A stretch of DNA of 64,000 nt, taken from contig CAZRFU010000016.1 in the NCBI GenBank assembly GCA_964599475.1, forward strand, positions 17,619 to 81,618. The letters are read 5' to 3'. Of this stretch, positions 1 to 64,000 are shown in pieces. The stretch is from an uncultured Thermoanaerobaculia bacterium. GTDB taxonomy: Bacteria; Acidobacteriota; Thermoanaerobaculia; Multivoradales; CAZRFU01. How positions within the stretch are numbered: position 1 is the first letter of the stretch; each line of letters begins with the position of its first letter. The notes below the pieces were generated by a model that was not told the DNA's origin, searched no databases, and was given only the letters and a program-made list of their open reading frames with translations. Position numbers and translations under genes: made by a program.

Positions 1-1498
1 TGCGCGCGAGGTCCTCGAGGAGGGTGTCTCACGGATTGATCGAGCACTCGGCGATCAGCCCGCGGTGGCTGCCGACCTCTACGACGCCCTGGCCGAGATT
101 TACCAGCGCCTTGGCCTGGGAGCTCAGGGCCTCGATCTCGCCCAACGTGCCTTGGCGCTGCGCGAGCGAGAGCTCGCACCCGACCCGGCCAAGATCGGGG
201 AAACGCTGACCCGGATTGCCGCGCTCCAACTCGAGGGCCCGGAGCCGGCGCAGGCCCTTGCAGGTGCACACCGTGCGTGGTCGTTGCTGAGTCGCGAGCT
301 GGGCGAGGACAGTCTCGAGGCAGCACGCGCGGAAAGTGAGCTCGCTGCGGCCCTGATCTGGGCGGACCGCGCCGAGGAGAGCGTGGCCCATCACCAACAC
401 GCCTTCGACGTGCTCAGTGCCCTCCTGGGCCCCGACGATCCTCGCACCGCCGCACAGCTGGTGGCTTTGGCTCGTGCCCTCGAACAAGCGGGCCGGTACG
501 AGGACTCGATCGCTGCATTTCGGCAGGCCCTGCCGGCGCTCGAAGGAGCCCTCGGCGACCTCCACCCGGATGTCTCCTACGCGCGCCGGGATCTCGCCGG
601 GGTGCTCGATCGGGTCGGACGGCCCGCCGAAGCCGAGCCGCTGCTCGAGGCGGCGTTGGCGGCGCAACGCAAGGTGCTCGGGAACGACCACTGGCAAGTC
701 GGCGAAACTCTCTTCTCCTACGGCATTCTGCTCAACACCGCCGGACGTTTGCAGGAGGCGGAAGCTGCCTTCCGCGAGGCGCTGGCGATCGACGGCCCCG
801 CCACCCTCGCCGCCCACTGCCTGCGCTTCCTCGGCACCAACCTGGCCGAGCAGGGGCGCCTCGACGAGGCGGTCGAGAGTCTCGAATCGGCGATAGCCGA
901 GTACCGTCGTGTCGAGGGCCTGGACTCGACCGAGGCCTGGCGTGCGGTCGCCAGCCTCGGCCACGCCCACCTGCGCGGCGGGCGGGTCGAGCTGGCCCTC
1001 GCCACCCTGCGCGAGGCGGTGGCGCGGCTGGAGGAGCTGGCCGGGCCCGAGAGCTACCAGGTACGGATGCCGCTGCGCCAGCTCGGTGAGAGCCTGCGGT
1101 GGGCCGGCGAGCTCGAGCAGGCGGTTGCGGTGTTGCGCCGCACCCGCGCCCTCGAGGTCACCCTCTTCGGCACCGAGGACCATGGCGACATCGCCCTGAC
1201 CGATCTCCAGCTCGCGCGAACGCTGTTCGCCGTCGGGACCAAACCCGCACGCGAGGAGGCAAGCGCCCTGTTCGACGAAGCGATCGAGCTGCTGCGGCGC
1301 CACAAGACTCGCAGTGCCAGTCTCGGCGAGGCCCTGCTGGAGCGCGAGCGGCTCAGGCTCGCGCTGGGTGCCCCGGCGATCCGAGCCAACCTCGCCGAAG
1401 CCGTCGAGCGGCTGATGAGTGCCTACGACGCCGACGACCCCCGCACCCGCGAAGCTCGGGCCCTCCTTTCCGGCTCCGACCCGACCGCCAATCCCTGA
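1..1498 (+). CDS. TPR-repeat protein, 5'-partial (reading frame open to window start). Likely the C-terminal sensor domain of a third Ser/Thr-kinase paralog of the 6974 and 10109 genes
   Basis: ORF 65..1498 translation is all TPR_12-like repeats (AxxLxxLAxxyxxxGRxxEA) and resembles the tails of kinases at 6974 and 10109; frame is open back to nt 2. Confidence 0.6.
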   Translation, partial: AREVLEEGVSRIDRALGDQPAVAADLYDALAEIYQRLGLGAQGLDLAQRALALRERELAPDPAKIGETLTRIAALQLEGPEPAQALAGAHRAWSLLSRELGEDSLEAARAESELAAALIWADRAEESVAHHQHAFDVLSALLGPDDPRTAAQLVALARALEQAGRYEDSIAAFRQALPALEGALGDLHPDVSYARRDLAGVLDRVGRPAEAEPLLEAALAAQRKVLGNDHWQVGETLFSYGILLNTAGRLQEAEAAFREALAIDGPATLAAHCLRFLGTNLAEQGRLDEAVESLESAIAEYRRVEGLDSTEAWRAVASLGHAHLRGGRVELALATLREAVARLEELAGPESYQVRMPLRQLGESLRWAGELEQAVAVLRRTRALEVTLFGTEDHGDIALTDLQLARTLFAVGTKPAREEASALFDEAIELLRRHKTRSASLGEALLERERLRLALGAPAIRANLAEAVERLMSAYDADDPRTREARALLSGSDPTANP

Positions 1499-1627
1499 CC
1501 CGGGCTCTTCCTCGTTCACCAGCTCCTCCCCGGAGACCTGACTGCCTTGCCGGCGGCCGGCGCCCCACCGAACAGCGTGGCCCGCTGCCAGCGAGATTGT
1601 CGATCTGGGTTCTGAAAGGAGCTTCAG

Positions 1628-3157
1628 ATGGTCTCCGAACGAGCACCACGTCACCTCGCGCGTCACCTCGCGGGCGCATTGACGATTTTCGCCGCCGGCA
1701 GTGTCTCAGCCCAGGAGATCGGCGTCGACGACTTTCGCATCAGCGCCATGGGAGGCAGCGGAGATAGTGCCTACACGGCGATCTACTCGTCGGTTGCCCA
1801 CAACCCCCTCGCCGAGGAGTACCTGGTGGTGTGGCTCGGCGACACCAACACCGGCGACGGCGACAACCACTACCAGATCTTCGGGCAGCGTATCGACGTC
1901 GCGACCGGTGCCGAGCTCGGAACCGACGACTTCGTGATCGCAAGCCTCGGCGGCCCCTTCGGATCGGCGCCGTTCGCCTGGGTGACGGTGGCTCACGGCT
2001 CCGGCCAGAACGAGTACCTGGTCGTGTGGTCGACGATCACCGGGCTCGGCAACGGCAGCGACTACGAGATCTTCTGTCGTCGCGTCGCCGCCGACGGCAC
2101 ACCCCTCGGCGTCGCGCTCCAGATCAGCCACATGCACAACCCGACCCAGCCGCAGAACGAGAGCCAGTACACCGCCACCGAGCCCGCCGTCGCCTACAAC
2201 CCGCTCGCGGACGAGTTCCTGGTGGTGTGGGCGGGCGACCATGGTGTCGGCGGACTGGTCGACGAGGAAGTCGAGATCTTCGGGCAGCGCATCAGTGCCA
2301 CGACCGGCCTCGAGATCGGCACCGACGACGTGCGCATCAGCGACGTCGGAGGCACCGGCAGTACCTTCTCGGATGCCCGCTCGCCCGACGTCACCTACAA
2401 CTCGATCGACGACGAGTACCTGGTGGTGTGGGCCGCCGACGATCCCGATGCGGGCACGGCCGACAACGAGCTCGAGATCTACGGGCAGCGCCTGACCTCG
2501 CTCGGCGGCGAGATCGGCGTCAACGACTTCCGCGTCACCACCCATGGCCCCGCCAACGAGCCGGGCTACTCCGCGCTCGAGCCCGCGGTCGCCTTCAGCC
2601 CGGATCACTCCGAGTACCTGGTGGTGTTCAGCGCACCCGAAGCCTGGTCGCAGGCGGTCGGACCCGGCTTCGAGATCTACGCCCAGCGTCTCGACGCGAG
2701 CGCAAGCGCACTCGGCGGCGCCTTCAGGCTGAGCGATGTCGGCGGCCTGGCGGAGCTCGCTTTCGACGCCGACACCCCCGATGTCGCCTATGCCCCGGCT
2801 TCGGAGCGCTGGATCGTCGTCTTCCGAGCCGACGACAACGTCGGCGGGCAAGTCGACGGCGAGCGCGAGGTCCACCTGCAGGAGGTCGATGCGGCAACCG
2901 GCGCCGAGGTCGGCGACAACGACGCCCGCGTCAGCGACATGGGCCCCACCGGCAGCACGATCTACCAGACCTCACTGCCCACCGTCGCTTGCGCCGCTGC
3001 GACCGAGTGCCTGGTGATCTGGCGCGGCGACGACAACGTCGGCGGCCTGGTCAACGACGAATTCGAAATCTTCGGCCAACGCTGGGCAACCACACTGCCG
3101 GCCTCGATCTTCGAGGACGGGTTCGAAAGTGGCGACACCTCGGCGTGGAGCCTGTAG
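1628..3157 (+). CDS. secreted repeat protein, seven tandem ~58-aa repeats (motif YNPLxxEYLVVW.GD...EIFGQRI), signal peptide, C-terminal DGFESGDTSAWSL tag
   Basis: ATG at 1628 preceded by AAAGGAG; N-terminus MVSERAPRHLARHLAGALTIFAAGSVSAQE looks like a Sec signal; repeated E[YF]LVVW / EIFGQR motifs in the translation; ends FEDGFESGDTSAWSL*. Confidence 0.7.
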   Translation: MVSERAPRHLARHLAGALTIFAAGSVSAQEIGVDDFRISAMGGSGDSAYTAIYSSVAHNPLAEEYLVVWLGDTNTGDGDNHYQIFGQRIDVATGAELGTDDFVIASLGGPFGSAPFAWVTVAHGSGQNEYLVVWSTITGLGNGSDYEIFCRRVAADGTPLGVALQISHMHNPTQPQNESQYTATEPAVAYNPLADEFLVVWAGDHGVGGLVDEEVEIFGQRISATTGLEIGTDDVRISDVGGTGSTFSDARSPDVTYNSIDDEYLVVWAADDPDAGTADNELEIYGQRLTSLGGEIGVNDFRVTTHGPANEPGYSALEPAVAFSPDHSEYLVVFSAPEAWSQAVGPGFEIYAQRLDASASALGGAFRLSDVGGLAELAFDADTPDVAYAPASERWIVVFRADDNVGGQVDGEREVHLQEVDAATGAEVGDNDARVSDMGPTGSTIYQTSLPTVACAAATECLVIWRGDDNVGGLVNDEFEIFGQRWATTLPASIFEDGFESGDTSAWSL

Positions 3158-3254
3158 CTCGGCGACGCTGGGTTCCGCGGCGTGTTGCTCGACCCGCGTG
3201 CAGCGCCATGGTCGGCGCAATGACGCCGCGCTGGGCAACCGGCCTGCGGCCCAC

Positions 3255-4789
3255 TCACGGCACGGTGTTCGACCACGCCCAGGTGTTGCCAGTCTCGAAA
3301 CCGTCGGCAAAGAACCACGGGCAGCCGCCCGCGGTGTGCTCGACCGAGCCCATGTCGTTGGTGCCGTTGCCCTGTGGCCGCAACACGCCACGCTGATCCA
3401 TGAAGGTATTGCCGCCCGCGAGAGGGATCCCAGCGTCGATCGCCGGGCTGCTCGGGCTGAGATTGTGGCTGCGGGTGAGCTCCTCGGGGATCCCGACCGG
3501 GCAGGAAAAGCCGAGGGGCAGGATCTGGGCGTCGGTCTCGGGTTTGTTGCCGTTGGTCGCAAGCTCGCCACAGCTGATCCCAGACCACAGGCTCGCGCCG
3601 ATGTCCACTGCGGCGCCGCCTGCGATCGAGCACTGGTCGCCGCTGTCCGTTGCGCTGTTCAGAGCCCAGATCACGTTGCGGGCGTGCAACGTCGAGCCGA
3701 TCGCCCCGGTCGTGACGCCACCGCCAACGGCGGCCTGATTGTTGGCGATCGTGGTCATCCGCAAGGTCAAGGCGCCTTCGTTGTGGATACCACCACCCGA
3801 GCCGGCGCTGGTGTTGCCGGAGACCGTCGTGTTCTCGAGCTGGAGGGTCCCGAGATTGGCGACGGCGCCACCTCTCGCGGCGGGATCGCTCGCGACGTTG
3901 CCCGAGAAGGTGGACTCGCGCTGGAGCGACGATGACCCCGCTGTGATGAAGAAGCCCCCTCCCTCGGCGGCAGCATTGTCGGCGACCGTATCCCGGCTGA
4001 GTGAAACGCCGGAGGCGTTCTGCAGCAACACGGCGCCGCCCTGGCCGGCCGCCACGTTGAGCACGAACGAGCTCAGATCCAGAAAGCCCGAGGCGCTCGT
4101 GGCACGAACCGCACCGCCATCGCCACCGGCGGTGTTGTTGTCGAACGAGGATCCAAACACCGCGAGCTGGGTCGTGTTGGCGACATCGAGCGCGCCGCCA
4201 TGGCCAACTGCGGTGTTGTTGGTAAGGATGGTGCGGCTCAGGTCCACCCGCCCGCCGATGGCGGCGATGGCTCCGCCGTCGCCGTTGGCGTGGTTGCCGG
4301 CAAGAGTGCTCCACAGAGCGTGGACCACGCCACCACTCGCGAGCACGGCGCCGCCACTCCCGGTGGAGGTGTTGTTGGCCAGGATGGCTCGGTCGAGCTC
4401 GAGGTCACCACCGGGCTCCACCACCCCGCTCCACCGCCCGCTGCAACGCCGTCGACGAGGAAGATCTCTCGCATCGTGGCGACCGCCGCAGCGGCGACCA
4501 CGAAGTGCCGCGTCGTGCCGCCACCCGACAGTGTCACCTTGTTGTCCCCATCGAAAACCACGAAGGCCGTGATCGGCTTGGCGGCGGTCAGGGTGATCAC
4601 GATCGGGTCGGGGCCACAGTCGAAGGTGATCGTGCCACCGCCGGCGTGCGCCGTCGCGATCGCGGCATCAAGGTGGGACTCGGTGCATCCTCCAGGCGAG
4701 CCGTCGCCGACGACGGCGTTGGCGCCGAGGACCGGAGGGACGGCGAGCAGCAAGCAGAGGGTGAGGCAAGGGAAGTCGCGAGGTTTCAT
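3255..4789 (-). CDS. Pmp-repeat (GGA[IVL]) right-handed parallel beta-helix secreted protein with CSLREA-like N-terminal motif and C-terminal DGFETGNTWAWS tag; reading frame broken near 4420-4432 (G-run), so possibly a pseudogene or sequencing error
   Basis: ORF 4238..4789 (signal peptide MKPRDFPCLTLCLLLAVPPVLGANA, motif GCTESHLDAAIATAHAGGGTITFDCG) and ORF 3255..4424 (NNTxxGxGGA repeats, tag FADGFETGNTWAWSNTVP*) align collinearly to the paralog at 4786..6309. The two frames join if one G is added to the GGGG run. Confidence 0.6.
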
Positions 4790-6309
4790 GGCGTAGTCGA
4801 GCTCCAGGAGTTGGTGTTGCCGAGATCAAAGTCGTCGGCGAAGAGGGCGAAACAGTCGCCGGCCTGGTACTCGACCGCCCCAACGTCACAGCCAAGGCCC
4901 TGGGGCCGCGGGACGCCACGCTGGTCGACCTGCGGGGCCAGGGCACAGGAGGCCGCGTCGATCGCCGGGCTCGTTGCCTCGATCGCGTGGGTAGGGGTTC
5001 GTTCGGTTGCCAGTCCAGTGCAGGTCCTCGCCAGGGCGGCGATCCCAGGATTGGTGTTGGGTTGGTTGCCGCTGCTCGTGCCGGTACCGCAGGTCGTGTC
5101 GGACCAGATGCTGAAACTCAGCCCGAGCGGCGCGGCGCCGAAGTTGCACTGCGAGTCGACAAGGCCGTTGTTGGATCGGTTTGCAACCAAGAGGCTGTTG
5201 TGGATCTCGAGCAGGCCGGCAGGCAAGTTGTCGATCCCGGCGCCGGGGTCGCGTGTGACGTTGCCGACGATCGTGCTGTTGACCACCATGGCGGTGCCAC
5301 TGTTGCTGAGGCCACCGCCCCCCAACGCCCAGTTGCCGGAAATGGTCGCGTTCTGCAGGGCCAGCGTACCGAGATTTTCGATACCGCCGCCGATCACCGC
5401 GCTGTTGCGCGACACCGTTGTCGATATCACCACGACCTGCGATGGCGTGTTGACTCCGAGTCCACCGGCGAGACCGGCCGAGTTGTTGGCATCGAGCCAG
5501 GAGTCGGTGATCGTGACGTCGCTGCCATCCCACACGTAGAGCCCACCCGCCTCAGCCGCGTCGTTGCCCCGGATCAGCACGCGGGTGAACTGGGTGAAGA
5601 ACGCGCCGCGCAGGGCGACTCCTCCGCCGGCGCCGCCGGCCGTATTCCCCTCGATCCGGCTGTCGATCACACCGACATTCGAAAACCACGCTTCGACGGC
5701 GCCCCCATCGGTTCCGGCGCCGTTGCCGGTCATCGTGCTCGATTGCACCACGAGGCCGCCGGGATAGAGGTTGATGCCACCTCCTCCTCCGACAGCCTCG
5801 TTGTCGCGGACATGGCTGTCGACGAGGGAAACGAAGAGATGGTTGCCGGCGATCGCACCGCCCCAGGAGGCGGAGATGTTGTCCTCGAGGGTCACCCCCT
5901 CGAGATGCAGTTGCACCGCAAGGTCGAGGGACGGGGCGGGAGCCCAGATCGAACCGCCGGGTGAGGCGCTCCCGAGCGTCAGGGTGAGATTGCGCAGCGT
6001 CACCTCGCTGTCGTCGAGAAGGCGAAAGTGCCGCGTGGCAAGGCCTCCGGAAAGGGCGATCAGATTGCCACCATCGATCGTGACCTGGTCGCCGAGGACC
6101 TTTTCGCTGGTGAGCACGATGGCGTGGGGAGCCGGCCCACAGTCGAAGGTGATCAGGCCGCCTCCGGCGTTGGCGGAGGCCACCGCCGCCGTCAAGGCCG
6201 CCTCGGTACAACTTGCAGACGATCCGTCGCCCACCACGGCGTCGGCGCCGTAGGTCGGCGCGACCAAGGCCACGGCGGCGGGAAGTACGAGCTGATGAAC
6301 CAGGCGCAT
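4786..6309 (-). CDS. Pmp-repeat parallel beta-helix secreted protein (paralog of 3255..4789), CSLREA-like N-terminus, C-terminal DDFDLGNTNSWS tag
   Basis: Start taken at internal ATG 6309 (MRLVHQLVLPAAVALVAPTYGADA signal peptide, AGGAGG RBS upstream) rather than ORF start 6369; GGG[AG][IVL] repeats; stop TGA overlaps ATG of the downstream gene (ATGA at 4786-4789). Confidence 0.75.
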   Translation of the reverse strand: MRLVHQLVLPAAVALVAPTYGADAVVGDGSSASCTEAALTAAVASANAGGGLITFDCGPAPHAIVLTSEKVLGDQVTIDGGNLIALSGGLATRHFRLLDDSEVTLRNLTLTLGSASPGGSIWAPAPSLDLAVQLHLEGVTLEDNISASWGGAIAGNHLFVSLVDSHVRDNEAVGGGGGINLYPGGLVVQSSTMTGNGAGTDGGAVEAWFSNVGVIDSRIEGNTAGGAGGGVALRGAFFTQFTRVLIRGNDAAEAGGLYVWDGSDVTITDSWLDANNSAGLAGGLGVNTPSQVVVISTTVSRNSAVIGGGIENLGTLALQNATISGNWALGGGGLSNSGTAMVVNSTIVGNVTRDPGAGIDNLPAGLLEIHNSLLVANRSNNGLVDSQCNFGAAPLGLSFSIWSDTTCGTGTSSGNQPNTNPGIAALARTCTGLATERTPTHAIEATSPAIDAASCALAPQVDQRGVPRPQGLGCDVGAVEYQAGDCFALFADDFDLGNTNSWSSTTP

Positions 6310-6392
6310 TGGGTTTCCTCCTCGAGCTGCTATTGGCTCGAACGGGAAATCGAGGGAGAAAGCGGACATGGCGCCCCTGCTAACATCTCCGC

Positions 6393-6968
6393 GTGTCAGC
6401 TCCCATCCCGGCCGGCGACCTCACCGCCCTGATCGAGGCTTGGGATGGCGGCGCGGGGGTGCCGGTCGACGAGCTGTGGCAGGCTGCCTATGCCGAGCTC
6501 AAAGCGCTTGCACGCTCGCGACTGCGGCGCCAGGGACCCGTGACACTGCTCGACACCACCGCTCTGGTCAACGAGAGCTACCTGCGGCTGGTGGGCGTCG
6601 GCCGCCTCCAGGTCGAGACTCGCGGCAAGTTCTTCGCCTACGCCTCGCGCGTGATGCGGTCGGTAGTCGTCGACCTCGCGCGCGAACGACTCACGACACG
6701 GCGTGGTGGCGGTGCCGAGGCGGTCACCTTCGACACGGACGCCGTCGACCGCCTGCAGTTCCCGGCGCTGGCCGAGCCGCTCGATGTCGATGCGGTGCTC
6801 GCGGAGCTGGAGGTGGTCGACCCGCGACTCGCGAAGGTCGTCGAGATGCGCTATTTCGCGGGCTACACCGAGGTCGAGATCGCGACGATCCTCGGCCTCA
6901 CCGAACGCACGGTACGCCGCGACTGGCACAAGGCGAAGCTGCTGCTGCGCACGATGATCGTTCGCTGA
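6393..6968 (+). CDS. ECF-type RNA polymerase sigma factor, kinase-associated subgroup (TIGR02999/ECF43-like)
   Basis: GTG start; sigma-2 region LVNESYLRL and sigma-4 region YTEVEIATILGLTERTVRRDWHKAKLLL; immediately followed by a Ser/Thr kinase gene. Confidence 0.8.
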   Translation: MSAPIPAGDLTALIEAWDGGAGVPVDELWQAAYAELKALARSRLRRQGPVTLLDTTALVNESYLRLVGVGRLQVETRGKFFAYASRVMRSVVVDLARERLTTRRGGGAEAVTFDTDAVDRLQFPALAEPLDVDAVLAELEVVDPRLAKVVEMRYFAGYTEVEIATILGLTERTVRRDWHKAKLLLRTMIVR

Positions 6969-6973
6969 GGCCC

Positions 6974-9334
6974 ATGAACCGCCTACCATGCTCACCCGGC
7001 CAATGGCCCGAGCTCTCGCGGCTACTCGACGAGGCGCTCGAAAGTCATCAGCAGGATCGAGGAATATGGCTCGAGCGCGTCGGCCGAGAGCGGCCGGACC
7101 TCATCGAGGCCCTGCGAACGGTGCTCGAGGCCGAGGTAGGCGAGCAGGCCGATGCCGCCCAATTCGAGTCCCCGTCCTGGGATCTCCTCGATGACGAGGA
7201 TGCTCTTGGCCAGGGAACCGTCGTCGGGCCCTACACGCTCGAAGCCGAGTTGGGAGTGGGCGGGATGGGGACCGTCTGGAGCGCCCACCGCAGCGACGGC
7301 GCGTACCAACGCCGGGTTGCACTCAAGCTGCCCCACCTCTGCGGGCCGGGGGCGGATCTCCGGGCTCGGTTTCGGCGCGAGCGGGACATCCTCGCCCGGC
7401 TGTCGCATCCCAACATCGCGCAGTTTCTCGACGCCGGCGTTGCTGCCGACGGGCGCCCGTATCTTGCACTCGAGTTGGTCGAGGGGCGGTCGATTCTCGA
7501 GGCTGCTGGGTGCGCTCGGCTCAGCGTCGACGGGCGCTTGCGGTGGTTCCGGGCGGTGCTCGACGCCGTCGCCTACGCCCATGCCAGGCTCGTGGTCCAC
7601 CGCGACATCAAGCCCTCCAACGTCCTGGTCGGCGCCGCCGGCTCCGTCAAGCTGCTCGACTTCGGGATCGCCAAGCTGCTCGAGCCGACCGCCTCCGAGC
7701 GCGGCGGCGCCGCGCAGCTCACCCGCGCGGACGTCAGACCAGCGACTCCCGACTACGCCGCTCCCGAGCAGCTCGACGGCGGTGATGTGACCGTGGCGAC
7801 CGACGTGTGGGCGCTCGGTGCGCTGCTGTTCGAGTTGCTGACCGGTGGCCGACCTTTCTCCCGCGCCGAGCGTCTGAGTAGCCAACGCGACCGCTTCGTA
7901 CCGTTCTCCTCGCGCCGCGTCGACCCGACGCACGCTCGGGCGTGCGGCTTGTCGACGAAATCCCTCGCCAGGCGACTCGAAGGCGATCTCGACGCGATCC
8001 TCGCCAAAGCTCTCGCTTTCGAGCCGACCGATCGGTACGCCTCGGTCGAGGCATTCGCCGGCGACCTCGACCGCCACCTTGCTCTCCAGCCGATCGTCGC
8101 GCGGCGGCCGAGCGCATTGGTGCGGGCGCGCCTGTTCGCGCGCCGTCACCGAGTCGGACTGGTGTCGTTCGGCCTCCTCCTCGCGTCGGTGACCGCAGGC
8201 ATGCTCGGGGTACTGCTGCAGGCCCGGGCGACCTCGGCGGCCGCCCGGCGCGCCGAAGCGACCAAGGACTTCCTCGTCGAGGTCTTCAAAGGCAGCGACC
8301 CGCGGGTTGCGCGCACCAAGCCCCGCGGCGAGATCACCGCTCGAGAGCTGCTCGACATCGCGGCTCACGATCTCGAAGTCGGGTTCGAGGATGATCCCGA
8401 GACCCGGATCGAGCTGTTGGGGCTGACCGCCACGATCTACACCTACCTCGACGAGATCGGTGCCGCACGGAGGCTGGCCGAGATGGGACGGCTCGAGGGG
8501 CAGCGCCTGCTCGAGGCCGACGATCCTCGCCTGCTCGACCCTTGGCTTCTCGAGATCTGGCTTGCCCTCGAGGCCGGGGACCTCGAGTCCGCGCGGACAC
8601 GGCTCACCGAGGTCGACCGACACCTTACGGTCTACGGGCTCGATCACACGGTCCACCGCGCCGGTTACCACCTGGCCGCCAGCGACATCGCTGCGGCGCA
8701 GGGCGATCGAGACGGCCGGAAGCAAGAGCTCGAGCAGGCCCGGGCTCTTTATGCTGCGGTGGCTCCACGCGACTCAGGGCATGCCGCAGCGCTGTCGAAT
8801 CTCGGCCTGTTGCGTCTGGGGGGTGGTGAACCCACGGAGGCTCTGACCCTGCTCGACCGCGCCCTGACGGTGGCCCAGACTGCCACCAGCGATGTGGGTA
8901 CCGACCTCGCCCGGATTCACGCTCGTCGAGGCCGGGTGTTGCTGGAGCTCGCGCGCTTCGAGGACGCCCGGGAAGCGCTCGACACGGCTCTGGCGCTGTA
9001 CGCCGCGACGGTCGGCACAGACCATGTGACCACCTGGGCCCCGCGCGCCGCCCGTGCCCGAGCGGCAGCCTACCTCGGCCAAGCCATCGACGCCGACCGC
9101 GACCTCGGTTCTCTCGAAAGCCTCCCGGGCTGGCAGGAACCGCGTTTCTCGCGCTACCGTCAGGAGGCCAACTTGCACCGCGGCCTGGCTTTGGCCAGAC
9201 TCGGTCGGCAGCCACAGGCTGCGGCGATTCTCGCCGAGAGCGTCGCAAGCCTGGGCGACGATCCCGAGCTCGAAGCCGAGATCCGCTGGGCTCGGCTCGA
9301 GATCGCAAGCACCCGGTCCGACGCAGGTGGATGA
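6974..9334 (+). CDS. Ser/Thr protein kinase (PknB-like) with one TM helix and extracytoplasmic TPR sensor domain
   Basis: ATG 6974 is 5 nt after the sigma stop; GxGxxG (ELGVGGMGTVW), VALK, HRDIKPSNVLV, DFG, APE motifs; TM LVSFGLLLASVTAGMLGVLL; TPR repeats to the C-terminus. The supplied ORF 6368..9334 is an artefactual extension through the sigma gene. Confidence 0.85.
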   Translation: MNRLPCSPGQWPELSRLLDEALESHQQDRGIWLERVGRERPDLIEALRTVLEAEVGEQADAAQFESPSWDLLDDEDALGQGTVVGPYTLEAELGVGGMGTVWSAHRSDGAYQRRVALKLPHLCGPGADLRARFRRERDILARLSHPNIAQFLDAGVAADGRPYLALELVEGRSILEAAGCARLSVDGRLRWFRAVLDAVAYAHARLVVHRDIKPSNVLVGAAGSVKLLDFGIAKLLEPTASERGGAAQLTRADVRPATPDYAAPEQLDGGDVTVATDVWALGALLFELLTGGRPFSRAERLSSQRDRFVPFSSRRVDPTHARACGLSTKSLARRLEGDLDAILAKALAFEPTDRYASVEAFAGDLDRHLALQPIVARRPSALVRARLFARRHRVGLVSFGLLLASVTAGMLGVLLQARATSAAARRAEATKDFLVEVFKGSDPRVARTKPRGEITARELLDIAAHDLEVGFEDDPETRIELLGLTATIYTYLDEIGAARRLAEMGRLEGQRLLEADDPRLLDPWLLEIWLALEAGDLESARTRLTEVDRHLTVYGLDHTVHRAGYHLAASDIAAAQGDRDGRKQELEQARALYAAVAPRDSGHAAALSNLGLLRLGGGEPTEALTLLDRALTVAQTATSDVGTDLARIHARRGRVLLELARFEDAREALDTALALYAATVGTDHVTTWAPRAARARAAAYLGQAIDADRDLGSLESLPGWQEPRFSRYRQEANLHRGLALARLGRQPQAAAILAESVASLGDDPELEAEIRWARLEIASTRSDAGG

Positions 9335-9451
9335 CCGGAGCCGTCCCTCGACGTTCCCCGGTCCGGCGCCCCGCTGACGGCAGTCACCGAGACGCGTCTG
9401 GGAATGCCGCGCCCTGATACCGACCGCGCGGAGTCCTCTTCGAGCCGGGTG

Positions 9452-10057
9452 TCAGCCTGGGCGTGGTTCGAATCCGGTCAGCTCGAGATGCAACATCGCG
9501 CGAGCGGCCCGCCAGTCGCGCTTGACCGTCCGCAGCGAGACCGCTGTCGCATCGGCGATCTCCCCAAAGGTCAGCCCGCCGAAGAAGTGCCACTCGACCG
9601 TTTGGGCCAAGCGCGGGGCTGCGAGCTCCAGACGAGACAGGGCAGCATCCAGCGCCAAGAGATCTTCGATCGGGGCCGACGTGCCCGGCGCTGCGACGGC
9701 GATGGCGTCGAGGTCGATCTCAGGCTGACCACCACCACGTTTGCCTGCCTGGCGCCCGCGCGCGCGGTCGACCACCACGTGGCGCATCGCGCGCGAAGCC
9801 ACTGCGAACAGGTGTTGACGATCTTCGAATGGTAGCGCCCCTCGGCGCGACAGCCGCAGGAACACTTCGTGCACGAGCGAGGTGGCGGACGGCCCCGCAA
9901 CTTGGGCCCGCAGGTGGCGACCCGCCAAGGCCCGGAGGTCGGCGTAGATCAGATCGAACACCTTGCCTGCAGCATCGCGGTCGCCGCCGCGAGCGGCTGC
10001 CAGGAGCGCGGTCACGGCGCCCTGGTCGCCTTCGGGGGAATCGCCGGCCGCACCCAT
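9452..10057 (-). CDS. ECF-type sigma factor (second copy, same kinase-associated subgroup)
   Basis: C-terminal 201 aa of ORF 9452..11290(-): VHEVFLRL, LTFGEIADATAVSLRTVKRDWRAARAML; ATG at 10055-10057. The remainder of that ORF is antisense to the kinase gene. Confidence 0.75.
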   Translation of the reverse strand: MGAAGDSPEGDQGAVTALLAAARGGDRDAAGKVFDLIYADLRALAGRHLRAQVAGPSATSLVHEVFLRLSRRGALPFEDRQHLFAVASRAMRHVVVDRARGRQAGKRGGGQPEIDLDAIAVAAPGTSAPIEDLLALDAALSRLELAAPRLAQTVEWHFFGGLTFGEIADATAVSLRTVKRDWRAARAMLHLELTGFEPRPG

Positions 10058-10108
10058 TCCGAAGATTCTAGCGCCGCGTCCGACATCTCCTGTAGCGTTG
10101 CCGCACCG

Positions 10109-13072
10109 ATGGCCACCTCCCGGCAGGAAGAGCGAGCGCGCTGGTTCGTCGAGCTGTGCGACCTCGAGCTGCGGGAGCGTGACCGGGCTCTCGAGGAGAT
10201 CGCCGCGAGCGATCCCCAGCTGGCGGCCGAGGTCGAAAGGCTGCTCCGCCTCGATCGGCAATCGAACGGGCCGATCGAAGCCCTGCGCGAGGAACTTGGA
10301 CCGGCCCTGCACTCGGCGTTTTCCGAACTGGAGGTGGCAGACCTTGCGCCGCCGGAACGGCTCGGCCCGTGGCGCCTGGGCGAAAGACTCGGTGCGGGCG
10401 GCATGGGCGAGGTCTGGGCCGCCGAACGCGCCGATGCCGGCTTTGCCCAGCGCGCTGCCATCAAGCTGGTCCGCTCGAACATGGCGAGCGAGGAGGTGGT
10501 GCGCCGCTTCGCCATCGAACGCCGGGCTCTCGCACGGCTCGAACATCCCGGCATCGCCCGGCTGCTCGACGGCGGTGTCGCTCCCGATGGTCGCCCGTGG
10601 TTCGCCATGGAGCGGGTCGACGGCATCGCGATCACGACCTTCGCCGACACCAACGCACTCGACCTCGGGTCGCGATTGCGACTCTTCCTCGCCGTCATCG
10701 AGTCCGTCGCCTTTGCTCACCAGGCGCTGGTGGTCCATCGCGACCTCAAGCCCTCGAACATCCTGGTGACCGCGGCCGGCGCGCCCAAAGTCCTGGACTT
10801 CGGCCTGGCCAAGCTGCTCGACCCGGCGGAAGGCAACCAGGACCAGCCGGAGCTCACGCACACCAACCTGCTGGCGCTGACCCCGGCTTACGCCGCTCCA
10901 GAGCAATTCCTCGGCGAGCCGACCACCACCGCAACCGACGTCTACGCCCTGGGCGCGGTTCTGTTCGAGCTCCTCACCGGGCAATTGCCGCACCAGCGGC
11001 GAAGCCCTTCGCTCGCCGTGCTGCTCGAAGGGCTCGAGCGCGAGACCCTCGAGCGCCCTTCTCAGCGCCTCAGGCGTTCGGCTGCCAGCGAACGCCCGGA
11101 TCGAGCCGCCAGGCTGCTCGAGGGAGACATCGACACCATCGTGCTGCAGGCTCTCGCCCGCGAACCGGCCCGCCGCTACCCAACCGTGGCGGCGCTCGGC
11201 GCGGACATCCGCGCCCACCTCGAAGGGCGGCCGATCGCGGCACGGCCGGCCTCGGCCTTCTACCTCTTCTCCAAGTTCCTCGGGCGGCACCGAGCGGCGG
11301 CGATCGCTGCGCTGACCGTGGTGTCGGCCCTGAGCGTCAGCCTGATCGTCTCGTTGCAGCAGACTGCGGTCGCTCGCGCCGCCCTCGCCACGGCACAGAG
11401 CGAGGCCCGGCGCGCCGAGAGGGTCAAGGACTTCCTAGTGTCCGTGTTCGAACAGGCCGACCCAACCCACACCCAAGGAGCCGACGTGCCGGCGCGACAG
11501 ATCCTCGCCGAGGGCGCGGCCCAGCTGAGGACCAACCTCGCCGACGAGCCCGAGGTCCGCGCCGAGCTCTACGACACCGTCGCGCAGATCCAGACCAGCC
11601 TGGGATTGCTCGAAGAGGGGCTGGCCAACGCCGAAGCCGGCGCCGCAGAGCGCAAGCGGCAGTTCGGTGACAGCTCGCGCGAGTACGCCCGCAGCCGGGT
11701 GACGGTGGGCCGGGCCAAGCTGCAGCAGGCCCAGTTCGCTGGCGCGCTGGAGGACTTCGACCATGCCCTATCGGTGTTCGAAGCCAGGGTGGATACCCGC
11801 TCGCTCGACTTCGCGAAGGCACTCTCCGGTCGGGCCGAGGCCCGTCTGATGCTTGGCGACCCGGAGCAGGCGCGCACCGATCAGCTCGCCGCCAATGCGA
11901 TCTATGCCGCGGCCCTCGGGCCTGAGGATCGGGAAACCCTCGGCCAGCTCTCGAATCTCGCCGTGATCGAAACCCGGTCCGGAACCGTCCTCGAGGCCGC
12001 GCGGATCTTCCGCCAGGTGCTGGCCGGCCTCGAACGCGTCGAGCCCCCGGACTCGGCACGTGTGCTCGATGTCGTCCTCAATCTCGCCACCGCCCTCGAC
12101 ACCGCCGGCCAGAGCACAGAGGCCTTGGCGCTGTTCGAACGCGTCGTCGCCGGTCGCCGGAGGATCTACGGGGACCAACACCCCCTGCTTGCCGAAGCGC
12201 TGGTGATCGCCGGGCTCAGGATGTCGCGAGCCGGCCGTGGCGACGACGCACTTCGAGCGCTCGACGAGGCCCGCGCGATCTACGCACCGCTCGATCACCC
12301 GGAGCTCGGTACCGTCGACAACTTCAGCGGCCTGACCTACGCCGACCTGGGGCGGTTCGCCGAAGCCGAGGCGGCGTTCGCGGCAGCGTCGGCTCGGTTC
12401 TCACGGGACCTCGGCCCCGCGCACGTGATGACGGTTTCCGCCAACGCCAATCGGGCCAACGTGGTGAGTGAGCTCGGTCGCGAGGACGAGGCAGTCGAGC
12501 TGTTCGCCGAGGCGGTCGCCCAGCTGCGTGTGCTCCAGCAGCTCGACAACCCGAGGCTGTTGCGCATGCGACTGAACTGGGGAGCGGCGCTGCGCCGCGC
12601 CGGACGCTTTGCCGAAGCGCGGTCGGTGCTGGAAGCCGCGATGGCGGCCGCGCGCGAGCAGTTCGGAGGCGACCATCTGCGCATTGCCGAGGGCTCGGTC
12701 GAGCTCGCCCGCCTCGAGCTGGCTGCGAGAACGTCCACCGCTCCCGAGGTCGCTGCCTCACTGCTCGCCGAGGCGGAGCGGATCGCCGAGAACAACCCGC
12801 CCAACGCCGCCTTGGCCCGCAATCTGGCGGCAGCGAGGGCGGAACTGCGGGAGGCAAACGGTTCCTCGGCACCCATCACGGCCCCGACCACCCTGCCATC
12901 GACCCCGCTCGAACCCGTCCGAGAAGATCAGGCCATTGTCGAGGCTGGGGGACGGGCTCTACCATCTCCTGGCGTGCGGCGCGATCGAGGTGGAGATCAG
13001 CTCCGGCTCGGTGTCCGCGGTAGACGTCTTCGCCGACCGGCTGCGATTCGAGCTGCTGGATCTGCTGCGTGA
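10109..13072 (+). CDS. Ser/Thr protein kinase with TM helix and long extracytoplasmic TPR domain. The 3' end is uncertain: a G5 run at about 12945 separates it from a tag-encoding frame
   Basis: ATG 10109 (MATSRQEERARWFVELCDLELRER...); ELGAGGMGEVW, AIK, HRDLKPSNILV, DFG, APE; TM AAAIAALTVVSALSVSLIVSL; TPR repeats; divergent from sigma gene 9452..10057. Confidence 0.8.
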   Translation: MATSRQEERARWFVELCDLELRERDRALEEIAASDPQLAAEVERLLRLDRQSNGPIEALREELGPALHSAFSELEVADLAPPERLGPWRLGERLGAGGMGEVWAAERADAGFAQRAAIKLVRSNMASEEVVRRFAIERRALARLEHPGIARLLDGGVAPDGRPWFAMERVDGIAITTFADTNALDLGSRLRLFLAVIESVAFAHQALVVHRDLKPSNILVTAAGAPKVLDFGLAKLLDPAEGNQDQPELTHTNLLALTPAYAAPEQFLGEPTTTATDVYALGAVLFELLTGQLPHQRRSPSLAVLLEGLERETLERPSQRLRRSAASERPDRAARLLEGDIDTIVLQALAREPARRYPTVAALGADIRAHLEGRPIAARPASAFYLFSKFLGRHRAAAIAALTVVSALSVSLIVSLQQTAVARAALATAQSEARRAERVKDFLVSVFEQADPTHTQGADVPARQILAEGAAQLRTNLADEPEVRAELYDTVAQIQTSLGLLEEGLANAEAGAAERKRQFGDSSREYARSRVTVGRAKLQQAQFAGALEDFDHALSVFEARVDTRSLDFAKALSGRAEARLMLGDPEQARTDQLAANAIYAAALGPEDRETLGQLSNLAVIETRSGTVLEAARIFRQVLAGLERVEPPDSARVLDVVLNLATALDTAGQSTEALALFERVVAGRRRIYGDQHPLLAEALVIAGLRMSRAGRGDDALRALDEARAIYAPLDHPELGTVDNFSGLTYADLGRFAEAEAAFAAASARFSRDLGPAHVMTVSANANRANVVSELGREDEAVELFAEAVAQLRVLQQLDNPRLLRMRLNWGAALRRAGRFAEARSVLEAAMAAAREQFGGDHLRIAEGSVELARLELAARTSTAPEVAASLLAEAERIAENNPPNAALARNLAAARAELREANGSSAPITAPTTLPSTPLEPVREDQAIVEAGGRALPSPGVRRDRGGDQLRLGVRGRRLRRPAAIRAAGSAA

Positions 13073-13121
13073 CGGCTTCGAAAGTGGCGACACCAGCGCA
13101 TGGTCGCTCGCGGTGCCGTAG
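12930..13121 (+). other. orphan coding segment in the kinase +1 frame ending ...DVFADRLRFELLDLLRDGFESGDTSAWSLAVP* (fourth copy of the C-terminal tag)
   Basis: 18-nt identity (ttcgaaagtggcgacacc) with the tag-coding end of the 1628..3157 gene; reads cleanly only downstream of the G5 run. Confidence 0.45.
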
Positions 13122-13256
13122 CCGCGGCCATCCGGCCTGCGGGCTATCATCTGCTCGCGGTGACCGAGATGCCGAGCGCGGACTCGCCATTCGCAACGGT
13201 CGCGGCGCAGGCCGAGAGCAGAGAAGCCGACGAAGGCCCGGCGGGTTCAGCCGAGT

Positions 13257-13856
13257 TTGGGGTGCGGCTGGAGGATTCTCGTGGAAGAGTGGTGGTATTC
13301 ATGGATCGCACTGCCCGGGCTGATCTTCCTTGCCCGTACCACTGATGTCGGCCTGTCGACCCTGCGTATCCTGTTCATCGGCCAGGGCCGTCGCGGTCTG
13401 GCTGCCGCCACCGGGTTCTTCGAGGCGATCATCTGGCTGACGGTGGTGTCGCAGACCTTCAAGCACCTCGACAACCCGCTGGCGATCATCGCGTACGGCG
13501 GAGGCTTCGCCATGGGCAACGTCGTGGGGATGATGCTCGAAGGCAAGCTTCGACTGGGAGTCCAGGTCGCCCGGATCATCGGCGCCCGGGATCCGACGCT
13601 GTTGCAGGATTCGCTGAGGGCCCTCGACATCGGCTTCACCAGACTCGAGGGTCACGGCGCTCAGGGGCCCGTCTGGGTACTGTTTACGGTCGTGCGTCGG
13701 CGCGACGTGGCACGCCTGCTCGAGGCCGTCGAACGCGTCGCTCCCCAGGCCTTCGTGTCGATCGAGGACGTCCGACGGGTCGACCACGGTGTTTTCCCGC
13801 ACCCACCGATAGCGACCGAATGGCCGGGCTGGCGGCTGCTACGCAAGGCGCGCTGA
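13257..13856 (+). CDS. UPF0316/DUF2179-like small membrane protein (start uncertain)
   Basis: N-terminal TM segments followed by MLEGKLRLGVQVARIIG..FTRLEGHG, the general pattern of the YebE/DUF2179 family; recalled from memory, not searched. Confidence 0.45.
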   Translation: MGCGWRILVEEWWYSWIALPGLIFLARTTDVGLSTLRILFIGQGRRGLAAATGFFEAIIWLTVVSQTFKHLDNPLAIIAYGGGFAMGNVVGMMLEGKLRLGVQVARIIGARDPTLLQDSLRALDIGFTRLEGHGAQGPVWVLFTVVRRRDVARLLEAVERVAPQAFVSIEDVRRVDHGVFPHPPIATEWPGWRLLRKAR

Positions 13857-13901
13857 ACTTCCGTGCTATTATTTGAAGGAGTTTCTCGAAGGAGAGGTCC
13901 C

Positions 13902-14369
13902 ATGTCGAAGATGTTCAGCTGGAGTCTCCTGGTGCTGATCGCGTCCGCCGCGAGCGCCGGCACCTTCACCGTGACCCTGCACAACGGCAACAGCTTCGAG
14001 AGCCGCTACCAGCCCAAGGCTGCCAGCTGGGATGACAACGTCATCCTGGTGCTCGACGAGCTCGGCAACTGGGTTGGGCTCGAGCGCGCCGACGTCAAGT
14101 CGGTGATCTCCGACATCGAGGCTCGCGGCTACGGCATCGTCATCGACACGACGACCAAGGAGTTCGGCTTCGCCCCGAACGACGCCGCGCTCCCCGACGA
14201 AGAAGGTGGCGCACAGCCGCAGCAGGCGCCGTCGGCCCTCGACCGCATCCTCGGGCAGACCTACGACACGCCGCAGTTCGTCGAGCCCGGCTCGAGTGGT
14301 GGCGGGTTCCCGGTCTTCAGCGTCGGAACCAGCGGCAGCGCGGCCACTCAGCCGCAGGGCCCTCGCTGA
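13902..14369 (+). CDS. hypothetical secreted protein
   Basis: ATG 13902 after GAAGGAGAGG; signal peptide MSKMFSWSLLVLIASAASAGT; low-complexity C-terminus. Confidence 0.55.
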   Translation: MSKMFSWSLLVLIASAASAGTFTVTLHNGNSFESRYQPKAASWDDNVILVLDELGNWVGLERADVKSVISDIEARGYGIVIDTTTKEFGFAPNDAALPDEEGGAQPQQAPSALDRILGQTYDTPQFVEPGSSGGGFPVFSVGTSGSAATQPQGPR

Positions 14370-14378
14370 TCTCGGGCC

Positions 14379-15131
14379 GTGGCGCGGCTGATCCGTGACG
14401 GCGGCGGCTACGCCGTCCTCGAACGCGGCGCCGCGCTGCGCTTGAAGAGCAATCCCTTCGAGGTTCCGCGGCACGCCTGGGAGCTGGGCTCCCCCTGCGA
14501 GCCCGGCACGGCGCAGGTACCGGTGCACCCACGGACGGTCTTGGGCATCGGTCGCAGCTACCGCGCCCACGCCGAAGAGCTCGGCAACCAGGCTCCCGAG
14601 TCTCCGCTACTCTTCCTCAAGGCACCGAGCTCGCTGCTCGACCCCGGTGCCCCGCTTGCGATCCCCACCAGCTGCGGCCGGATCGACTTCGAGGGTGAGA
14701 TCGCGCTGGTGCTGGCATCGCGGCTGGATCGAGTACCAGCAGACGAGACCCTGTCGAAGGTGCTCGGAGTCACCGCTGCGTGCGACACCACCGCGCGCGA
14801 GATCCAGCAGGGTGACCGCACCTTCGCCCGTGGCAAGTCGCTGGTCTCGAGTTGCCCGATCGGCCCGGTGATCGATCTCGATCCCGACTGGGGAAACCTC
14901 GAGGTCGTCACGCGGATCAACGGCGTCGAGCGTCAGCGTGGACACGAGCGGATGTTGCTGTGGCCGATCGCGGAGATTCTCGCCTACGTGTCGAACTGGA
15001 TCGTGCTCGAAGCCGGGGACGTGATCCTCCTCGGCACCCCTGCAGGCGTTGCGCCCTTGAGCCCCGGCGACCGGTTGGAGGTCGAGGTCAGCGGCGTCGG
15101 GGTGTTGCACAACCCTGTCGTAGCGCGCTGA
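14379..15131 (+). CDS. fumarylacetoacetate hydrolase (FAH) family protein
   Basis: GTG start; FAH-fold motifs (LLFLKAPSSL, RIDFEGEIALVL, GDVILLGTPAGV). Confidence 0.8.
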   Translation: MARLIRDGGGYAVLERGAALRLKSNPFEVPRHAWELGSPCEPGTAQVPVHPRTVLGIGRSYRAHAEELGNQAPESPLLFLKAPSSLLDPGAPLAIPTSCGRIDFEGEIALVLASRLDRVPADETLSKVLGVTAACDTTAREIQQGDRTFARGKSLVSSCPIGPVIDLDPDWGNLEVVTRINGVERQRGHERMLLWPIAEILAYVSNWIVLEAGDVILLGTPAGVAPLSPGDRLEVEVSGVGVLHNPVVAR

Positions 15132-15592
15132 TGGGGCCTCGGCGTCTCAGGCAGGTCATCGCCCTGATCGTGGCGCTGGCTGCCGCGGTGATCGGCCTCG
15201 AGGGCCGCGGATACCCCTGGTCACTGGCCGCGATCTTGGGTGCTGCCTGCGGAGCGTTCGTCTGGGTCTTGCTCGAGCGGATCGGCGAGATCGCGGCGAT
15301 GTTCGGCGATCACCACCCGCCACGGGAAGACGAGGACCGCCGCCAACAGCGCGAGATGGATCCACCCGCCGAAGACCATTCCGGCGCCGAGGGATACCAA
15401 CCAGGTCGAGAACAAGCCGAAGGTGAGGGCCAGCCGCAAGAGCTCGGGGCGCATGATGCACAGTCTAACCCCGAGGAGCCACTTCGCCGTGCGACGCTGG
15501 ATACTGACACCCCCGAGGTGCTGTTCGACCACCCGCTGATGCGAGCCGAACGGCGTCGGCTGCCGGCACCGGACGAGGAGCAGCACCGCTGA
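15131..15592 (+). CDS. small membrane protein (2 TM) with acidic low-complexity tail
   Basis: ATG overlaps the FAH stop (TGATG) and its own stop overlaps the crcB ATG (TGATG), forming a translationally coupled chain. An alternative minus-strand ORF 15221..15586 was judged less likely. Confidence 0.45.
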   Translation: MGPRRLRQVIALIVALAAAVIGLEGRGYPWSLAAILGAACGAFVWVLLERIGEIAAMFGDHHPPREDEDRRQQREMDPPAEDHSGAEGYQPGREQAEGEGQPQELGAHDAQSNPEEPLRRATLDTDTPEVLFDHPLMRAERRRLPAPDEEQHR

Positions 15593-15987
15593 TGCTACGC
15601 CTCGCCGTCGCCGTCGCCGCCGGCGGGGCCCTCGGCGCCCTGCTGCGCTGGGGTGTCGGTCTGGCGGGCCTCGAGCTCGCGCGTCGGCTCCCGGAGCCGG
15701 CGCGCTGGTGGCCTCTCGGCACCCTGGCAGCCAACGCCCTCGGCTGTTTTGCCATCGGCCTGCTCGTCGGGATCTTCGAACACCGCTGGGCAGCCCCGAG
15801 CGGGTGGCGAGCCTTTCTGGTGGTCGGGCTCCTCGGCGGATTCACCACCTTTTCGAGCTACGCTCTCGAGGCGGTGCAGATGGTCCAAGACGGCCGGGCC
15901 CGCGAAGCCCTCGGCTACGTGCTGGTTTCAACCGTCGGCGGGGTGCTGCTGGTCGCCGCCGGCTGGACCCTCGGCCGAGCGACGTGA
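15592..15987 (+). CDS. crcB: fluoride ion channel CrcB/FluC
   Basis: 131 aa, 4 TM, motifs GTLAANALGCFAIG and GLLGGFTTFSSYALE typical of CrcB. Confidence 0.85.
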   Translation: MLRLAVAVAAGGALGALLRWGVGLAGLELARRLPEPARWWPLGTLAANALGCFAIGLLVGIFEHRWAAPSGWRAFLVVGLLGGFTTFSSYALEAVQMVQDGRAREALGYVLVSTVGGVLLVAAGWTLGRAT

Positions 15988-16005
15988 GCAGTTGCCTACG
16001 CACCC

Positions 16006-16068
16006 TGCACCCCGGCCGTGCACCCCGGCCGATGAAAATCCGGTCTTCAGTACCCGGTACCTGGTACC
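16006..16068. repeat. partial MITE-family copy (reverse orientation): tandem 13-bp direct repeat TGCACCCCGGCCG x2 + GATGAAAATCCGGTCTTCAGTACCCGGTACCTGGTACCC
   Basis: Reverse complement matches the left arm and adjacent core of element B. Confidence 0.45.
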
Positions 16069-16105
16069 CTCGTGGGCGCCTGCCAACCGTGTAAGCTCAC
16101 TCGCG

Positions 16106-16582
16106 ATGCGACTCGCCAAGTACTCGATACTCGCCGCCGCCGGCATGCTCCTGACCTGGGGCTGTGGCCCAGGCGAAAGCACGGGCGAACCGGCCGCAGC
16201 CCCCAACGAGCTGGTGACCGAAGAGGTCGCTGCACCGGTTGACGCGGCAGTCGATGTCGACGCCGACCCCAAAGCAATCGCCCGCAGTCACGAGAGCGTC
16301 GGCGGCGTGTTGCCCTCGGACTTTCCCGCAAGCTTCACTCTGCCGCGACCCGCGAGCATCATCGATCTGAGCTCGACCGACGACGGTTGGAGCACCGTAG
16401 TGCTTCGTACGCCCTCGTCACCCGGCCAGGTCGCAGGATTCTTCGCCCGCGAGCTGCCCCGGGGTGGCTGGACTGAATACGGTGGGCTGTGGATGCGCGA
16501 CCGCACCCAGGTCCGGGTGACGGTGAAGGTGCTCCCCGACGGCGCCCGGGTCCAGCTGGACTACCGCACCTCCGCCAGCTAG
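16106..16582 (+). CDS. hypothetical lipoprotein/secreted protein
   Basis: MRLAKYSILAAAGMLLTWGC lipobox-like N-terminus; start inside supplied ORF 15653..16582. Confidence 0.5.
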   Translation: MRLAKYSILAAAGMLLTWGCGPGESTGEPAAAPNELVTEEVAAPVDAAVDVDADPKAIARSHESVGGVLPSDFPASFTLPRPASIIDLSSTDDGWSTVVLRTPSSPGQVAGFFARELPRGGWTEYGGLWMRDRTQVRVTVKVLPDGARVQLDYRTSAS

Positions 16583-16642
16583 GAGGACTCGGCGGGGCGG
16601 CCCGGTCGGACGTGAATGGCGCCGTCCGAGCCCGAGGACCAA

Positions 16643-16770
16643 GGTACCGGGTACCAGGTACTCGTCGGAGCGCGAAAGCCACCCTCGGACGAAGCGCGCG
16701 AACGCCCGTCCATGTCGACCCGACGGGACGCCCGCCCTCCGGCTGGTCCCGGGTACCGGGTCCCGGGTCC
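16643..16770. repeat. intergenic heptamer-repeat pair (GGTACCGGGTACCAGGTAC ... GGTCCCGGGTACCGGGTCCCGGGTCCC) between convergent genes
   Basis: Read directly; related to the MITE arms but with a different internal sequence. Confidence 0.35.
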
Positions 16771-16776
16771 CTATCT

Positions 16777-17199
16777 CTACCGCCCAGCCGCCACCAGCCG
16801 TGCCCGGCACAACTCGATGGTGCGCATCGAGTCGCGGTAGCTCTCGTCCTGCGCTGCCACCACGAGCTTCTCCGCTGCAGCCATCGCCGCCTTGGTCGCG
16901 TCGACATCGATCTGCTCGGGGCCCTCGGCCTGATCGGCCAGCACCGTGACGACGTTGGCGCGCACCTCGCAGAAACCGCCGGACAGCGCAAAGACCCGAG
17001 TCTTCGCGCCGTCTTTGACCCGCATCACGCCGATGTCGAGCGTCGCCACCAAAGCGGCGTGGCCGGGGAGCACCCCGAACTCGCCCTTGCTGCCGGGCAG
17101 GATGACCTCGTCGCATGCGCCCGACAGAACCTCGCGATCGAGGGTGACGAGATCGAGGTGCAGGCGACCGGACGGCCCTGAGGTCGGTGCGTTTGCCAT
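16777..17199 (-). CDS. atpC: F1 ATP synthase epsilon subunit
   Basis: 140 aa MANAPTSG...LHLDLVTLDREV...; lies 4 nt downstream of atpD. Confidence 0.85.
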   Translation of the reverse strand: MANAPTSGPSGRLHLDLVTLDREVLSGACDEVILPGSKGEFGVLPGHAALVATLDIGVMRVKDGAKTRVFALSGGFCEVRANVVTVLADQAEGPEQIDVDATKAAMAAAEKLVVAAQDESYRDSMRTIELCRARLVAAGR

Positions 17200-17203
17200 G
17201 ACC

Positions 17204-19608
<2,405 letters not shown>

Positions 19609-19609
19609 C

Positions 19610-21142
19610 TCAGCCCACCTTGGCCTTCGGATTCTCGACCAGGAAGCGGTCGCGGATCTCGCCGAGGGCCGCGATGATCTTCTCGTCGAGCTCCTTGTCG
19701 ATCGCCTTCTTCTCGCGTAGGGCCGCGAGCAGGTCGGCCTTCTCCTCGCGGAAGAAGCGGTGCATCGCCGCCTCGAAGGCGAGCACGGACTTCACCTCGA
19801 TGGTGTCGAGGAAGCCCTTGGTGCCGGCGAGGATCGAGAGCACCTGGAGCTCGACCGCGAGTGGCGCATACTGGCCCTGCTTCAGGATTTCGACCAGCCG
19901 TTGACCACGAGCGAGCTGGGCCTGCGTCGCCTTGTCGAGGTCCGAGCCGAACTGCGCGAAAGCCTGCAGCTCACGGAACTGGGCGAGCTCGAGACGCAGC
20001 GTGCCGGCGATCTTGCGCATCGCGGTGATCTGGGCGTTGCCGCCGACGCGCGAGACCGAGATGCCGACGTTCAGCGCCGGACGCACACCCGAGAAGAACA
20101 GGTCGCTCTCGAGGTAAATCTGACCATCGGTGATCGAGATCACGTTGGTCGGGATGTAGGCCGAGACGTCGCCCGCCTGGGTTTCGATGATCGGCAGCGC
20201 GGTCAGCGACCCGCCGCCGTTCTTGGTCGAAAGCTTGGCGGCGCGCTCGAGCAGGCGAGAATGCAGGTAGAAGACGTCGCCCGGATACGCCTCACGGCCG
20301 GGCGGACGGCGCAGCAGCAGCGACAACTCACGATAGGCGACGGCCTGCTTGGACAAGTCGTCGTAGATCACCAGGGCGTGGCGGCCCGAATCCATGAAGT
20401 ACTCGCCGATGGCGCACCCGCCGTAGGGAGCGAGGTACTGCAGCGGCGCGGGCTCTGAAGCCGAGGCTGCGACCACGATGGTGTGGCCCATCGCGCCGTA
20501 CTCTTCGAGGGTCTTGACCACCTGGGCGATGGTCGATCGCTTCTGGCCGATGGCGACGTAGATGCAGATGACGCCGCTGTCCTTCTGGTTGATGATGGTG
20601 TCGACGGCGACCGCGGTCTTGCCGGTCTGGCGGTCGCCGATGATCAGCTCACGCTGGCCGCGTCCGACCGGGATCATGGCGTCGATGGCCTTGATGCCGG
20701 TCTGCAGCGGCTCTTTGACCGGCTGACGATCGATGACGCCGGGCGCGATGCGCTCGAGTGGGTACCGCTTGGTGGTTTCGATCGGGCCCTTGTCGTCGAT
20801 CGGCCGACCGAGCGGATCGACCACCCGTCCGATCATCGCGTCGCCCACCGGCAGCTCCATGATGCGGCCGGTGCGGCGCACCTGATCGCCTTCCTTGACC
20901 AACCGCGAGCTGCCGATCAGCACGGCGCCGATCTGGTCTTCTTCGAGGTTGAGGGCGATGCCGAACACTCCGTTGGGAAACTCGAGCATTTCGCCCGACA
21001 TCGCCTTCTCGAGGCCATAGACGCGGGCAATACCGTCGCCGACGTTGAGAACGGTACCGACTTCGGCGAGGTCGATGTCCGCCTCGTAGCCCGCCAGCTC
21101 CTTTTCCAGGATCGCGGTGATCTCATCAGCCTTGATATGCAT
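19610..21142 (-). CDS. atpA: F1 ATP synthase alpha subunit
   Basis: 510 aa; GDRQTGKT P-loop. Confidence 0.95.
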
Positions 21143-21175
21143 ACAGGTGCTCTCCGTAGAAAAAGGGGCTGGCGC

Positions 21176-21715
21176 TCAGGCCTGCGCGAGGCGCGCCGAA
21201 AGGCGCTGCAGCCGGCGCCTGAGGCTCGCATCGAAGACTTTGCTGCCGACCGTCGCCACGAAGCCGGCCATCAGGCTCGGATCGGTCGAGGTCTCGATAT
21301 CGACGGGGCTGCCGACCGCCTTAGCCAGACCGCTGCGCAGCGAAGCCAGTTGCTCGGCAGTGAGTGGCGTGGCGCTTCTGACCTCGGCCTTGACCGTGCC
21401 GAGCGCCCGCCGCAGGAGAATCTCGAGGCCGTCGGCGATTTCCGCCAGCCGCCCTAGCCGGTAGTTGCGTGTCAGCGTGGCAGCCAGGCGCCGGGTGATC
21501 GGACCGCTTCCCAGCTTGGCGACGACCTGGTCGATCACCGCCAGCTTGGTCTCGAGCGGCACGCCGGGGTTCGCAGCGGCCCGCGGCAGGGCCGGATTCT
21601 CGGCGAAGACTGCTGCCAGGGCTCGCAGCTCGGCCAGCACCTGCTGGGCGGCCGTGGTGCTGCCGGCTACTTGAAAGACCGCCTTGGCGTACGGACGAGC
21701 TACCCGGCCGATCAT
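21176..21715 (-). CDS. atpH: ATP synthase delta subunit (OSCP)
   Basis: 179 aa, position between atpF and atpA, delta-like sequence. Confidence 0.8.
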   Translation of the reverse strand: MIGRVARPYAKAVFQVAGSTTAAQQVLAELRALAAVFAENPALPRAAANPGVPLETKLAVIDQVVAKLGSGPITRRLAATLTRNYRLGRLAEIADGLEILLRRALGTVKAEVRSATPLTAEQLASLRSGLAKAVGSPVDIETSTDPSLMAGFVATVGSKVFDASLRRRLQRLSARLAQA

Positions 21716-22281
21716 GCGCTTTTCCTCTCGAGGCCGGCGACGCCGTCGTCGAAGAGCCGACGCCGGGTCGCATCGTCGAGCTCGCCCGCGAGCCTGGCAG
21801 CGGCAAGCTCAGCGGCGAGCGCTGCGGCGTGACGAGTGAGCTCTGCCCGAGCCTGCTCGATACGGTGGTCCATCTCGGCATTGGCCTGGTCCACGACCCG
21901 CTGGCGCTCGACCTCGGCGGATGCCAGGATTTCCTCCCGCTCGCGCCGGGCATCCGCGTCACCCTTGGCGGTCAGCTCGGCGATCTCGCGCTCGAGCTCG
22001 GCAATCGCGCCGCTGAGCCGTTCCTCGAGACCGGCCACCTGACTCTCCTGCCGACGCGCGAGCTCGAGGCTCTCGCGGATCGCCACGCTGCGCGCGTCGA
22101 GGAAGGCGAGGATCTTGGGAACCGCAAACTTGAAGATCGCACCGAGGAAAATGGCCAAGTTGATCGACAGGAAGATCCAGACCGGCAGGCCGAGCCAGGT
22201 CCCGCCACCTCCGGCCGCCAGGGCCGAGGGGGCAACGCCCAGCACCACTGCGGCAAACGCGAAGCGCCGGGCCGACATCAC
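21712..22281 (-). CDS. atpF: Fo ATP synthase subunit b
   Basis: N-terminal TM then long charged coiled-coil; ATGA overlap with atpH. Confidence 0.75.
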   Translation of the reverse strand: MMSARRFAFAAVVLGVAPSALAAGGGGTWLGLPVWIFLSINLAIFLGAIFKFAVPKILAFLDARSVAIRESLELARRQESQVAGLEERLSGAIAELEREIAELTAKGDADARREREEILASAEVERQRVVDQANAEMDHRIEQARAELTRHAAALAAELAAARLAGELDDATRRRLFDDGVAGLERKSA

Positions 22282-22700
22282 GCCACCCTCCCGAGGAGGC
22301 GCCGCACCATGTCGTCGGCGATGCGTTCGGCGCGCGCCGCGAGCACCCCGCGCTCGGCAGCGACATCCGCCTCGAGCCGGTCGCGCACCTCGTCGAGCTT
22401 GGCACGGGCGGCCTTCCGCGCCTGGTCGACCAGGGCGGCCTTTTCGGCTTCGGCTTCGCGCCGGGTCGCCTCACGCCGGCGAGCGATCTCACGCCGGGCC
22501 TCGGCCAAACGCTCGCGCTGGGCGGCAAGGCCGGTTTCGAGTTTCGACGAAGCGGCTTCGAAGCGCGTGTGCGCAGCGGCGATCGTCGTTTCCCGCTCGT
22601 CGAGCAAGCGAGTGATCGGTCCAAAGAAGGACCATCTCAGGATCGCATAGACGACCCAGAAGATCGCCATGACGACCAGCAAGCTGGCATCGAATTCCAC
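22278..22700 (-). CDS. Fo ATP synthase subunit b' (second b-type subunit); start inferred at GTG 22700 after GGAG
   Basis: TM (LLVVMAIFWVVYAILRW) plus coiled coil; ATGA overlap with atpF. The supplied ORF extends to 22829 with an implausible N-terminus. Confidence 0.6.
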   Translation of the reverse strand: MEFDASLLVVMAIFWVVYAILRWSFFGPITRLLDERETTIAAAHTRFEAASSKLETGLAAQRERLAEARREIARRREATRREAEAEKAALVDQARKAARAKLDEVRDRLEADVAAERGVLAARAERIADDMVRRLLGRVA

Positions 22701-22871
22701 GGACGGACTCCGCTCGGGTTGTTGACCGAAAAAAGGCTGAGAATGCTCGGCGTCGAGTCTCGACCGGAGAAGTCGAGAGCGGCACGACGCGCAGCCGGCC
22801 GCAGCCTGAGAGCTGCCGAAACTTAGCATCGGCCGCCGCGCTGGTCAACTCCGGCGCCCTGCGGCGCCGGC

Positions 22872-23417
22872 TCAGTCGGCCAGGATCAGCCGTGAGCGGC
22901 TCAGGCGGTCGGCCAGGGATCGCCGACCGATCAGGGCCACCAGCGCCAGCAGCCCGAGGCTCGCGACGGTGAAGACCGCCACGATCCATCGCACCGCGCA
23001 GCGTCGAAAGGTCGGCAGGCCACCGTCGTCGGCGACCAGCCGTACACCTGCCCAGGCCATTCCCGGCGTTCGGCCCCAGAATGCCAGGGGCAAGAGCATG
23101 TACAGGAACGAGAAGTCGAGCACGAACACCAGCACCCCGGCCAGGGCCCGGGAGGTCAGAGCCGTCCCGCCGAGGCTGACGCCCACCGCCACCACCGCCC
23201 CAATCAAGACGATGAATGCGAGATCAGCCAGCCCCCCCTGGAGACGCAGACCAAAATCGGCGTCGACGAGGTCGGCCGGCGGCTCGGGCTCGGGCGTCGC
23301 CCCAGGCACGTCGGCAGCCACCGGCCCGGCGCGTTCGTCCTGCTCCTCCTCGCGCTGCGGGTCGAGCGGAAGGTCGAAGAGGGTGGGGCCGCTGGGAGTC
23401 CGACGCCGAGAGCTCAC
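22872..23417 (-). CDS. RDD-family membrane protein
   Basis: Acidic N-terminus then three TM segments, RDD-like topology. Confidence 0.55.
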   Translation of the reverse strand: MSSRRRTPSGPTLFDLPLDPQREEEQDERAGPVAADVPGATPEPEPPADLVDADFGLRLQGGLADLAFIVLIGAVVAVGVSLGGTALTSRALAGVLVFVLDFSFLYMLLPLAFWGRTPGMAWAGVRLVADDGGLPTFRRCAVRWIVAVFTVASLGLLALVALIGRRSLADRLSRSRLILAD

Positions 23418-25492
23418 GGCACTCGCGAGCTCGCGTACTTCGTGTAGATCCGCGCCAGCAAGTCCTCACTGCGATCCTTGTAGGTGCGGGCGAATGCCAA
23501 CAAGCGGCTGACGCCTTCGTCCTCGGGAGCGAGCTTTTCCGCCTCCTGCAGGGATTCGATGGCCTTGGCGAAGAGGCCGCGCTGAACATCCCGAAGTGCC
23601 AGGTTGTAATAGCCCGTCACCAAGAGGTCGCGCAGGTCGCGATCGGCGTTGTCCTCCTCGTAGAGACGCCAGATCTCGGGCATGGCCTGCTCGTATTCCG
23701 CGTCCGCGAGCCAACGACGGACCTGGGCCAGGGCCTCGCGCTGTGTCTTGGCCTGCTTGTGCCGTTCGGCATCCTCGGGCTCGAGGGTGATGGTCTCGGC
23801 CAGCTGATCGTAGAGCGTGGCGGCAAGCAGCAGTCGCCGCTCGGCAAACGCCGCTCGCGCATCGTTCTGCAGCTTCTCCAGCCGAGCGATCTCGGCCGGG
23901 TCGATCTCCGGCTCGAGGCCAACCGGCTCAGCCGGCTTCTCCCACTCGCCCAGCAGCTGCTGAGCCTCCTGGAAGTGGGCGTCGCCCTCGGGAACTCGTT
24001 TGAGGAGGGCGATCGCGTTGGCCGGCTTGCCGCTATCGAAGAGAGCGCGCGCCCGATCGATCGGCGAAAGGTCGTCGGCGACGGGCTCGACGGTGTTGGG
24101 GAACACTTGGTCGCCCCGGGTCATCAACCACCAGCCGGTACCCCCGGCCAGCACCAACACCAGCAGACCCGCGCCGATGAGCATCGGCAACTTGCGCCCG
24201 GACTTGGCCTTGGGCTTGGGCAGACTGGGAGCCGAGGGCCGCTGGCGCGGAGCGGCTCCGGGCTCCGGCGGCACCAGGATCTCTTCGGTCAGAACGGCCT
24301 CCGCCACCGAGGCCTTGCGGGCAGCGGGGGAAGCGGGCGACGCCGTAGCCGGTTCCTGCTCGGCATTCTCCAACCGCTCGAGCAGCTCGCGGGCGGCGTA
24401 GTACCCAGGTTGCTGGTCGAGGATCCCCTGCAGCATGGCGCGCGCCCCAGCAACGTCACCCTGATCCACCAGAGACTCTGCGTCATGCAGCCTCGACTCG
24501 AGCACCCGCTCACCCTCGGCGCGACGCTTGCGTGCCTCCTCGATCCGCCGATTGGCCTCCTGGTGGTCGATGTCGATCAAGAAGATGCGCGACCAGGCAT
24601 CGATGGCCGCCTGGAACTCGCCCTTCTCGAAGGCTCGTTGGCCTTCGTCGAGGAGCTCTCGAATGCGTGGGTCTTTCTCGGCGCTGCTGCTCGAGAGACC
24701 CAGATCGAAGGCCGGGGGGGCAGCCCCGAGGGCGGGTGCTGCCGACTCCAGATCCAATCCCGGCTCCGCGTCGAGCCCAAAGGCGGGAGCGTCGAGAACA
24801 CCGTCGAGCAGCGATGCACCCGCCCCTGTGTCCGCGGGATCGCTCAGCTCCGCGCCGAAGCCCGGCAGCGCTTCGTCGTCCAAGTCGAGATCGTCCGAGC
24901 CGAGCCGGCCCTCGAGAGACAACACCCGAGGATGGTCGGCATCGAGGGCTCGGGCCTGTTCGAGTTGGCGTCGCGCCTCGTCGGTGTCGCCGGCGTCGAA
25001 GGCGCGTTCAGCGGCGTCGACCATGCCCAATACCAGCGGTTCGGCCTCGAGCCGCTCGGACGCCTGCATGGCCATCCTCCGCAGGTCGGGATCGGCCACC
25101 ACGTCAGCCTGATGTGCCCCTGCCAGCGCGAGCACTCCGCGCAGGTCGCGTTGCGCCAGGAGAGCCTGCAGCTGACCTCGAAGGGTATCGGCGCCCGGAG
25201 CCGGCAGCGGCTCGAGATCAGGCAGATCGCCGAGCTCCCCAAACTCGGGCGGCGCCTCGGCAAACGCCCCAGGCCGCAGATCGTCCACCGTGATCGCCCC
25301 AGTCGCGTCGGCGAGGCGCGTCTGCAGCTTGGTCGCCGGGGCGAACATCGGATCCAGCCGCAGCACGAAGTCGCAACCGAGGCGCGCTTCCTGGAGCTTG
25401 CCGGCAGCCGCGAGGTCGAGGCTCTGGTCGTAGGTCTGCAGGATCCGCGCTTGGACGTCGGGCGGCAACGCGGGATTACCAGGGTAGCTCAT
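23414..25492 (-). CDS. TPR-repeat membrane protein (one TM, KLPMLIGAGLLVLVLAGGTGWWLM)
   Basis: Start at ATG 25492 (MSYPGNPALPP); the upstream part of supplied ORF 23414..26167 is antisense to the next gene; TPR-like repeats in the C-terminal half. Confidence 0.6.
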   Translation of the reverse strand: MSYPGNPALPPDVQARILQTYDQSLDLAAAGKLQEARLGCDFVLRLDPMFAPATKLQTRLADATGAITVDDLRPGAFAEAPPEFGELGDLPDLEPLPAPGADTLRGQLQALLAQRDLRGVLALAGAHQADVVADPDLRRMAMQASERLEAEPLVLGMVDAAERAFDAGDTDEARRQLEQARALDADHPRVLSLEGRLGSDDLDLDDEALPGFGAELSDPADTGAGASLLDGVLDAPAFGLDAEPGLDLESAAPALGAAPPAFDLGLSSSSAEKDPRIRELLDEGQRAFEKGEFQAAIDAWSRIFLIDIDHQEANRRIEEARKRRAEGERVLESRLHDAESLVDQGDVAGARAMLQGILDQQPGYYAARELLERLENAEQEPATASPASPAARKASVAEAVLTEEILVPPEPGAAPRQRPSAPSLPKPKAKSGRKLPMLIGAGLLVLVLAGGTGWWLMTRGDQVFPNTVEPVADDLSPIDRARALFDSGKPANAIALLKRVPEGDAHFQEAQQLLGEWEKPAEPVGLEPEIDPAEIARLEKLQNDARAAFAERRLLLAATLYDQLAETITLEPEDAERHKQAKTQREALAQVRRWLADAEYEQAMPEIWRLYEEDNADRDLRDLLVTGYYNLALRDVQRGLFAKAIESLQEAEKLAPEDEGVSRLLAFARTYKDRSEDLLARIYTKYASSRVP

Positions 25493-25612
25493 CGGCGTGG
25501 CCCTCGATTCGAGTTCATTGCCCAGATGATACCAGGGCGGGGAGGCCTCATCGGCCGGGATCATCGGTCGGCCTCTGGTCCGAGCCCCTTCGAAGCCTGC
25601 TACGCTCCCTGC

Positions 25613-26461
25613 ATGTTTGTGACCGACAGTGACGTCGGCGCCATCGTCGACCCGAGCGACGCGGTCCGCGAGCTTCTCGTCCGCGCCTTCGAGCGCGCCG
25701 GCCTGGCCGCCGAGGGTCACGAGCACATCGCCTCTCTCTGGCACCGACTGCGGGAGCCAGCGCCACCCCAGTTGCTCATGGTGCGATTCGGGCCGGAACA
25801 CTCCGAGGGAACCTGGAAGCAGCTGCGGACGACCGTGCCGGTGCACATCATCGCCCTCGCCGAACGCTCGATGTTCCCGATCGTGATCCGCGCCCTGGAA
25901 GCAGGCTGGGTCGACGACGTGCTCGAGACCCCCATCGACCTCGACCGCGCCCTGCACCGCATCCTCGTCGGTCGCACCAGCCTCGCACTGCGCCGCCGGC
26001 TCGAGAGCCGCGAGGTTCCCGCACCACCACCGACCCGTGATCCGGTGACCGGCTTGTGGAATCGCAGCTCGGCCGTCGATCTGCTGCGACGGGAGCTGGC
26101 TGGGGCACGTCGCACCGGAGCCCACGTCGGCCTGGTCCGACTGCGGGTGATCGGGCTCGAACAGCACGTTTCACCCTCGGCCGCCGATCTGGCCTTTCGC
26201 CTCGTCGCCGATGCCCTCCGGGTTTCGGTTCGGGTCAGCGACTGGGTGGCGCGACTGGGGCCGCTGAGCTTCGCGGTCGTCCTGCCGGGTTGTGCCGAAC
26301 CCCGAACCATCGCGATCGGCGAACGGATCTTCCGGCTGGCGACGGAACGGCTCGAGAGCAGCGGGGTGTTCGCCTCTCTGCGAGTCGAGGCCGAAGCGTC
26401 TTCCATCGCTCCCGATCACCCCGACAGCGAGCAGATCATCGCCGGCCTCGAGCAGGAGTGA
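25613..26461 (+). CDS. response-regulator receiver + degenerate GGDEF domain protein (GG[DE]EF replaced by GPLSF)
   Basis: MFVTDSD... receiver-like N-terminus; GGDEF-fold landmarks (RxGxxEF context LGPLSFAVVLPG) with the signature degenerated. Confidence 0.65.
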   Translation: MFVTDSDVGAIVDPSDAVRELLVRAFERAGLAAEGHEHIASLWHRLREPAPPQLLMVRFGPEHSEGTWKQLRTTVPVHIIALAERSMFPIVIRALEAGWVDDVLETPIDLDRALHRILVGRTSLALRRRLESREVPAPPPTRDPVTGLWNRSSAVDLLRRELAGARRTGAHVGLVRLRVIGLEQHVSPSAADLAFRLVADALRVSVRVSDWVARLGPLSFAVVLPGCAEPRTIAIGERIFRLATERLESSGVFASLRVEAEASSIAPDHPDSEQIIAGLEQE

Positions 26462-26549
26462 GAGGCCCATCGCTCGAGCTGCAGCGACGCCCGGTGGCCG
26501 AACCGGCGAGCTCGGATACACTGTCCCGCACTCTCCCAAGGAGGTCCGC

Positions 26550-27782
26550 GTGACGCGACACGTTGCCTTCGTCGGCCCCGACGTTTTCGACATCTACCCG
26601 GAGTTCGTTCGCGGCCTCAAGGAAGTCGGAGCCCGCGTCAGCGGCCTCGGCCACACGCCCAACGAGCGATTGGCGCCGACGCTCAAGCGGCTGCTCGACG
26701 ACTACGAACGGGTCGGCAACCTGCTCGATCCCGAAGCGCTCAGCGCCGGCGCGCGCGCGCTCGCCCGACGCCATCCGGTCGACCTGATCGAAACCGCGGA
26801 CGAGTCCTTGGTGTTGGCAACCGCCCATGCACGGGAAGCACTGGCGGTACCGGGACTGTCCGTGCACGGAGCCACGCTGTGCCGCGACAAGCCGCTGATG
26901 AAGGAGACCTTGCGTCGCGCCGGCGTGCCCTGTGCGGCGTCCGACGCAGTCGATTCGCTGCAGGCCCTCGCCGACTTCGTCGAGCGCGAGGGCTATCCCG
27001 TCATCCTCAAGCCTCGCTCCGCACTCGGTGGGCTCGGCACACACCGCGCCGACGACGCCAGGGAGCTCGAGGCAGCGGCCAAGAAGCTCGGCATCGACCG
27101 CGGTGAATCCGCCGCCGTCGAGGAGTTCATCGAGGGCCACGAGGGGTTCTACGACACCATTTCGATCGACGGCGAGCCGGTCCACGAGATGGTCTCGCAC
27201 TACTACCCCAACGTGCTCGAGGCGCTGTCCTCGCGTCACATCGCTCCTCAGATCGCAGCCACCAACCGCGTCGACATGGCGTCCTACGACGGCCTCCGCG
27301 AGATGGGGCGCACGGTCATCAAGGCGCTCGGCATCGGCACCTCGGCCACCCACATGGAGTGGTTCTACGGACCCAAAGGGCTCAAATTCAGCGAGATCGG
27401 GGCGCGCCCTCCGGGCGAGAAGTTGTGGAACCTCTACTGCGTCGGCAACGACATCGACCTCTATCGCGAGTGGGCGATGGTCATCGTCCACCAACGGCGC
27501 GGGGCCCACCTGAGCCGACGTGCCGCAACCGGATCGATCCAGGTACGGCCCGTGGTCGACGGCGTGGTGACGCGGGTCGTCGGACTCTCCGAGCTGCTGC
27601 CCCGACTCAAACCCCACATCTGGGCCTGGCAGGTCCCGAAGCCGGGCACACCCACCGATCCGATCTACAAGGGCTACCTCAACAACCTGTGGATCCGTCT
27701 GCAACACCCGGACTACGACCAGCTGCGCGCCATGATGGACCTGATCGGCGAACGCGTTCGCGTCGAGGCGCGGCCGGCGTGA
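26550..27782 (+). CDS. ATP-grasp domain protein (carboxylate-amine ligase-like)
   Basis: GTG 26550 preceded by AAGGAGG; ATP-grasp landmarks (VILKPRSALGGLG, EEFIEGHE). Confidence 0.7.
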   Translation: MTRHVAFVGPDVFDIYPEFVRGLKEVGARVSGLGHTPNERLAPTLKRLLDDYERVGNLLDPEALSAGARALARRHPVDLIETADESLVLATAHAREALAVPGLSVHGATLCRDKPLMKETLRRAGVPCAASDAVDSLQALADFVEREGYPVILKPRSALGGLGTHRADDARELEAAAKKLGIDRGESAAVEEFIEGHEGFYDTISIDGEPVHEMVSHYYPNVLEALSSRHIAPQIAATNRVDMASYDGLREMGRTVIKALGIGTSATHMEWFYGPKGLKFSEIGARPPGEKLWNLYCVGNDIDLYREWAMVIVHQRRGAHLSRRAATGSIQVRPVVDGVVTRVVGLSELLPRLKPHIWAWQVPKPGTPTDPIYKGYLNNLWIRLQHPDYDQLRAMMDLIGERVRVEARPA

Positions 27783-28315
27783 GCGCCCGCGTCCTGGCCA
27801 AACAGCAGATCCACCCCGGGCGGGTGGTCGACCTCTGGATCGAGGAGGTCGAGCTGCCCAATGGACGAGTGGCGGACCTCGAGGTGGTACGCCATCCCGG
27901 CGCGGCCGCGATCGTGCCCATCACAGGCGCCGGCGACGTGATCCTGGTGCGGCAGTATCGCCACGCTCTCGGTCGTTACTTGCTCGAGATCCCGGCCGGC
28001 AAGCTCTCACCCGGCGAGGACCCGGCCGCTTGCGCCGCCCGTGAGCTCGAAGAAGAAGTCGGCCAACGAGCGGCTCGGCTCGAGCCACTCGGCGCTCTGG
28101 TGCCGGCACCGGGATTTGCCGACGAGGTCATCCACTTGTTCCTCGCCCGTGATCTCGAGGCAACGAGCCAGAACCTCGACGACGACGAGGTGCTGTCGAT
28201 CGAGCTCCTGCACCTCGACCGTGCGGTCGACATGGCTCTGGGCGGTGACATCGACGACTCGAAGTCGGCAGTGGCGATCCTGCGAGCCGCAGCGAAGCTG
28301 GGCAACTTCGGCTGA
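27779..28315 (+). CDS. NUDIX hydrolase (ADP-ribose pyrophosphatase-like)
   Basis: GTGA overlap with upstream gene; Nudix box GKLSPGEDPAACAARELEEEVG. Confidence 0.75.
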   Translation: MSARVLAKQQIHPGRVVDLWIEEVELPNGRVADLEVVRHPGAAAIVPITGAGDVILVRQYRHALGRYLLEIPAGKLSPGEDPAACAARELEEEVGQRAARLEPLGALVPAPGFADEVIHLFLARDLEATSQNLDDDEVLSIELLHLDRAVDMALGGDIDDSKSAVAILRAAAKLGNFG

Positions 28316-28379
28316 CAGCGCACCGGCCGGCCGCGACGCGCGCGGTGTAGCATGAACGGCGTTGCATGAGCACCGCCGC

Positions 28380-29213
28380 ATGAGCACCGAAATCGTTGCC
28401 ATCGTCAGTCGCAAGGGCGGGGTCGGCAAGACCACCTCGGCCGTCGGGCTGGCGGCCGCGCTCGTGGAACAGGGCCGGCAGGTGCTCCTGATGGACCTCG
28501 ACCCTCAGGCCAGCGCGAGCGTTTCGCTCGGGGTCGACAAGCGGCAACTGTCGCCCTCGGCCGCCGACATGTTGCTGCGCGACACCGCCGCAGGTGAGGT
28601 CATCAGGGCTTCCGGCACACCGGGACTCGACTTGATTACGTCGTCGATCGACCTGCAGGCCTACGAAGCCGAAACCCGCTACGTGAGCGACCAGGAGACC
28701 GTACTGCGCGCCAAGCTCGCGGCGATCGAAGGGCGCTACGACTTCGTCGTGATCGACTGTCCTCCGGCGCTCAACCTGCTCTCCCGCAATGCCCTGGCAG
28801 CCTGCACCAGCTTCATCGTCCCGGTCGTTCCCCACTTCCTCGTGGTCGAAGGTGTACAAACCACCATCGGTGCCGCGGAGCGCCTGCGACAGCGCTGCGC
28901 CGGGCGTGGACGGCTGCTGGGAATCCTGCCGACGATGGTCGACTACCGCACCAAGCTCACTCGGGCCAGCCTCGCAGAGATCCGCTCGACCTTCGGCAGC
29001 GATGTCTTCGCAGTGGAGATCCGCACCAACGTGCGCCTTGCCGAAGCACCTGCGGCCGGGCAGACCATTCTCGAGTACGACGGCAACTCGTCGGGCGCCG
29101 GCTCCTATCGGCTGGCCGCCGAGGAGCTCCTCTTGCGGCTCGAGAGCTTGCGGCGACGTTTTCCGCTCGAGGAAACCCACACGATCGGATCCGGCGAAGG
29201 AGGCTCACGATGA
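28380..29213 (+). CDS. ParA/MinD-family P-loop ATPase
   Basis: Deviant Walker A SRKGGVGKTT; DLDPQ; VIDCPPAL. Confidence 0.8.
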   Translation: MSTEIVAIVSRKGGVGKTTSAVGLAAALVEQGRQVLLMDLDPQASASVSLGVDKRQLSPSAADMLLRDTAAGEVIRASGTPGLDLITSSIDLQAYEAETRYVSDQETVLRAKLAAIEGRYDFVVIDCPPALNLLSRNALAACTSFIVPVVPHFLVVEGVQTTIGAAERLRQRCAGRGRLLGILPTMVDYRTKLTRASLAEIRSTFGSDVFAVEIRTNVRLAEAPAAGQTILEYDGNSSGAGSYRLAAEELLLRLESLRRRFPLEETHTIGSGEGGSR

Positions 29214-29674
29214 AAGAGATGCTCGGCGGTTGCGGTGGAGGACGGTTCGTCGGCACCAACCTGCTGTGGCTCGAAGGCGCGTCGGCGCCGGCCCTCGAGT
29301 CCCCCGCTCACGCCGAGCTCGAGGTGCTCGCCAGCGGCAAGCTCATCCGCTGCTCCTACACCTGGGTCTTCGAGGGCCAAACCCAACACGGTTCGATGGT
29401 GGTCGCTTGGAACGGTCGAGCCGAGCGCGCGAGCGCCGGGTGGATCGACTCGTTTCACCAGAGCAGCCACGTGATGCAGCTCGAGGGCGCGCTCGAGGAC
29501 GGCGGCGCGGTCGCGGTCTCCGGCACCTACCCCGCGCCGAGCGGGCCCGATTGGGGGTGGCGGATCCGGCTCGAATCCCCCACTGCCGACGAGCTCCTGG
29601 TGCTGATGGACAACGTCAGCCCTGACGGCCTTGCCGAGCCCGCCGTCCGCATCGACCTACGACGTCAAACCTGA
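29210..29674 (+). CDS. hypothetical protein (DUF1579-like, Trp-rich lipocalin-like)
   Basis: ATGA overlap with parA-like gene; 154 aa. Confidence 0.45.
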   Translation: MKEMLGGCGGGRFVGTNLLWLEGASAPALESPAHAELEVLASGKLIRCSYTWVFEGQTQHGSMVVAWNGRAERASAGWIDSFHQSSHVMQLEGALEDGGAVAVSGTYPAPSGPDWGWRIRLESPTADELLVLMDNVSPDGLAEPAVRIDLRRQT

Positions 29675-30573
29675 TGCGGGTCCTTCGCACCCCCGCCGAA
29701 CGTTTCGTCGGCCTCCCGGACTTTCCCTGGGTGCCGCGCGAGACCGAGGTCTCCGGGCTGCGCATGTGCCACGTCGATGCCGGCGAGGGTCGGCCGATCC
29801 TGCTGCTCCACGGTGAGCCGACCTGGTCGTTCCTCTACCGCACCATGATCCCGGTGCTGGTCGAGGCGGGATTTCGGTGCCTGGCACCGGACCTGATCGG
29901 CTTTGGCCGCTCCGGCAAACCGGCCGACATCGGTGCGTACTCCTACGCCCAACACGTCGCCTGGCTCGCTGAGTGGATCGAAGCCAACGATCTTTCGGAC
30001 CTGGTCTTGGTCGCCCAGGACTGGGGCTCTTTGCTGGGACTCAGGTTGGTGGCGGAACACCCAGGGCGTTTTGCCGCCGTGGTGATCGCCAACGGCTTCC
30101 TGCCCACCGGCGACCAGCGGGTGCCGGCGGTGTTTCGGCTGTGGCAGAACTTCGCGCGGTGGTCACCCTGGTTCCCAGTCGGGCGCATCGTGCAGTGGGG
30201 ATCAGCCACCACCCTGCCGCCCGAGGTCGTCGCCGCGTACGACGCACCGTTCCCGACCTCGGCCCACAAAGTCGCCGCCCGGGCCTTCCCGCGCCTGGTG
30301 CCCACCACCCCCGACAATCCCGCCAGCAGCGCCAACCGCGCCGCGTGGAAGGTCCTCGAAGGGTGGCACAAGCCCTTTCTGACCGCCTTCGGCAGCCGCG
30401 ATGCGATCTTTCGCGGCGCCGATCGGGTGCTCCAACAGCGGATCCCCGGCGCCAAGGGCCAGCCCCACACGATCATCCGCGGCGCCGGCCACTTCATCCA
30501 GGAAGACCGCGGGCCGGAGCTGGCGCGAGTGATTGCGGAGTTTGTGCGCGGGCTGGAAGGGGTTGGGGGTTAG
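29674..30573 (+). CDS. alpha/beta hydrolase, haloalkane dehalogenase-like
   Basis: HGEPTWSFLYR, nucleophile elbow AQDWGS, C-terminal GAGHFIQED; TGATG overlap with the upstream gene. Confidence 0.8.
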   Translation: MRVLRTPAERFVGLPDFPWVPRETEVSGLRMCHVDAGEGRPILLLHGEPTWSFLYRTMIPVLVEAGFRCLAPDLIGFGRSGKPADIGAYSYAQHVAWLAEWIEANDLSDLVLVAQDWGSLLGLRLVAEHPGRFAAVVIANGFLPTGDQRVPAVFRLWQNFARWSPWFPVGRIVQWGSATTLPPEVVAAYDAPFPTSAHKVAARAFPRLVPTTPDNPASSANRAAWKVLEGWHKPFLTAFGSRDAIFRGADRVLQQRIPGAKGQPHTIIRGAGHFIQEDRGPELARVIAEFVRGLEGVGG

Positions 30574-30588
30574 GGGTTAGGGGTTAGG
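30565..30588. repeat. (GGGGTTA)x3 heptamer microsatellite spanning the dehalogenase stop codon; G-quadruplex-capable
   Basis: gggggttaggggttaggggttagg read directly. Confidence 0.8.
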
Positions 30589-30599
30589 CTCCGTGCAGA

Positions 30600-30800
30600 G
30601 GCTGTCGGCGGGTTGCTACGAGCACCATCGGTCCGTGGTCGCCACTCGAGGGTGATCGCGTGCCGGCCGGCAGGAGCGCGCAGGGCGAGGAAGGCGTGGT
30701 CGGCGATCGCCACCTCGAGCGGCCCACCCCCTACGGTCGAAGCCCGCCAACCCGGCCACGCCGGTTCGGTCACCACCACCCATCCGTCACTCTGCATCGA
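30600..30800 (-). pseudogene. possible 3' gene remnant (C-terminal fragment ...GWVVVTEPAWPGWRASTVGGGPLEVAIADHAFLALRAPAGRHAITLEWRP*)
   Basis: Protein-like translation with no plausible N-terminus, abutting the MITE-like element. Confidence 0.25.
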
Positions 30801-30885
30801 CACTTCGAGAGCCAAGCGGTTCGGCGCCTGCCGACGGGCGACGACTTGCCCGCTGGGATTGCCAACCTCGGCCGGCGGCGCGCCG

Positions 30886-31059
30886 GGTGCACCACGGAGA
30901 CATGGGGAACTGCTCAGAAAATGGGTACCGGGTACCAGGTACCGGGTACTGAAGGCCGGATTTTCATCCGCTGGGGTGCACCACGGAGGCATGGGGAACT
31001 GCTCACAGATTGCCCCGAACGCCACTCCGACAAGTACCCGATACCCGGTACCCGGTACC
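30886..31059. mobile_element. MITE-like element B: heptamer-repeat inverted termini (GGGTACC GGGTACC AGGTACC GGGTAC ... GTACCCG ATACCCG GTACCCG GTACC), conserved core GGGGTGCACCACGGAGGCATGGGGAACTGCTCA, plus an upstream partial core copy
   Basis: Read directly; left arm 30923-30949, right arm 31034-31059; homologous to 35606..35756 and, in opposite orientation, to 16006..16068. Confidence 0.55.
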
Positions 31060-31131
31060 TTGCAAGCAGTGCGCGGACGGCTCGATCGTTCCTCCAGCCG
31101 GGGCGCACCACCGAGGGATCCACGGCAACGA

Positions 31132-32775
31132 CTAATCGTTCTGCATCAGGCCGCGGATCCGCCCACCGGGCTCGATGCGGACACGCCGCGCCGCGGGATC
31201 CTTGGGGAGTCCCGGCATGGTCATGATGTCGCCCGCAAGCGCCACGTAGAACCCGGCGCCGGCGGACAGCCGCACCTCGCGGATGGTGGCGATATCGCCA
31301 GGCGCCGGCCGCCCGCGTTTGGCCGGATCGTCGCCGAGGGCCAGGTGCGTCTTGGCGACACACACCGGCAGGTCCGGCCCCTCGATCGCGATCGCGTTGG
31401 CGAGGTCCTTCTTGGCCTTGGGGGTCAGCACCACGTCACTGACACCCCACGCGGTACGACCGATCAGCTTGAGCTTCTCCTCGGGGTGGACATCGAGCGG
31501 GTAGAGATGCCGGACATCCACCGGGTGAGGCTGCGCGGCCAGGACTTCGGCGACGGCGTCGGCGAGCTCGAGGGAACCATCACCTCCCTGGGCGAAGCCG
31601 TCACACGCCGCCACCGGCGTACCGCGGTCACGACCATGGGCGCGCACGATGTCGAGCTCCGCATCCGAATCGGTGGCGAAGCGGTTGAGGGCGACCACCG
31701 CCGGCACGCCGAACACCGCCAACGTCTCGAGGTGTTTGTCGAGCACGTCGAGGCCCTTGCGCAGCGCCGCTTCGTTGGGATCCCCAAGGGTTCCCGCGGC
31801 CGCGCCACCGTGGTGTTTGAGGGCCCGCAGGGTCGCGACGATCACCGCCGCGTTGGGGGCGAGGTCCTTGCGCCTTGCGACGATGTCGAGGTACTTTTCG
31901 CCACCGAGGTCGCAGCCGAAGCCACCTTCGGTGACCACGACATCGGCGTGGGCGAGTGCAATCCGGCTCGCGACCACACTCGAGCAGCCGTGGGCGATGT
32001 TGGCGAACGGCCCGCCGTGCACGAACGCCGGCCCTCCTTCGCGGGTCTGCACCAGGTTCGGCATGTGGGCGTCGCGCAGCAGGGCGGTCATCGCCGCAGC
32101 CGCCTGGATGTCGCTCGCGCGGACCGCCGAGCCGTCCGGGCGCCGACCGATGACGATCTTGCCGAGCCGGCGCTCGAGGTCGGCGAGGTCGTCGGCGAGG
32201 CAGAAGATCGCCATCACTTCGCTCGCGGCGGTGATGTCGAAGCGGGTCTCGCGCGGCACGCCGTGCACCGGGCCGCCGAGGCCGATGATCGCGTGCCGCA
32301 ACGCCCGGTCGTTCATGTCGAGCACGCGCGGCCAGGTCACGGTGCGCGCATCGATCGGCTCGCCGAAGTGCAACGCGGCGTCGAGCAGCGCCGCCAGCAG
32401 ATTGTGGGCCGCCGAGATCGCGTGGAGATCACCGGTGAAGTGCAGGTTGATCGCGTCGGCCGGCTCGATCGTCGCGAGCCCGCCGCCGGTGCCACCACCC
32501 TTGACCCCGAACACTGGGCCGAGCGAGGGTTCACGCAGGGACGGCACCGCGAGCTTGCCGCGTTTGCGCAAACCCATGGCGAGCGCAATCGACATCGAGG
32601 TCTTGCCTTCGCCCGCGGGCGTCGGGTTGATCGCAGTGACGAGGACCAGTTGGCCTCGACGGGCATCGGCTCGGGGTGCAGCCGCGATCTTGGCGCGGTG
32701 GGGACCCCACGGGAGGACGACGTCACGGGCGAGACCGAGCTCGTCCGCAACCGCTTCGATTGGACGCAGTGTCAT
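31132..32775 (-). CDS. fhs: formate--tetrahydrofolate ligase
   Basis: 547 aa; PTPAGEGKTT...GGGLATIEPADAINLHFTGD. Confidence 0.95.
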   Translation of the reverse strand: MTLRPIEAVADELGLARDVVLPWGPHRAKIAAAPRADARRGQLVLVTAINPTPAGEGKTSMSIALAMGLRKRGKLAVPSLREPSLGPVFGVKGGGTGGGLATIEPADAINLHFTGDLHAISAAHNLLAALLDAALHFGEPIDARTVTWPRVLDMNDRALRHAIIGLGGPVHGVPRETRFDITAASEVMAIFCLADDLADLERRLGKIVIGRRPDGSAVRASDIQAAAAMTALLRDAHMPNLVQTREGGPAFVHGGPFANIAHGCSSVVASRIALAHADVVVTEGGFGCDLGGEKYLDIVARRKDLAPNAAVIVATLRALKHHGGAAAGTLGDPNEAALRKGLDVLDKHLETLAVFGVPAVVALNRFATDSDAELDIVRAHGRDRGTPVAACDGFAQGGDGSLELADAVAEVLAAQPHPVDVRHLYPLDVHPEEKLKLIGRTAWGVSDVVLTPKAKKDLANAIAIEGPDLPVCVAKTHLALGDDPAKRGRPAPGDIATIREVRLSAGAGFYVALAGDIMTMPGLPKDPAARRVRIEPGGRIRGLMQND

Positions 32776-33074
32776 GGACGCAACGATATCCCGCCGGCCT
32801 CGAACTGCGCATCACCCGAAGGTGTGGGCTTGGTCCAGCCCGCGGGAGACTCAGCCGCGTTCGCGCGCTTGCGACATTTCTCGAGGGTACCGTCAGTGGC
32901 TCGCCTCCGCTTGGTCGTGAGGTCGTGCGCTCCGCTCGACGACCGCTGCGGACCTCGGCACCACCGGATCCCAGATCTCGGCTCCCGGCCTTGGTCCCCC
33001 TATCGTCGACCGACTGCTGGTCAGCGAGCAGGGCGGGCGGTGGTGTGGAGGGCTCGCGGGTTGCGGCCTCCGCG

Positions 33075-34673
33075 TTAGCGCCGCAGCTGTCGTGCCCGCG
33101 CGGCCATCGCCACGACCAAGAACGCCACCGCGGCGGCCCCGACGACACTCGCGCCCGCCGTACCGCCGATCCAGTCCAGGCTCGGCGTTTGGTTGGCCGG
33201 GCCGACGTACCACAAGGCGACGTAGAGGCCTTCGAACAGGCGGCTGGTGCCGCTTGCCACACCGCAGGCGAGGGCGAGCGCCGGCACCATGGCGAGTCCG
33301 GCAGCGGCCACCGCCGCTCGAGCCCACGCGCCCTCGAGCAGCAGGCGGACGATCCAGGGTGCGAGCACCAGACCCGCGATCACCACTCCCGCGATCCAGG
33401 CCGCGATCACCTGCCGGCCGACCGGGCGCGGCGCCGCGAAGAGGATCTGATCGGTGCCGTGAGTGTGCTCGCGCGTGCCGAGCTTCGACCAGATCAGGAT
33501 CGGCATCAGCGCCGCCGCCACCGCGAAACCCTGCGCCGCGTCGCGACTCGAAAAGCACAGGATCGCGGTGGGGATCAGCAGCATCACTCGCAACGGCCAG
33601 GAGAGAGTCCCGAAAGCCAGGGCAAGCTCGGCGCGGACCAATCCCGCGAGCCGCCCACTGATCTCGAACGCCGGCAGCCGGGGCACTGCGCCCGCCGACC
33701 GCCAGCTGTCGGCTACCGTGGGCGCGGCCTGGCGGGCACGGCGCCGACCGCCGCTTCGAAGACTCGAAAAGCGGTCGAACCACGCGGCGGCGAACACCAC
33801 CACGGCAAACGACGCCAACACCACCAGCAGCCGCGGCCCAACCGTCGAGAGGCCCATATCGAGCCCGTTCCACTCGAACGCGGCGGCTCCGGTCGACAAT
33901 GACCCGCCGCCGATGTTGAAGGTGAACTGCCCCGGCTCGGCCCCGGTCGCGGCGACGTAGTCGGCGATCAGGTCACGCCGCACGATGCCCATGCCGAGCC
34001 AATCCCACACCCCGCCCCCTGTCAGCACCACCGCCGCGCCGAGCGACCAGAAGAAGAACCACACCACGTTGCCGACACCACCGCGCAGGCCCGGAATGGT
34101 CTCGAACAGCACCGCACCCGCTGCCACCGCCATCGCCGCCGGGAGGGCCACCACCAGGCTCGGCCACAACAGCGGCCACAGCTCCATCGCCGCCTCACCC
34201 CGTTGCCACTGCAGCAGCGCAGTGGCCGCCCCGAGGATCACGATACTCGTCGCAAACAGCACCACGTTGGCGAGCCACTTGGACGTGAGATAGGCCCACG
34301 ACGGCAGCGGTGTGGTCGCGAGCAGCTCGCCGACCCGTGAGCTGCGGTCGAAGGCGACGGTGCCCTTGACGAAGTAGAAACCGACCATGGTGACGAAGAA
34401 GCTCGTGGCCAGTGCCATCATGGTTCCAAGCCAGGCCGAATCGAGGGTGCCGCGCACCGCGCCCAGCCCCATTTCGACGTGGCCGGCAAAGCCCAACCAG
34501 CCGAAGCCGAGGGTGGCCACCACCATCGCCAGGAAGCTCCCGCGCCGCAGGCGCTCTTTCAGATCACCGACCGCCACGGCCGCGATCTGCACCACCGTCG
34601 GCCGACGCGGCCCGGCGAGGGCACCCGCCGCCAGAGAAAACCCCGCGACCAGCGGATGGTCGCCGGCGATCAC
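33075..34673 (-). CDS. ABC-2-type transporter permease (start inferred at GTG 34673, GTGA overlap with the ATPase stop)
   Basis: Multiple TM segments through the supplied ORF 33075..34871, whose N-terminus is an antisense artefact. Confidence 0.55.
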   Translation of the reverse strand: MIAGDHPLVAGFSLAAGALAGPRRPTVVQIAAVAVGDLKERLRRGSFLAMVVATLGFGWLGFAGHVEMGLGAVRGTLDSAWLGTMMALATSFFVTMVGFYFVKGTVAFDRSSRVGELLATTPLPSWAYLTSKWLANVVLFATSIVILGAATALLQWQRGEAAMELWPLLWPSLVVALPAAMAVAAGAVLFETIPGLRGGVGNVVWFFFWSLGAAVVLTGGGVWDWLGMGIVRRDLIADYVAATGAEPGQFTFNIGGGSLSTGAAAFEWNGLDMGLSTVGPRLLVVLASFAVVVFAAAWFDRFSSLRSGGRRRARQAAPTVADSWRSAGAVPRLPAFEISGRLAGLVRAELALAFGTLSWPLRVMLLIPTAILCFSSRDAAQGFAVAAALMPILIWSKLGTREHTHGTDQILFAAPRPVGRQVIAAWIAGVVIAGLVLAPWIVRLLLEGAWARAAVAAAGLAMVPALALACGVASGTSRLFEGLYVALWYVGPANQTPSLDWIGGTAGASVVGAAAVAFLVVAMAARARQLRR

Positions 34674-35548
34674 GCCGCCACCTCGAGCTGGTCCTGGCCC
34701 AGGTTGACCAGATAGGCATCCTCGAGCGTCGGCGCCACGCCGATCGCCTCGGCCGCCGGCCGCGAACCAACGACGCGCAGCTGGACCCCGTCGCTGCGGC
34801 GGATGGTCCCGGAAACCAGGTGGCGACCCCGCAGCTCGGCGACTGCCGTGCTCGGTACCGTCCACTGCCACACCCGGCCGTCGAGCTCCGCCAACAGCTC
34901 CTCGGGGGTGGCGCGGCGGACCAACCGCCCCCCGGCGATCAACACCAAGTCGGTGGCGATCGCCTCGACGTCGGAGACCACGTGGGTCGAGAGCACCACG
35001 ATCCGCTCCCCGGCGAGATCCGCCAGCAGGTTGCGCAGTCGGACACGCTCTTCGGGATCGAGTCCCGCCGTCGGCTCGTCGACGATCAGGAGCTTGGGGT
35101 CATTGAGCAGTGCCTGAGCGATACCCACCCGCTGGCGCATCCCGCCGGAGTACCCACCCAGGGGACGGTGGCGCGCGTCCCCAAGATTGACCAGGTCGAG
35201 CAGCTGATCGATTCGCTGGGTCGCGAGGCGCGCAGGGATGCCCTTGGCCGCAGCGATGTAGGCGAGAAACTCGACCGCGCTCAGCTGCGGATAGACCCCG
35301 AAGTCCTGCGGCAGGTAGCCGAGCTCGACGCGCAGGCGGTTGGGCTCGGCCAGCACGTCGACGCCGTTCCACGAGATCGCCCCCGCGGTCGGCCGATTGA
35401 CCGTCGCCAGGATCCGCATCAGGGTCGACTTGCCGGCGCCATTCGGCCCCAGCAGTCCCACCACCCCCGGCCGCAACACCGCCGAAAAGCCCTGCAAGCC
35501 CCACTCGTTGCCGTAGCGCTTCCCGACCCCGTCGATCACCAAGCTCAT
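34670..35548 (-). CDS. ABC transporter ATP-binding protein
   Basis: ATG 35548 after GAGGGAG; Walker A GPNGAGKST, signature YSGGMRQR, Walker B LLIVDEPTAGLD. Confidence 0.85.
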   Translation of the reverse strand: MSLVIDGVGKRYGNEWGLQGFSAVLRPGVVGLLGPNGAGKSTLMRILATVNRPTAGAISWNGVDVLAEPNRLRVELGYLPQDFGVYPQLSAVEFLAYIAAAKGIPARLATQRIDQLLDLVNLGDARHRPLGGYSGGMRQRVGIAQALLNDPKLLIVDEPTAGLDPEERVRLRNLLADLAGERIVVLSTHVVSDVEAIATDLVLIAGGRLVRRATPEELLAELDGRVWQWTVPSTAVAELRGRHLVSGTIRRSDGVQLRVVGSRPAAEAIGVAPTLEDAYLVNLGQDQLEVAA

Positions 35549-35605
35549 CGCGTGCTCCCTCGTCGTCTGGAGAGACAACGCCCGGAACGCAGAGGTGTTA
35601 CGTGA

Positions 35606-35756
35606 GGGACCGGGGACCAGGGACCCGGGACCCGGGATACCAGAGACGGGCACTTGATTTCATCCCCCGGGGTGCAGCACCCAGGGGTGCATGGGAACTG
35701 CTCAGAAGGATGCCCTCACCGCTCCGGCGAGTACCCGATACCCGGCACCCGGTGCC
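35606..35756. mobile_element. MITE-like element C (same family as 30886..31059): GGGACC-type heptamer arms flanking the same core; partial core copy follows at about 35775-35815
   Basis: Direct alignment to element B over about 140 bp. Confidence 0.55.
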
Positions 35757-35823
35757 ACGCCGGTGGCGCACAGACGGTCCGATTTCATTCAACCTGGGCG
35801 TACCACCGAAGGCCCATGGGCAA

Positions 35824-37503
35824 CTACACAAAGAGGCGCGGCGGGGCCTTGGCCTGGTAGTCACCGTCGCGCAGCTCCTCGCCGTCAGGGGTGCCGAAGC
35901 GGCCGGGCGCGAGGAAGGCGAGGATGCGATTGCGGCCGTTGCCCTTGGCGGCGTAGAGCGCCTGGTCGGAAAGCTCGAGCAGCTCCTTGCCGGACTCGAC
36001 GAACAGGCCCGGGAAGGTCGCCACGCCTCCCGACATGGTGACCGGCAGCCGTTCGCCCTCGAACCAGATCGGCAGCGCTTCGACCTCGGCGCGCAGACGT
36101 TCGACCACCGCGATCGCCTCCTCGGCCCCGAGTCCTTCGAGCAACAACGCAAACTCCTCGCCGCCCCACCTGGCGCACAGGTCGTCGTCGCGCAGCCGAC
36201 TGCGCAGCACCGCAGCAGCGTGGATCAGCGCCTGATCACCTGCCGCGTGGCCGTAGACGTCGTTGATGCGCTTGAAGAAATCGAGGTCGACCAGCGCCAC
36301 CGACACACTCTCGCCGCGCTCGGCGGCGCGCTCGAACGACTCCACCAGCCGCCGTTCGAACACCCGCCGCAGCGCCGCGCCCGTCAACGGATCCTCCCGC
36401 GCCTCGCGTCCCAGCACTCCGCGGTGGAGCCGCGCTCCGAGCTGCGGCAGCAGCCGTTCGATCAGCTCGGTCGACTGGCGGCCGAGGCGCCGCGGATCAC
36501 ACCACAACCGCACCACGGCAAGGGGTCGTCCCTCTGCCTCGAGCTCGTGCTCGAGCAGTTTCCAGCCCGAACGCCGGTGGATCCCCGGCAACATCGGCGG
36601 CGCCGTCGGCGGTTGGGGTCGGCCGACCACCAGGGAACCATCCGGGTCGCCCGCCCACTCCTGGCCCTCGCGACCATGCGCGACCACCTCGAGATGGAAC
36701 CACTCGATCGGCACAGCGTGGCGCAGCTCGCGCCAGATGCTCGCCACCGCCTCCTCCAGATCCGAGGCGCCGCGGCTGAGCCGTTCGCCGGCGCGGCTGA
36801 GGCGTTCGAGCTCGCGGCCGCGCTGGCGCTCCCGCGTCGCCCGACGCCGCGACTCGAGCAGCTCGAGAGCTGCGGCTGCGGCCACCACGGCGACCGCATA
36901 CCTCCCCAGCGGCGGGCTCGCGGCAGCGGCCCAGATGATGATGTCGGCCACCGTCCGCACGGCGGCCCTGGGCCCGGGATCGAGCCGATTCGTCGCGGCG
37001 AGCCCCGCGGTTCCCGCAAGGCCGGCGGTGATCGCAACGATCAGCAGCTGCGCCGGCTCGGAGGCCCCCACCGCGGTCGCGGCCCGAGACGCCATCGACG
37101 CTGCAGCCACCGACGCGATCACCACGGCAAGCGCGACTCCGGCGCAGCGCAATCGCTCGCGGCGTCGGTCGACACCATCGACCCACCACGCGACGATGGC
37201 CCCGCCGAGGCTCCCAACTGCGGCGAGCAGCAACGCGGTGCGCACCAGCCCGTCGGCGACGAGGGGGGCAATCACCAGCGCACCCCAGCCGAGGCCCGGT
37301 GTGGTCGCACCCCGCGCAGCCACGGCGGTGATCACCACCCCTGAGGTCACCAGGATCCAAGCCCAGTCGATCCGAGACCGGTCGAGCATCCACAACGACA
37401 CGACCGCAATGGTCACGAGGGCGACGAGGACCAGCCGCCGACGATCGGCACGGCTGCCTGGCGAAAGTCCGGCGAGTGCCCGGGGCCGCACCACCTCACT
37501 CAT
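35824..37503 (-). CDS. membrane-anchored diguanylate cyclase (GGDEF)
   Basis: N-terminal multi-TM region; C-terminal RWGGEEFALLL with RxxD I-site-like motif. Confidence 0.8.
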   Translation of the reverse strand: MSEVVRPRALAGLSPGSRADRRRLVLVALVTIAVVSLWMLDRSRIDWAWILVTSGVVITAVAARGATTPGLGWGALVIAPLVADGLVRTALLLAAVGSLGGAIVAWWVDGVDRRRERLRCAGVALAVVIASVAAASMASRAATAVGASEPAQLLIVAITAGLAGTAGLAATNRLDPGPRAAVRTVADIIIWAAAASPPLGRYAVAVVAAAAALELLESRRRATRERQRGRELERLSRAGERLSRGASDLEEAVASIWRELRHAVPIEWFHLEVVAHGREGQEWAGDPDGSLVVGRPQPPTAPPMLPGIHRRSGWKLLEHELEAEGRPLAVVRLWCDPRRLGRQSTELIERLLPQLGARLHRGVLGREAREDPLTGAALRRVFERRLVESFERAAERGESVSVALVDLDFFKRINDVYGHAAGDQALIHAAAVLRSRLRDDDLCARWGGEEFALLLEGLGAEEAIAVVERLRAEVEALPIWFEGERLPVTMSGGVATFPGLFVESGKELLELSDQALYAAKGNGRNRILAFLAPGRFGTPDGEELRDGDYQAKAPPRLFV

Positions 37504-38492
37504 CGACCAGCGTCTCTCGCTGTCGGCAGCAGATCAAAACCGTTGGCTGCCCGCACCCCCCGCAAAACGGCCTGCTCGACCACCAGCTGGGCGAGAACAC
37601 CGAGTTGGTGCGGGTGCGACGGAACACCCCCGGTTGCCAGAATTGCGAGTAAATCGCCGTCGTAGAGCGACAGCGCCGGCGCGAGCACTCGATGAAACGC
37701 GCCGAAGGCGATTCTGGCCGCCTGGCCGAGCGCCAGACGAGGCAACGCGGCGTTGGTCATGATCACGGCGAGCGTCGTGTTGCCGGCCGCCTCCCACGGA
37801 TGACCCTGCCCCGCCGGCTGGACCAACACCGTGCGAGCATCGATCATCTCGAGGGAGTCGGCGGCACGACGACACCCGGCCACGATGGTTCCCGATTGTG
37901 GGTCGATCACGTCACCGAAGGCGTTGACCGCAACGACCGCCGCGACCTCGAGCTCACCGACGCGAATCCGCGCGAACCCGATCCCTCCCTTCATGCCGCA
38001 CTGCCGCCCGTTGGCTTTGCCGACGGTCGCGCCGGTGCCGGCGCCGACACTGCCGATCTCCACGGCGCCGGCCGAGGAGCTCTGGAGGGCTGCTCGCACC
38101 AAATCGGCAGTCGGCCGTGCTCCCGGGTCGCCGAAACCCAGGTCGAAGAGGATCGCCGTCGGCACCAAGGGTACCTTCCCGACCCCGGTATCGAACCCCA
38201 CGCCCGCCCTCTCGAGGTACTTCACCACCTCGTCTGCCGCGCTCAACCCGAAGGCACTGCCTCCCGCCAACACGAACGCGTGAACCGGGGGGCCGAGGTG
38301 CCAGGGGTTGACCAGGGCATCGAGCTGTCGCGTCCCGCTCGCGCTGCCCCGGACTTCGGCCACTGCGCTGGCGCCTGCGGGGCACAAGATCACGGTGACT
38401 CCGGTTCCACCGGCCGCATCGGTGCCGTGTCCGAGCGTGAAACCCGGCACCGCCAGCTCGAGAGACGCCTCGACGTGCACTCCGTCCACCAC
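37500..38492 (-). CDS. peptidase family S58 (DmpA/L-aminopeptidase D-Ala-esterase-like)
   Basis: 330 aa, Gly-rich DmpA-like profile; ATGA overlap with the DGC start. Confidence 0.65.
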   Translation of the reverse strand: MVDGVHVEASLELAVPGFTLGHGTDAAGGTGVTVILCPAGASAVAEVRGSASGTRQLDALVNPWHLGPPVHAFVLAGGSAFGLSAADEVVKYLERAGVGFDTGVGKVPLVPTAILFDLGFGDPGARPTADLVRAALQSSSAGAVEIGSVGAGTGATVGKANGRQCGMKGGIGFARIRVGELEVAAVVAVNAFGDVIDPQSGTIVAGCRRAADSLEMIDARTVLVQPAGQGHPWEAAGNTTLAVIMTNAALPRLALGQAARIAFGAFHRVLAPALSLYDGDLLAILATGGVPSHPHQLGVLAQLVVEQAVLRGVRAANGFDLLPTARDAGR

Positions 38493-38616
38493 GCGGAGAT
38501 CCTACGCGCGACCGGTCGAGTGCGGGCGCGAGGTTTCCTCGACGGTCGCGCTTGACGTAGAATCTGGGAACTCGGGTTTCCTCCCGATTCCCTTGCATGC
38601 GACCTCCCCCGGGGAA

Positions 38617-39117
38617 GGACGGCTGATGCGCTCCGAAAGCTTGGTCATTTTCGACGAAGAGTACCACCACCTCGAAGAGGCTCTAAGCCGACTTCGCGCC
38701 GACGCCAACGCCAAGGCGGTGTTCCTGATCGACAAGAACGGTCAGGAGATCGCCTCGGCCGGCGAAACCGAGAAGTTCGACTCGACCTCCTTGGCATCGT
38801 TGACCGCCGGCAACGTCGCTGCGACCGACGGTCTTGCCAAGGTCATCGGCGAACGCGAGTTTTCGGTGCTGTTCCACGAGGGTCAACAAGACCACATTCA
38901 CATCTCGATCGTGGCCCGACGCGCGATCCTGCTGGTCATCTTCGACGAGCGCAGCTCCCTCGGGCTGGTGCGCCTCAGGGTCAAGCGGGCGAGCTCGGAG
39001 ATGGAACAGATCTTCGAGGACATGGTCAAGAAGAGCCAGCAGAGCTCGGCAGGCGACGCTGCGACGCCCTTCTCCGAGATCACCGACGACGACATCGACG
39101 CTCTGTTCGGCGAATGA
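38617..39117 (+). CDS. mglB: Roadblock/LC7-domain protein MglB (GAP of MglA)
   Basis: 166 aa, Roadblock-like, immediately upstream of mglA. Confidence 0.75.
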
Positions 39118-39142
39118 TCGCGGGTGGCAGCGAGAGCCTTCG

Positions 39143-39727
39143 ATGACCTACATCAACTACGCCAGCAAAGAAATCAACTGCAAGATCGTCTACTACGGCC
39201 CCGGGCTGGGTGGCAAGACCACCAATCTGCAGTACATCTACGGCAAGACCGCGCCTGATGCCAAGGGCAAGATGATCTCGCTTGCGACCGAAGCCGATCG
39301 CACGCTCTTCTTCGACTTCTTGCCCCTCGACCTCGGGTCGATTCGCGGCTTCAAGACCCGTTTTCATCTCTACACCGTCCCCGGCCAGGTGTTCTACGAC
39401 GCGAGCCGCAAGCTCATCCTCAAGGGCGCCGACGGCGTGGTGTTCGTCGCGGACAGCCAGGAAGAGCGGATGGATGCGAACATCGACTCGATCCGCAACC
39501 TCGAAGAGAACCTCACCGAGCATGGGCTCGACCTGACCACCATCCCCTACGCCCTGCAATTCAACAAGCGCGACCTGCCGACCGCCATGCCGGTCGACCA
39601 GATGTACCGCATGCTCAACTACAAGCGCGAACCGACCTTCGAGGCCGTCGCCTCGGACGGCATGGGGGTGTTCGACACCCTGAAGTCGGTGGCCAAGCAG
39701 ATCCTCGTCGAGCTGCGCAAACGCTGA
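39143..39727 (+). CDS. mglA: Ras-like small GTPase MglA
   Basis: [23 protein letters not shown], near identical to the Myxococcus MglA N-terminus. Confidence 0.9.
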
Positions 39728-39865
39728 GCTCGGGAGCCATCGCTCCCCATGATCGACGTCTACGACCCTCTGCGCCGCGAGCTGCTCGATCTCCCCCTCG
39801 AGCACCGCGGATCTTCATTTCTCCCCGAGGCCTGAGCGCCCTTCCGCCCCCAAAGGAGCCCTGCG

Positions 39866-40483
39866 ATGAGCAAGCGCTGGCAAAAAGTCGAAGTCCAATA
39901 CCTGACCAAACACGCCACCTCCAAGACCGTCGACGAGTTGGCTGAGCGATTCCACACCGACGCCGCCGAGGTGACGGCCAAACTCATCGAGCTTGGGCTG
40001 ATCGCCGACCCGAACGGCGGCAACGGCGACCAGGAGGCGGCCGCACTGGCTGCTTTCGAAAGTGGCCTCGAAGCCTTGTTCGCCCAACGACACGCGGCCG
40101 CGCTCGAGAGTTTCCGCACCGCGGCGGCGATCGGCGACGAGTACCCCGACCTCGCAGCGCGCAGTCGGCAGTACCTCGACATCGCCGCTCGCAAGCTCGC
40201 CGAGGCGCCCGAGCCCGACCCGTTTGCGGTTGCAGTGTGGTCCAAGAACGTCGGTGACCTGCAGGGCGCTTTGGCGCACGCCACCCCACTCGCCGGCAAG
40301 GACGAGCGGTTCACCTACCTGGCGGCAGCGACGTCGAGCCTGGCCGGCGACACCGCACGCGCCCTCGACTATCTCGCCAAGGCGATCGAAATGATGCCGC
40401 GGAATCGACGCTTTGCGGCCAACGATCCCGACTTCGAGGCACTGCGTGGCGACGCCTCCTTCGCCGCGCTGGTCCGCGGCTGA
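39866..40483 (+). CDS. hypothetical protein (helical)
   Basis: 205-aa ORF downstream of mglBA with no recognisable motif. Confidence 0.45.
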   Translation: MSKRWQKVEVQYLTKHATSKTVDELAERFHTDAAEVTAKLIELGLIADPNGGNGDQEAAALAAFESGLEALFAQRHAAALESFRTAAAIGDEYPDLAARSRQYLDIAARKLAEAPEPDPFAVAVWSKNVGDLQGALAHATPLAGKDERFTYLAAATSSLAGDTARALDYLAKAIEMMPRNRRFAANDPDFEALRGDASFAALVRG

Positions 40484-41465
40484 GGCGACGACGGAGGTCC
40501 CCGGCGACCTCCGTGTCGTCACGGTCGGGGGAGGGTCCGGCCTCTCGGTCGCGCTTTCGGGCCTCAAGCGCCATGTCGGCCGCGAGATCGCCGATCTCGC
40601 GGCGGTGGTGACCGTGGCCGACGACGGCGGCTCGTCCGGGCGCCTGCGGCGCGACTTCGGCGTGCCCGCGCCGGGTGATATCCGCAGCTGCCTGGTGGCC
40701 CTGGCCGACGACGAGGACCTGCTGGCACGGCTCTTCCAGTACCGCTTCCAGCTCGGCGAGGGACTCTCCGGCCACTCCTTCGGCAACCTCTTCCTGACCG
40801 CCGTCGCAGGGGTAACCGGGGACTTCTACCAGGCGGTCGAAACCGCAGAGAAGGTCCTCTCGGTTCGCGGCAGAATCCTGCCGGCAAGCCTCGGCGGCGA
40901 CCTTCAGCTGCGCGGGCGTGGAGTTTCGGGCAAACAGTACCAGGGCGAGTCGGCGGTCGGCCTTTCCGGCGAGCGACTGACCGAGCTCGTCCTCGACCCT
41001 CCCCACGCCCACGCCTTCCCCCCCGCGGTCGAAGCGCTCGAGCACGCCGACCTGATCGTGCTCGGGCCCGGCTCGCTGCACACCTCGATCATCCCCAATC
41101 TCCTGATCCCCGGCATTCGTGCAGCCATTCGGCGCTGCCCGGCGCCCACGGTGTTGGTCGCGAATCTGATGACCCAGCCGGGGGAAACCGACGACCTGAG
41201 CCTGCTGGATCACCTCCAGGCGATCTGGCAACACGCCGGCGAGGGGCTCGTCGACGTCGTGTTGATCAACCGCTCCCCGCTCGACCCCGCGGCCGTGGCA
41301 CACTACCGCGAAGCCGGTGCCGCACCGGTCGCGATCGACGTCGCGGCCATCGAGGCCCACGGCGTCCGGGTGGTGGCGGCGGACCTCGTTGCGCCCGGCG
41401 CCCTGGTTCGGCACGACCCCAATCATCTGGCCGAGGCCCTGCTGGGGCTGGCCGTGGAGCCTTGA
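40446..41465 (+). CDS. YvcK/CofD-family gluconeogenesis factor (UPF0052); start uncertain (GTG 40446 or TTG 40413)
   Basis: VVTVGGGSGLS... and LIVLGPGSLHTSIIPNLL motifs. Confidence 0.7.
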   Translation: MATPPSPRWSAAEATTEVPGDLRVVTVGGGSGLSVALSGLKRHVGREIADLAAVVTVADDGGSSGRLRRDFGVPAPGDIRSCLVALADDEDLLARLFQYRFQLGEGLSGHSFGNLFLTAVAGVTGDFYQAVETAEKVLSVRGRILPASLGGDLQLRGRGVSGKQYQGESAVGLSGERLTELVLDPPHAHAFPPAVEALEHADLIVLGPGSLHTSIIPNLLIPGIRAAIRRCPAPTVLVANLMTQPGETDDLSLLDHLQAIWQHAGEGLVDVVLINRSPLDPAAVAHYREAGAAPVAIDVAAIEAHGVRVVAADLVAPGALVRHDPNHLAEALLGLAVEP

Positions 41466-41469
41466 CCCC

Positions 41470-42846
41470 ATGTCCGCACCTCGCATCGCCGTGATCCTCG
41501 CCGCCGGCCGCGGCACCCGTCTGCGCTCGCGCCTGCCCAAGGTCCTCCACGAGGTGGGCGGCAAACCGCTGCTCGCGTGGCCCCTCGATCTGGCGGCAGA
41601 AGTCGGCTGCGAGCGACGGATCGTGGTGGCGAATCCCGAGTCGCTCCCGGCTCTCCGGAAGGCCTTTCCGGATCCCACGATCGAGTGGCGTATCCAGGAT
41701 CCCCCGCGCGGCACAGGTGATGCACTGGCCTGCGGCCTGGAGGCGGTTTCCGGGGACGCGGCGGTGTTGGTGCTGTCGGGGGATGCACCCTTGCTGAGGG
41801 TCGAAACCGCCGAACGCCTCCTGGCACATGCCGACTCCGGAGCCGGCGCGATGGCGGTAGCGTGGGTCGAACGCCCAGGTTCGCTCGGCCGGGTCTTCGC
41901 CAATGCTCACGGCGCGCTCGAACGCATCGTCGAAGTCGCCGACGCTCGCCCCGAGGAGCTCGAACATGGTCTGGTCAACGCCGGCTTCTACGCCTTCTCG
42001 GCTCGTGCTCTGGCTCCTCAGCTGACCGCCCTCGAGCCCCACAACGCCCAAGGCGAGCTCTACCTGACGGACGCCGTCGTGGCGGCCGCCGCAACGACAT
42101 CCGTGGCGCTGGTCGAGCTCGAGGCCGGCGAGGCCTTGGGGGTCAACTCGCGCGCCGACCTCGCCCGGGTCCAATCTGCCCTGGCCGAGCGCGTTGCAGC
42201 GCGGCTGATGGACGCGGGCGTAACCATCCTCGATCCCAAGAGCACCGTGATCGATGCTGAGGTCACCATCAGCGCCGACACGATCGTCCACGCCGGGGTG
42301 CACCTGCTCGGCCGTTGCCGGATCGGCAGCGGCTGTGTTCTGCACGCCGGCGCGTGGATCCGCTCCAGCATGATCGGCGACGAGGTCGAAGTGTTGCCGT
42401 ATTCGGTCGTCGACCAGGCCCGCGTCGGGTCGGGCTCGAAGGTGGGACCGTTCGCGCGGCTGCGCCCCGGAACCGAGCTCGAAAGTGACGTGCGCGTCGG
42501 CAACTTCGTCGAGGTCAAGAACGCGCGGCTCGCAGCCGGCGTCCGTGCTGGGCATCTGGCCTACCTCGGCGACGCCACCGTCGGGGCCGGAACCAACATC
42601 GGCGCCGGAGTGGTCACCTGCAACTACGACGGCGCCCGCAAGCATCACACGACCATCGGGCGCGACGCCTTCGTCGGCAGCGATACGATGCTGGTGGCGC
42701 CGGTGACGGTGGGCGACCGCAGCACCACCGCCGCCGGATCGGTGATCACTCACGACGTTCCCGACGACGCCTTGGCCGTCGCTCGCGCGCGTCAGCGGGT
42801 GATCGCCGACTGGTCGAGCCGCCGCCCCCGGCGCGAGGAGCACTGA
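41470..42846 (+). CDS. glmU: bifunctional UDP-GlcNAc pyrophosphorylase / GlcN-1-P acetyltransferase
   Basis: AVILAAGRGTRL; C-terminal hexapeptide left-handed beta-helix repeats. Confidence 0.9.
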   Translation: MSAPRIAVILAAGRGTRLRSRLPKVLHEVGGKPLLAWPLDLAAEVGCERRIVVANPESLPALRKAFPDPTIEWRIQDPPRGTGDALACGLEAVSGDAAVLVLSGDAPLLRVETAERLLAHADSGAGAMAVAWVERPGSLGRVFANAHGALERIVEVADARPEELEHGLVNAGFYAFSARALAPQLTALEPHNAQGELYLTDAVVAAAATTSVALVELEAGEALGVNSRADLARVQSALAERVAARLMDAGVTILDPKSTVIDAEVTISADTIVHAGVHLLGRCRIGSGCVLHAGAWIRSSMIGDEVEVLPYSVVDQARVGSGSKVGPFARLRPGTELESDVRVGNFVEVKNARLAAGVRAGHLAYLGDATVGAGTNIGAGVVTCNYDGARKHHTTIGRDAFVGSDTMLVAPVTVGDRSTTAAGSVITHDVPDDALAVARARQRVIADWSSRRPRREEH

Positions 42847-42849
42847 GTC

Positions 42850-44676
42850 ATGTGTGGAATCGTCGGCTATGTCGGCACCAAACAGGCAGCCCCGCTGCTG
42901 CTCGATGGCCTCCGGAGGCTCGAGTATCGCGGCTACGACTCCGCCGGGCTCGCCATTCTCGACGGCCCCGAGCTGTCGGTGCGGCGCGCCGAGGGCAAGC
43001 TGCAGGAGCTCGTCGACCGCGTCGCACACGACCCCGTGACGGGAAGCTGTGGGCTCGGGCACACCCGGTGGGCCACCCACGGGCGACCGTCGGAACGCAA
43101 TGCTCACCCGATTCGCGACGCCTCCGGTCGGGTGGTGGTCATCCACAACGGCATCATCGAGAACTTCCTGCCGCTCAAGCATCGACTCCAGGCCGAGGGC
43201 GTCTCCTTCGTGACGGACACCGACACCGAGGTGATCGCCAACCTGGTCGCCAGCTTCCTCGACCAAACCGGCGGAGATCTGGCCCAGGCCGTGCGCCGCG
43301 CGCGGCGCGAGCTCGAGGGGCACTACGCGTTCGCAGCCCTGGCGCGTGACGGCAGGGTGCTGGTGGCGGCCCGCAGCGGCCCACCCCTGGTCCTCGGCGT
43401 GGGCGAGGGCGAGCTCTTCCTCGCTTCGGATCCCATCGCCCTGCTCGCGTCGACGCGCGACATCATTTTCCTCGAAAACGGCGACCTCGCCCGCCTCGAC
43501 GACACCTCCCTGCGCGTGCTCGACCAGCACGACCGACCAATCGAACGGCCCCTGCAGCGCCTCACCTGGGATCCCATCCAGGCCGAAAAGGGCGGCTACA
43601 AGCACTTCATGCTCAAGGAGATCCACGAGCAGCCGCGAGCCGTCCAGGACACCTTCGGCGGCCGCCTGGACTTCTCCCGCCGTGAGGTCACCCTCGATGG
43701 CTTCGAAGCCGTGGCGTCGCAATTGCGCGATGCCCAGCGGCTGGTACTGTTGGCCTGCGGCACCTCGTGGCACGCCGCGCTGGTCGGCAAGTTCATGATC
43801 GAGAGCCTTGCCGGGCTGCCGGTCGAGGTCGACTACGGCTCGGAATACCGCTACCGCAACCCCATCGTGCGCCCCAATACCGTCGCGGTCGGCATCACCC
43901 AGAGCGGCGAAACCGCCGACACCCTCTCGGCGATGGAGGCCGCCAAGGAGCGCGGCGCCACCCTGCTGACCATCTGCAACGTGCCCGGCAGTCAGGCCAC
44001 CCGCATCACCGATGGCGCCCTGCTGACCCATGCCGGCCCCGAAATCGGCGTCGCCTCGACCAAGGCCTTCACCACTCAGCTGGTCGCGCTCTACCTGCTG
44101 GCCCTCGAGCTTCGCAGCCGTCAGGGCCTGGCCTTGGCCGAAGAGCACCTCGGCGCTTTGGCGCACCTGCCCAGCGCCCTCGAGGAGGTCCTCGGGCTCG
44201 AGGCCCAGATCGACGAGGTCGCACGCCAGTTCCACCGCGCCGAGGACTTCCTCTACCTCGGCCGCGGCGCCAACTACCCGATCGCTCTCGAGGGTGCGCT
44301 CAAGCTCAAGGAAATCAGCTACATCCACGCCGAGGGTTATCCCGCCGGCGAGATGAAACACGGACCCATCGCCCTGATCGACGAGGACCTGCCGGTCGTG
44401 GCGATCGCCACCGACGACATGGTCTTCGACAAGGTCCGCAGCAACCTCCAGGAGGTCCGTGCTCGCGACGGTCGCGTCCTGGTCGTGACCGATCGGCCGC
44501 CGAGCGAATTCGCCGACCTCGCCGAGGTGGTGTTCCCGGTGCCGCGCCTGTCTCGCCACCTCCAGCCGATCGTCAACGTCGTGCCGCTCCAGCTGTTGGC
44601 ATACTCGATCGGAGTCAAGCGCGGCTGCGACGTCGACCAACCGCGCAACCTGGCCAAGAGTGTGACCGTCGAGTGA
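42850..44676 (+). CDS. glmS: glutamine--fructose-6-phosphate aminotransferase
   Basis: MCGIVGYVG...; 608 aa; ends KSVTVE. Confidence 0.95.
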
Positions 44677-46889
44677 AGGCGACGGGCGATCTGCTCGCCG
44701 CTCTCGATCCGGATCAGCGCGCCGCCGTCACGCACGGGGAGGGTCCCCAACTGGTGCTCGCCGGCGCCGGGTCCGGCAAGACCCGCGTGATCACGTACCG
44801 CATCGCCTTCCTGGTGCGCGAATGTGGGGTCGTCCCCGAGGCGATCAGCGCGATGACTTTCACCAACAAGGCCGCGGCCGAAATGCGCGAGCGGGTCCAA
44901 GGGCTGCTCGGCTGGGAGAGCCTGCCGACCTTCGTCGGGACCTTCCACCGCTTCGCCCTGCGCGGTTTGCGGCGCTTTGGCCGCCGCGTCGGGCTGGCAC
45001 CCGACTTCGCGATCTTCGACACCAAGGATCAGCTCGAGCTGGTCAAACGTGCCCTCGAGCTCGAGGGGCTGGCCGAGACGAGCTTCCCGCCGCGCACGGT
45101 GCTCTCGCGCATCAGCGCATGTAAGAACCGCCTGCAGGATCCCGAACACTTCGCGCGCGAGGCCGTGGGCTTTTTCGAGGAGCGGCTCGCGCCGGTGTAT
45201 CGGCGCTACCAAGGCCTGTTGCACAAGGCCTCCGCGGTCGACTTCGACGACATGTTGTTCCTGGCGGTGCGGCTGCTGCGCGAAGCGCCCGAGGTGCGCG
45301 AGTGGGGCTGGGGCGGTCCAGAGTATTTGCTCGTCGACGAGTTCCAGGACACCAATACCGCCCAGCTCGAGCTGGTGCGCCTGCTGATCGGCGAGAGCGG
45401 CAACCTCACGGCGGTGGGCGACGAGGATCAGGGAATCTACCGGTGGCGGGGTGCCGAGCTCCAGAACATCCTCGAGTTCGAAAAGAGTTTCCCTGGGGCC
45501 ACGGTGCGTAAGCTCGAACGCAACTACCGCTCGACCAAGACCATCGTCGACGCGGCCAGCGCCGTGGTTGCCAACAATCGCCTGCGACGAGGCAAGACCC
45601 TGTGGACGGACCGTGAAGCCGGGGCCACGATTTCGGTCTTCCACGCCGCCGACGAGGGTGAAGAGGCCACCTGGATCGGCGCCGGCATCAGCCGTCTGCT
45701 GCGTGAGTACCGCGCCGACCAGATCGCCGTGCTCGTCCGTACCCACGCCCAGACGCGTGTTCTCGAGGAGGACCTGCTGCGCCGGGGCATCCCTTACCAG
45801 CTGCTGGCAGGCGTTCGCTTCTACGACCGCGCGGAGATCAAGGACATCCTCGCCTGGTTGCGAGTGCTGCGCAACCCTCGCGACGATTGGTCCCTTTCAC
45901 GGGTGATCAACGTGCCTCCGCGCGGGATCGGCGCGGGCACGGTCGAGTCGCTCACTCAACGCGCGAACGAGCTCGGTGGGGTGCGCCTGTGGGACGTCCT
46001 CGCCCAGCGCGCCCTGCACGACCTCCCCTCACGGGGCCGCCGCGCCCTCGAGGCTTTCGCCGAGTTGGTCGAGTCGCTTCAGCGCAGTATCGACCAGCAC
46101 GACCTTCCCAGCCTCCTACTCGATCTGCTGCAGCGCACCCGCTACCGCGAGCTCTACGCCTCCGAAACCGAAGAGGACGACGCGCGCCTGGCCAACATCG
46201 ACGAACTGGTCTCGGCGGCCGGAGAGCTCCAGGAATCCGACCCGAACCTACGCGGAGCCGAAGCCCTGACCGCGTTCCTCGACCACGTGTCGCTGGTCGC
46301 CGATGTCGATGGGGCGGGTGCCAGCGGGGTCTTGCTCATGACCTTCCACACCGCCAAGGGCCTCGAGTTCCCGGCGGTGTTCCTCGCGGGCCTCGAGGAC
46401 GGGCTGATGCCGCATTTCAACTCCAAGGACAACCTTGCCGATCTCGAGGAGGAACGCCGCCTGCTGTACGTCGGAATGACCCGAGCCCAGGAGCGGCTGC
46501 TGCTGTCGACCTGCCGACGACGACGGGTTTCGGGCACCTGGATGGATCGCGAGCCCTCGGCGTTCCTCACCGAGGTCCCGGGCTCGCTGGTGGACGAGGA
46601 ACGCTCCTCGGCGCTGTGGCGTCCCACCCGCGAACAGTCCGTCTACAGCTTCTTCCAGGGCGGCTCGCGGCCCAGCCCTCCCGCCTCGGCCCCGCGCCGT
46701 CCGGCTCCAACGGCAGGCCCCGCCGGCGGCTCCGGGTTCCGGCCGGGTACTCGGGTCGTGCACCCGACGCTCGGGCCGGGCGTGATCCTCGAGGTCGACA
46801 CCGCCGGTGAGGAGAGACTCACGGTTTTCTTCGAGCGAGCCGGAAAGAGGCGCTTGGTCGCCAAGTACGCCAACCTCACTCGGGCGTAG
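44673..46889 (+). CDS. uvrD: ATP-dependent DNA helicase UvrD/PcrA/Rep family
   Basis: GTG start overlapping the glmS stop (GTGA); GAGSGKT, DEFQDTN, helicase motifs. Confidence 0.85.
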   Translation: MKATGDLLAALDPDQRAAVTHGEGPQLVLAGAGSGKTRVITYRIAFLVRECGVVPEAISAMTFTNKAAAEMRERVQGLLGWESLPTFVGTFHRFALRGLRRFGRRVGLAPDFAIFDTKDQLELVKRALELEGLAETSFPPRTVLSRISACKNRLQDPEHFAREAVGFFEERLAPVYRRYQGLLHKASAVDFDDMLFLAVRLLREAPEVREWGWGGPEYLLVDEFQDTNTAQLELVRLLIGESGNLTAVGDEDQGIYRWRGAELQNILEFEKSFPGATVRKLERNYRSTKTIVDAASAVVANNRLRRGKTLWTDREAGATISVFHAADEGEEATWIGAGISRLLREYRADQIAVLVRTHAQTRVLEEDLLRRGIPYQLLAGVRFYDRAEIKDILAWLRVLRNPRDDWSLSRVINVPPRGIGAGTVESLTQRANELGGVRLWDVLAQRALHDLPSRGRRALEAFAELVESLQRSIDQHDLPSLLLDLLQRTRYRELYASETEEDDARLANIDELVSAAGELQESDPNLRGAEALTAFLDHVSLVADVDGAGASGVLLMTFHTAKGLEFPAVFLAGLEDGLMPHFNSKDNLADLEEERRLLYVGMTRAQERLLLSTCRRRRVSGTWMDREPSAFLTEVPGSLVDEERSSALWRPTREQSVYSFFQGGSRPSPPASAPRRPAPTAGPAGGSGFRPGTRVVHPTLGPGVILEVDTAGEERLTVFFERAGKRRLVAKYANLTRA

Positions 46890-46950
46890 GCTGGCATACG
46901 GGATCGGGTATCGGGGCCAAGACACCGGAGGCCCGTCGCGAAGGCCTCGC

Positions 46951-47910
46951 TCAGCCCCAGCCGGCGGCCAGCTCGCAGCTCATCACCACCGACTGCCGCG
47001 CATACCCAGGGTGCCTCACCGGAGGCGCCGGCACCGGTGAGAAGCCCAGGCTGCGGAAGAACGCCATCGCAACCGGCAGCTGGGGGCTGGTGAAGAGAAA
47101 GAGGCGATCGATGCCGCGTCGCGCGCACAAACCGATGGCGGCACGAGCGAGACCTCGCCCGATCCCGCGACGACGATAAGCCGGCCGCACCGCCATCTTG
47201 GTGAGCTCGGCTACGGCGGCATCGTCGAGGTCATGGAACATCAAGGCGCAGGTGCCCACGACCTCTCCCTTCGCCAAGGCAAAGAGGATCTCGCCGCCGG
47301 CCGCGATCACCACCTCGGCAGGGCGCTCCAGCACCTCGCGATCGAGTGGCTCGACCTCGAACGTCTCTTCCAGCCACTCGAGGTTCAGCGCTCGAAAGGC
47401 CGGCGCCAACTCCGGACGGAACTCGACGATCTCGAAGTCGCGGCTGGGCTCGAGACGCTCGCGTAGCGGCCGCTCACCGAGCTTCATCTCGAGGCGTTCG
47501 AGCTGGGCGAGCAGCCCGGCTGCCTGGCTTTCCTCGACCAGCTCGAACGTCGCCCGCTCGACCGATCGCCACAGCGGCTGCAGCCGCTGCAGCACCTCGG
47601 CGCCGCGTGGCGTGATCGTCACCAGCCGTGGACCTCGGCCCGAGGCGCCACCGCCACAGACCGCAAAGCCGCGCTGCTCGAGCGCTCGCACCGCTTGGTT
47701 GAGCTGGGAGTATTCGAGCCCCAGCTGTGCCGCCAGATCGACCATCGCCACCGGCTCCGCACCGAGCGCCCGCAGCACCAGGAACCAGCGTGCACGCAGG
47801 TCGACACCGTGTTGAGTGTAGATCGTCGAGACCTCCTCCTGGAGCTGCTCACCGAGGCGCCGCAACCGACTCGCCAAACCTAGGCAACCAAGTTCCCTCA
47901 ACAGGTCCAC
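46951..47910 (-). CDS. MarR-type HTH fused to GNAT N-acetyltransferase
   Basis: GTG 47910; MarR wHTH (VAMVDLAAQLGLEYSQLNQAVRALEQRGF) then GNAT motifs (RRRGIGRGL). Confidence 0.65.
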   Translation of the reverse strand: MDLLRELGCLGLASRLRRLGEQLQEEVSTIYTQHGVDLRARWFLVLRALGAEPVAMVDLAAQLGLEYSQLNQAVRALEQRGFAVCGGGASGRGPRLVTITPRGAEVLQRLQPLWRSVERATFELVEESQAAGLLAQLERLEMKLGERPLRERLEPSRDFEIVEFRPELAPAFRALNLEWLEETFEVEPLDREVLERPAEVVIAAGGEILFALAKGEVVGTCALMFHDLDDAAVAELTKMAVRPAYRRRGIGRGLARAAIGLCARRGIDRLFLFTSPQLPVAMAFFRSLGFSPVPAPPVRHPGYARQSVVMSCELAAGWG

Positions 47911-47971
47911 ATGGGCACTACGGACCGGCACGCCCACGGTTGCACCATCGGCCTGGTATCCTCGCGCCTCG

Positions 47972-49138
47972 ATGCGGATCCTGCACACCGCCGATTGGCA
48001 CCTCGGTCGGCGCCTCGGCCGTTTCGACCGCGACGACGATTTTCGCGCGGCGCTCGACCAGGTGGTCGAGCACGCCGACAACACCCGCGCCGATGTCGTC
48101 CTGGTTGCCGGCGATCTGCTCGAGAGCGCACGCCCCACGGTCGAAGCGCTCCGTCTAATGCTCGAGACCCTCGAGCGCCTCGCAGCGGACGGCAGACAGG
48201 TCGTCGCCATCGCGGGGAACCACGATCCCCCGGCGATGTTCGAGTTGCTCGCTCCGCTGCTGCCCTCGCGTCGCATCCACCTGGTGGGCGAGGTCAAGCG
48301 CCCCGACGACGGCGGCATCGTCGACCTCGTGGTCGGCGAGGAACGTCTCGCCGTCGGCTGTCTGCCGTTCTTGCGCGAGGGACGGGTCGTCGACTTCACC
48401 AGCGCCAGCGGCCGCTGGCACGGCGCCTACGCCGACCGCCTGCGCCGGGTCGCGGAGGCCTACTCGAAGGCCCTCGTCGACCGCGGCCCCGACGTCGTCA
48501 AGGTGCTGATGGCGCACTTCCTGATCGACGGCGTGTTGCTCGGCCGCGGCGACGCCGCCGGACAACCGCGAGGCGAGCGGCCGCTGCACCTCGGACAGGC
48601 CTGGGCAGCCACCCACCAGGCGATCCCAACCGGCCCCCACTACGTTGCCCTGGGACACATCCACGCACCTCAAAGTGCTCCCAATTCGCCGATTCCGGCC
48701 GAGTACGCCGGCTCCCTGCTCGAGCTCGACTTCGGCGAAGCAGGTGAAGCCAAGCGTGTGGTCCTGGTCGACGCCGCCCCCGGCAAACCGGTGCACCTCG
48801 AAACGCTGCCGGTTTGCGCCGGCAAGCCACTGCGGCGCGTGATCGGCAGCTGGGCCGCGATCGAGGCGCAACGCGAAGCCCTCGCCGATGTCTGGCTCGA
48901 TCTGGTGGTCAAGACCAACGGCCCGGAGCCCGGCCTGGCAGACCGAGCTCGCGAGCTCTTCCCCTTCCTGGTCAAGGTCCGAGCCGACTACGGCCGAACG
49001 CTGCCGCAGACCACGCCCCAAGCTGGGCGGAGCTGGGACGAGTTGTGGTCGGAGTGGCGCCTCGGCGAAGGTCGACCACGACCGAGCCCGGCCGAGCTCG
49101 CGGCCTTCCGCGAGTTGCTCGAGGAGGTCCGGGAGTGA
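47972..49138 (+). CDS. sbcD: DNA double-strand-break exonuclease SbcD (Mre11-like)
   Basis: MRILHTADWHLG, GNHD, GHIH phosphoesterase motifs. Confidence 0.85.
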   Translation: MRILHTADWHLGRRLGRFDRDDDFRAALDQVVEHADNTRADVVLVAGDLLESARPTVEALRLMLETLERLAADGRQVVAIAGNHDPPAMFELLAPLLPSRRIHLVGEVKRPDDGGIVDLVVGEERLAVGCLPFLREGRVVDFTSASGRWHGAYADRLRRVAEAYSKALVDRGPDVVKVLMAHFLIDGVLLGRGDAAGQPRGERPLHLGQAWAATHQAIPTGPHYVALGHIHAPQSAPNSPIPAEYAGSLLELDFGEAGEAKRVVLVDAAPGKPVHLETLPVCAGKPLRRVIGSWAAIEAQREALADVWLDLVVKTNGPEPGLADRARELFPFLVKVRADYGRTLPQTTPQAGRSWDELWSEWRLGEGRPRPSPAELAAFRELLEEVRE

Positions 49139-51501
49139 GGCCCCTCGAGCTGGTCTTGGAAGGCTTTCGATCCTGGGGAGATCGGGCGACGTTCGATTTC
49201 CGCAATCGTCACCTGGTCGCAATCGTCGGGCCGATCGGCAGCGGCAAGAGCTCCTTGCTCGACGCCATCGCCTTCGCCCTGTACGCGCGCACGCCCCGAA
49301 TCGAGAAGGAAGTGGCCGCGCTGATCCGCCACGGCTGCGACGAGGCACGGGTCGAGCTGCTGTTTGAAGCCGGTGGCTCAGCCTACCGCGCCATTCGCGT
49401 GATCAAGCGCAAGGGCGCCAATCAACATGCGCTGTGGCGTTACGCCGACGACGCCGGAGCCGGTGAGCCGATCGAGCGGCTCGATCGTGCGCGGGAAATC
49501 GACGAGCGGCTTCACCAGGTGGTGGGGCTCGACTTCACCGCCTTCTGCCGCTCGGTACTGCTCGCCCAGAACCAGTTTGCACGGTTCCTCGAGGCGCCGC
49601 CGGCCGAACGCGACGCCGTGCTCAAGGGCCTTTTCGGCTTCGAGCGACTGGACGCGATGCGCGAGCTCGCTCGGCAACGGGAAGAACGCTGCAAGGCCGA
49701 GCTCGGCGGGCTCGAGCGCCGCCTGTCCGAGCTGAGCCAGCTGGAGCAGCAGCTTCCCGGTCTCGAAGCCCGCACCGCAGCGGCGGCAGCTCGTGTCGCC
49801 CAGTTGCGCCAGGCAGCGCCCGACTTCGAGCGGATCCAAGCCGCCCGCCAGGAAGCAAACGAGCTCGAACAGCAGACCCGCAAGGCGCGGCAGGGTCTCG
49901 CCGCGATCGAACGCGATCTCCCACCGCCGCAACAGGTCACCGACCTCGCCTCGGGCGCCGCACGGCGCCAAGCAACCCTCGACCAGACCAACCGAGCGCT
50001 GGCGCAGATCGAGGCGGCTCTGCTGCGCTGCGAAGAAGCCGAAGCGACGACCCTCACCGCCATCGCGGCCCAGACCTCGGCCCTGCACCACCTCGGCCTC
50101 GAACGCGCCGAAGACTCGCTGCGCGCTGCCATCGCCGCCGACCACGACTGCCGCGCCGCACTCACCGCGGCCGAGGAGAAGCTCGAGCGCGCGAGAGAGA
50201 CACTGCGCCGCACCGAGCACGGGCAGTACGCCGCCCTGCTGCGAGAAGACCTCGAGCACGGCCAGCCGTGCCCGGTCTGCGACCAGCCGGTGCCGGTGGT
50301 CCCGCAGGCGCGCCCGGTCCCCGAGCTGGACCATGCCCGCACCCAGAGGACGCTGGCCGAGAACGAGCGGGCCCTCCGGGCCCAGGCCCTGGAGCGCGCT
50401 CACCGCGAGGCCGCCGCCGCCGAGGCCAAACGCAACGCAGCACAGTCCGCGCTCGAGGCGTGGCAGGCCTCGAACCCCGACGTGGTAGCGAGCGCTGATC
50501 CCGATCCGCAGGCCGCCCGTGCCGCCGCTACTGCCGACCTCGAGCAGATCCGCCGCGAGCGCGCCGCTCTGCGCCTCGATCGAGACCGAGCCCGGACGCG
50601 CCTCGCCGAAGCCCAGGCTGCGGTGGCCGGCATCGAAGCCGAGGTGTCCGAGCTCGTACGGCGCCTCGAACGGCTCGCCGGCAGACTCGACCTGGACCAG
50701 CTTCCGGAAGGCCTAGTAGCAGCTCGGACGCAGCTCCACGACGAGCTCGAGCGGCGCATCGCCGGAGCCGAGGCCACCATCGCGGAAACGAGGGCGGCCA
50801 CGGCCGCCCTGGACAGCCGGATCCTGGCGTTGTGCACCGCCGTGGGTCTCGAACCGACAACCTCCTTCGACGGGGCCCTGGCCGAGGCCGAGCGCTCCCT
50901 CACCCGCCACGAGACGGAGCTCGCAGCCCTGCGAGACCGACTCCGCGAAGCCGAGCTACGGCGCGGCGAGCTGGACCACTGGCGCGAACAGTTGTCGATC
51001 TGGAGTGGCCTGGCCGAGGACCTGCGCCCTTCGCGCCTGCTTCGTCACCTGCTCGACGAAGAGCGCCGGCGTTTGGCGGCAATCGCTGCAGAGCGCTTCG
51101 AAAACCTCTCAGGGGGCCGCTACCGGTTCAGCCCGGATGGCAGCTTCGCCGTCGTCGATCTCGCCAACGCCGAGGAGCTGCGCCGCCTCGACACCCTCTC
51201 CGGTGGCGAGACCTTCCTCGCCGCGCTGGCTCTCGCCCTGGCCCTTGCCGAGATCGTCGCCGGTGGTGGCGGACGCCTCGACGCGTTTTTCCTCGACGAG
51301 GGCTTCGGCAGCCTCGACCAGGAGCACCTGCGACTGGCCCTCGACGGCATCGAGCACCTCGTCGTCGATGCCCCTGGGCGTCTGGTGCTCCTGGTCAGCC
51401 ACGTGCCCGAGGTCCAGGAGCGCTTCGACGACGTCATCTCACTCGACCGCGAACCGCTCCAGGGCGCGTCGATCATCCGCTCCGGGGCGACGCCACCGTA
51501 G
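49135..51501 (+). CDS. sbcC: SbcC/Rad50-like ATPase (short, 789 aa)
   Basis: GTGA overlap with sbcD; Walker A GPIGSGKSS; zinc hook CPVCDQP; C-terminal LSGGETFLAALALAL...DEGFGSLD. Confidence 0.8.
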   Translation: MRPLELVLEGFRSWGDRATFDFRNRHLVAIVGPIGSGKSSLLDAIAFALYARTPRIEKEVAALIRHGCDEARVELLFEAGGSAYRAIRVIKRKGANQHALWRYADDAGAGEPIERLDRAREIDERLHQVVGLDFTAFCRSVLLAQNQFARFLEAPPAERDAVLKGLFGFERLDAMRELARQREERCKAELGGLERRLSELSQLEQQLPGLEARTAAAAARVAQLRQAAPDFERIQAARQEANELEQQTRKARQGLAAIERDLPPPQQVTDLASGAARRQATLDQTNRALAQIEAALLRCEEAEATTLTAIAAQTSALHHLGLERAEDSLRAAIAADHDCRAALTAAEEKLERARETLRRTEHGQYAALLREDLEHGQPCPVCDQPVPVVPQARPVPELDHARTQRTLAENERALRAQALERAHREAAAAEAKRNAAQSALEAWQASNPDVVASADPDPQAARAAATADLEQIRRERAALRLDRDRARTRLAEAQAAVAGIEAEVSELVRRLERLAGRLDLDQLPEGLVAARTQLHDELERRIAGAEATIAETRAATAALDSRILALCTAVGLEPTTSFDGALAEAERSLTRHETELAALRDRLREAELRRGELDHWREQLSIWSGLAEDLRPSRLLRHLLDEERRRLAAIAAERFENLSGGRYRFSPDGSFAVVDLANAEELRRLDTLSGGETFLAALALALALAEIVAGGGGRLDAFFLDEGFGSLDQEHLRLALDGIEHLVVDAPGRLVLLVSHVPEVQERFDDVISLDREPLQGASIIRSGATPP

Positions 51502-51537
51502 CAGCCCGTGGTGCGCCCCGGGTCCCGGGTCCCTGAG

Positions 51538-51948
51538 CTAGCCTTCCGGCTTCGGGTCGCCGCCGGCCTCGGAATCGCTCTCGGTGCCGTCCGCTTCGTC
51601 GACGATCTTGGGAGCGGCTCGGAAGACCGGAGTGAAACGCTCGCGGATGCCGTCGAGGGAGATGCTCTCGACGTAGTACCAATAGGCGCGGCGCGGATCG
51701 ATGGTGCGATCGACGAAGACGTAGGCCTGTGGTTCGTCGACGGTTCCGGCGCCGGGAATCGGCGTTTCGGTGAGGCGCTCGAACGGGCCTTCTTCGGCGT
51801 CGCCGCGGTAGACGTCGAAGCCGAAGTTCTCGACCTCACTCGCGGTCTTCCACTTGAGCGTGTTGGTGTACTCGGTCACCTCGTCTGCGACCGCCGAGGC
51901 GGCGCTCAGCAGCCCGAGCGCGAGCAGGGCCAGGAACTTGTTGCGCAT
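51538..51948 (-). CDS. small secreted protein (fibronectin-III-like)
   Basis: Signal peptide MRNKFLALLALGLLSAASAVA; ATGA-coupled to the upstream peptidase gene. Confidence 0.5.
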   Translation of the reverse strand: MRNKFLALLALGLLSAASAVADEVTEYTNTLKWKTASEVENFGFDVYRGDAEEGPFERLTETPIPGAGTVDEPQAYVFVDRTIDPRRAYWYYVESISLDGIRERFTPVFRAAPKIVDEADGTESDSEAGGDPKPEG

Positions 51949-54491
51949 CAGTTGCTCTCCTTGGGTGCCAGCTCGGCCACGGCCTCGGCTGGTGTTTCTC
52001 GAAGATCGAGCGCTCCGGCCGCGTCGCGCCTCGCCGCTTCGTTCCAGGCGTAGACCCCGACCCGCTCCGCCGAGATTGCCTGAGGCAGGCGCCATACGAC
52101 CGGGCTCGGATCCTGCAATTCCTCGCGCGCCAGCACATTCCCGCTCGCGTCGAAGGCTTCGAACAACACCCGCGTCCCGGGCTCTTGCCAGGGCACATCG
52201 ACGCGGATGTCGTCGGCGACGAGGGCCGGGTGCAGAGTGTCGGCCGGTCTCGCCAGCGGCAACGCGGGATCCCCGATCAGGTTGAACATCATCACGAAGG
52301 CCTTGTTGCGCGAGAACTCAGCCTTGGTCACCCGCAGGGCTTCGCCCAACGAGTCTTCCTCGAGCAGGCCATTCATCAGTCTCTCGCTGACCCGTTGCGA
52401 CGGCGAGTAGCGCCAGGAGGCCCCGAAGACTGCAATCGCGCCTCGATCCGGAAGTCGCAGGAAGCGCTCCCCGATCGAATCCGCGGTCGGGTGGTCAAAC
52501 GGCGCGGAGTAGCACGTCATGCTCAGGATCACGGGCAGCTTGTCGTTGGGCGCGAGCGCATCGAGGTCGTCGAGGGTGAAGAGATCGTGGTTCTTGCGCG
52601 GGTCGGGCGGCCCCGTGCGCCAGATGAAACGCCCGCCGTGGCCGACGAAGTGCACCATCAGCTGCCCCTCGTCGATCGCCTGGCGAATTGCGCCCTGGTG
52701 CAACTCGTTGGAGGCTTCCTCGGGCTTGGGGTAGATCTTCGACCCGCCGAGGCCGCGCTCGGCCATCGCGCCGGCAAGGTTGTCGGTCTGCCGCTGGAAC
52801 CCAGCCTCCTCGTTGACCAGCCACAAGACATGGCGGCGCCACGGCCCGACCGGCGGCCCGGCGAGATAACCACGGATCTTCGAGACGATCCCCCGCACCT
52901 CGTCCGGCTCGCTCACCGGCAGGCGACCGATCGCCATCTCCGGACTGCCGTCCTCGTCGAAGTCGACGAAGTAGTGGTCGGATGCGGCGTGGCCGTCGGA
53001 ACTTGCCCAGCGGTAGGTCGGGATCAGATTGCGATGGCCTAGGGTTGGTCGCCGCGGGTGTGGGGTCGCGGGAATCTTGTTGAAGCCCTCGCGCTCGAAT
53101 GTGGCCCAGGTCATGTCGGCGTAGCGCTGGTCGTCGAGCTCCTCGTTGCGAGCGTCCCAGCTCGCATCACCCACCAGCAGCACGAAGCGTGGCACGGGCG
53201 CAACCCAGGATGTCGCGGTGTGGTGCAGGAACGACCGAATCGCTTTGGGATCGACGACGCCGAAGGAGAACTCATCGAAGATCTCCTCGACATCGACGAC
53301 CTCGACACTCAGCCCGCGACGCCGATGGACATCGGCGAGGTGTTCGGTCTCGAGCCGCAGGCTCGGATGGGTGATCATCAGGTAGTCGGCCTGACGCGAA
53401 CGGCTGCGCAGATCCGAAGGCTGATCGAGCTCGACCACCGCGGGGCGGTGGAAGGCCCCGTCACGAACCACCCAGACCGAGGCTTCCGGGGTGCGAAACG
53501 TCACACCGAACTGCTCGCGACGCGGCACGCCCGCGGCACGCTGCGTGGCCCCGAAGACGGCGATCCGCTCCGCCTCCCGCACCATGAAGTCGAGCGATCG
53601 GCAGCTCTCGTCCGCGCGAGCAAAAAGCTCGCGCTGGGCGTATCGCACCGAGCGATCGTGCGGGTAGCTCAGCTCGATCCAGTTCAGCAGCGAGACGTCG
53701 ACGATCGGGTTGTCCTTCTCGTCCATGCGGCGGGGCGAGGTCACGCTGAGCTTCACCTGCTCCGGCAGCTCGGCCGCCGGGCGGCGCAGCACGAACTCGG
53801 CCAGCTCCTGACCCTCGAACTCGACTCGGGCCTGCTCGGCACCGTCGAGGGCAGCCGTGACGATGTGAGTCGGTTCCCCCTCCGCCAACCGCGGAGTCGA
53901 CCAGCCCCGCAGCTGACCGGTGATCGTCAGGGGCTGAGCAGACGAGCGATCGAGATCTGCCAGCTCGAGCGGGAGCTCGAACTGATCCTGGGGGAAAAAC
54001 GACACCCGCGACCACATCCACGGCTCGATGTCGCCGAGGCGCGGAGCAAACCGCAGGAGCAACCGGTCCTCCTCGAGATGCTGACGCACCTCGAGCGCAC
54101 AGGACTTGCCCGATGCTTTGGCGGGTACGTCGACGTAGCGCAACCCGCCACCACCGAGCCGGACCCAATAGACCGCCCACGCAGTCTCCTCGGCAAACCA
54201 GCTGCGCTCACCCGGCAGGTGCCGACCGACCAGCTCGATCGCATCACCCGGGCCAAAGAACCCGTCCTCGCCGCCGCGAACGTGGATCGGCACCGGCTCG
54301 CCCAGACTGTCGACGCCGAGCTCGTCGGTGGGGATCGGTTGGCCTTGCCACCCCGCCGCGGTCAGATCCTCGAAGCTCACGGCGTACACCCCGGACTCGC
54401 GCAGCAGCACCTTGAACGAGGGTGTCGCGGCGATGGCGACAGCGGCACTGACCCACGAGGTGACGGCGAAAGCGGCGACGGCGAGACGCAT
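51948..54491 (-). CDS. secreted peptidase C25 (gingipain)-like protein
   Basis: Signal peptide; HFVGHGG and SMTCYS resemble the C25 His/Cys catalytic motifs. Confidence 0.6.
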   Translation of the reverse strand: MRLAVAAFAVTSWVSAAVAIAATPSFKVLLRESGVYAVSFEDLTAAGWQGQPIPTDELGVDSLGEPVPIHVRGGEDGFFGPGDAIELVGRHLPGERSWFAEETAWAVYWVRLGGGGLRYVDVPAKASGKSCALEVRQHLEEDRLLLRFAPRLGDIEPWMWSRVSFFPQDQFELPLELADLDRSSAQPLTITGQLRGWSTPRLAEGEPTHIVTAALDGAEQARVEFEGQELAEFVLRRPAAELPEQVKLSVTSPRRMDEKDNPIVDVSLLNWIELSYPHDRSVRYAQRELFARADESCRSLDFMVREAERIAVFGATQRAAGVPRREQFGVTFRTPEASVWVVRDGAFHRPAVVELDQPSDLRSRSRQADYLMITHPSLRLETEHLADVHRRRGLSVEVVDVEEIFDEFSFGVVDPKAIRSFLHHTATSWVAPVPRFVLLVGDASWDARNEELDDQRYADMTWATFEREGFNKIPATPHPRRPTLGHRNLIPTYRWASSDGHAASDHYFVDFDEDGSPEMAIGRLPVSEPDEVRGIVSKIRGYLAGPPVGPWRRHVLWLVNEEAGFQRQTDNLAGAMAERGLGGSKIYPKPEEASNELHQGAIRQAIDEGQLMVHFVGHGGRFIWRTGPPDPRKNHDLFTLDDLDALAPNDKLPVILSMTCYSAPFDHPTADSIGERFLRLPDRGAIAVFGASWRYSPSQRVSERLMNGLLEEDSLGEALRVTKAEFSRNKAFVMMFNLIGDPALPLARPADTLHPALVADDIRVDVPWQEPGTRVLFEAFDASGNVLAREELQDPSPVVWRLPQAISAERVGVYAWNEAARRDAAGALDLRETPAEAVAELAPKESN

Positions 54492-54574
54492 CCGGCGACT
54501 TTAGCAGGTGCCCTGTATTGCTCCGCCTGGCCCCACCAACCGCCGCCACACCAGGCGTCCGACGAAGGAGCGGA

Positions 54575-57500
54575 TCACACCCACTCGGCGCACAGCAGTT
54601 CCGCCTGGGCCAGCACCGTCTTGACCGCTTGGTCCTGGAGATCCGGCGGGTAGCCCCAACGATTGAGGATGCGTTTGACCATCACCCGCATGCGTGCGCG
54701 GGCGCTTTCGCGGACGGTCCAGTCGATGGTGGCGCTCTTCCTCACCTGGGTGATCAGCTCGGCGGCGATCGCGCGCAACTTCTCGTCACCCATCGCCTGC
54801 ACCGCGCTGTCGTTGGTGGCGAGCGCGTCGTAGAAGGCGATCTCGTCGTCGCTGAGACCGAGCGCTTCGCCGCGTTTCCCGGCGGCTTCGAGGTCCTTGG
54901 CGAGCTTGATCAGCTCTTCGATGACTTCCATCGTCGAGATCGCGCGGTTGTGGTACTTGTTCAGCGTTTCCTTGAGCTTTTCGCTGAAGACCTGGCTCTC
55001 GACCAAGTTGCGCTTGCCGCGCACCTTGAGCTCGTCTTCGAGCAGCTTGCGCAGGAGCTCGGCGGCGACGTTCTTGTGCTGCAGGCCGCGGACCTCGGCG
55101 AGGAACTGGTCGCTCAAGATCGAGATGTCGGGTTTCTGCAGACCGGCGGCGGTGAACACGTCGATCACTTGGCCGTCGGTGGTGATCGCCTTGCTCACCA
55201 ACTGGCGGATCGCCGCGTCGATCTGTTCGGGGGTCTTGCCGCTCCCTGAGCCACCCTTGGCGAAGGCCGCTTGCAGCGCCTGGAAGAACGACACGTCGTC
55301 GCGGATCGTCGTCGCCTCGTCGGTTGCCGCCGCGAGCGCGAAGGCACGCGAGAGCTCCATCACCACCCTGGCCCACCGTTGTTGACCGTCCGGCTGCGCC
55401 AGGATGTGCTCGCGGCCGGCGGGAATCAACGCGAGGCGTTCGCTCGGCGAGCCGCTGATCCAGCGGCTCCAATCGAAGCCGTTCAGCATCGAGCAGGCGA
55501 CCTCGTGCTTCTCGAGCATCACCGCAATCGCGGCAGCCGTGTCGAAGGTCGGATCACCCTTGCCGCCGCTTTCGGTGTAGGTCGCCAGTGCCCGTTTGAG
55601 CTGATCCGCGAGCCCGAGGTAGTCGACCACCAGGCCGCCGGGCTTGTCGCGAAACACCCGATTCACTCGTGCGATCGCCTGCATCAGGCCGTGGCCGTGC
55701 ATCGGCTTGTCGACGTACATGGTGTGCAGACACGGCGCATCGAAGCCGGTCAGCCACATGTCGCGCACGATCACGATGCGGAAGGGATCTTTGGCGTCTT
55801 TGAAGCGCGTCGCCATCCGCCGCCGACGGTCTTTGCTGCGGATGTGCGGTTGCCACGCAGGGCCGTCGTCGGCGCTGCCGGTCATCACCACCTTGACCAC
55901 ACAGCTGCGGTCCTTTTCGGCCTCGGCATCGTCGCCGACACTCGCCCATTCGGGGCGAAGCGCGATCAGCGCGTCGTAGAGGTCGACGCAGATGCGCCGG
56001 CTCATGCACACCACCATCGCCTTGCCGTCCATCGCCTCGAGGCGCTTCTCGAAGTGCGCCACCAAGTCCGCCGCGATCAACGCGATGCGTTTCGGGTCGC
56101 CGACCAAGGCTTCGAGCGCCGCCCACTTGCTCTTGAGCTTCTCGCGGTGGGTCGGCTCTTCGCCCTCGGTGATCTCGTCAAACTCGTCGTCGAGCTTGGG
56201 GACCTCGGCGGCGTTGAGGCTGAGCTTCGAGATCCGGCTTTCGTAGTAGATCGGCACCGTCGCCTGATCCGCCACCGCTCGCTGGATGTCGTAGATCGAG
56301 ATGTAGTCGCCGAACACCACCCGCGTGTTGGCGTCGGCGAGCTCGATCGGGGTGCCGGTGAAGCCGATGTAGCAGGCGTTCGGCAGCGCGTCGCGCAGGT
56401 TGCTCGCAAAGCCGTACGACAACGCGCCGGTCTTGGGGTTGACCTTGGCGCCGAAGCCGTATTGGCTGCGGTGTGCTTCATCGGCGATCACCACGATGTT
56501 CTGCCGCGCACTCAGCACCGGCATGGCTTCGCCCTGCTCCGGCAGGAACTTGTGAATGGTGGTGAAGACCACGCCGCCGCTCGCGACCGTCAGGAGCTCG
56601 CGCAGCTGCTCACGGCTGCCGGCCTGCACCGGCGTCTGCCCGAGCACGTCGGCGCAGCGCTGGAACTGGCCGAAGAGCTGGTCGTCGAGGTCGTTGCGGT
56701 CGGTCAACACCACCAGCGTCGGGTTCTGCATCACCGGGTGGCGTACCACTCGTGCGGCGAAGAAGAGCATCGAAAAGCTCTTGCCGCTGCCCTGGGTGTG
56801 CCACACCACCCCGGCGCGGCGGTCGCCCGGCTGGCCGCCGCGCATCCGCCCGGCCCAATAGGTGCCCGGCGTTTCCTTCGCCTCGTCGGCTCGCGCCAAC
56901 CCACTCGCCCGCACCGTCTCCTCGACCGCGGCGTTGACCGCGTGGAACTGGTGGTAGCCGGCGATGATCTTGTGCAGCGCCCCCGAGTCCGGATCCTCCT
57001 CGAACACGATGAAGTGCTGCAGCAGCTCGAGGAAACGCCGCTGGTCGAACACTCCGCGGATCAACACCTCGAGCTCGAGCGCATTCGCCGGCGCGTCGCC
57101 CTCGCCGTCGACCGTGCGCCAGACCTTGAACCACTCCTGGTTCGCCGTGAGCGACCCCATCCGCGCCTGCAGTCCGTCACTCACCACCAACACCGCGTTG
57201 TACTGCAACAGCGACGGAATTTCGGCCTTGTAGGTCTGCACCTGCGCGTAGGCGCTCCAGATCGTCGCGTTTTCATCCGCCGCGTTCTTGAGCTCGATCA
57301 CGCCGAGCGGCAGCCCGTTGACGAACACCACCAGATCCGGCCGGCGGCTGTGCTGGCCCTCGATCACCGTGAACTGGTTCACCACCAGCCAGTCGTTGGC
57401 GGCGGAATCGGTGAAGTCGACCAGCCGCACGTGGTCGCCGGCGATCGACCCGTCCAGGCGGCGGTATTCCACCTGCACCCCGTTGCGCAGCAGCTTGTGG

Positions 57501-57763
57501 AAGGCACGGTTGGTCTGGATCAGCGACGGCGTGGCGATCCGCACCACCCGGCGCAGGGCATCCTCGCGAGCGTCCGCAGGGATCGTTGGGTTGAGCCGCG
57601 CAATAGCGTCCCGCAGCCGGCCGGCGAGCAAGACGTCGCCAAACGAATCCCTCTCCGCCGCCGGTTCGCCCGGCGCCAGGTGTGGCCCGTGGCCGACGGC
57701 GTAGCCGAGACCAGCAAACCAGTCGAGGGCGGCGGATTCGACGATGGATTCGTCGAGACTCAT
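54575..57763 (-). CDS. hsdR: Type I restriction enzyme R subunit (intact)
   Basis: 1062 aa; N-terminus [21 protein letters not shown]; SF2 helicase motifs (GSGKS, DEAH). Confidence 0.9.
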
Positions 57764-57766
57764 CGG

Positions 57767-58219
57767 CTAGTCCCACACATACCGCTCGTCGAACTCGATG
57801 CCATACTTCTTCAGGAGGCGGCGGTACTCCTCTTGGAACGAGATCTTGCGATGATGCTGCGCCTGGCCGGCGAGGTATTTCTCGAGAGCAGCGCGATGGG
57901 AAGGACTGAGCGAAAACGCTCCGTAGCCGCTCTGCCAGTGAAAGTCCTGCGAGCCTGGGGCCTTGGATTTGAGCCACTTCGTCGATCCGGTCTTGATGAC
58001 CTGCACCAGGTCGGCCAGCGCCACCGTTCTCGGGTGCGCGACGAGGAGGTGGATGTGGTCCGCCACCGATCCCGCCGCCAGCAGCGTGCCCTGGTGGTTC
58101 AGGATGATGCCGCCGATGTAAGCGTGGAGCTCGTCGCGGATGTCGTCAGCCAGGCGCGGTTCGCGGTTCTTGGTCGAAAAGACCAAATGGACGAGGATCT
58201 GCGCGAGGGACTGTGGCAT
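57767..58219 (-). CDS. IS200/IS605-family Y1 (HUH) transposase, REP-associated (RAYT-like)
   Basis: MPQSLAQILVHLVFSTKNREP...HIHLLV...SGYGAFS (HuH and Tyr motifs); flanked by REP palindromes; stop lies 3 nt from the hsdR start. Confidence 0.75.
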   Translation of the reverse strand: MPQSLAQILVHLVFSTKNREPRLADDIRDELHAYIGGIILNHQGTLLAAGSVADHIHLLVAHPRTVALADLVQVIKTGSTKWLKSKAPGSQDFHWQSGYGAFSLSPSHRAALEKYLAGQAQHHRKISFQEEYRRLLKKYGIEFDERYVWD

Positions 58220-58289
58220 GGCAAGCAAGCGCTCCGGCGTTTTCGGCCGAGTCTATCCGTCCCGACGGGCGCGGGTCCGCAAGTTGGCG

Positions 58290-58800
58290 ATGGTCGCGCT
58301 CCGGGGCCCCAACGGGGCCCAATGAGATAGCCCAGGGCAACGCCCTGGGTAGGCAAGCCCCCGTCCCTTCCCAAGCCCTGAAAGGGCGAAACATCCCTCC
58401 GCGACGATCCTGCGCCGCAACCGCCCCGGAGTTCCGCCCTTTCAGGGCTCGGAACCAATGGGGGGTGCCGCGGTACCCAGGGTGTCGCTTCGCTCTACCC
58501 TGGGCTATCTCATCTCGCCCCTTTGGGGCTTCGGATCGGCAGCCCGGCACCGGCGGGGCACCAGTGGATCGCCCCAACGACCGGCCCGCGATGCAGCACC
58601 CCGCCGTCGGGTCCCCGTGGCCCCAACCGGCACAGGTGGATCGCCCCAACGCCCGCCAGTGGCACGGCACCGCACGGATGCTCGGCTCCGGGGCCCCAAC
58701 GGGGCCCAATGAGATAGCCCAGGGCAACGCCCTGGGTTGGGCAAGCCGGTCCCATTCCCGAGCCCTGAAAGGGCGAAACATCCCAGGCCGACCCGGGTCC
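58290..58800. repeat. REP/BIME-like palindromic repeat cluster (about 4 units in both orientations, core CCCAGGG-loop-CCCTGGG hairpin within ...aatgagatagcccagggcaacgccctgggt...gccctgaaagggcgaaacatccc)
   Basis: Near-identical copies at 58296, 58683 and 60285; inverted copies at 58425 and 60420. Confidence 0.75.
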
Positions 58801-58832
58801 ACCGTCCGCGCGCGATCCACCGGCCCCACGGC

Positions 58833-60125
58833 CTACCCCGGATACGCCGTGGCCAACGCCCGCAAACCCAAAAAGCACACGCCGACGCCACCAACCGCCG
58901 CCACGCCGATCGCCGCCCTTGCATGGCGCCGCAACAAGCCCCATCGGCTCGCCCCGCCAACCGCCAAGGCACACGCCGGGCCGATGGCGGGTAAGACCAG
59001 CCGCCCCTGGGGCTGCCAATCCGAGCTGACCATGTACACCGCCAGCAGCACCAGCGCCGCCCCGATCCCGGACACCGCGGCGATCGCGACCACACCACGC
59101 TCCCGCCACGTGGCCCACACCCCGCCGACGATCGCCGCAGTCGGCAGCAGGAACCATGCGTAGGCGGCCACCGGCAAGTGAACGTTGAACCACCCGAGCT
59201 TGGCCCAGGTGCCGAGCCACAGGGTGACCATCCACCCCGGCTCGGTGATCAACGCGACCGCGGGCCCACCGTGCAACTTCCAGCTCGGCGGGACCGCATG
59301 CCCGAATGGGATGCCACGTGTCGCCTGAAACGCCAGAAGCCCCGCCAGCAGCGAGCTCCACAGTCCAACTCCCGCAGCGGCGACGCTGCGGCGCATCCGG
59401 GCGACACCGATCACCACCAGCGGCGCGAACAAGAAGGCCGCGGTCAATTTGGCCCACAGCGCCACTCCCGCGACGACGGCGGCAAGCAAGTACAGGCGAG
59501 TCGACCGGGTTTCCCCCGCACGCAAGAGCAGGGCAAAGCACACGGTCGAGAGGGCGATGGTGGCGGCGTCGTTGCTGAAGGTAGCGAACGAAAACACCAA
59601 CTGGGGCACCAGCAGGAACACCAGGAACACCGGCACCACCTCGACCGGCCTCCGGCCGGCCTGCCTCGACACCACTGCACACCCCCACAGCGCCGGCACG
59701 AACACCACCGCCCAGGCGACGTTCACCAACCGGGGCGCCCACCACCCCCGCCGGGGTTCCCCGTCGACATAGGGTTTGGGTGGCTGACTGAAATCGAAAT
59801 CCGCCGATCGGCGCAATGCCGGCAGCTCCGAATCCCCTCCCGCCACGCGGAGCGCCGCCGCCGCAGCGAGATAGGCAAGCGGCGGTTGGTGCAGCTCGTA
59901 GCTCACCTCGCCGGGTAGGGCAGGGACAACCGGCCCGCTCCCGGCGCGCGCCACCTCGCGCACGTATTCGAGATGCGCCGCCTCGTCCGGAGCTTCGCCG
60001 AGCGGCGTGACCCATGAATACGCCAGCGCCAGCACGACGAACGCAACACCGCCGAACGTTGCGAGCACTCGGAGTGGGCGCTCCGAGCTGGTGGTGGGTC
60101 TGGCGTCCGCTTGGTTCGGGGCCAT
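58833..60125 (-). CDS. polytopic membrane protein, GT-C-fold glycosyltransferase-like (ArnT/PMT/DUF2142-like, first-loop PDEAAH motif)
   Basis: 430 aa, about 10 TM, acidic motif after TM1; sits between the two REP clusters. Confidence 0.5.
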   Translation of the reverse strand: MAPNQADARPTTSSERPLRVLATFGGVAFVVLALAYSWVTPLGEAPDEAAHLEYVREVARAGSGPVVPALPGEVSYELHQPPLAYLAAAAALRVAGGDSELPALRRSADFDFSQPPKPYVDGEPRRGWWAPRLVNVAWAVVFVPALWGCAVVSRQAGRRPVEVVPVFLVFLLVPQLVFSFATFSNDAATIALSTVCFALLLRAGETRSTRLYLLAAVVAGVALWAKLTAAFLFAPLVVIGVARMRRSVAAAGVGLWSSLLAGLLAFQATRGIPFGHAVPPSWKLHGGPAVALITEPGWMVTLWLGTWAKLGWFNVHLPVAAYAWFLLPTAAIVGGVWATWRERGVVAIAAVSGIGAALVLLAVYMVSSDWQPQGRLVLPAIGPACALAVGGASRWGLLRRHARAAIGVAAVGGVGVCFLGLRALATAYPG

Positions 60126-60269
60126 GGTCGCGGGTTGCCTTTATGCAGCCAAGTGGTTTGTCGCCAGAAACATACATTGGCCTCCGGGTGGCAGGCTGCG
60201 CTACCGCCTAAACAAGCTCACTCAGGCCTTGCGTCGCTCGTGCAGGTCTTTGACGCCTTGTTGGAGGGC

Positions 60270-60512
60270 AGGCTCGGCACCGCACGGATGCTCGGCTCCG
60301 TGGCCCCAACGGGGCCCAATGAGATAGCCCAGGGCAACGCCCTGGGTGTCGGGCAAGCCCACCGACTCCCCGAGCCCTGAAAGGGCGAAACCTCCCGCGA
60401 CGGTTCGCCCCGCCCCCTCGGAATTCCGCCCGTTCAGGGCTCCGGACCTCCAGGGGTGCCGCTGTACCCAGGGTGTCGCTTCGCTCTACCCTGGGCTGTC
60501 TCATCTCGTGAG
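60270..60512. repeat. REP/BIME-like repeat cluster (one forward and one inverted unit) abutting the hsdR duplication junction at 60512/60513
   Basis: Same units as 58290..58800. Confidence 0.75.
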
Positions 60513-60514
60513 CT

Positions 60515-60903
60515 GGGTTCACCACCAACCAGTCGTTGGCGGCGGGATTGGTGAAGTCGACCAGCCGCACGTGGTCGCCGGCGATCGACCCGTCCGGCCG
60601 GCGGTATTCCACCTCCACGCCGTTGCGCAGCAGCTTGTGGAAGGCACGGTTGGTCTGGATCAGCGACGGCGTACCGATCCGCACCACTCGGCGCAGGGCA
60701 TCCTCGCGAGCGTCCGCAGGGATCGTTGGGTTGAGCCGCGCAATAGCGTCCCGCAGCCGGCCGACGAGCAACACCTCGCTGAACGAATCGCGCTCCGCCT
60801 CCGGTTCGCCGGGGGCGAGGTGAGGCCCGTGGGCGACGGCGTAGCCGAGACCGGCAAACCAGTCGAGGGCGGCGGATTCGACGATGGATTCGTTCAAGCT
60901 CAT
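60515..60903 (-). pseudogene. hsdR 5' fragment (first ~130 codons), a direct duplicate of 57374..57763; reads through into REP sequence
   Basis: Translation [26 protein letters not shown]...DWLVVN then diverges; nucleotide-level near identity with the intact hsdR 5' end. Confidence 0.8.
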
Positions 60904-62786
60904 TCGGCGGTTGACGTCTGGATGGGGCCGATCATCGTGGCTACCTGACCAACACCCTCGTCCGCCACGGCAGGAACGGCTGCTGGTGGCTCCGCGGCAA
61001 AGAACTTCTCCACCTCCTTGACTAGAGGTGCAAACCCGACAAAGGCATCATTCAGCGCCTGGCCGGAGAGCCCGCACACGTACCTTGCTAGCTTCCCTTT
61101 CGCGAAGGGCTTGAGTTGTCTAGTCAACAGCAAGAGTTCGTCCTTGCTAGCGTTCTTCGACCGACAGTAGTTCTCGAACGTGTCATCAAGTGCGGTGAAC
61201 TTGTTCAAGGCAACGGCTTCGGATCGCTCGATGAGCCACCCTTTCTGCTCGGCGTACCTCCAGACCTCGATGGGGAAGAGTTCTTCCAACGCTATCGGCA
61301 GCAGGAGGCCTTTTCTTGCTATTGCCACCAGAGCATGGGGCTTGTACGCCCCGAGGAGCAAGGCCTTGATTCTATGCCTTCCATTTTCGCGGAGGAACGC
61401 TTGATTCGAACTCTTGACACGGTCGTTGTTCACCACCGCGCTTTTTGCCTCGCGGCCCGCATCATCGTCGTCGAATAAGCCTAGTGCAAGATGCGAAGTT
61501 CGGCTGTGTGCCCAAGAAATGAGCATGTCCTTAACCCAGGGGGCTCCGGCCTGGTCTTCGCTTCGTACAGTCGCCCGTTCCAGGACAGTGGGGGCCAACA
61601 GCTCCAGGGCCCTCGTGAAGACCCGAGCATCGGATGTACCTTCGACGAAGAGAGCAGGGCTAGCGATGTGGTTGGTCCTTTGAAGGATCGCGAGCGCTCG
61701 CTCCCGACTCTCGACGGCCTCGGCAATCATCGGGGCAACGACCGGCATGAGGCCGACGTGTTCGTCAAGTTCATGCATCTCGTTTGAGGCCAGCGTTTTG
61801 ACCTGAGTGGCACCGTCCTCGCCACTGCCAGAGACGAGGAAGGGAGTCACTGTAGGTGAGGATCTGGCCAGCGAATAGAAAGCTGGCGAGTGCGTGGTAG
61901 CGAAAATCTGGATCTCCTTGCTGTAGGCGACGCACTCGCTCGCAAGTTCGGCCGCCTTGAGCATTTCAAGATTGTTCTCAGGCTCCTCGAAGCCCCAAAT
62001 CGTCTGGACCTGCGGACTACCCTTGACTCGCCGTGTTCGCGACTGCTGGGCTAGGTAGTGCAGGAGGATCGGAATGTGGCGCGCCTTGACTCCGTCGCCC
62101 CGGAGGCCCAGCGGCACTCCGAGCGGGCCGTCCGATTGGAACTCAAGCCGCGAGAACAGCTCGCGAAGGTCGGCGGGTAGCTGGATCGTGCTCTTGATGC
62201 CAAGCTTGGCTTCGATCTCAGCAAGGGCGGCCTGCGTCTTCTCGTTGATGGTGGAGGTGAAGCCGCCAGAAGCCGCGCGAATGTCCGCGGCGACCGTGCC
62301 GACGAGGACATCGTGAAGGCCCCGAAGTAGTGTCTGGAAGTAGTCGCTGCCTTTCACGGCAGGTACGTACTCGAACCGCACGGAGTTGAGGAATGCCGGA
62401 ACCTTTGATCGCGGCTTGAGTTGGCTCCCGTCGAGGTGTCGAAGCTCGTTTCCAGGCTCATGGTGCCCGCCAGAACGCCACACCTTTCGCCAGAGGATCT
62501 CGGACGCGTCGTAGGAGGGGGGGAGCCTCATAGTTAGAGTTACACGAACCTCTTTGGCCTTGTTCGACGGGGTCCTCGCGTGTTTGCTGAAGTCGCGGTC
62601 AAACACGAAGGGGCTCGCGGCGGCAGTGCCGTTGAAGAACAAGTCGAGGGCACGAAGGATGTTCGATTTGCCGACATCGTTCAGGCCTACGAATAGATTG
62701 AGCCGGTTGGTCCGGAAGTCCTCGTTGAGGATGGAGCGGTAGTTCTGAATCCGGACAGACGTGATCTGCATTCCGTCGACCGCCAT
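60900..62786 (-). CDS. OLD-family ABC-ATPase + TOPRIM nuclease (OLD/PARIS-like), about 628 aa
   Basis: Start ATG 62786 after GAGGAG; N-terminus QITSVRIQNYRSI...VGLNDVGKSNILRALDLFF (AAA_15/OLD Walker A); ATTHSP; TOPRIM-like VEGTSDARVF and FDDDDAG; ATGA overlap with the hsdR fragment. Confidence 0.75.
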   Translation of the reverse strand: MAVDGMQITSVRIQNYRSILNEDFRTNRLNLFVGLNDVGKSNILRALDLFFNGTAAASPFVFDRDFSKHARTPSNKAKEVRVTLTMRLPPSYDASEILWRKVWRSGGHHEPGNELRHLDGSQLKPRSKVPAFLNSVRFEYVPAVKGSDYFQTLLRGLHDVLVGTVAADIRAASGGFTSTINEKTQAALAEIEAKLGIKSTIQLPADLRELFSRLEFQSDGPLGVPLGLRGDGVKARHIPILLHYLAQQSRTRRVKGSPQVQTIWGFEEPENNLEMLKAAELASECVAYSKEIQIFATTHSPAFYSLARSSPTVTPFLVSGSGEDGATQVKTLASNEMHELDEHVGLMPVVAPMIAEAVESRERALAILQRTNHIASPALFVEGTSDARVFTRALELLAPTVLERATVRSEDQAGAPWVKDMLISWAHSRTSHLALGLFDDDDAGREAKSAVVNNDRVKSSNQAFLRENGRHRIKALLLGAYKPHALVAIARKGLLLPIALEELFPIEVWRYAEQKGWLIERSEAVALNKFTALDDTFENYCRSKNASKDELLLLTRQLKPFAKGKLARYVCGLSGQALNDAFVGFAPLVKEVEKFFAAEPPAAVPAVADEGVGQVATMIGPIQTSTAE

Positions 62787-62791
62787 TCTGG

Positions 62792-64000
62792 TTACTCCTC
62801 GAAGAAGGCTCTTCCACCAAGTAGTTCTGGCAACAAGGCTTCGCGCTGTCCGGCGAGAAGGTGACCTTCGGCCGCACGGCTCTCTGCCATGGCCAACAGG
62901 GGGCTTACCCTGTCGGTGAATGCGTGGGCCAAAGCGGTCGGTGGAATCAGGCACGGCAGGGCGAAGGCATCTTCGGGCCTAACGCGCTGATGGCTCCCCG
63001 TCGTGCCAGTCACGAGTGAGGCATAGGCGGTTGAGAACGGTTGGCTTGTGAAGAGCGAATAGAGAAACTCACTCGAAGCGCTAGTGGCTGGCTCGACCAC
63101 GATGAATTCGGTCGAGCAGACGGACGGGCGAGAACCGTGGAGCTTGGCAGGGAACCACACGCGAGGGATGTGAGGGTTGAGCTTGGACAACAGCACGGCG
63201 CCTTGGGGAACCGCGAACTTGTTGCTTCGGATGGCTGCCCCAAGCTCTACCTTCGGTTTCCGGCCATCGTCGAAGGCAGGGAGGCTGTAGTGGTCGAACT
63301 GCTCGCCCGGGCACAGGCCTGGGTTCAACGAGGCCTTTCCAACGGTCGCCAACTCGGAAAGGGGGCCGGTTCTCCACCCGCGTGGAATCCGCCCGAGGTC
63401 GGAGTCTTGGAAGGAGTCGGGGAAGAGGGCGGCGGTTTCGGGGTCGAGGCCGGGGGGGTGGCGGCCGTCGAGTTTGGCGCGGACGGGGTCGAAGTCGACG
63501 AACCAGCTCTGGAAGAGCGCCCGCGCCATGGCCTCGAGGGTGGCGTTCATGCGGCGGTTGAGCTCGATCTTGTCGTCGAGGGCGCCGAGGGTCTCCGCGA
63601 TCAGCCTCTGATGACCGATGGGCGGCACAGTGATCTTTAGTCGGCGTTGGTCGGTAAGGCTCAGGTAGGGGGCCATGTCCGTTGAGGCCTTCATCCCGGA
63701 GAGCTGCTCGCTGAACTCGCGCCCGCAGGCCCAGTAGCGCAGGAACCCGCTGTCCAGACGATCAAGGTCGCGACTTCGCCAGTAGCTCAGGTGGGGCGAA
63801 TAGACGAAGGGAGGCATTCGTGGAGTAACGAACGAGGTTCGACCAGTGCTGTTGCCTTTCGTCGTGATGATCGTGTCGCCGACGCGGGACATCTTCGGTC
63901 GCACCTTTTCGAAGAGGTGCTCGTGGAAATGCTCAACCCCAGAGAAGTCGATGTGGCTGTCAGTGACGTGGCCGGCACGAAGGAAGATTGGACCGTTGCC
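62792..64000 (-). CDS. hsdS: Type I R-M specificity subunit HsdS, 5'-partial (continues beyond window end)
   Basis: Central conserved region LTDQRRLKITVPPIGHQRLIAETLGALDDKIELNRRMNATLEAMARALFQSWFVDFDPV; frame stays open upstream of 63904 to position 64000. Confidence 0.8.
   Translation of the reverse strand, partial: GNGPIFLRAGHVTDSHIDFSGVEHFHEHLFEKVRPKMSRVGDTIITTKGNSTGRTSFVTPRMPPFVYSPHLSYWRSRDLDRLDSGFLRYWACGREFSEQLSGMKASTDMAPYLSLTDQRRLKITVPPIGHQRLIAETLGALDDKIELNRRMNATLEAMARALFQSWFVDFDPVRAKLDGRHPPGLDPETAALFPDSFQDSDLGRIPRGWRTGPLSELATVGKASLNPGLCPGEQFDHYSLPAFDDGRKPKVELGAAIRSNKFAVPQGAVLLSKLNPHIPRVWFPAKLHGSRPSVCSTEFIVVEPATSASSEFLYSLFTSQPFSTAYASLVTGTTGSHQRVRPEDAFALPCLIPPTALAHAFTDRVSPLLAMAESRAAEGHLLAGQREALLPELLGGRAFFEE

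Follow-up and report, generated by a model that had tools for sequence, protein, structure and literature searches.

The window, by which we mean the whole 64-kb stretch of DNA analysed here, encodes four exported proteins that carry the same peptide of 16-19 residues at their C-termini. P1 (1628..3157, plus strand) consists of a signal peptide and a seven-bladed propeller, and its open reading frame (ORF) ends in IFEDGFESGDTSAWSL directly before the stop codon; this first copy of the tag (3107..3154, plus strand) is three residues shorter than those of the orthologues, which end in ...WSxxVP. The next two proteins, P2 and P3, are 36% identical to each other and lie on the minus strand. The C-terminal part of P2 (3255..4424) comprises Pmp/beta-helix repeats matching Pfam Chlam_PMP and Beta_helix, a choice-of-anchor Q domain (NCBIfam NF041518; residues 317-362, 3339..3476, minus strand, 44.7 bits against a cutoff of 25) and the second tag copy, FFADGFETGNTWAWSNTVP (3258..3314, minus strand). 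Its signal peptide and first ~115 residues, with 53% identity to the N-terminus of P3, are read in another frame (4238..4789, minus strand). This split is a frameshift or an assembly error, and G-rich runs are found in the gene at about 4405-4440. P3 (4786..6309, or 6369, minus strand) has a signal peptide, a beta-helix, a choice-of-anchor Q domain (residues 458-502 of 527; 4864..4998, minus strand, NF041518, 63.7 bits against the same cutoff of 25) and the third copy, LFADDFDLGNTNSWSSTTP (4789..4845, minus strand, six-frame scan). In both P2 and P3 the tag directly follows the choice-of-anchor Q domain, whose end is separated from the stop codon by only 25-27 residues.

The ORFs and endings given for these three proteins in a preliminary description of the region were as reported, and so were their signal-peptide-like N-termini, with the proviso that the signal peptide of P2 lies in ORF 4238-4789, beyond the frameshift. 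A six-frame scan added a copy that had been overlooked, LLRDGFESGDTSAWSLAVP (13062..13118, plus strand), making exactly four in the window, each within 19 codons of a stop; 300 triplet shuffles yielded 0 matches. The tag of P1 and the fourth copy are identical as peptides. Since their Ser codons differ, the tag is conserved as a peptide and is not a recent DNA copy, and recent DNA duplication is thereby ruled out as the source of the repetition.

The fourth copy lies at the end of a Ser/Thr kinase gene (10109..13121, plus strand; assigned from its sequence and kinase family cluster) with an extracytoplasmic TPR region and a transmembrane (TM) helix encoded at 11255-11356. At a G5 run (12947-12951) coding passes into the frame of the tag, and GC3 switches frame at about 12900-12950. 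The kinase thus itself appears to be tag-ended, either as a true tagged kinase or as a remnant; the 38 residues upstream of the tag match nothing among the collected sequences. Between P3 and this gene lie an ECF sigma factor divergent from P3 (6393..6968, plus strand; PF07638, E=2.5e-39), its paired Ser/Thr kinase-TPR gene (6974..9334, plus strand; ORF and family cluster), and a second ECF sigma factor (9452..10057, minus strand; PF07638, E=1.9e-36) divergent from the tag-ending kinase. The same arrangement of ECF sigma factor and kinase-TPR gene adjoins tagged genes in other genomes. From 13 to 39 kb, the window holds housekeeping genes, and no secretion or sorting genes.

The consensus of the tag is [ILV]F-x-D-G-F-E-S-G-D-T-S-x-W-S-x-x-V-P-COOH, a corrected and broader form of the motif first proposed. 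Twelve of its positions hardly vary among thousands of unrelated proteins. Its terminal position is strict: of 128 genomic hits, 86 have their stop codon exactly four residues past WS, and 114 have it within 11-19 codons of the tag D. As had been noted, neither a hydrophobic helix nor a basic tail follows the motif: tails end in ...xxVP/TP or earlier, a basic cluster is absent from the extreme C-terminus of those examined, and hydrophobic extensions were seen only in L083 and P0216. Searches of Pfam and NCBIfam r20 with full proteins and with tails alone gave no hit on the tail at E<=10; in particular, neither the type IX secretion (T9SS) C-terminal domain (PF18962/TIGR04183) nor dockerin (PF00404) was matched by tails or whole proteins. 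Literature searches on motif strings, on sorting signals in these lineages and on strand-complementation docking found no description of the tag, which is thus an undescribed C-terminal tag in both models and papers. Tandem tags occur, including duplications of the tag alone, as do shortened ends and, in P0274, a copy placed N-terminally behind the signal peptide; such tolerance is more in keeping with a binding peptide than with a cleavage signal that depends on the terminus.

Far from being confined to paralog-like genes, the tag was found by exhaustive HMM search in 7,381 protein clusters, and in at least 119 genomic loci, mostly from Acidobacteriota and, in the genome scan, chiefly from Thermoanaerobaculia and Holophagae; the tag profile in a word-indexed database, queried as a doubled tag, gave short fragments only. 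Carriers are diverse, with 52 Pfam families among 84 tagged proteins, and a crude heuristic assigns signal-peptide-like N-termini to 79 of 104 tagged ORFs. Among 120 homologues of P1, 47 are tag-ended; elsewhere the same slot is filled by T9SS (PF18962) tails or by TM-plus-basic anchors. The earlier proposal of a recognition signal for a dedicated extracytoplasmic partner is therefore well supported, by the wide spread of the tag, its lack of a known model, its unrelated architectures and its occupation of the anchor slot, the last in keeping with the link to choice-of-anchor C-termini that had also been suggested. The protease or transpeptidase envisaged as that partner did not emerge: within 8 kb of the 119 tag loci no such gene recurs, nor does any secretion gene, the only recurrent neighbors being Ser/Thr-kinase/ECF pairs, GGDEF, ABC and sulfatase-family genes.

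A different kind of partner is suggested by the sequence of the tag itself, which corresponds to positions 1-19 of a polysaccharide-lyase-like jelly-roll domain of ~214 residues (HMM of a tandem unit, 214 positions). Every terminal tag aligns to positions 1-17/18 of this HMM, the first two copies in the window matching positions 1-15 and 2-18, respectively. Intact domains in P0241, P0243 and L054 open with the tag sequence, and an intact jelly-roll also follows the motif in L044. Only these three and similar proteins hold the full domain of ~200 residues (PL7-like/PF14099-type), and tagged proteins possess positions 1-19 alone, so the tag looks like a detached first strand of the jelly-roll. 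A search of PDB sequences with the intact domain found no solved relative, and no cargo family in the collected sequences has both full jelly-roll and tag-only members. In an AlphaFold2 (AF2) model of the P1 orthologue P0072 (pLDDT 89.6), the tag is an unpacked, low-confidence tail (pLDDT 43-58) on a confident propeller.

The complementary part of the domain exists as a family of its own. We collected 25 proteins and 25 metagenome loci encoding a small secreted protein, hereafter the candidate acceptor, made of a signal peptide followed by jelly-roll HMM positions 21-201; strand 1 is missing in all. The split point is sharp, with canonical tags ending at position 19, dedicated donors at position 20 and the mature acceptor starting at 21. 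The candidate acceptor models as a PL7/14/18/20/36-like jelly-roll, and alignment and model together indicate a beta-sandwich that would natively lack one strand. Neither it nor the dedicated donor belongs to a named Pfam or NCBIfam family. The at least about 50 acceptors, recovered by word- or pattern-limited searches, compare with thousands of tagged clusters.

Synteny connects the two parts. The acceptor gene is immediately preceded by a gene whose product ends in a tag-like strand in about 11 metagenome loci; in L126, L129, L131-134, L136 and L151-153 this is a same-strand gene for a secreted protein of ~250 residues ending in ...IFFDNFGTGDxxRWSxxxGS before the stop. In L147/L148, the operon order is sigma factor, zf-HC2 anti-sigma factor and acceptor, and the anti-sigma factor has a tag-like motif in its extracytoplasmic tail, while L141 brings two canonical tagged genes and one acceptor within 10 kb. 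The dedicated donors adjoining acceptors come from lower-GC lineages and carry the variant DNFGTG, not DGFESG. The candidate acceptor is absent from the window and from 118 of the 119 tag loci, and acceptor loci of Thermoanaerobaculia have no tagged gene within 8-10 kb. Tags and acceptor are nonetheless both present in 3 of 3 assemblies checked (CAZMEL01, JAIOJQ01 and CAXMQZ01), and in these three tag-bearing genomes the acceptor sits in sulfatase/glycosyltransferase loci. Shared ancestry could also give rise to such co-occurrence. An adjacency of cytochrome and acceptor genes in L042 was downgraded as evidence, as it is missing in the close relative L140.

This evidence points to a docking that is non-covalent and has a strand-deficient jelly-roll as its target, and we lean, with confidence a little short of even, towards the tag being a donor strand through which exoproteins dock on, and are tethered to, one and the same acceptor. 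Positions 1-19, that first beta-strand with its turn, are carried at the free C-terminus of Sec-exported proteins and would stay unfolded until inserted into the separately secreted acceptor, that is, the same jelly-roll minus that strand. Acidic D/E residues of the tag and of the acceptor's matching last strand (FDEFES) may coordinate calcium. The acceptor has a polysaccharide-lyase fold and is encoded in sulfatase/glycosyltransferase/methyltransferase loci, so that docking would tether exoproteins to a probably glycan-associated receptor. Many exoproteins could in this manner be held non-covalently on one common receptor, at the cell surface or in the matrix, and the same would apply to some sensor proteins, docked by their outer tails. 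We infer this function of the tag, with the acceptor of Thermoanaerobaculia as the presumed receptor for the canonical form. A precedent is available in cannulae, for which donor-strand complementation between extracellular beta-sandwich subunits has been documented to proceed without a chaperone and with the help of calcium (bioRxiv 10.1101/2024.12.30.630787). A more ambitious version, possible though somewhat doubtful, is a proteome-wide 'tag-catcher' of Thermoanaerobaculia and Holophagae, in which one strand-1-less jelly-roll from an exopolysaccharide-type locus would capture up to hundreds of exoenzymes and adhesins by their 19-residue donor strand, as well as the outer tails of anti-sigma factors and kinases, giving a cellulosome-like, matrix-bound exoproteome with its occupancy read out by ECF sigma signaling.

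A serious rival to docking, if on balance a rather unlikely one, is that the tag directs export or sorting from the C-terminus, as a signal read by an outer-membrane secretion or processing machinery. It would then follow the logic of the T9SS C-terminal domain in the form of a short peptide, and its likeness to strand 1 would reflect evolutionary origin only. In favor of such a signal is the placement of the tag, in the slot held by T9SS tails or TM-plus-basic anchors in P1 homologues, directly after choice-of-anchor Q in P2 and P3, and strictly terminal; its restriction to certain lineages, its presence on many exoprotein families and the signal-peptide-like N-termini of its carriers agree with this too. 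The same reading has to contend with the lack of a recurrent secretion or protease gene near the 119 loci and with N-terminal and tandem copies, and it leaves unexplained both the complementary strand-less family and the synteny of that family with tag-ending genes. Moreover, membrane-anchored sensors, which are not cargo, are also tag-ended (the anti-sigma tail of L148 and probably the window kinase).

The sensors bring up another reading, which we consider improbable, namely that neighboring Ser/Thr kinases, which control ECF sigma factors, use their extracytoplasmic TPR domains to sense the tag as a C-terminal ligand, which would report on envelope status much as the C-termini of outer membrane proteins activate DegS or as PTS1 is read by PEX5. 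Free C-terminal peptides are common ligands of TPR domains. Genes for Ser/Thr-kinase-TPR and ECF sigma factors occur at 13-15 of the 119 tag loci (directly adjacent at about 8), the window has two such pairs alongside its tagged genes, and the window kinase appears to bear the tag itself; this enrichment is, however, modest and comes without a background estimate in genomes where kinase pairs are abundant, most tagged genes have no kinase nearby, and the strand-1 identity and the acceptor family are left unexplained. TPR sensing could also operate alongside docking, adding a level of regulation. We give equally little credence to a tag without any partner, either a vestigial stump of a lost jelly-roll/CBM domain or a self-sufficient calcium/glycan-binding or protective cap, even though some proteins (L054, L044 and P0241) have the intact domain after this motif and the tag is acidic and aromatic, with residues typical of calcium and sugar sites in jelly-roll folds. 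Twelve residues kept near-invariant across thousands of proteins while synonymous codons differ, together with a precise end point and tandem duplication of the tag alone, imply strong selection on a specific recognition event, not decay.

Acidobacteriota are among the most abundant bacteria of soils and sediments, and to our knowledge it is largely unknown how they export and retain their large sets of hydrolases and adhesins. The tag marks thousands of their exoproteins and lies outside every current sorting-signal model; as a result, an entire class of surface or matrix proteins goes unseen by localization predictors and annotation pipelines. Were docking confirmed, a domain split between many cargoes and one receptor would be a new anchoring principle for diderm bacteria and would tie the exoproteome both to exopolysaccharide loci and to signaling through ECF sigma factors and Ser/Thr kinases; it would also provide protein engineering with a ready-made natural peptide-protein pair.

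Several known systems resemble this one in part. Like the tripartite sorting signals (PEP-CTERM/exosortase, LPXTG/sortase, GlyGly-CTERM/rhombosortase, MYXO-CTERM/myxosortase and IPTL-CTERM), the tag is short, lineage-specific and C-terminal on unrelated exported proteins, follows choice-of-anchor domains and is present in several copies per genome; unlike them, it has no TM helix, basic tail or curated-model match, tolerates tandem and N-terminal placement, is by sequence a fragment of a folded domain, and has no sorting enzyme recurring near its loci. The T9SS C-terminal domain is likewise terminal, devoid of a TM segment and borne by Sec-exported hydrolases and adhesins of diderm bacteria, and its PF18962 tails alternate with the tag among propeller proteins, but it folds into a beta-sandwich of about 70-100 residues, whereas the tag has 16-19 and is modelled as disordered.

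Docking by fold complementation would reproduce the logic of the dockerin-cohesin pair of the cellulosome, in which small acidic C-terminal modules on many secreted enzymes share a common receptor, as proposed here. A dockerin, however, folds on its own into a calcium-binding module of about 60-70 residues and has as its partner a cohesin that is itself complete, while the tag, which occurs in a different host lineage, would complete an incomplete fold. As in the donor-strand complementation of chaperone-usher pili and of archaeal cannulae/TasA-type fibers, the tag strand would fill the missing-strand groove of another beta-sandwich; those systems polymerize identical or similar subunits, whereas the tag would dock thousands of heterologous cargoes on one small acceptor, with no usher, chaperone or fiber evident. 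SpyTag/SpyCatcher and strand 11 of split GFP also have a short terminal strand binding the rest of its parent domain in trans, but are man-made (and covalent in the Spy case), where the tag system would be natural, proteome-wide and presumably non-covalent. Finally, L148 recalls the RsgI-type anti-sigma factors with extracellular carbohydrate-binding modules in coupling an ECF-type sigma/anti-sigma pair to an outer jelly-roll lyase/CBM-like module, with the difference that its anti-sigma factor bears strand 1 only, the remainder of the module being secreted as a protein of its own.

Three genes of the window encode proteins that end in a shared C-terminal peptide of 16 to 19 residues, here called the tag, with the consensus [ILV]F-x-DGFESGDTS-x-WS-x-x-V-P. 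They are the propeller protein P1 (1628-3157(+), 509 aa, ending in IFEDGFESGDTSAWSL) and the two beta-helix proteins P2 (3255-4424(-), ending in FFADGFETGNTWAWSNTVP) and P3 (4786-6309(-), ending in LFADDFDLGNTNSWSSTTP). Reading the three C-termini confirmed the open reading frames and endings reported in the preliminary description, with three differences: the P1 tag is short, P2 is frameshifted, and a fourth tag, outside the range reported there, requires a frame change (13062-13118(+), ending in LLRDGFESGDTSAWSLAVP). Translated in all six frames, the whole window holds exactly four matches to the pattern D[DG]F[DE]xG[DNS]xxxW, each at most 19 codons from a stop, and 300 triplet shuffles gave zero. 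The peptide DGFESGDTSAWSL is the same in P1 and in the fourth copy, but the serine codons differ; it is thus the peptide that is under selection, and the DNA was not copied recently.

The P1 tag stops three residues earlier than those of its orthologues (...AWSL at 3152-3157 versus the usual ...WSxxVP), and P0001, a database protein from an independent dataset that is 99% identical to P1, shares this early stop. P2 extends over two reading frames: an ORF at 4238-4789(-) holds the signal peptide together with the first ~115 residues, and G-rich runs are found at ~4405-4440; P2 is either a pseudogene or the product of a homopolymer assembly error. The fourth tag can be reached from a Ser/Thr kinase gene (start 10109) only via a frame change at the G5 run 12947-12951, where the GC3 signal also changes frame (region 12900-13121(+)). 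Assembly errors may underlie both frame changes, that of P2 and that of the kinase, each of which falls in a G-rich run. It would be unusual for a membrane kinase to bear a tag on its extracytoplasmic end (12900-13121(+)), and the 38 residues upstream of this copy had no match among the protein and locus sequences collected in this analysis. The tagged genes of the window are flanked by two PF07638 ECF sigma / Ser-Thr kinase-TPR pairs (6393-9334 and 9452-13121), a TPR_12 protein lies at the beginning of the window (65-1498), and similar pairs directly adjoin tagged genes in about eight other genomes.

The existence and distribution of the tag are solid. The form [LF]F-x-DGFESGDTS-x-WS-x-x-V-P terminates 47 of 120 P1 homologues, nearly always with the F of FES exactly 14 residues before the end. 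A tag-only profile search returned 313 short proteins or fragments; in all 120 of the matches listed the tag was terminal and the upstream sequences were unrelated (subtilase ends, LVIVD repeats, the galactose-oxidase C-terminal domain, InhA-like MAM and choice-of-anchor-Q-like segments). When 1.84 billion cluster representatives were searched exhaustively with an HMM, 7,381 proteins passed E<=0.001, a figure that takes in internal motif copies of intact jelly-roll proteins, and a degenerate DNA pattern for DGFESGDTxxWS matched at least 119 stretches in species-representative genomes. Both counts speak against a motif confined to these paralog-like genes, the outcome that would have told against the preliminary description. 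Among the genomic matches listed, 39 loci belonged to Thermoanaerobaculia, 6 to Ca. Multivoradales (class Thermoanaerobaculia), 2 to Sulfomarinibacteraceae, 21 to Holophagae, 34 to unspecified Acidobacteriota and 17 to other or unclassified lineages; none was a cultured organism with a terminal tag. As only the motif core was selected on, the DNA scan is an unbiased test of position: among 128 matches listed, a stop followed exactly four residues past WS in 86, and 11 to 19 codons from the D in 114.

The claim that the motif sits on otherwise unrelated architectures is borne out by 84 tagged proteins from the matches listed, which carried 52 different Pfam families, most commonly Beta_helix (9), FG-GAP (6), Peptidase_S8 (6) and InhA-like_MAM (5), followed by BNR, LVIVD, GSDH, cytochromes, M28, GDSL lipase and others. 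A signal-peptide-like N-terminus was assigned, with a crude heuristic, to 79 of 104 tagged ORFs from the matches listed. Immediate tandem duplicates of the tag occur at the C-termini of six database proteins (P0258, P0263, P0264, P0266, P0343 and P0352), P0274 carries it once at the N-terminus, directly after the signal peptide, and in rare cases (locus L083, protein P0216) a hydrophobic helix and a basic tail come after it.

The tag occupies a position otherwise used by anchors. In P2 and P3 a choice-of-anchor Q domain (NF041518; 44.7 and 63.7 bits, respectively, cutoff 25) ends directly before it, and in other lineages of the P1 propeller family it is replaced by T9SS tails (PF18962), by TM-plus-arginine anchors, or by other short tails, for instance of the YLPLVLR, GGCSL and DAVTLxPLPP types. 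The first of these, [LIVY]YLP[LV][VI][LVM][RK]x0-3 without a TM helix, ends P0004, P0005, P0007, P0012, P0024, P0075 and other homologues, several of them labelled Anaerolineae or Chloroflexi; other homologues terminate in GGGCSLxx or DAVTLxPLPPxLx. These three kinds of tail may be further undescribed C-terminal signals. As the preliminary description had proposed, no described sorting-signal model fits the tag: neither Pfam nor NCBIfam held a matching model, including with tail-only queries at E<=10, and full-text literature searches found no description of it.

The best HMM matches contained several internal motif copies per protein, spaced ~192-215 or ~290 residues apart. A tandemly repeated domain in the database proteins P0241, P0243 and P0252 opens with the motif (LFADGFESGDLSAWT/S) and has weak Pfam alignments to Polysacc_lyase (PF14099, positions 1-40) and CBM_4_9 (positions 3-46). 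An HMM of this jelly-roll unit was built from 19 tandem units (214 positions), and the terminal tags all align to its positions 1-17/18. In Acanthopleuribacter pedis KCTC 12899 (L054, NZ_JAFREP010000021.1), the sole cultured organism among the genome matches listed, the motif is not a terminal tag and instead starts a complete domain (positions 1-206). Judged from these alignments, the tag consists of a jelly-roll domain's first strand and turn on their own. The AF2 model of P0072, a P1 orthologue whose tag is complete, computed from the family alignment, shows a confident propeller (pLDDT 89.6, pTM 0.90), whose last ~21 residues are unpacked against it (pLDDT 58, 53 and 43); the most conserved segment of the P1 family is therefore predicted to be unstructured alone.

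A candidate partner, here called the acceptor, is encoded at 2209-2895(-) of locus L042. This protein of 222 aa (MKRFVTLLAFAAILFVSTGAMA followed by ANTVAVTAQ...) matches HMM positions 22-201 only: a signal peptide is followed by a jelly-roll that starts where the tag stops. In word- or pattern-limited searches, it retrieved 25 database proteins of 210-241 aa and a metagenome scan gave 25 more loci. All 25 proteins (P0356-P0380) have a signal peptide and start at HMM ~21-22, and none has strand 1. The most conserved parts of this family are the N-terminal AALNGTNFGL and the last strand; nearly all members end in FDEFESFRTLAP, whose pattern F-D-x-F-E-S ... T-[LV]-x-P is reminiscent of the tag. 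Read from the sequences, the split point is exact: the canonical tag has its W at position 14 and final P at 19, dedicated donors (proteins ending in a strand-1-like peptide) end at 20, and the mature acceptor begins at 21. The acceptor is modelled by AF2 as all-beta (pLDDT 81.5, pTM 0.75), with polysaccharide lyases of families PL7, PL14, PL18, PL20 and PL36 and the TtX122 domain as best PDB matches (Foldseek probability 1.0, TM 0.5-0.58). A PDB sequence search found no solved relative of the acceptor or of the intact jelly-roll unit, and neither acceptor nor dedicated donor matched a named family.

In ten acceptor loci (L126, L129, L131, L132, L133, L134, L136, L151, L152 and L153), a donor gene of ~250 aa lies directly upstream on the same strand, at 14-410 nt. 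These donors carry a variant, not canonical, motif; all end in the strand-1-like ...SxDCxD[LV]IFFDNFGTGDxxRWSxxxGS, and complete copies have a signal peptide. A compact operon at L147/L148 encodes a sigma-70-family factor, a zf-HC2 anti-sigma factor with a short extracytoplasmic tail (...LFMDGFESGKPDSWN...) and an acceptor; the start of the acceptor gene overlaps the stop of the anti-sigma gene. At L148 (5299-7389) this tail is just the strand-1-like motif, beside a jelly-roll without strand 1; the operon is possibly a split extracellular sensor. Canonical tags and acceptors also meet: locus L141 (GC 0.69) has two tagged genes, two sulfatase-family genes and one acceptor within 10 kb, and three phylogenetically non-independent assemblies hold both, namely CAZMEL01 (tags L059, L077, L098; acceptor L121), JAIOJQ01 (tag L033; acceptor L155) and CAXMQZ01 (tags L042, L086; acceptor L042). 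No acceptor was found in the window or in 118 of the 119 tag loci listed, Thermoanaerobaculia acceptor loci had no tagged gene in their flanks, and the cytochrome-acceptor adjacency of L042 is missing in a close relative. Sulfatase-family genes were present in every acceptor context examined; most contexts also had SAM methyltransferases and/or GT2/GT4 glycosyltransferases, and some had PMT_2 or AlgX-like genes. Sulfatase-family proteins (~500-900 aa) ending in ...L[KR][AS]LGYxx recur beside tagged genes and beside acceptor genes (L029, L057, L060, L085, L104; L141-L143).

In the best-supported reading, to which we give a little under an even chance, the tag serves as a donor strand that would complete the separately secreted, strand-deficient jelly-roll acceptor, so that a wide variety of exoproteins, together with some sensor tails, would dock onto one receptor, probably glycan-associated. 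Donor-strand docking explains why the free tag is disordered, why its conservation is extreme and why it ends at the domain's split point, as well as the tolerated tandem or N-terminal placement (P0258, P0264, P0274) and the acceptor family with its donor-acceptor operons. Archaeal cannulae, in which extracellular beta-sandwich proteins undergo chaperone-free, calcium-assisted donor-strand complementation, provide a documented precedent (10.1101/2024.12.30.630787). The candidate pair consists of the mature acceptor (P0373, or KAB2965666.1/P0382) and the tag peptide PLFADGFESGDTSAWSATVP.

An export or sorting signal for some outer-membrane machinery is a less likely but serious rival. It is quite improbable that the tag is a peptide ligand of neighbouring TPR-kinase sensors, a role to which the kinase/ECF pairs in 13-15 of the 119 tag loci listed, with two in the window, would point; we lend equally little credence to a partner-less stump or cap.

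The tag has a logic in common with Haft-type sorting signals, the T9SS CTD and dockerins, but lacks the TM helix and basic tail of the first, the folded CTD of the second and the repeat of the third. Its proposed mechanism comes closest to donor-strand complementation and to engineered split-domain tags; unlike these, if docking holds, the arrangement would be a natural one in which many cargoes share one receptor.

Follow-up and report, generated by a model that had tools for sequence, protein, structure and literature searches.

The window, a 64-kb stretch of DNA analysed at its full length, derives from a MAG of the Thermoanaerobaculia (Acidobacteriota) and contains two sigma/kinase modules, each of which consists of a PF07638/TIGR02999 ECF sigma factor and a neighbouring Hanks-type kinase (Table 1). 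Every gene of the preliminary description of this DNA is recovered where it had been placed, and the spacings agree as well: sigma 1 is separated from kinase 1 by 5 nt and from tagC by 83 nt, and the start codons of sigma 2 and kinase 2 are 51 nt apart. Pair 1 is co-directional and pair 2 divergent, as had been described. In pairwise comparisons, the two sigma factors share 41% identity and the two kinases 33%. The TPR tail reported at the left edge is likewise confirmed as an open reading frame, whose product matches kinase 2 residues 462-889 at 31% identity; the sigma partner of this third kinase, if any, lies outside the window. Besides pairs 1 and 2 and this tail, no further sigma/kinase module is found within the 64 kb. 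Both modules are typical representatives of a known pairing, in which a membrane Ser/Thr kinase activates its partner sigma factor.

Table 1. Genes and features of the sigma/kinase modules and of the tagged proteins in the window.
Feature	Position	Strand	Description
Third kinase-type gene, C-terminal TPR tail	2..1498	+	Enters at left edge; TPR_12 E 7.6e-42
tagA	1628..3157	+	Secreted protein, C-terminus ...FEDGFESGDTSAWSL (stop); 130 nt downstream of third kinase
tagB	3255..4789	-	Pmp-like beta-helix, choice-of-anchor Q domain, C-terminal tag; Chlam_PMP, Beta_helix and NF041518 matches
tagC	4786..6309	-	507-aa beta-helix, signal peptide, choice-of-anchor Q domain; tag ...FADDFDLGNTNSWSSTTP (stop)
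Predicted sigma 1 (ECF43-type) promoter of tagC-tagB	6339..6370	-	CATGTCCGCTTT (-35), spacer, CCGTTCG (-10)
Sigma 1	6393..6968	+	191 aa; ECF sigma, kinase-associated type; PF07638 E 2.5e-39
Kinase 1	6974..9334	+	786 aa; Hanks-type Ser/Thr kinase; Pkinase E 2.5e-39 and TPR families
Sigma 2	9452..10057	-	201 aa; ECF sigma, same type as sigma 1; PF07638 E 1.4e-41
Kinase 2	10109..13072	+	987 aa; Hanks-type kinase, divergent from sigma 2; Pkinase E 1.3e-32 and TPR families
Orphan 3' tag-gene remnant	12928..13121	+	...DVFADRLRFELLDLLRDGFESGDTSAWSLAVP (stop); frame differs from kinase 2; strain-variable junction

Both sigma factors have the two-domain arrangement (sigma-2 and sigma-4) of PF07638/TIGR02999 ECF proteins, with TIGR02999 (Sig-70_X6) scores of 163.7 bits for sigma 1 and 166.3 bits for sigma 2 against a curated cut-off of 126.15. 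The RTV(R/K)RDW signature of sigma-4 that had been pointed out earlier is present as ERTVRRDW in sigma 1 and as LRTVKRDW in sigma 2. Region 2.2 reads D54-T55-T56-A57-LVNE in sigma 1 and S57-A58-T59-S60-LVHE in sigma 2; the acidic DAED patch is absent from both and is replaced by DTTA and SATS, respectively. Loss of this patch defines the phospho-activated ECF class. The Thr in the third position of the former DAED motif (T56 in sigma 1, T59 in sigma 2) is invariant in a 28-sequence alignment (A1) and is kept in most of the 80 loci of a motif census, in which xTTA and xTTS dominate. The ECF43 pattern of a replaced DAED/DxxD with a third-position Thr (consensus QTTA) is found in both sigma factors, with the caveat that sigma 1 keeps the first Asp. 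Because Asp54 and Glu61 are retained in region 2.2, sigma 1 may bind polymerase partly without phosphorylation. A phosphorylatable Thr had been placed in a sigma-2/sigma-3 linker; a conserved Thr does exist, but it lies in region 2.2 (T56, T59), and ECF sigma factors have no sigma-3. The sigma-2/sigma-4 linker of sigma 1 (VT112FDT115) provides a second candidate phospho-site, and that of sigma 2 (EIDLDA) has an Asp in place of T112. The orthologues of sigma 2 retain GPSATSLVHEAFLRI.

No anti-sigma gene adjoins either sigma gene; the neighbours are tagC, kinase 1 and kinase 2, and the gaps (83, 5 and 51 nt) are too small to leave room for one. Both sigma factors thus show the ECF43 trait of lacking a co-encoded anti-sigma factor, and the earlier assignment to a kinase-associated, anti-sigma-less ECF type holds for both on their PF07638/TIGR02999 matches, motifs and neighbours. 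Genomes of Lysobacterales and Xanthomonadales-like bacteria, reported to be rich in ECF43 (PMC13147305), encode homologues with 48-60% identity. Both sigma factors appear ECF43-like but may belong to another kinase-associated group (ECF59/61/62/217/283).

Kinase 1 comprises an N-terminal extension of ~86 aa, a kinase domain (residues 87-356), a membrane helix (~394-412) and TPR repeats, and kinase 2 similarly contains a kinase domain, a single membrane helix and TPR repeats. A conserved segment of ~86 aa precedes the kinase domain, which starts at residue 87-90, in both proteins, and each has a single hydrophobic 19-mer at about residue 394-415 with an Arg-rich stretch before it and the TPR matches C-terminal to it. 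The catalytic motifs are complete in kinase 1 (GVGGMGTV94, ALK118L, HRD209, DFG229 and APE263) and in kinase 2 (GAGGMGEV95, AIK119L, HRD210, DFG230 and APE263). All features of PknS/PknT-like receptors, namely a full catalytic core, the extension, one helix and TPR repeats, are therefore found in both kinases, which supports the earlier description of TPR-sensor kinases; the membrane orientation, with both TPR domains on the extracytoplasmic (periplasmic) side, is predicted from sequence. A Pfam search of the N-terminal extensions at E up to 1 gives no match, and hence no anti-sigma domain. The adjacency of a Hanks-type Ser/Thr kinase gene, another ECF43 trait, is conserved for both pairs: about 70 of 80 sigma 1-like loci have a neighbouring kinase, located downstream of and co-directional with the sigma gene, and among the 59 sigma 2-like loci with a visible kinase, it adjoins the sigma gene in 54 (37 co-directional, 17 divergent). 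The divergent layout of pair 2 is conserved in L007, L009 and L098-L102.

Four copies of a C-terminal tag with the pattern DGFExGxxxxWS occur in the 64 kb, all of them clustered within 13 kb of the modules. The tag has no match among the library models, and a literature search found no account of it. The genes tagC and tagB form an operon with a 4-nt overlap, in which tagB is second; tagB is a single gene that is split here near 4425, where 1 nt present in three other assemblies is missing, and it is intact at 511 aa in L001-L003. As in choice-of-anchor Q/Pmp-like proteins, the beta-helix is followed in both products by an NF041518 match just before the C-terminal sorting-type signal (tagC, E 1.4e-17, residues 458-502 of the 527-aa ORF; tagB, E 1.1e-11). 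No family match is obtained for tagA in a profile search, and the block of tagA and the third kinase varies between strains.

The previously suggested synteny of sigma, kinase and tagged genes is kept around pair 1. In six other Acidobacteriota genomes (loci L011/L015, L012, L013, L014/L018, L016 and L017), a sigma 1 orthologue (66-72% identity) and a kinase lie opposite a tagC homologue with the same tag, and every Acidobacteriota locus with a sigma 1 orthologue contains the divergent tagC homologue. These homologues are 25-43% identical to tagC (L011-L014, L016, L017), and each is the sole tagged ORF in L011, L012 and L014 (59 coding-like ORFs were counted across L011-L014). As judged from this comparison, pair 1 is part of a conserved three-gene module, composed of sigma 1, kinase 1 and the opposed tagC homologue, which is new. 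The tagC homologue of L013 is frameshifted, and the called ORF shows no tag.

A conserved ECF-type promoter consensus, ATGTCCGGTTT-N13/14-CGT(C/T), is present in the intergenic region between sigma 1 and tagC. The site in the window reads ATGTCCGCTTT-N-CCGTTCG; 30 nt separate the end of its -10 from the tagC ATG downstream, and L001 and L011-L014 have exactly the same core. With 1 match in the window versus 1.55 expected, the minimal pattern TGTCCG-N17/18-CGTY does not exceed chance by itself; the significance of the promoter comes from its positional conservation across genomes and from an extended weight matrix. With this matrix, the site scores 25.1 bits, compared with a maximum of 13.3-18.9 bits in 10 shuffled windows, and is the only above-null site in the 64 kb. 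At least 19 bits are reached by 90 sites in 1.07 Mb of sigma 1-like loci versus 4 in shuffled copies; 0.42 Mb of sigma 2-like loci yield one borderline site. An ECF promoter had been anticipated upstream of 6309(-), 1628(+) and 13902(+); it exists at the first position, but the matrix scan of the window reveals no sigma 1-type promoter upstream of 1628(+) (tagA) or 13902(+). The consensus recurs across phyla at three places: ahead of the divergent gene, ahead of the kinase and after the kinase. Forty-eight proteobacterial sites that were not used for the matrix (32 between sigma and kinase, 16 after the kinase) are all on the gene-directed strand, with 0 on the opposite strand, and because all of them point at downstream genes, they fix the orientation of the promoter. 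Nearly every locus that has an upstream site also has a divergent ORF, which begins 5-120 nt past the -10.

Kinase-activated ECF sigma factors are abundant in the Acidobacteriota, the Planctomycetota and many Proteobacteria. In the ECF43 pair EcfK/PknS of Xanthomonas citri, as here, an ECF sigma factor without an anti-sigma partner adjoins a transmembrane Hanks kinase, and PknS, with an N-terminal extension of ~83 aa and periplasmic TPR repeats, resembles the present kinases (~86 aa) (PMC13147305). A degenerate DAED motif with Thr in the third position (QATE in EcfK, DTTA and SATS here) and a Ser, Thr or acidic residue in the sigma-2/sigma-4 linker are also common to these sigma factors (PMC13147305). 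T112/T115 of sigma 1 may correspond to T104/T106 of EcfK. The output of EcfK/PknS is a type VI secretion cluster (PMC13147305), whereas an operon of tagged beta-helix proteins is predicted here; both are cell-surface or secretion functions, and the phylum differs, being Acidobacteriota in the present case. According to PMC8999054, which summarises Iyer et al. (2020), the ECF43 sigma factor EcfP of Vibrio parahaemolyticus is intrinsically inactive because its DAED patch is missing (STTA), is activated when the adjacent kinase PknT phosphorylates the second Thr, and has a regulon that leads to polymyxin resistance; the motif given there contains no acidic residue, in contrast to sigma 1, which keeps Asp54. 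According to the same source and PMC13147305, EcfP and EcfK are phosphorylated at the third-position Thr of the former DAED motif, and EcfK T51A is still functional (PMC13147305).

In light of these similarities, the best explanation, which we favour with somewhat better than even confidence, is that both modules are ECF43-type pairs, that a phospho-switched sigma 1 drives tagC-tagB, and that pair 2 works in a similar way. Kinase 1, with its kinase domain in the cytoplasm, one membrane helix and an extracytoplasmic TPR region, would sense some envelope or external cue and phosphorylate sigma 1 at Thr56 in region 2.2, and possibly also at T112/T115 in the sigma-2/sigma-4 linker. The negative charge would stand in for the lost DAED patch and allow sigma 1 to bind core RNA polymerase. 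We infer that the resulting holoenzyme initiates at the minus-strand site 6339-6370, which would drive the divergent tagC-tagB operon and the production of two secreted Pmp-like beta-helix proteins with the DGFExGxxxxWS tag. Pair 2 probably uses the same switch via T59 of sigma 2. It is also conceivable, but very unlikely, that the three-gene unit is a feedback circuit for an undescribed sorting pathway, in which the kinase TPR region binds the DGFExGxxxxWS tag or unprocessed cargo and matches cargo expression to sorting capacity.

Phosphorylation might matter less if the sigma factors were constitutive or mainly controlled at the level of transcription, with the kinases chiefly acting on other substrates and the pairing being genomic rather than mechanistic. 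The retention of Asp54 and Glu61 in sigma 1, the Asp of sigma 2 at the linker position where EcfK requires a phospho-Thr, the function of EcfK T51A and the kinase gene behind a sigma-type promoter in proteobacterial relatives, which means that transcriptional feedback exists, are consistent with this view. However, the Thr of region 2.2 varies little or not at all across phyla, kinase adjacency is near-universal, and direct phosphorylation has been demonstrated in two family members, so that we regard it as unlikely. Control by an unrecognised anti-sigma factor, for example the ~86-aa kinase extension acting as a tethered anti-sigma domain, would be consistent with the conserved pre-kinase segment of both kinases, which PknS also has, but is extremely unlikely given the extension's lack of a Pfam match at E up to 1, the absence of a separate anti-sigma ORF at the modules, and the loss of DAED, the defining trait of the phospho-activated class.

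The promoter motif could instead be read on the plus strand as a promoter by which the sigma 1-kinase 1 operon regulates itself (GAACGG-N16/17-CGGACA), with the tagged genes controlled separately: in the closest orthologues, the sigma start follows the motif at a distance of 22-50 nt, GAAC looks like a generic ECF -35, and ECF sigma factors commonly autoregulate (PMC7826278). This is quite unlikely, since the plus-strand reading turns the long invariant block into the -10 and leaves a -35 with 3 conserved nt, an atypical arrangement. All 48 independent sites, which lie between co-directional genes, share the TGTCCGG-to-CGT polarity toward the downstream gene and, when reversed, would produce antisense transcription into the sigma gene, and a divergent ORF lies beyond almost every upstream site. 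Equally improbable is the broad model of the preliminary description, in which the two sigma/kinase pairs, or all three, act together as monitors of secretion or envelope status and control all tag-bearing exoproteins. The clustering of the four tag copies within 13 kb of the modules and the tagged genes convergent to kinase 2 in L175-L177 and in L010 are in its favour; against it stand the single above-null promoter site of the window, with none before tagA or 13902(+), the lack of the motif and of tagged genes in sigma 2-like loci (one borderline site in 0.42 Mb, 0 of 314 ORFs), the unconserved flanks of kinase 2 orthologues, and the differences between strains both in the block of tagA and the third kinase and in the gene that follows kinase 2.

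With sigma 1 as the predicted regulator of tagC-tagB, the locus offers a concrete output, consisting of a defined promoter consensus and a conserved target operon, and connects a family of uncharacterised C-terminal tags with a regulator. Given its recurrence across phyla at three places, the consensus could serve to predict regulons of this sigma subfamily genome-wide. In the literature covered, the tested members are only EcfP, EcfK and one Hyphomonas neptunium ECF43 sigma factor, with outputs described for EcfP and EcfK. The TIGR02999/PF07638 expansions of the Planctomycetota, Verrucomicrobiota and Acidobacteriota belong to the same family by curated cut-offs and comprise several paralogous sigma/kinase pairs per genome; they are sequence-defined only, and that literature attaches no target promoter or regulon to them. 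The current view of how kinase-activated sigma systems work is unchanged by these findings.

The proposed control of tagged exoproteins is backed by synteny and a promoter for pair 1 but is not supported for pair 2. In 80 sigma 2-like loci from metagenomes, the tag occurs in none of the 314 coding-like ORFs, so synteny with tagged genes is not kept there, and a motif search of sigma 2-like loci found no target motif for sigma 2. The kinase 2 orthologues (58-63% identity) are 920-940 aa long and end just past ...NLAAARAEL.., and their flanks are not conserved. In the window, the part of the kinase 2 ORF common to orthologues ends near 12860, and the last ~70 codons form a lineage-specific tail. 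The third-position G+C signal (GC3) changes frame at the tag remnant, which does not share the kinase 2 frame in the window or, with a different offset, in L175-L177. In these strains, 12928-13070 is missing, and an insert of 1.9 kb contains a tagged beta-helix gene of 522 aa.

The preliminary description proposed that the two sigma-kinase pairs control the tagged exoproteins, i.e., the secreted proteins that end in the tag DGFExGxxxxWS. Conserved synteny and a predicted promoter support this control for pair 1 (sigma 1 and kinase 1) acting on tagC-tagB only, and not beyond. All of the ORFs named in that description are found in the window, which has a G+C content of 62-71%; the nearest named relatives of its proteins are from Thermoanaerobaculia (Acidobacteriota) MAGs, and an NCBI protein record exists for kinase 2 (P0001).

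Features of the sigma-kinase modules and the tagged genes in the window
Feature	Position	Strand	Assignment or evidence
Left-edge ORF (TPR tail, third kinase)	2-1498	+	31% identity to the kinase 2 sensor region
tagA	1628-3157	+	Tagged secreted protein
tagB	3255-4789	-	Tagged secreted protein
tagC	4786-6309	-	Tagged secreted protein
Predicted promoter	6339-6370	-	Matrix score 25.1 bits; null maxima 13.3-18.9
Sigma 1	6393-6968	+	PF07638 Sigma70_ECF, E 2.5e-39; TIGR02999 above curated cut-off
Kinase 1	6974-9334	+	Pkinase and several TPR families
Sigma 2	9452-10057	-	PF07638 Sigma70_ECF, E 1.4e-41; TIGR02999 above curated cut-off
Kinase 2	10109-13072	+	Pkinase and several TPR families
Fourth tag-coding stretch	13077-13106		After kinase 2, in a frame other than that of kinase 2

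Sigma 1 homologues are unusually conserved: those from other Thermoanaerobaculia share 66-72% identity with sigma 1, and those from many Beta- and Gammaproteobacteria share 48-60%. A comparison of the context of four sigma 1 orthologues (L011-L014) reveals that in all four the kinase lies directly downstream with a 4-nt overlap and a divergent gene lies approximately 100-130 nt upstream. The divergent proteins are tagC homologues (25-43% identity), each with a signal peptide, and those with an intact frame have a C-terminal tag of the same kind (...DGFEAATAYRWSAAIP, ...DGFERGTALAWSDSTP and ...DDFEGGDLSRWSARSP). Of 59 coding-like ORFs counted in L011-L014 together, none bears a tag apart from the divergent partner in L011, L012 and L014. 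A scan of GTDB species genomes yields two further loci with a divergent tagC homologue (L016 and L017). The sigma-kinase pair is kept in the proteobacterial loci (approximately 70 of 80 sigma 1-like loci), but the divergent gene there differs; its product is mostly small and has a signal peptide, and in two cases it is a PEP-CTERM protein. In the window, the tagC and tagB genes share 4 nt, which indicates an operon.

The intergenic region between sigma 1 and tagC contains GAACGG-N16/17-CGGACA on the plus strand, which is exact in the window, in the metagenome contig L001 and in L011-L014, and is absent elsewhere in those loci. Among 80 loci from different phyla, 25 have a variant upstream of the sigma gene, compared with approximately 0.6 expected by a rough composition-based estimate. 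Read on the opposite strand, the consensus is (G)ATGTCCGGTTT-N13/14-(G/C)CGT(C/T)(T/C)G, in which the -35-like block is long and the -10, CGTC/CGTT, is short, as is usual for ECF promoters. In 1.07 Mb of sigma 1-like loci, a weight matrix made from the sites upstream of sigma finds 90 sites of at least 19 bits, compared with 4 in shuffled copies, and a single, borderline site in 0.42 Mb of sigma 2-like loci. A divergent ORF lies within 5-120 nt beyond nearly every upstream site. The direction of the promoter, towards tagC, is settled by independent sites, 32 downstream of the sigma gene and before the kinase gene and 16 just after the kinase gene, because all 48 are aimed at the downstream gene and none is opposite. 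The predicted promoter before tagC is the sole site above the null in the 64 kb; 30 nt separate the end of its -10 from the ATG of tagC, for which GGAGGA is the ribosome-binding site. The bare pattern TGTCCG-N17/18-CGTY has one match in the window with 1.55 expected and is not significant alone; the evidence for this putative promoter is that it is conserved in an equivalent position from genome to genome. The useful gains are the conserved three-gene unit, a modestly new detail, and the promoter consensus, which is probably a modestly new detail as well.

In the proteobacterial loci (L019-L094), the consensus occurs between sigma and kinase in 32 loci (approximately 8540-8620, locus coordinates) and just after the kinase in 16 loci (approximately 11400-11700), which implies that the kinase is under positive feedback and that a target gene lies downstream. 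In the Acidobacteriota loci, the divergent site is the only one.

The preliminary description named the regions before 1628(+) (tagA) and 13902(+) as further places to look for an ECF-type promoter; the matrix finds no site above the null at either position or around pair 2, and a one-mismatch site before a CrcB gene (15548-15575(+)) is at chance level. To the left of 3215, a metagenome contig with 98.7% identity (L001:1-6820) has wholly different genes from window 1-3215, encoding an ankyrin protein, a tagged DUF5122 protein and a Laminin_G_3 protein in which a tag-like motif is internal; the position of the tagA/third-kinase block beside the module is thus not fixed.

For pair 2 (sigma 2 and kinase 2), the divergent layout is kept in orthologues with 58-74% identity (L007, L009 and L098-L102), the flanking genes outside the pair are not conserved, and for most sigma 2-like genes that are less closely related the kinase gene lies downstream. 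None of the 314 ORFs in 80 sigma 2-like metagenome loci is tagged, and no alternative sigma 2 target motif emerges from a 7-mer count in sigma 2-like loci; GATCGG, the only non-GC-rich enriched word examined, reflects coding conservation inside the divergent kinase gene. In the related genome L010 (5964-12772), two tandem kinase 2 paralogues (P0019 and P0009) lie on either side of a sigma 2 orthologue; this orthologue has a frameshift in its C-terminal half, and a TrmO-like gene separates sigma and kinase.

Members of ECF43 are without the acidic DAED/DxxD patch of region 2.2, the beta-prime clamp contact, and have instead a Thr (consensus QTTA, STTA in EcfP, QATE in EcfK) that is the phosphorylation target of the co-encoded Hanks kinase; in EcfK, a second phospho-site in the sigma-2/sigma-4 linker is also required (PMC8999054, PMC13147305). 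Region 2.2 reads D54-T55-T56-A57-LVNE in sigma 1 and S57-A58-T59-S60-LVHE in sigma 2. T56 is invariant in an alignment of both with 26 homologues, and xTTA/xTTS is the motif in most of 80 genomic loci, in which a motif census also finds the linker block (V/I/L)TL(D/N)T strongly conserved. The sigma 1 linker reads RRGGGAEAVT112FDT115, and sigma 2 has an Asp at the position of T112, which fits the Ser/Thr-or-acidic pattern described for T106 of EcfK, the putative counterpart of this position. No room for an anti-sigma gene adjoins sigma 1 or sigma 2. Each kinase domain is preceded by a segment of approximately 86 aa that is similar to the 83-aa extension of PknS; an anti-sigma-like domain in these N-terminal extensions was considered and rejected, with no Pfam match to either segment. 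Both modules belong to the kinase-activated ECF class, of which they are ordinary, ECF43-like members, and for both we infer the activation mechanism by homology.

Both kinases have the full set of Hanks catalytic motifs and a single hydrophobic helix at approximately residues 394-415 with an Arg-rich stretch before it, from which the predicted topology is a cytoplasmic kinase domain and an extracytoplasmic TPR region. No further module copy is detected by tblastn of the modules against the whole 64-kb window. Contigs from four different samples (L002-L005) share an end point at window 7675, inside the kinase domain of kinase 1, which is probably an assembly break due to many paralogous kinase genes in the genome.

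Neither canonical sigma-70 promoters nor intrinsic terminators are found in 6200-10200. The -10-like hexamers TAACAT (6381-6386(+)) and TAGAAT (10065-10070(-)) precede the start codons of sigma 1 and sigma 2 by 6-7 nt, with TAAGCT and TACAAT in orthologues (L007, L009 and L011-L014); in sigma 2 orthologues the hexamer lies approximately 9-12 nt before the start codon, and CAGAAT lies approximately 10 nt before the starts of kinase 2 orthologues. The sigma starts that carry such hexamers have no Shine-Dalgarno sequence. Together, this suggests that transcription of the signalling genes is leaderless and of the housekeeping type.

The C-terminal tag, (F/L)x(D)GFExGxxxxWSxxxP*, occurs in the window at 3122-3151, 3270-3299, 4801-4830 and 13077-13106, and elsewhere at L010:12992-13021 and L001:4693-4722. 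It follows the choice-of-anchor Q domain in tagB and tagC and also ends unrelated proteins (PD40/Tricorn-like and DUF5122). The tag has no match among NCBIfam and Pfam models, the string DGFESG is not found in a literature text search, and the tag looks like an undescribed sorting-type signal. At 4405-4450, within tagB, the window reads CCACCACCCCG and three other assemblies (L001, L002 and L003) read CCACCACCACCG; this 1-nt deletion splits tagB of the window into two ORFs, which is either a real pseudogene in the strain or an assembly error.

The tag-coding stretch after kinase 2 is a remnant at a strain-variable junction (window 12927-13139). The third-position G+C signal (GC3) switches frame near 12900-12950, and the tag frame is the coding one from approximately 12915. 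An alternative explanation is that kinase 2 is itself tagged at the C-terminus and disrupted by an assembly frameshift, in favor of which tagB of the window differs by one indel from that of other assemblies. This explanation is rejected because the kinase 2 orthologues end approximately 70 codons earlier, just after ...NLAAARAEL.., with no tail, and a protein search with the repaired tail yields no match. Additionally, the tag is also out of frame, with a different offset, in three other assemblies of the same species (L175-L177), from which 12928-13070 is absent. These assemblies contain a 1.9-kb insert between 13138 and 13139 (L175:3279-5237), which carries, on the minus strand and convergent with kinase 2, the gene for a tagged beta-helix protein of 522 aa with a signal peptide and the C-terminus ...DGFESGSHGAWSSATGS*. 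In these strains, two tag-coding stretches thus face each other at a distance of approximately 20 nt, an arrangement that suggests recombination between or at such repeats.

Follow-up and report, generated by a model that had tools for sequence, protein, structure and literature searches.

The DNA from 12951 to 13121, at the 3' end of the gene for a membrane Ser/Thr kinase (kinase 2), reads as the end of a tag-bearing protein in the frame +1 to that of the kinase. Our preferred interpretation, held with moderate confidence, is that this tail is genuine coding DNA with a bona fide C-terminal tag, recently inactivated: a lineage-specific relic that has dropped out of translation, whether as part of the kinase or of any other product. 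(The window referred to below is the whole stretch of 64,000 nucleotides that was analysed, numbered from its first letter.) A decaying relic is favored over a working part of the kinase because related kinases do not have the tail and because sister strains have deleted most of it. Taken alone it would be an ordinary event, in which a lineage-specific C-terminal extension has lost its frame and is being worn down in one way here and in another in sister strains. What makes it useful is that it draws attention to a hypervariable island in which tagged secreted proteins lie beside ECF-sigma/Ser-Thr-kinase-TPR pairs.

Kinase 2 has the full architecture known from systems that couple an ECF sigma factor (PF07638, ECF43-like) to a membrane Ser/Thr kinase with an extracytoplasmic TPR domain. 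Pfam assigns it Pkinase and TPR_12/TPR_10 domains, with the TPR repeats C-terminal to a single clear TM helix (residues 396-414, KD 2.36 in the TM scan), and a PF07638 ECF sigma gene is adjacent. The TPR portion is predicted to be extracytoplasmic because there is this one clear helix, which upholds the argument of an earlier, sequence-only reading of this DNA that a tag on this end makes topological sense; the topology would be right only after repair of the frame. The Pkinase/TPR body is intact and probably functional. The ORF (9869/10109..13072) terminates ...EDQAIVEAGGRALPSPGVRRDRGGDQLRLGVRGRRLRRPAAIRAAGSAA (stop), and the NCBI annotation matches this ORF reading: product P0161, of 1067 aa, comes from the record of a MAG contig of 81,989 bp and has a GTG start that precedes the likely ATG (10109) by 80 codons. 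Exact look-ups of the sequences of kinase 2 (from the ATG), of P0161 and of g1 (the tagged gene 1628..3157) returned no record. A practical caution is that the annotated 1067-aa product finishes in junk residues past the G run (12950-13069); annotation of kinase 2 as tagged is to be avoided.

Table 1. Features at the kinase 2 locus (positions in the window)
Feature	Position	Strand	Remarks
Divergent ECF sigma, PF07638	9452-10060	-	adjoins kinase 2
Kinase 2 proper	10109..12868	+	Ser/Thr kinase domain, one TM helix, extracytoplasmic (predicted) TPR domain; portion common to orthologs
P/T-rich C-terminal extension (linker) SSAPITAPTTLPSTPLEPVREDQAIVEA	12869..12946	+	kinase frame; lineage-specific; absent from ~60%-identity orthologs
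143-nt segment	12928..13070	+	only in this genome; holds the G run and the pre-tag tail GDGLYHLLACGAIEVEISSGSVSAVDVFADRLRFELLDLLR (+1 frame)
G5 run	12947..12951	+	exactly five G; coding signal changes frame (+1) here
Arg-rich read-through of annotated kinase frame	12950..13072 (TGA 13070-13072)	+	non-coding composition: GC3 0.38, codon log-odds -33.9
Tag copy DGFESGDTSAWSLAVP and TAG stop	13071..13121	+	+1 frame relative to kinase; agrees with consensus at every conserved position
Breakpoint	13138..13139	.	sister strains have 1888 additional nt holding a tagged beta-helix gene in convergent orientation (product 522 aa, ending EIFSDGFESGSHGAWSSATGS, stop)

Homology of orthologs to kinase 2, in DNA as in protein, runs out at ~12868. 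The linker that follows scores +12.7 bits (codon log-odds) in the kinase frame, -24.3 in the tag frame and -17.3 in the third frame; from 12951 to 13118 the tag frame scores +48.2 (+41.6 for 12951-13069) and the kinase frame -39.8. As far as 12937, GC3 in the kinase frame is 0.84; beyond it this falls to 0.38, and that of the tag frame rises to 0.87. The end of the annotated kinase, which the sequence-only reading had called Arg-rich junk, has the GC3 and codon score of non-coding DNA. The +1 frame is open from 12609 to the stop codon at 13119-13121 and reads ...SRLGDGLYHLLACGAIEVEISSGSVSAVDVFADRLRFELLDLLRDGFESGDTSAWSLAVP (stop), so that the out-of-frame tag reported earlier is there, behind exactly five G. 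The maximum-likelihood frame-switch point from codon statistics (12942-12950) lies where the frames had been said to meet, at about 12943-12951; it overlaps the G run and falls within the 143-nt segment. (With 80 G/C runs of at least 5 in 64 kb, the chance overlap of such an interval with any of them is ~2%.) Removal of one G joins the frames, again as proposed, to ...AIVEAGDGLYHLL...SLAVP (stop) and yields a 1003-aa product; the junction is GAGGCTGGGGGACGGGCTC, its G4 counterpart is GAGGCTGGGGACGGGCTC and the peptide across it is AIVEAGDGLYHLLACGAIEVEISSGSVSAVDVFADR. The two-frame coding pattern at the 3' end of kinase 2 exceeds chance. A minus-strand gene across the tail (ORF 12876-13196) was considered and rejected, its composition being that of junk and its codon score +22.5 as against +48.

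The G5 run is a short and ordinary tract with nothing special about it: the 64-kb window has 80 G/C runs of five or more (68 of length 5, 12 longer) and its composition predicts 187. Homopolymer tracts of contingency loci are typically 7 or more, and an unusually long tract, the mark of such loci, is not what is found here. Phase variation, with slipped-strand mispairing in the tract toggling the tagged end of the kinase, is on these grounds highly improbable. A homopolymer does stand at the switch point, the product would be exposed at the surface or in the periplasm, and a frameshift is also present in another tagged gene of the window, g2; but G5 is far below the known tract lengths, the lesion in g2 is outside any homopolymer, and the kinase tract is deleted altogether in sister strains. 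JGI metagenomes, scanned for exact patterns of the junction with four, five or six G, gave 0 matches.

The same tract would permit re-pairing of GGG-G after a +1 slip, and it precedes GGA, the rarest Gly codon here (39/573), within a G-rich run that resembles a Shine-Dalgarno sequence. Programmed +1 ribosomal frameshifting could then consist of a P-site tRNA-Gly slipping from GGG to GGG on G-GGG-GA before the rare codon, leaving a fraction of the kinase tagged. The chance of this seems to us very remote: the site is conserved in no homolog and absent from the sister strains, there is no in-frame stop codon at it, and the downstream RNA fold is no better than that of shuffles (z = 0.00). Kinase 2 shares with contingency loci and with prfB-type +1 frameshifting the homopolymer at the frame junction and the potential for GGG-G re-pairing, and differs from them in a tract that is short, ordinary, unconserved and gone in sister strains, with no stimulatory stop codon and no sign of a stimulatory RNA structure.

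Translation of the tail on its own, from a TTG at 12936 or a GTG at 12990, would yield a tagged peptide of 61 or 43 residues. Both codons are in frame in the long-open tag frame, but an independent small gene is barely credible. It would have no signal peptide, unlike most inspected full-length tag carriers, and the sequence offers no convincing ribosome-binding site; codons from 12927 to 12947 score poorly in the tag frame, no small-protein homolog was found, and the sister strains have deleted it. Searches near the tail for promoter and terminator consensus found none, and neither tRNA nor Rfam features were found in the window.

The tag is a real and widespread C-terminal motif. A profile built from the four tags of the window retrieves 2409 cluster representatives at E<=1e-3; the best 150 of these yield the consensus [IL]F.DGFESGDTSAWSxTVP-COOH (a C-terminal peptide of this kind is ...FADGFESGDTSAWSATVP-COOH). 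Among these 150, 112 end no more than 8 residues after the W, most of the 112 with the stop codon ~5 codons after it. Most of the full-length carriers that were inspected start with a signal-peptide-like N-terminus, and tag-bearing signal-peptide proteins are often encoded beside ECF-sigma/kinase-TPR pairs. The tag comes after a "choice-of-anchor Q" domain, and its carriers include CSLREA/beta-helix proteins related to rhombotarget A; it also occurs internally, where it opens ~215-aa repeats of giant proteins. Its shortness, strong conservation and location at the extreme C-terminus of signal-peptide proteins are shared with the sorting signals of the PEP-CTERM/exosortase, GlyGly-CTERM/rhombosortase, LPXTG/sortase and T9SS CTD systems. 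In contrast to these, it has no TM helix or basic cluster after the motif, the protein ending 5 residues past the W, and no ~80-aa beta-sandwich CTD. NCBIfam and Pfam models do not match the tag, and a full-text literature search with four tag hexapeptides turned up nothing relevant; it is apparently an undescribed C-terminal motif.

The copy in the tail reads LLRDGFESGDTSAWSLAVP and fits [IL]F.DGFE.G(D/N)...WSxxVP, only its hydrophobic-F-x lead-in (LLR) being atypical, and it stands at the extreme C-terminus of its frame, with the stop 5 codons after the W. Its frame, +1 to the kinase, has no start codon or signal peptide of its own; the tag is not in frame with any translated ORF that would take it out of the cytoplasm. 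It is the fourth in the window, as had been counted before, and each of the four is 2-5 residues from a stop. The 18-nt string TTCGAAAGTGGCGACACC is identical (18/18 nt) in the tail and at the end of g1, also as reported; BLAST lengthens this to 23/24 nt, the sole other match of the tail in the window. Synonymous differences and differences between Ser codon families indicate that the two tags are not recent copies. With this 24-nt tag core as the only match to g1, recent duplication of another segment of the window was rejected as the origin of the tail. Likewise rejected was a diverged last repeat of the g1 type (the YLVVW...EIFGQR unit): an HMM of six g1 units gives the 41 pre-tag residues -1.1 bits, a score equaled by 640 of 2000 shuffles.

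Homologs of kinase 2 are numerous in Thermoanaerobaculia/Acidobacteriota MAGs. The sequence-only reading implied that the kinase is normally tagged, which finds no support beyond this one lineage: the tag motif occurs in 0 of the 120 best homologs (from Thermoanaerobaculia MAGs), and the contiguous kinase-TPR-tag ORF that it suggested looking for in orthologs is absent from all 120. It had also named two observations that together would mark the downstream segment as a decayed remnant, reads clearly supporting G5 and orthologous kinases without a tag, and the second of these is what was found: 120 of 120 have no tag, and orthologs stop just past the TPR domain. More precisely, orthologs of 57-63% identity and 920-935 aa end ~5-20 residues past ...AAA.AEL, in natural tails that are variable, A/S/P-rich and up to 17 residues long, and at outgroup loci the kinase is followed by TrmO or a hydrolase. 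The C-termini of the kinases of loci L007, L017 and L001/L002 are also without the tag. The tail is no general trait of these kinases, and a C-terminal extension with a tag, here out of frame, separates kinase 2 from its 120 best homologs. The pre-tag segment is an orphan in the searches made: the 101-aa linker and tail has no match at E<=10 among 5.8 billion proteins, and no pre-tag homolog was found in any fetched locus or protein or by a peptide-pattern scan of JGI metagenomes. A scan of genome contigs with the TPR domain and tail gave only distant TPR proteins among the matches listed.

Sister strains are represented by four contigs (L008-L011) from four SRA runs, 99.3-99.7% identical across the kinase. 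They have the linker up to 12927, and all four contigs that reach the 143-nt segment, including its G run, are missing it. Their junction reads ...GAGAAGA joined directly to GACGGCTTC..., which leaves their tag in frame +2 with respect to the kinase. The tag region itself reads DGFESGDTNAWSLAV followed by L or P and a stop, with S replaced by N in 4/4 and P by L in 3/4. (Since the G run is deleted in them, these strains are uninformative on G4 versus G5.) A short distance downstream, the window is without the convergent beta-helix gene of the sister strains from inside that gene's stop codon onwards; the sister-type arrangement at this breakpoint is found in all 8 of the contigs listed, out of 13 from at least 9 runs. 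The region upstream of ~3215 also differs between the window and the strains compared. Tagged gene g2 of the window has a 1-nt deletion that is absent in sister strains. A G5-to-G4 homopolymer change was rejected as the nature of this lesion; comparison with the sister strains identifies it as a lost A within CCACCACC. The locus in the strain of the window is decaying or rearranging and is structurally hypervariable.

The history that we propose begins in an ancestor of this species-level lineage, in which the kinase would have gained a C-terminal extension consisting of the P/T-rich linker, a 40-residue orphan segment and the tag, probably captured from the 3' end of one of the tag-bearing genes that are abundant and rearranging nearby. 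The kinase-tag fusion may have been read in frame for a time; this is suggested by codon statistics for two short stretches, of 26 and 7 codons, together with the coincidence of the G run. In the strain of the window, insertion of one nucleotide would have converted G4 to G5 and thrown the tail out of frame, leaving the kinase to end in 41 junk residues; we infer that this genome truly has G5. A deletion of 143 nt would have taken the pre-tag part in the sister strains and left an orphan tag, out of frame and starting to mutate. The tail has what is expected of a pseudogenised gene end or remnant: its sequence is of coding quality and can be translated by no ORF, orthologs do not have it, and close relatives bear independent lesions. 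As in other remnants left when a short homopolymer gains or loses one nucleotide, the coding signal persists in a different frame that has no start codon, the lesion lies at a G run, orthologs are without the segment, and sister strains are more degraded, by the 143-nt deletion and by substitutions at conserved tag residues. The departure from the usual frameshifted pseudogene is that kinase 2 loses only a C-terminal extension, and that the part lost is a sorting-type tag otherwise unknown on kinases.

The three explanations that the sequence-only reading had offered for the G run do not fare equally. Recent pseudogenisation fits best, with none of 120 homologs tagged and a different lesion in the sister strains; phase variation is unsupported, G5 being short and ordinary; and nothing points to the third, a homopolymer error, which is unlikely. 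According to this last explanation the real genome has G4 and the strain makes a 1003-aa kinase-TPR-linker-tail-tag protein, its tag displayed in the periplasm. The lesion is indeed one extra nucleotide in a homopolymer, consensus errors do occur in MAG contigs, of which this record is one, the frameshift in g2 is a second one in the window, and the tail is pristine (a consensus tag, and a codon score of +48 bits for 56 codons). This last point cuts both ways: 57 stop-free codons without visible decay are equally well compatible with a sequencing error or with a very recent event, and little decay is to be expected anyway because the strains differ by only ~0.3-1.3%. On the other side, no homopolymer-length differences occur in the 15.7 kb that the window has in common with independent short-read assemblies (against L008 there are no gaps over 8.2 kb, and against L019 only three 1-nt gaps over 7.5 kb, none of them a change in homopolymer length). 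The lost A in g2 is no homopolymer miscount, and long ORFs elsewhere in the window are intact, one of 919 aa even containing a G7 run. Finally, the tail is clearly gone from the sister strains and is present in no other kinase, so that there is no sign of selection for a tagged kinase.

A rather unlikely alternative to a captured and frameshifted extension is that the tail never belonged to the kinase. It would be the 3' end of a separate downstream tagged gene (ending ...GDGLYHLLACGAIEVE...DGFESGDTSAWSLAVP), convergent with the beta-helix gene of the sister strains, and a deletion would have taken the kinase stop codon together with most of the tagged gene, the change of frame being the deletion junction. 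Several large indels separate close strains at this locus, tagged genes cluster around these kinases, and orthologs are without the extension; ortholog tails are variable and A/S/P-rich, so that what is called the linker could be the natural end of the kinase. On the opposing side, a junction would fall on a G5 run by chance in only ~2% of cases, neither a donor gene nor a pre-tag homolog was found, and the first ~20 nt of the 143-nt segment score as coding in the kinase frame (+7.9 vs -3.7 bits over 7 codons), which makes one continuous ORF with an internal 1-nt indel the easier explanation.

If the relic does record a past fusion of the tag to the sensor end of a kinase, it is a weak and testable hint that tag and sensor are functionally connected. 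One can imagine by analogy, as a long shot, that the fused protein once worked, or works even now in this strain: the extracytoplasmic TPR domains of these ECF-sigma-linked kinases would recognise the free ...DGFESGDTSAWSxTVP-COOH of neighbouring secreted proteins, and the tag in cis would act as a built-in pseudo-ligand that sets kinase activity. Such recognition would resemble that of PTS1 by TPR domains and the sensing of C-terminal peptides by DegS, and the fused relic would then be a "Rosetta-stone" hint of an interaction between tag and TPR-kinase. ECF-sigma/kinase-TPR modules sit among tag-bearing secreted proteins in the window and at loci L007 and L019.

Kinase 2, a Ser/Thr kinase gene with a TPR domain, most plausibly starts at ATG 10109; as annotated, its ORF runs from GTG 9869 to TGA 13070-13072 and ends in ...EDQAIVEAGGRALPSPGVRRDRGGDQLRLGVRGRRLRRPAAIRAAGSAA. 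The +1 frame has no stop codon from 12609 until TAG 13119-13121, and reads ...SRLGDGLYHLLACGAIEVEISSGSVSAVDVFADRLRFELLDLLRDGFESGDTSAWSLAVP. The run at 12947-12951 is exactly G5, and deleting one G in silico generates a 1003-aa product (...AIVEAGDGLYHLL...SLAVP). What had been claimed on the sequence-only reading (that the kinase frame ends in Arg-rich junk, that a clean C-terminal tag lies in the +1 frame and that the frames join once one G is removed) is borne out. The end of the annotated ORF is non-coding in composition: kinase-frame GC3 is 0.84 up to 12937 vs 0.38 over 12953-13069, where tag-frame GC3 is 0.87 (window G+C, 68%). The 18/18-nt identity (TTCGAAAGTGGCGACACC) between this tail and the end of the tag-bearing gene 1628..3157 (g1) lengthens to 23/24 nt by BLAST, which finds no other match to the tail within the window. 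Kinase 2 has a single strong TM helix (aa 396-414), so that the TPR domain and any C-terminal fusion would be periplasmic; as predicted, a secreted-type tag is topologically sensible there.

Among the proteins found with the repaired kinase as query is the NCBI product of the window itself (P0161, 1067 aa; contig of 81,989 bp), whose annotation follows the kinase frame and closes with the junk read-through. P0161 begins at GTG 9869, 80 codons 5' of the likely ATG, and this extension lies partly over the divergent sigma gene 9452-10060(-); the protein was probably annotated with too long an N-terminus (window 9869-10108).

Codon log-odds (table compiled from ten long ORFs of the window) favor the kinase frame for the P/T-rich linker at 12869-12946 (+12.7 bits, against -24.3 and -17.3 in the remaining two frames) and the tag frame for the tail at 12951-13118 (+48.2 bits, against -39.8 in the kinase frame). 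By maximum likelihood, the switch falls at 12942-12950. Since 80 G/C runs of ≥5 exist in the 64 kb, the chance that one meets this ~10-nt interval is about 2%. The simplest reading is that a 1-nt indel at the G run broke a single ancestral ORF, and we favor, at about even confidence, the interpretation of the tail as a real frameshifted relic of a former in-frame extension. Of the three explanations proposed earlier, pseudogenisation is thereby retained and the other two are given less weight. Sequencing error, concealing a live kinase-tag fusion, is unlikely: a single error at 12947-12951 is possible, but a G7 run lies within an intact 919-aa ORF, 15.7 kb that the window shares with independent assemblies contains zero homopolymer-length differences, and the lesion in g2 (the only other convincing case in a scan of the 64 kb for same-strand frame switches) is a lost A and not a homopolymer miscount. 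A systematic homopolymer error process is therefore not evident. Phase variation at the G tract is very unlikely, because G5 is ordinary in a window with 68 runs of five, 7 of six and 5 of seven; these 80 are fewer than the 187 expected from composition.

Two further ways of accounting for the tail fare worse still. Programmed +1 frameshifting is mechanistically conceivable (GGG-G re-pairing before the rare GGA, 39/573 Gly codons), but the slip site is unconserved in homologs, deleted in sister strains and without a stop codon, and the downstream RNA folds as shuffled sequences do (z = 0.00), which makes it highly improbable. An independent small ORF from TTG 12936 or GTG 12990 is scarcely credible, its product having no signal peptide and no homolog among 5.8 billion proteins.

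In its body, kinase 2 is an ordinary representative of the PF07638-sigma-associated STK-TPR family. The repaired kinase has 6659 homologs at E≤1e-30, the named ones from Thermoanaerobaculia (Acidobacteriota) MAGs; neither the tag motif, at any position, nor the contiguous kinase-TPR-tag ORF that had been suggested as worth seeking in orthologs occurs among the best 120 of these. Orthologs (57-63% identity, 920-935 aa) terminate 5-20 residues past ...(R)NLAAA.AEL, corresponding to window about 12868-12880. DNA homology to two retrieved loci (L001, L002) is also lost there, with TrmO 25 nt further on; in L017/L018 the kinase terminus (...AELAQHR) is followed by a hydrolase. By sequence comparison, then, the tail does not belong to the kinase family as such.

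At 90%, P0161 clusters with one further protein, P0281 (1073 aa), encoded on sister-strain contig L008 (Logan assembly of SRR26088202). L008 lacks 12928-13070, that is, 143 nt comprising the G run and the entire pre-tag segment. Its plus-strand tag, DGFESGDTNAWSLAVL, is in the +2 frame relative to the kinase, with only junk upstream in its own frame. The 51-nt tag has two substitutions, S>N and P>L; in the tag frame neither is synonymous, and the latter changes the conserved terminal proline. The P0281 ORF, without a proper stop, continues for 54 junk codons across the out-of-frame tag (L008 5283-5445) and overlaps a convergent gene by 97 nt. The L008 segment that is absent from the window encodes a convergent tagged beta-helix protein (522 aa, ending ...EIFSDGFESGSHGAWSSATGS), whose stop is 15 nt from that of the plus-strand tag; the window diverges from L008 within this stop codon (13138/13139), with no microhomology at the breakpoints.

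Further sister contigs were found by look-up of the identical DUF5698/DUF2179 neighbor protein, which is present on 13 contigs from at least nine SRA runs. The sister-type breakpoint at 13138/13139 is found in 8/8 contigs listed, of the 13, and the 143 nt are missing in 4/4 that reach the kinase end (L008-L011), of which L010 retains the ...VP tag terminus and the other three have ...VL. The window allele is found solely in the NCBI contig. No homolog of the 143-nt segment was found in L008, in any fetched locus or protein, in JGI metagenomes or among 5.8 billion proteins. Since the segment is coding sequence of high quality and shares the tag's reading frame, its presence is more likely the ancestral state, with the sister allele derived from it by deletion. 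The tail might instead be the deletion scar of a separate gene, a plain junction with no in-frame stage; this ranks behind sequencing error among the unlikely alternatives, since the scar must coincide with the G run and leaves unexplained the kinase-frame coding score of the first ~20 nt of the window-specific segment.

For a relic, the most likely course of events is as follows. Within this lineage, kinase 2 would have gained its extension, probably through capture of a tagged gene's 3' end, such genes being subject to rearrangement in this island; the extension would have been read in frame for some time. It would then have been inactivated, in the window strain through insertion of one G (+1) and in sister strains through the 143-nt deletion, with subsequent drift. 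Pseudogenised C-terminal extensions are an already known kind of phenomenon.

The tagged gene g2, taken earlier to be whole at 3255..4424, is in fact split by its lesion: the gene is 3255-4789 (-), its signal-peptide part (4789-4448) and remainder (4424-3255) lying in different frames. One A is missing at 4426 (lesion 4423-4426; + strand, CCACC[A]CCGC). Repaired g2 encodes a 511-aa protein collinear with g3, and the gene is intact (511 aa) in sister strains L019-L021 (three runs). The window strain thus has a broken g2 and is missing a whole tagged beta-helix gene, and gene content upstream of about 3215 differs (window 1-3215 vs L019 1-2819); this points to an island in flux. Where the window carries g1 and the end of a TPR protein (65-1498), L019 instead encodes a tagged DUF5122 protein and one with ankyrin repeats. 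Divergence from the sister strain is 0.72% from kinase 1 to kinase 2 (7646-12927) vs 0.14% downstream (13139-16047), and from L019 1.3% across g2 to kinase 2; this unevenness suggests recombination or relaxed constraint in the island.

Features of the window and of related contigs (window coordinates unless a contig is named)
Feature	Position	Strand	Remarks
g1	1628-3157	+	tag 3119-3157; ends ...DGFESGDTSAWSL
g2	3255-4424	-	tag 3255-3305; ends ...DGFETGNTWAWSNTVP
g3	4786-6369	-	tag 4786-4836; ends ...DDFDLGNTNSWSSTTP
Kinase 2 tail tag	13071-13121	+	out of frame with kinase
Recurrent module, window	4786-9334 and 9452-13072		
Recurrent module, L007	8001-12852		
Recurrent module, L019	2862-8942		
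L008 1-5282	7646-12927		99.28% identity, no gaps
L008 5283-5353	13071-13141		contains tag
L008 5354-7241			absent from window; 1888 nt
L008 7242-10150	13139-16047		99.86% identity
Long ORF, type I restriction-modification piece	54575-57709	-	by eye
IS200/RAYT-like transposase	57767-58228		by eye
REP-like repeats	about 58100-58900 and 60300-60700		
HsdR N-terminal fragment, type I restriction-modification	60208-60903	-	by eye
AAA/OLD-like ATPase	60900-62954		by eye
HsdS-like ORF, type I restriction-modification	62792-63904	-	by eye

The tag, present in four copies in the window (g1, g2, g3 and the kinase 2 tail), is a more interesting object than the relic and reaches beyond this finding. Among 1.84 billion cluster representatives, a profile built on the four copies matches 2409 proteins at E≤1e-3. 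In 112 of the best 150 of these the motif lies ≤8 residues from the C-terminus, nearly always as [IL]F.DGFESGDTSAWSxTVP-COOH; in the other 38 it is internal, often starting each of a series of repeats at about 215-aa spacing in very large proteins (with weak NTTRR-F1 similarity). Most full-length carriers inspected have a signal-peptide-like N-terminus, and several combine CSLREA_Nterm, beta-helix and choice-of-anchor-Q, as do rhombotarget-A-like proteins, which end elsewhere in recognised sorting signals. The tag resembles C-terminal sorting signals in position and carrier proteins but has no TM anchor, which excludes the PEP-CTERM, GlyGly-CTERM and LPXTG types of signal. No NCBIfam or Pfam model matches it, and a full-text literature search for four tag hexapeptides found nothing relevant. 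On this distribution, the tag is a real C-terminal motif that is both very widespread and strongly conserved. The tag of g1 ends three residues short of the consensus (window 3146-3157; …AWSL vs …AWSxxVP), and the g1 homolog P0141 has a complete tag ending.

Tagged CSLREA/beta-helix/choice-of-anchor-Q protein(s), a PF07638 ECF sigma and a Ser/Thr kinase with TPR form a recurrent module. On L007, a 3.2-Mb metagenomic contig, a tagged beta-helix protein is directly followed by the sigma and kinase-TPR genes; the order is the same in the window (g3/g2, sigma 1, kinase 1) and in L019. This recurrence suggests a role for the sigma/kinase pairs in regulating or sensing the tagged proteins. It is conceivable, but quite improbable, that these periplasmic TPR kinases recognise the tag as a free C-terminal peptide and that the fusion relic is a Rosetta-stone trace of the interaction.

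Between the tail and the DUF5698/DUF2179 gene lies an 81-aa ORF (13100-13345, +), with coding-like codon usage over 13122-13256 (+20.8 bits); it could be a genuine small gene or a product of chance. Gene assignments for 54575-63904 were made by eye from translations, without profile search.

Follow-up and report, generated by a model that had tools for sequence, protein, structure and literature searches.

Positions 30886 to 31059 of the 64,000-nt stretch of DNA analyzed here (hereafter the window; 68% GC) carry short heptamer arrays in inverted orientation around a core that recurs at other loci, which raises the question of what kind of repeat this is. The preliminary description read it as a MITE, with the arrays as inverted termini. 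The repeats at this position and at related loci are real and non-random, and the MITE reading fails. The best explanation, to which we attach about even confidence, is that non-coding modules in gene 3' flanks form a family specific to this lineage. These modules have two components: (i) short heptamer arrays, with GG(T/G)(A/C)CC-N repeated ~3-4.6 times, which belong to an already described and widespread class, and (ii) an organism-specific linker box of ~50 nt (GCAGTTSCC...GGTGCRCCCC...GATGAAA(A)TC). The broader suggestion of a small non-coding repeat family without a transposase is borne out.

Modules follow the orientation of the upstream gene

When each copy is read in the direction of the gene that ends beside it, a full module (~200-250 nt) runs from the stop codon through box 1, a G-rich array, the junction GGTACTYGYCGGAG, box 2 and an inverted array, and half (element C) and mini (element E) forms are also present. 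Elements A, B and D are alignable over their full length. The five elements and their parts are as follows.

30884..31134, - strand: element A, full module plus truncated third box, downstream of the formate-tetrahydrofolate ligase (FTHFS) gene
31079..31131, - strand: A box 1 (s3), immediately downstream of the FTHFS stop, containing GGTGCGCCCC (nhmmer E 4e-13)
31033..31059, - strand: A proximal heptamer array, GGTACCG GGTACCG GGTATCG GGTACT, G-rich on the upstream-gene strand
31008..31032, - strand: A junction, GGTACT-TGTCGGAGTGG, a junction motif common to B and D
30955..31007, - strand: A box 2 (s2), TGAGCAGTTCCCCATGCCTCCGTGGTGCACCCCAGCGGATGAAAATCC
30923..30950, - strand: A distal heptamer array, opposite in orientation to the proximal array and followed by CATTTTCTGA on the - strand
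30884..30917, - strand: A third box, truncated (s1), with 97% identity to s2 over 32 nt
35606..35826, - strand: element B, full module, between the GGDEF gene stop (TAG 35824-35826) and the ABC-ATPase gene start (35548)
35775-35826, - strand: B box 1 (s5)
35730-35756, - strand: B proximal array
35707-35729, - strand: B junction
35652-35706, - strand: B box 2 (s4)
35606-35637, - strand: B distal array, GGTCCC-type
15985..16069, + strand: element C, half module (box 2 and one array), upstream gene crcB
15985-16046, + strand: C box 2 (s6), with a 13-nt tandem duplication
16049-16069, + strand: C array, single
16580..16771, + strand: element D, full module with diverged boxes, after the lipoprotein gene stop (TAG 16580-16582) and convergent with atpC
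16580-16640, + strand: D diverged box 1 (nhmmer E 6e-4)
16643-16662, + strand: D proximal array
16663-16744, + strand: D junction and an unrelated middle segment
16745-16771, + strand: D distal array
51499..51535, + strand: element E, mini module: sbcC-like gene stop (TAG), CAGCCCGTGGTGCGCCCC and two GGGTCCC units

All copies are intergenic, as first described. At all five loci the module starts at the stop codon or no more than ~17 nt from it, and at all five its orientation is that of the upstream gene. The further claim that some copies lie between divergent genes was not borne out: all five follow a stop codon, and divergent gene pairs flank none. The upstream genes are genuine, as indicated by Pfam matches and codon-position GC. 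A box separates the G-rich proximal arrays from the stop, at a distance of 60-72 nt; the array of element E follows its stop after 17 nt.

Element A runs on the - strand from the FTHFS stop codon (TAG 31132-31134) through box 1, proximal array, junction, box 2 and distal array to the truncated third box. The FTHFS gene (31132-32775, - strand) encodes a protein with at most 63-64% identity to any other in a collection of 5.8 billion proteins, its best matches coming from Corallococcus, Myxococcus and other Myxococcota, so that the lineage is Myxococcota-like and poorly sampled. Because its C-terminus (GLMQND) ends exactly where those of its homologues end (GLMQGE), element A begins right after the native stop codon. 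Exact-protein look-ups for the lipoprotein, atpC, the hydrolase and FTHFS with its predicted start returned no matches.

At its other end, the similarity shown by s1 stops where a YfhO gene remnant starts. This remnant (~30618-30875, - strand; L119 2898-3155) is the C-terminal part of a YfhO-family membrane protein, of which Pfam positions 775-835 of 835 are left, and in the window it carries an additional 44-nt deletion relative to L119. Further along, an (AGGGGTT) array of 4.4 units (30558..30588, + strand) overlaps the stop of an alpha/beta-hydrolase gene on the coding strand. Its unit is another heptamer from the same general class, and the array is telomere-like, G-quadruplex-capable and identical in L119.

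The alignment between A and B on which the original proposal rested is real (160 nt, 73% identity, E 2e-19), although its register, 30962-31117 vs. 35658-35812, is not arm-core-arm. Besides a core and the right arm, it takes in a second, diverged core that extends to the stop codon, and it excludes the left arms, whose heptamers differ (GGTACC in A, GGGACC in B). The extra partial cores proposed outside the full elements are present (30884-30917 and 35775-35830), and an additional core copy at 31079-31131, beside the FTHFS stop, had been missed. The region 16643..16770, previously taken for a trace of heptamers alone, is part of a third full-length element (16580-16771) with diverged cores, while the heptamers noted at 51517..51534 correspond to a tandem array at 51517-51533 (TRF). 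Near 16006..16068, where a partial copy in reverse orientation had been noted, 16018-16069 matches 30930-30981 in reverse orientation with 94% identity over 52 nt.

Elements C and E show reduced forms of the same arrangement, with a single array each. In C, box 2 opens with the crcB stop codon itself (TGA, 15985-15987), which supplies its first three bases. A perfect 13-nt tandem duplication (TGCACCCCGGCCG twice, 16006-16031) lies inside this box and is found in all strains seen. Element E occupies a 36-nt gap between convergent genes and carries the short GGTGCGCCCC motif.

Eight boxes can be aligned, namely s1-s6, the D box and the L119 variant of s3, and all eight are in direct orientation, with GCAGTTSCC, GGTGCRCCCC and GATGAAA(A)TC as common motifs. 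The proposed core recurs, its 16-mer CATGGGGAACTGCTCA giving four matches in the window at up to 3 mismatches vs. 0.5 expected; its palindrome GGTGCACC is perfect only in s1 and s2, variants being GGTGCGCC, GGTACGCC and GGGGCGGCC. RNAalifold applied to the eight boxes returned no convincing conserved fold (6 pairs, -2.6 kcal/mol), with a penalizing covariation term of +0.75 and a compensated change in one pair only. Against Rfam 15, the window gave no matches at the gathering score, and hits with E below 1 were miRNA and lncRNA noise only. Two other readings of the box were discarded: small peptides encoded on either strand, since frames differ among copies, and SECIS, sigma-54 or ECF-promoter elements, on inspection of the spacing and of the stop codons used.

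Profile searches of the window with nhmmer, using both the box and the whole element, revealed no further copies, the best extra match (38111-38141, E 0.28) lying inside a coding region. A box pattern with ~23 specified bases, which finds three sites in the window and one in L119, had no matches in the metagenome_contigs collection, and the organism is therefore absent from that collection. A degenerate pattern, GGTGCAN{5,25}GGNAACTGCTCA, yielded 118 single chance matches in unrelated taxa in genome_contigs and none that were related. Judged by their sequences, the boxes thus look lineage-specific and conserved, without a demonstrable fold. Since boxes and junctions are similar across loci, whole modules have been copied between gene ends.

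Heptamer arrays occur independently of the box

The arrays themselves are well supported. TRF detected period-7 arrays at 30923-30949, 31034-31059, 35606-35637, 16050-16069, 16642-16661, 16745-16771 and 51517-51533, every place named in the preliminary description being among them. Period-7 copy numbers in the window, including the 4.4 of the AGGGGTT array, are 2.4, 2.9, 2.9, 3.7, 3.9, 3.9, 4.4 and 4.6. The pattern GGTACCNGGTACC, at up to 2 mismatches, matches the window 22 times vs. 0.9 expected. Unit sequence differs among copies (GGTACC, GGGACC, GGTCCC). The hexamer GGTACC is its own reverse complement, so any two GGTACC-N arrays are complementary and inverted arms arise automatically. The description of heptamer arms with an inverted right end accordingly holds for the arrays as such and, as regards complementarity, well only for A, whose 27-nt arms are 93% complementary around an 82-nt core. 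The 32-nt arms of D are 75% complementary. In B the arrays are paired in position and not complementary: the left arm consists of GGGACC and the right arm of GGTACC/GGCACC units, which leaves no detectable inverted repeat. Palindromic heptamer repeats can in this way yield MITE-like "inverted termini" as a by-product, a point of caution for annotators. Reading GGTACC as a restriction site (KpnI) was rejected, as the window contains 22 such sites vs. 21.8 expected, 12 of them outside arrays.

Arrays of the same types are found well beyond this organism. At least 3.6 units of GGGACCN (GGKACCNGGKACCNGGKACCNGGKA) occur in 25 viral stretches in IMG/VR, on contigs of 45-70% GC, several of them directly after stop codons or as convergent pairs, and 2.7 units of GGTACCN (GGTACCNGGTACCNGGTAC) occur in 8 viral and at least 120 metagenome stretches spanning 29-74% GC. 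No box homologues were detected in 153 viral and metagenome array loci among the matches listed. The arms are thus a heptamer simple-sequence repeat that is widespread without the box. Among the high-GC loci in the matches listed, 54% of arrays with four or more units are found no more than 50 nt downstream of the stop of an open frame (150 aa or longer), vs. 19% of random positions; the same test over all loci is noisy. For distinct viral arrays, 4 of 22 lie within 20 nt after a stop (ORF of at least 80 aa) vs. 7.7% of random positions, which is a weak test.

Long mixed-heptamer arrays were also observed in unrelated high-GC metagenome contigs (L189 8980-9160 and 10673-10755, L195 479-700, L166 378-470), composed of CTGAACC/CGGTACC/CGGCACC, CTGAGCC, GGGGGCC and GGGAGTC units and often adjoined by GGTACC arrays. 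These mixed arrays indicate that heptamer periodicity is more general than any single unit.

Two published systems resemble these arrays closely. The first is Gmet_H4 of Geobacter metallireducens, with 49 copies of 4×GGGACCG, which its authors labeled 'predicted regulatory RNA elements' of unknown function (Aklujkar et al. 2009, PMC2700814). Many of these copies are +/- pairs lying 40-100 nt apart, and a TAA, TAG or TGA stands 5 nt before the first unit in 15 of 39 alignment rows. The modules described here share with Gmet_H4 the GGGACCN heptamer (in B, D and E), the approximately four units per array, the convergent pairs and the placement of many arrays shortly behind a stop triplet. They differ in that palindromic GGTACC units predominate and in that boxes of 50 nt, conserved between loci, join the arrays, whereas Gmet_H4 consists of bare arrays with short conserved flanks only (CC...GGGAAAA) and has some copies inside genes.

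The second system comprises the heptamers GGGAATC in Xanthomonas and GGGGAYT (STRR) in Nostoc (Rehm et al. 2015, PMC4692102). Four units are preferred in these arrays, which are intergenic, sit on the coding strand 0-50 bp past the stop codon or in some cases across it, and form 70-75 convergent inverted pairs; unit number varies among relatives while the repeat type is kept, and they have no known function. Common to these and to our arrays are head-to-tail 7-nt units with a mode of about four, a stop-adjacent position, convergent pairs and variable unit number. Our arrays differ in unit sequence, in mostly lacking four G3 tracts, and in the box that separates the proximal arrays from the stop. 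The modules thereby add a clear case to the unexplained class of ~4-unit heptamer arrays after stop codons, whose known hosts, Xanthomonas, Nostoc and Geobacter, are now joined by phage and diverse metagenome contigs.

Variable unit number was also apparent between strains of this lineage. Related strains (95-99.9% identical) are represented by short contigs only, from one JGI sample and several SRA runs, with L119 and L296 belonging to the JGI strain (~98.5% identical) and Logan contigs reaching 99.3-99.9% identity at C and 95.6-97.5% at B. In every related contig retrieved the loci are occupied, for all five elements, with no empty sites, and differences consist of whole heptamers or point changes. 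For instance, the distal array of B comprises 4.6 units here and 3.6 in related strains, and that of D 3.9 vs. 1.9 units (14 nt less) in an otherwise identical element, while element E is identical in ten samples. Such whole-heptamer length changes are as expected for replication slippage.

Other differences are of a less regular kind. The first ~20 nt after the FTHFS stop contain nine differences between two strains otherwise identical across the module, element C has two substitutions at the place equivalent to this variable stretch, and box 1 of B has lost 1 nt in one strain. In L277 (2572-2604 vs. window 16059-16090), which is 99.96% identical upstream, the C array is swapped for a degenerate 7-nt-periodic sequence (GTGTCGG GTAGGCC GGGAGGT), and five other contigs end at window position 16047. 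Short-read contigs from several samples likewise end inside B and C, which fits either genomic repeats elsewhere or population variants. The variable post-stop stretches, the L277 swap, these contig ends and the s1/YfhO junction are some signs of local instability.

Competing explanations

The alternative that survives best, though we consider it unlikely, is that the arrays act at the DNA level, as G-quadruplexes, i-motifs, cruciforms or iterated protein sites that affect replication, recombination or transcription rather than RNA. Rehm et al. 2015 (PMC4692102) emphasize the requirements of G4 formation, with which the G3N4 periodicity and the favored length of about four units agree, and rearrangement scars lie beside the elements, in the form of the truncated box with its YfhO remnant and the variable first 20 nt after the stop. 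At least four tracts of G3 or longer are however present in only 2 of 9 arrays (B distal and AGGGGTT), the GGTACC-type arrays being mostly mixtures of G2 and G3, and the strict orientation with the upstream gene is more easily explained by a transcript.

A second possibility, which we regard as very improbable, is a REP- or REPIN-like family mobilized by a RAYT (Y1) transposase, with the box as the REP hairpin and its conserved 5' G(C/T)AG. REP and BIME sequences form hairpins at gene 3' ends and have been proposed to stabilize the upstream mRNA or to act as terminators. The boxes do start with GCAG or GTAG, s1 and s2 contain the short GC-rich palindrome GGTGCACC, and the modules, like the REP/BIME repeats of enterobacteria and pseudomonads, are small and non-coding, with a preference for gene 3' ends and for the gaps between convergent genes. 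Against this, REPs are ~35-nt palindromes of alternating orientation linked to RAYTs, while here direct and weakly structured boxes, which never form inverted doublets, are flanked by heptamer arrays; the palindrome is not conserved, the consensus fold is the poor one given above, and no RAYT-like gene was noticed among the annotated neighbors of any copy in the 64-kb window. The REP-like label given at the outset is therefore valid by position only.

More doubtful still is the initial reading itself, in which the modules would be non-autonomous transposons with the heptamer arrays as terminal inverted repeats and a transposase supplied in trans. Like bacterial MITEs (Correia/NEMIS, ERIC, RUP), they are ~150-250 nt long, ORF-less and intergenic, several copies lie within 64 kb, and contigs break off within B and C, as would be expected of a multi-copy repeat; the long inverted ends, by contrast, are present in A only, B having none and C and E a single array. 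Similarity between copies passes beyond the right arm, so the arms do not delimit the repeated unit. Neither A (AAAAT/GGGTACC...GGTACC/TTGCA) nor B (CGTGAG/GGACC...GGTGCC/ACGCC) is bounded by a direct repeat that could be a target-site duplication. Arm sequence moreover varies among copies, the palindromic simple repeat that makes up the arms occurs in unrelated organisms where the core is missing, each copy is oriented like its upstream gene, and the related strains offer no empty site.

Least probable of all is that the box encodes a small RNA or cis-regulatory RNA with a defined structure, a possibility also raised at first for the core: the recurrent ~50-nt motif, a few compensatory-looking changes seen by eye and a possible GNRA-capped hairpin in s2 (CGGAU-GAAA-AUCCG) are outweighed by the RNAalifold and Rfam results and by the lack of that hairpin in s4, s5 and s3.

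A putative role at gene 3' ends, and other repeats in the window

Returning to modules in gene 3' flanks, their likely role, as far as position and sequence suggest, is to form a 3'-end hairpin that acts as a putative terminator or mRNA stabilizer. The transcript of the upstream gene would include the module as its 3' untranslated tail, and two convergent arrays could then pair into a long hairpin, in which a slip of 7 nt would still allow pairing and register shifts would thus be tolerated. Such a hairpin might end transcription or block 3'-to-5' exonucleases in the manner of REP/BIME sequences. Copies may have spread and become homogenized through recombination or gene conversion between arrays rather than by transposition. 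Since C and E have one array each, pairing of two arrays cannot be a universal mechanism.

The fixed orientation of the modules, the hairpin of A with its CAUUUUCU and the chance-level frequency of canonical terminator-like sites all support such a 3'-end role. Canonical terminator-like sites in the window numbered 5 vs. 6.8, 8 vs. 8.2 and 15 vs. 8.5 relative to shuffled sequence. The hairpin followed by CAUUUUCU after the A distal array was the only terminator-like match in the three element regions scanned, and a GC-rich hairpin with a U-tract, as expected of an intrinsic terminator, is found at A and at none of B, C, D and E. No U-tract follows these four elements, and the whole-window terminator scan had no match in the gap occupied by E. 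The folding results point in the other direction: of the elements folded (A-D), only A (-134 kcal/mol, z = -5) folds better than shuffled sequence, with z between -0.4 and -0.8 for B, C and D (-0.8 for B), which weighs against this explanation. So do the non-complementary arrays of B, the missing conserved box fold and the small number of viral arrays close behind a stop (4 of 22).

Taken alone, the modules are a lineage-specific intergenic repeat family, of which most bacteria have some. If heptamer arrays were a general 3'-end device in GC-rich bacteria without canonical terminators, the modules would be handy test objects. A further idea, which we put forward as distinctly speculative and improbable, is that GGGACC- and GGTACC-type arrays might be the recognition element of a conserved 3'-end system in Geobacter, this organism, metagenomes and phages, for instance of a putative factor that would recognize the 7-nt periodicity and so bring about termination or mRNA protection, with the 50-nt boxes as an added, co-dispersing adaptor in this lineage. 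Were that so, the window would offer a tractable case, in which box-plus-array modules were copied to at least four gene ends.

Other repeats were also observed in the window. A different family is represented at 58290-58545 by a near-perfect hairpin of ~250 nt with arms of ~110 nt (-158 kcal/mol, z = -9.4), with related copies at 58685-58784, at 60295-60394 and at 58462-58517 with 60453-60508, and half copies nearby. This hairpin looks far more MITE-like than the heptamer modules do. The region of this family is bracketed by a 300-nt direct repeat (57376-57675 and 60516-60815; 93% identity, 3.1 kb apart).

Elsewhere, strains that are 99.3-99.9% identical carry an extra segment of ~1.9 kb that is missing from the window (12927-13139 vs. 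L273 5283-7241, also in L274-L276) and contains a gene for a 522-aa beta-helix-like protein between Ser/Thr kinase and DUF5698/DUF2179 genes. Two neighboring paralogous genes, each Ser/Thr kinase plus TPR, share stretches of 69-76% identity (7534-8284 vs. 10672-11446), and a tandem repeat of ~200 nt (~66 aa) is present in four to five copies at 1715-3082, inside the ORF at 1616-3157.
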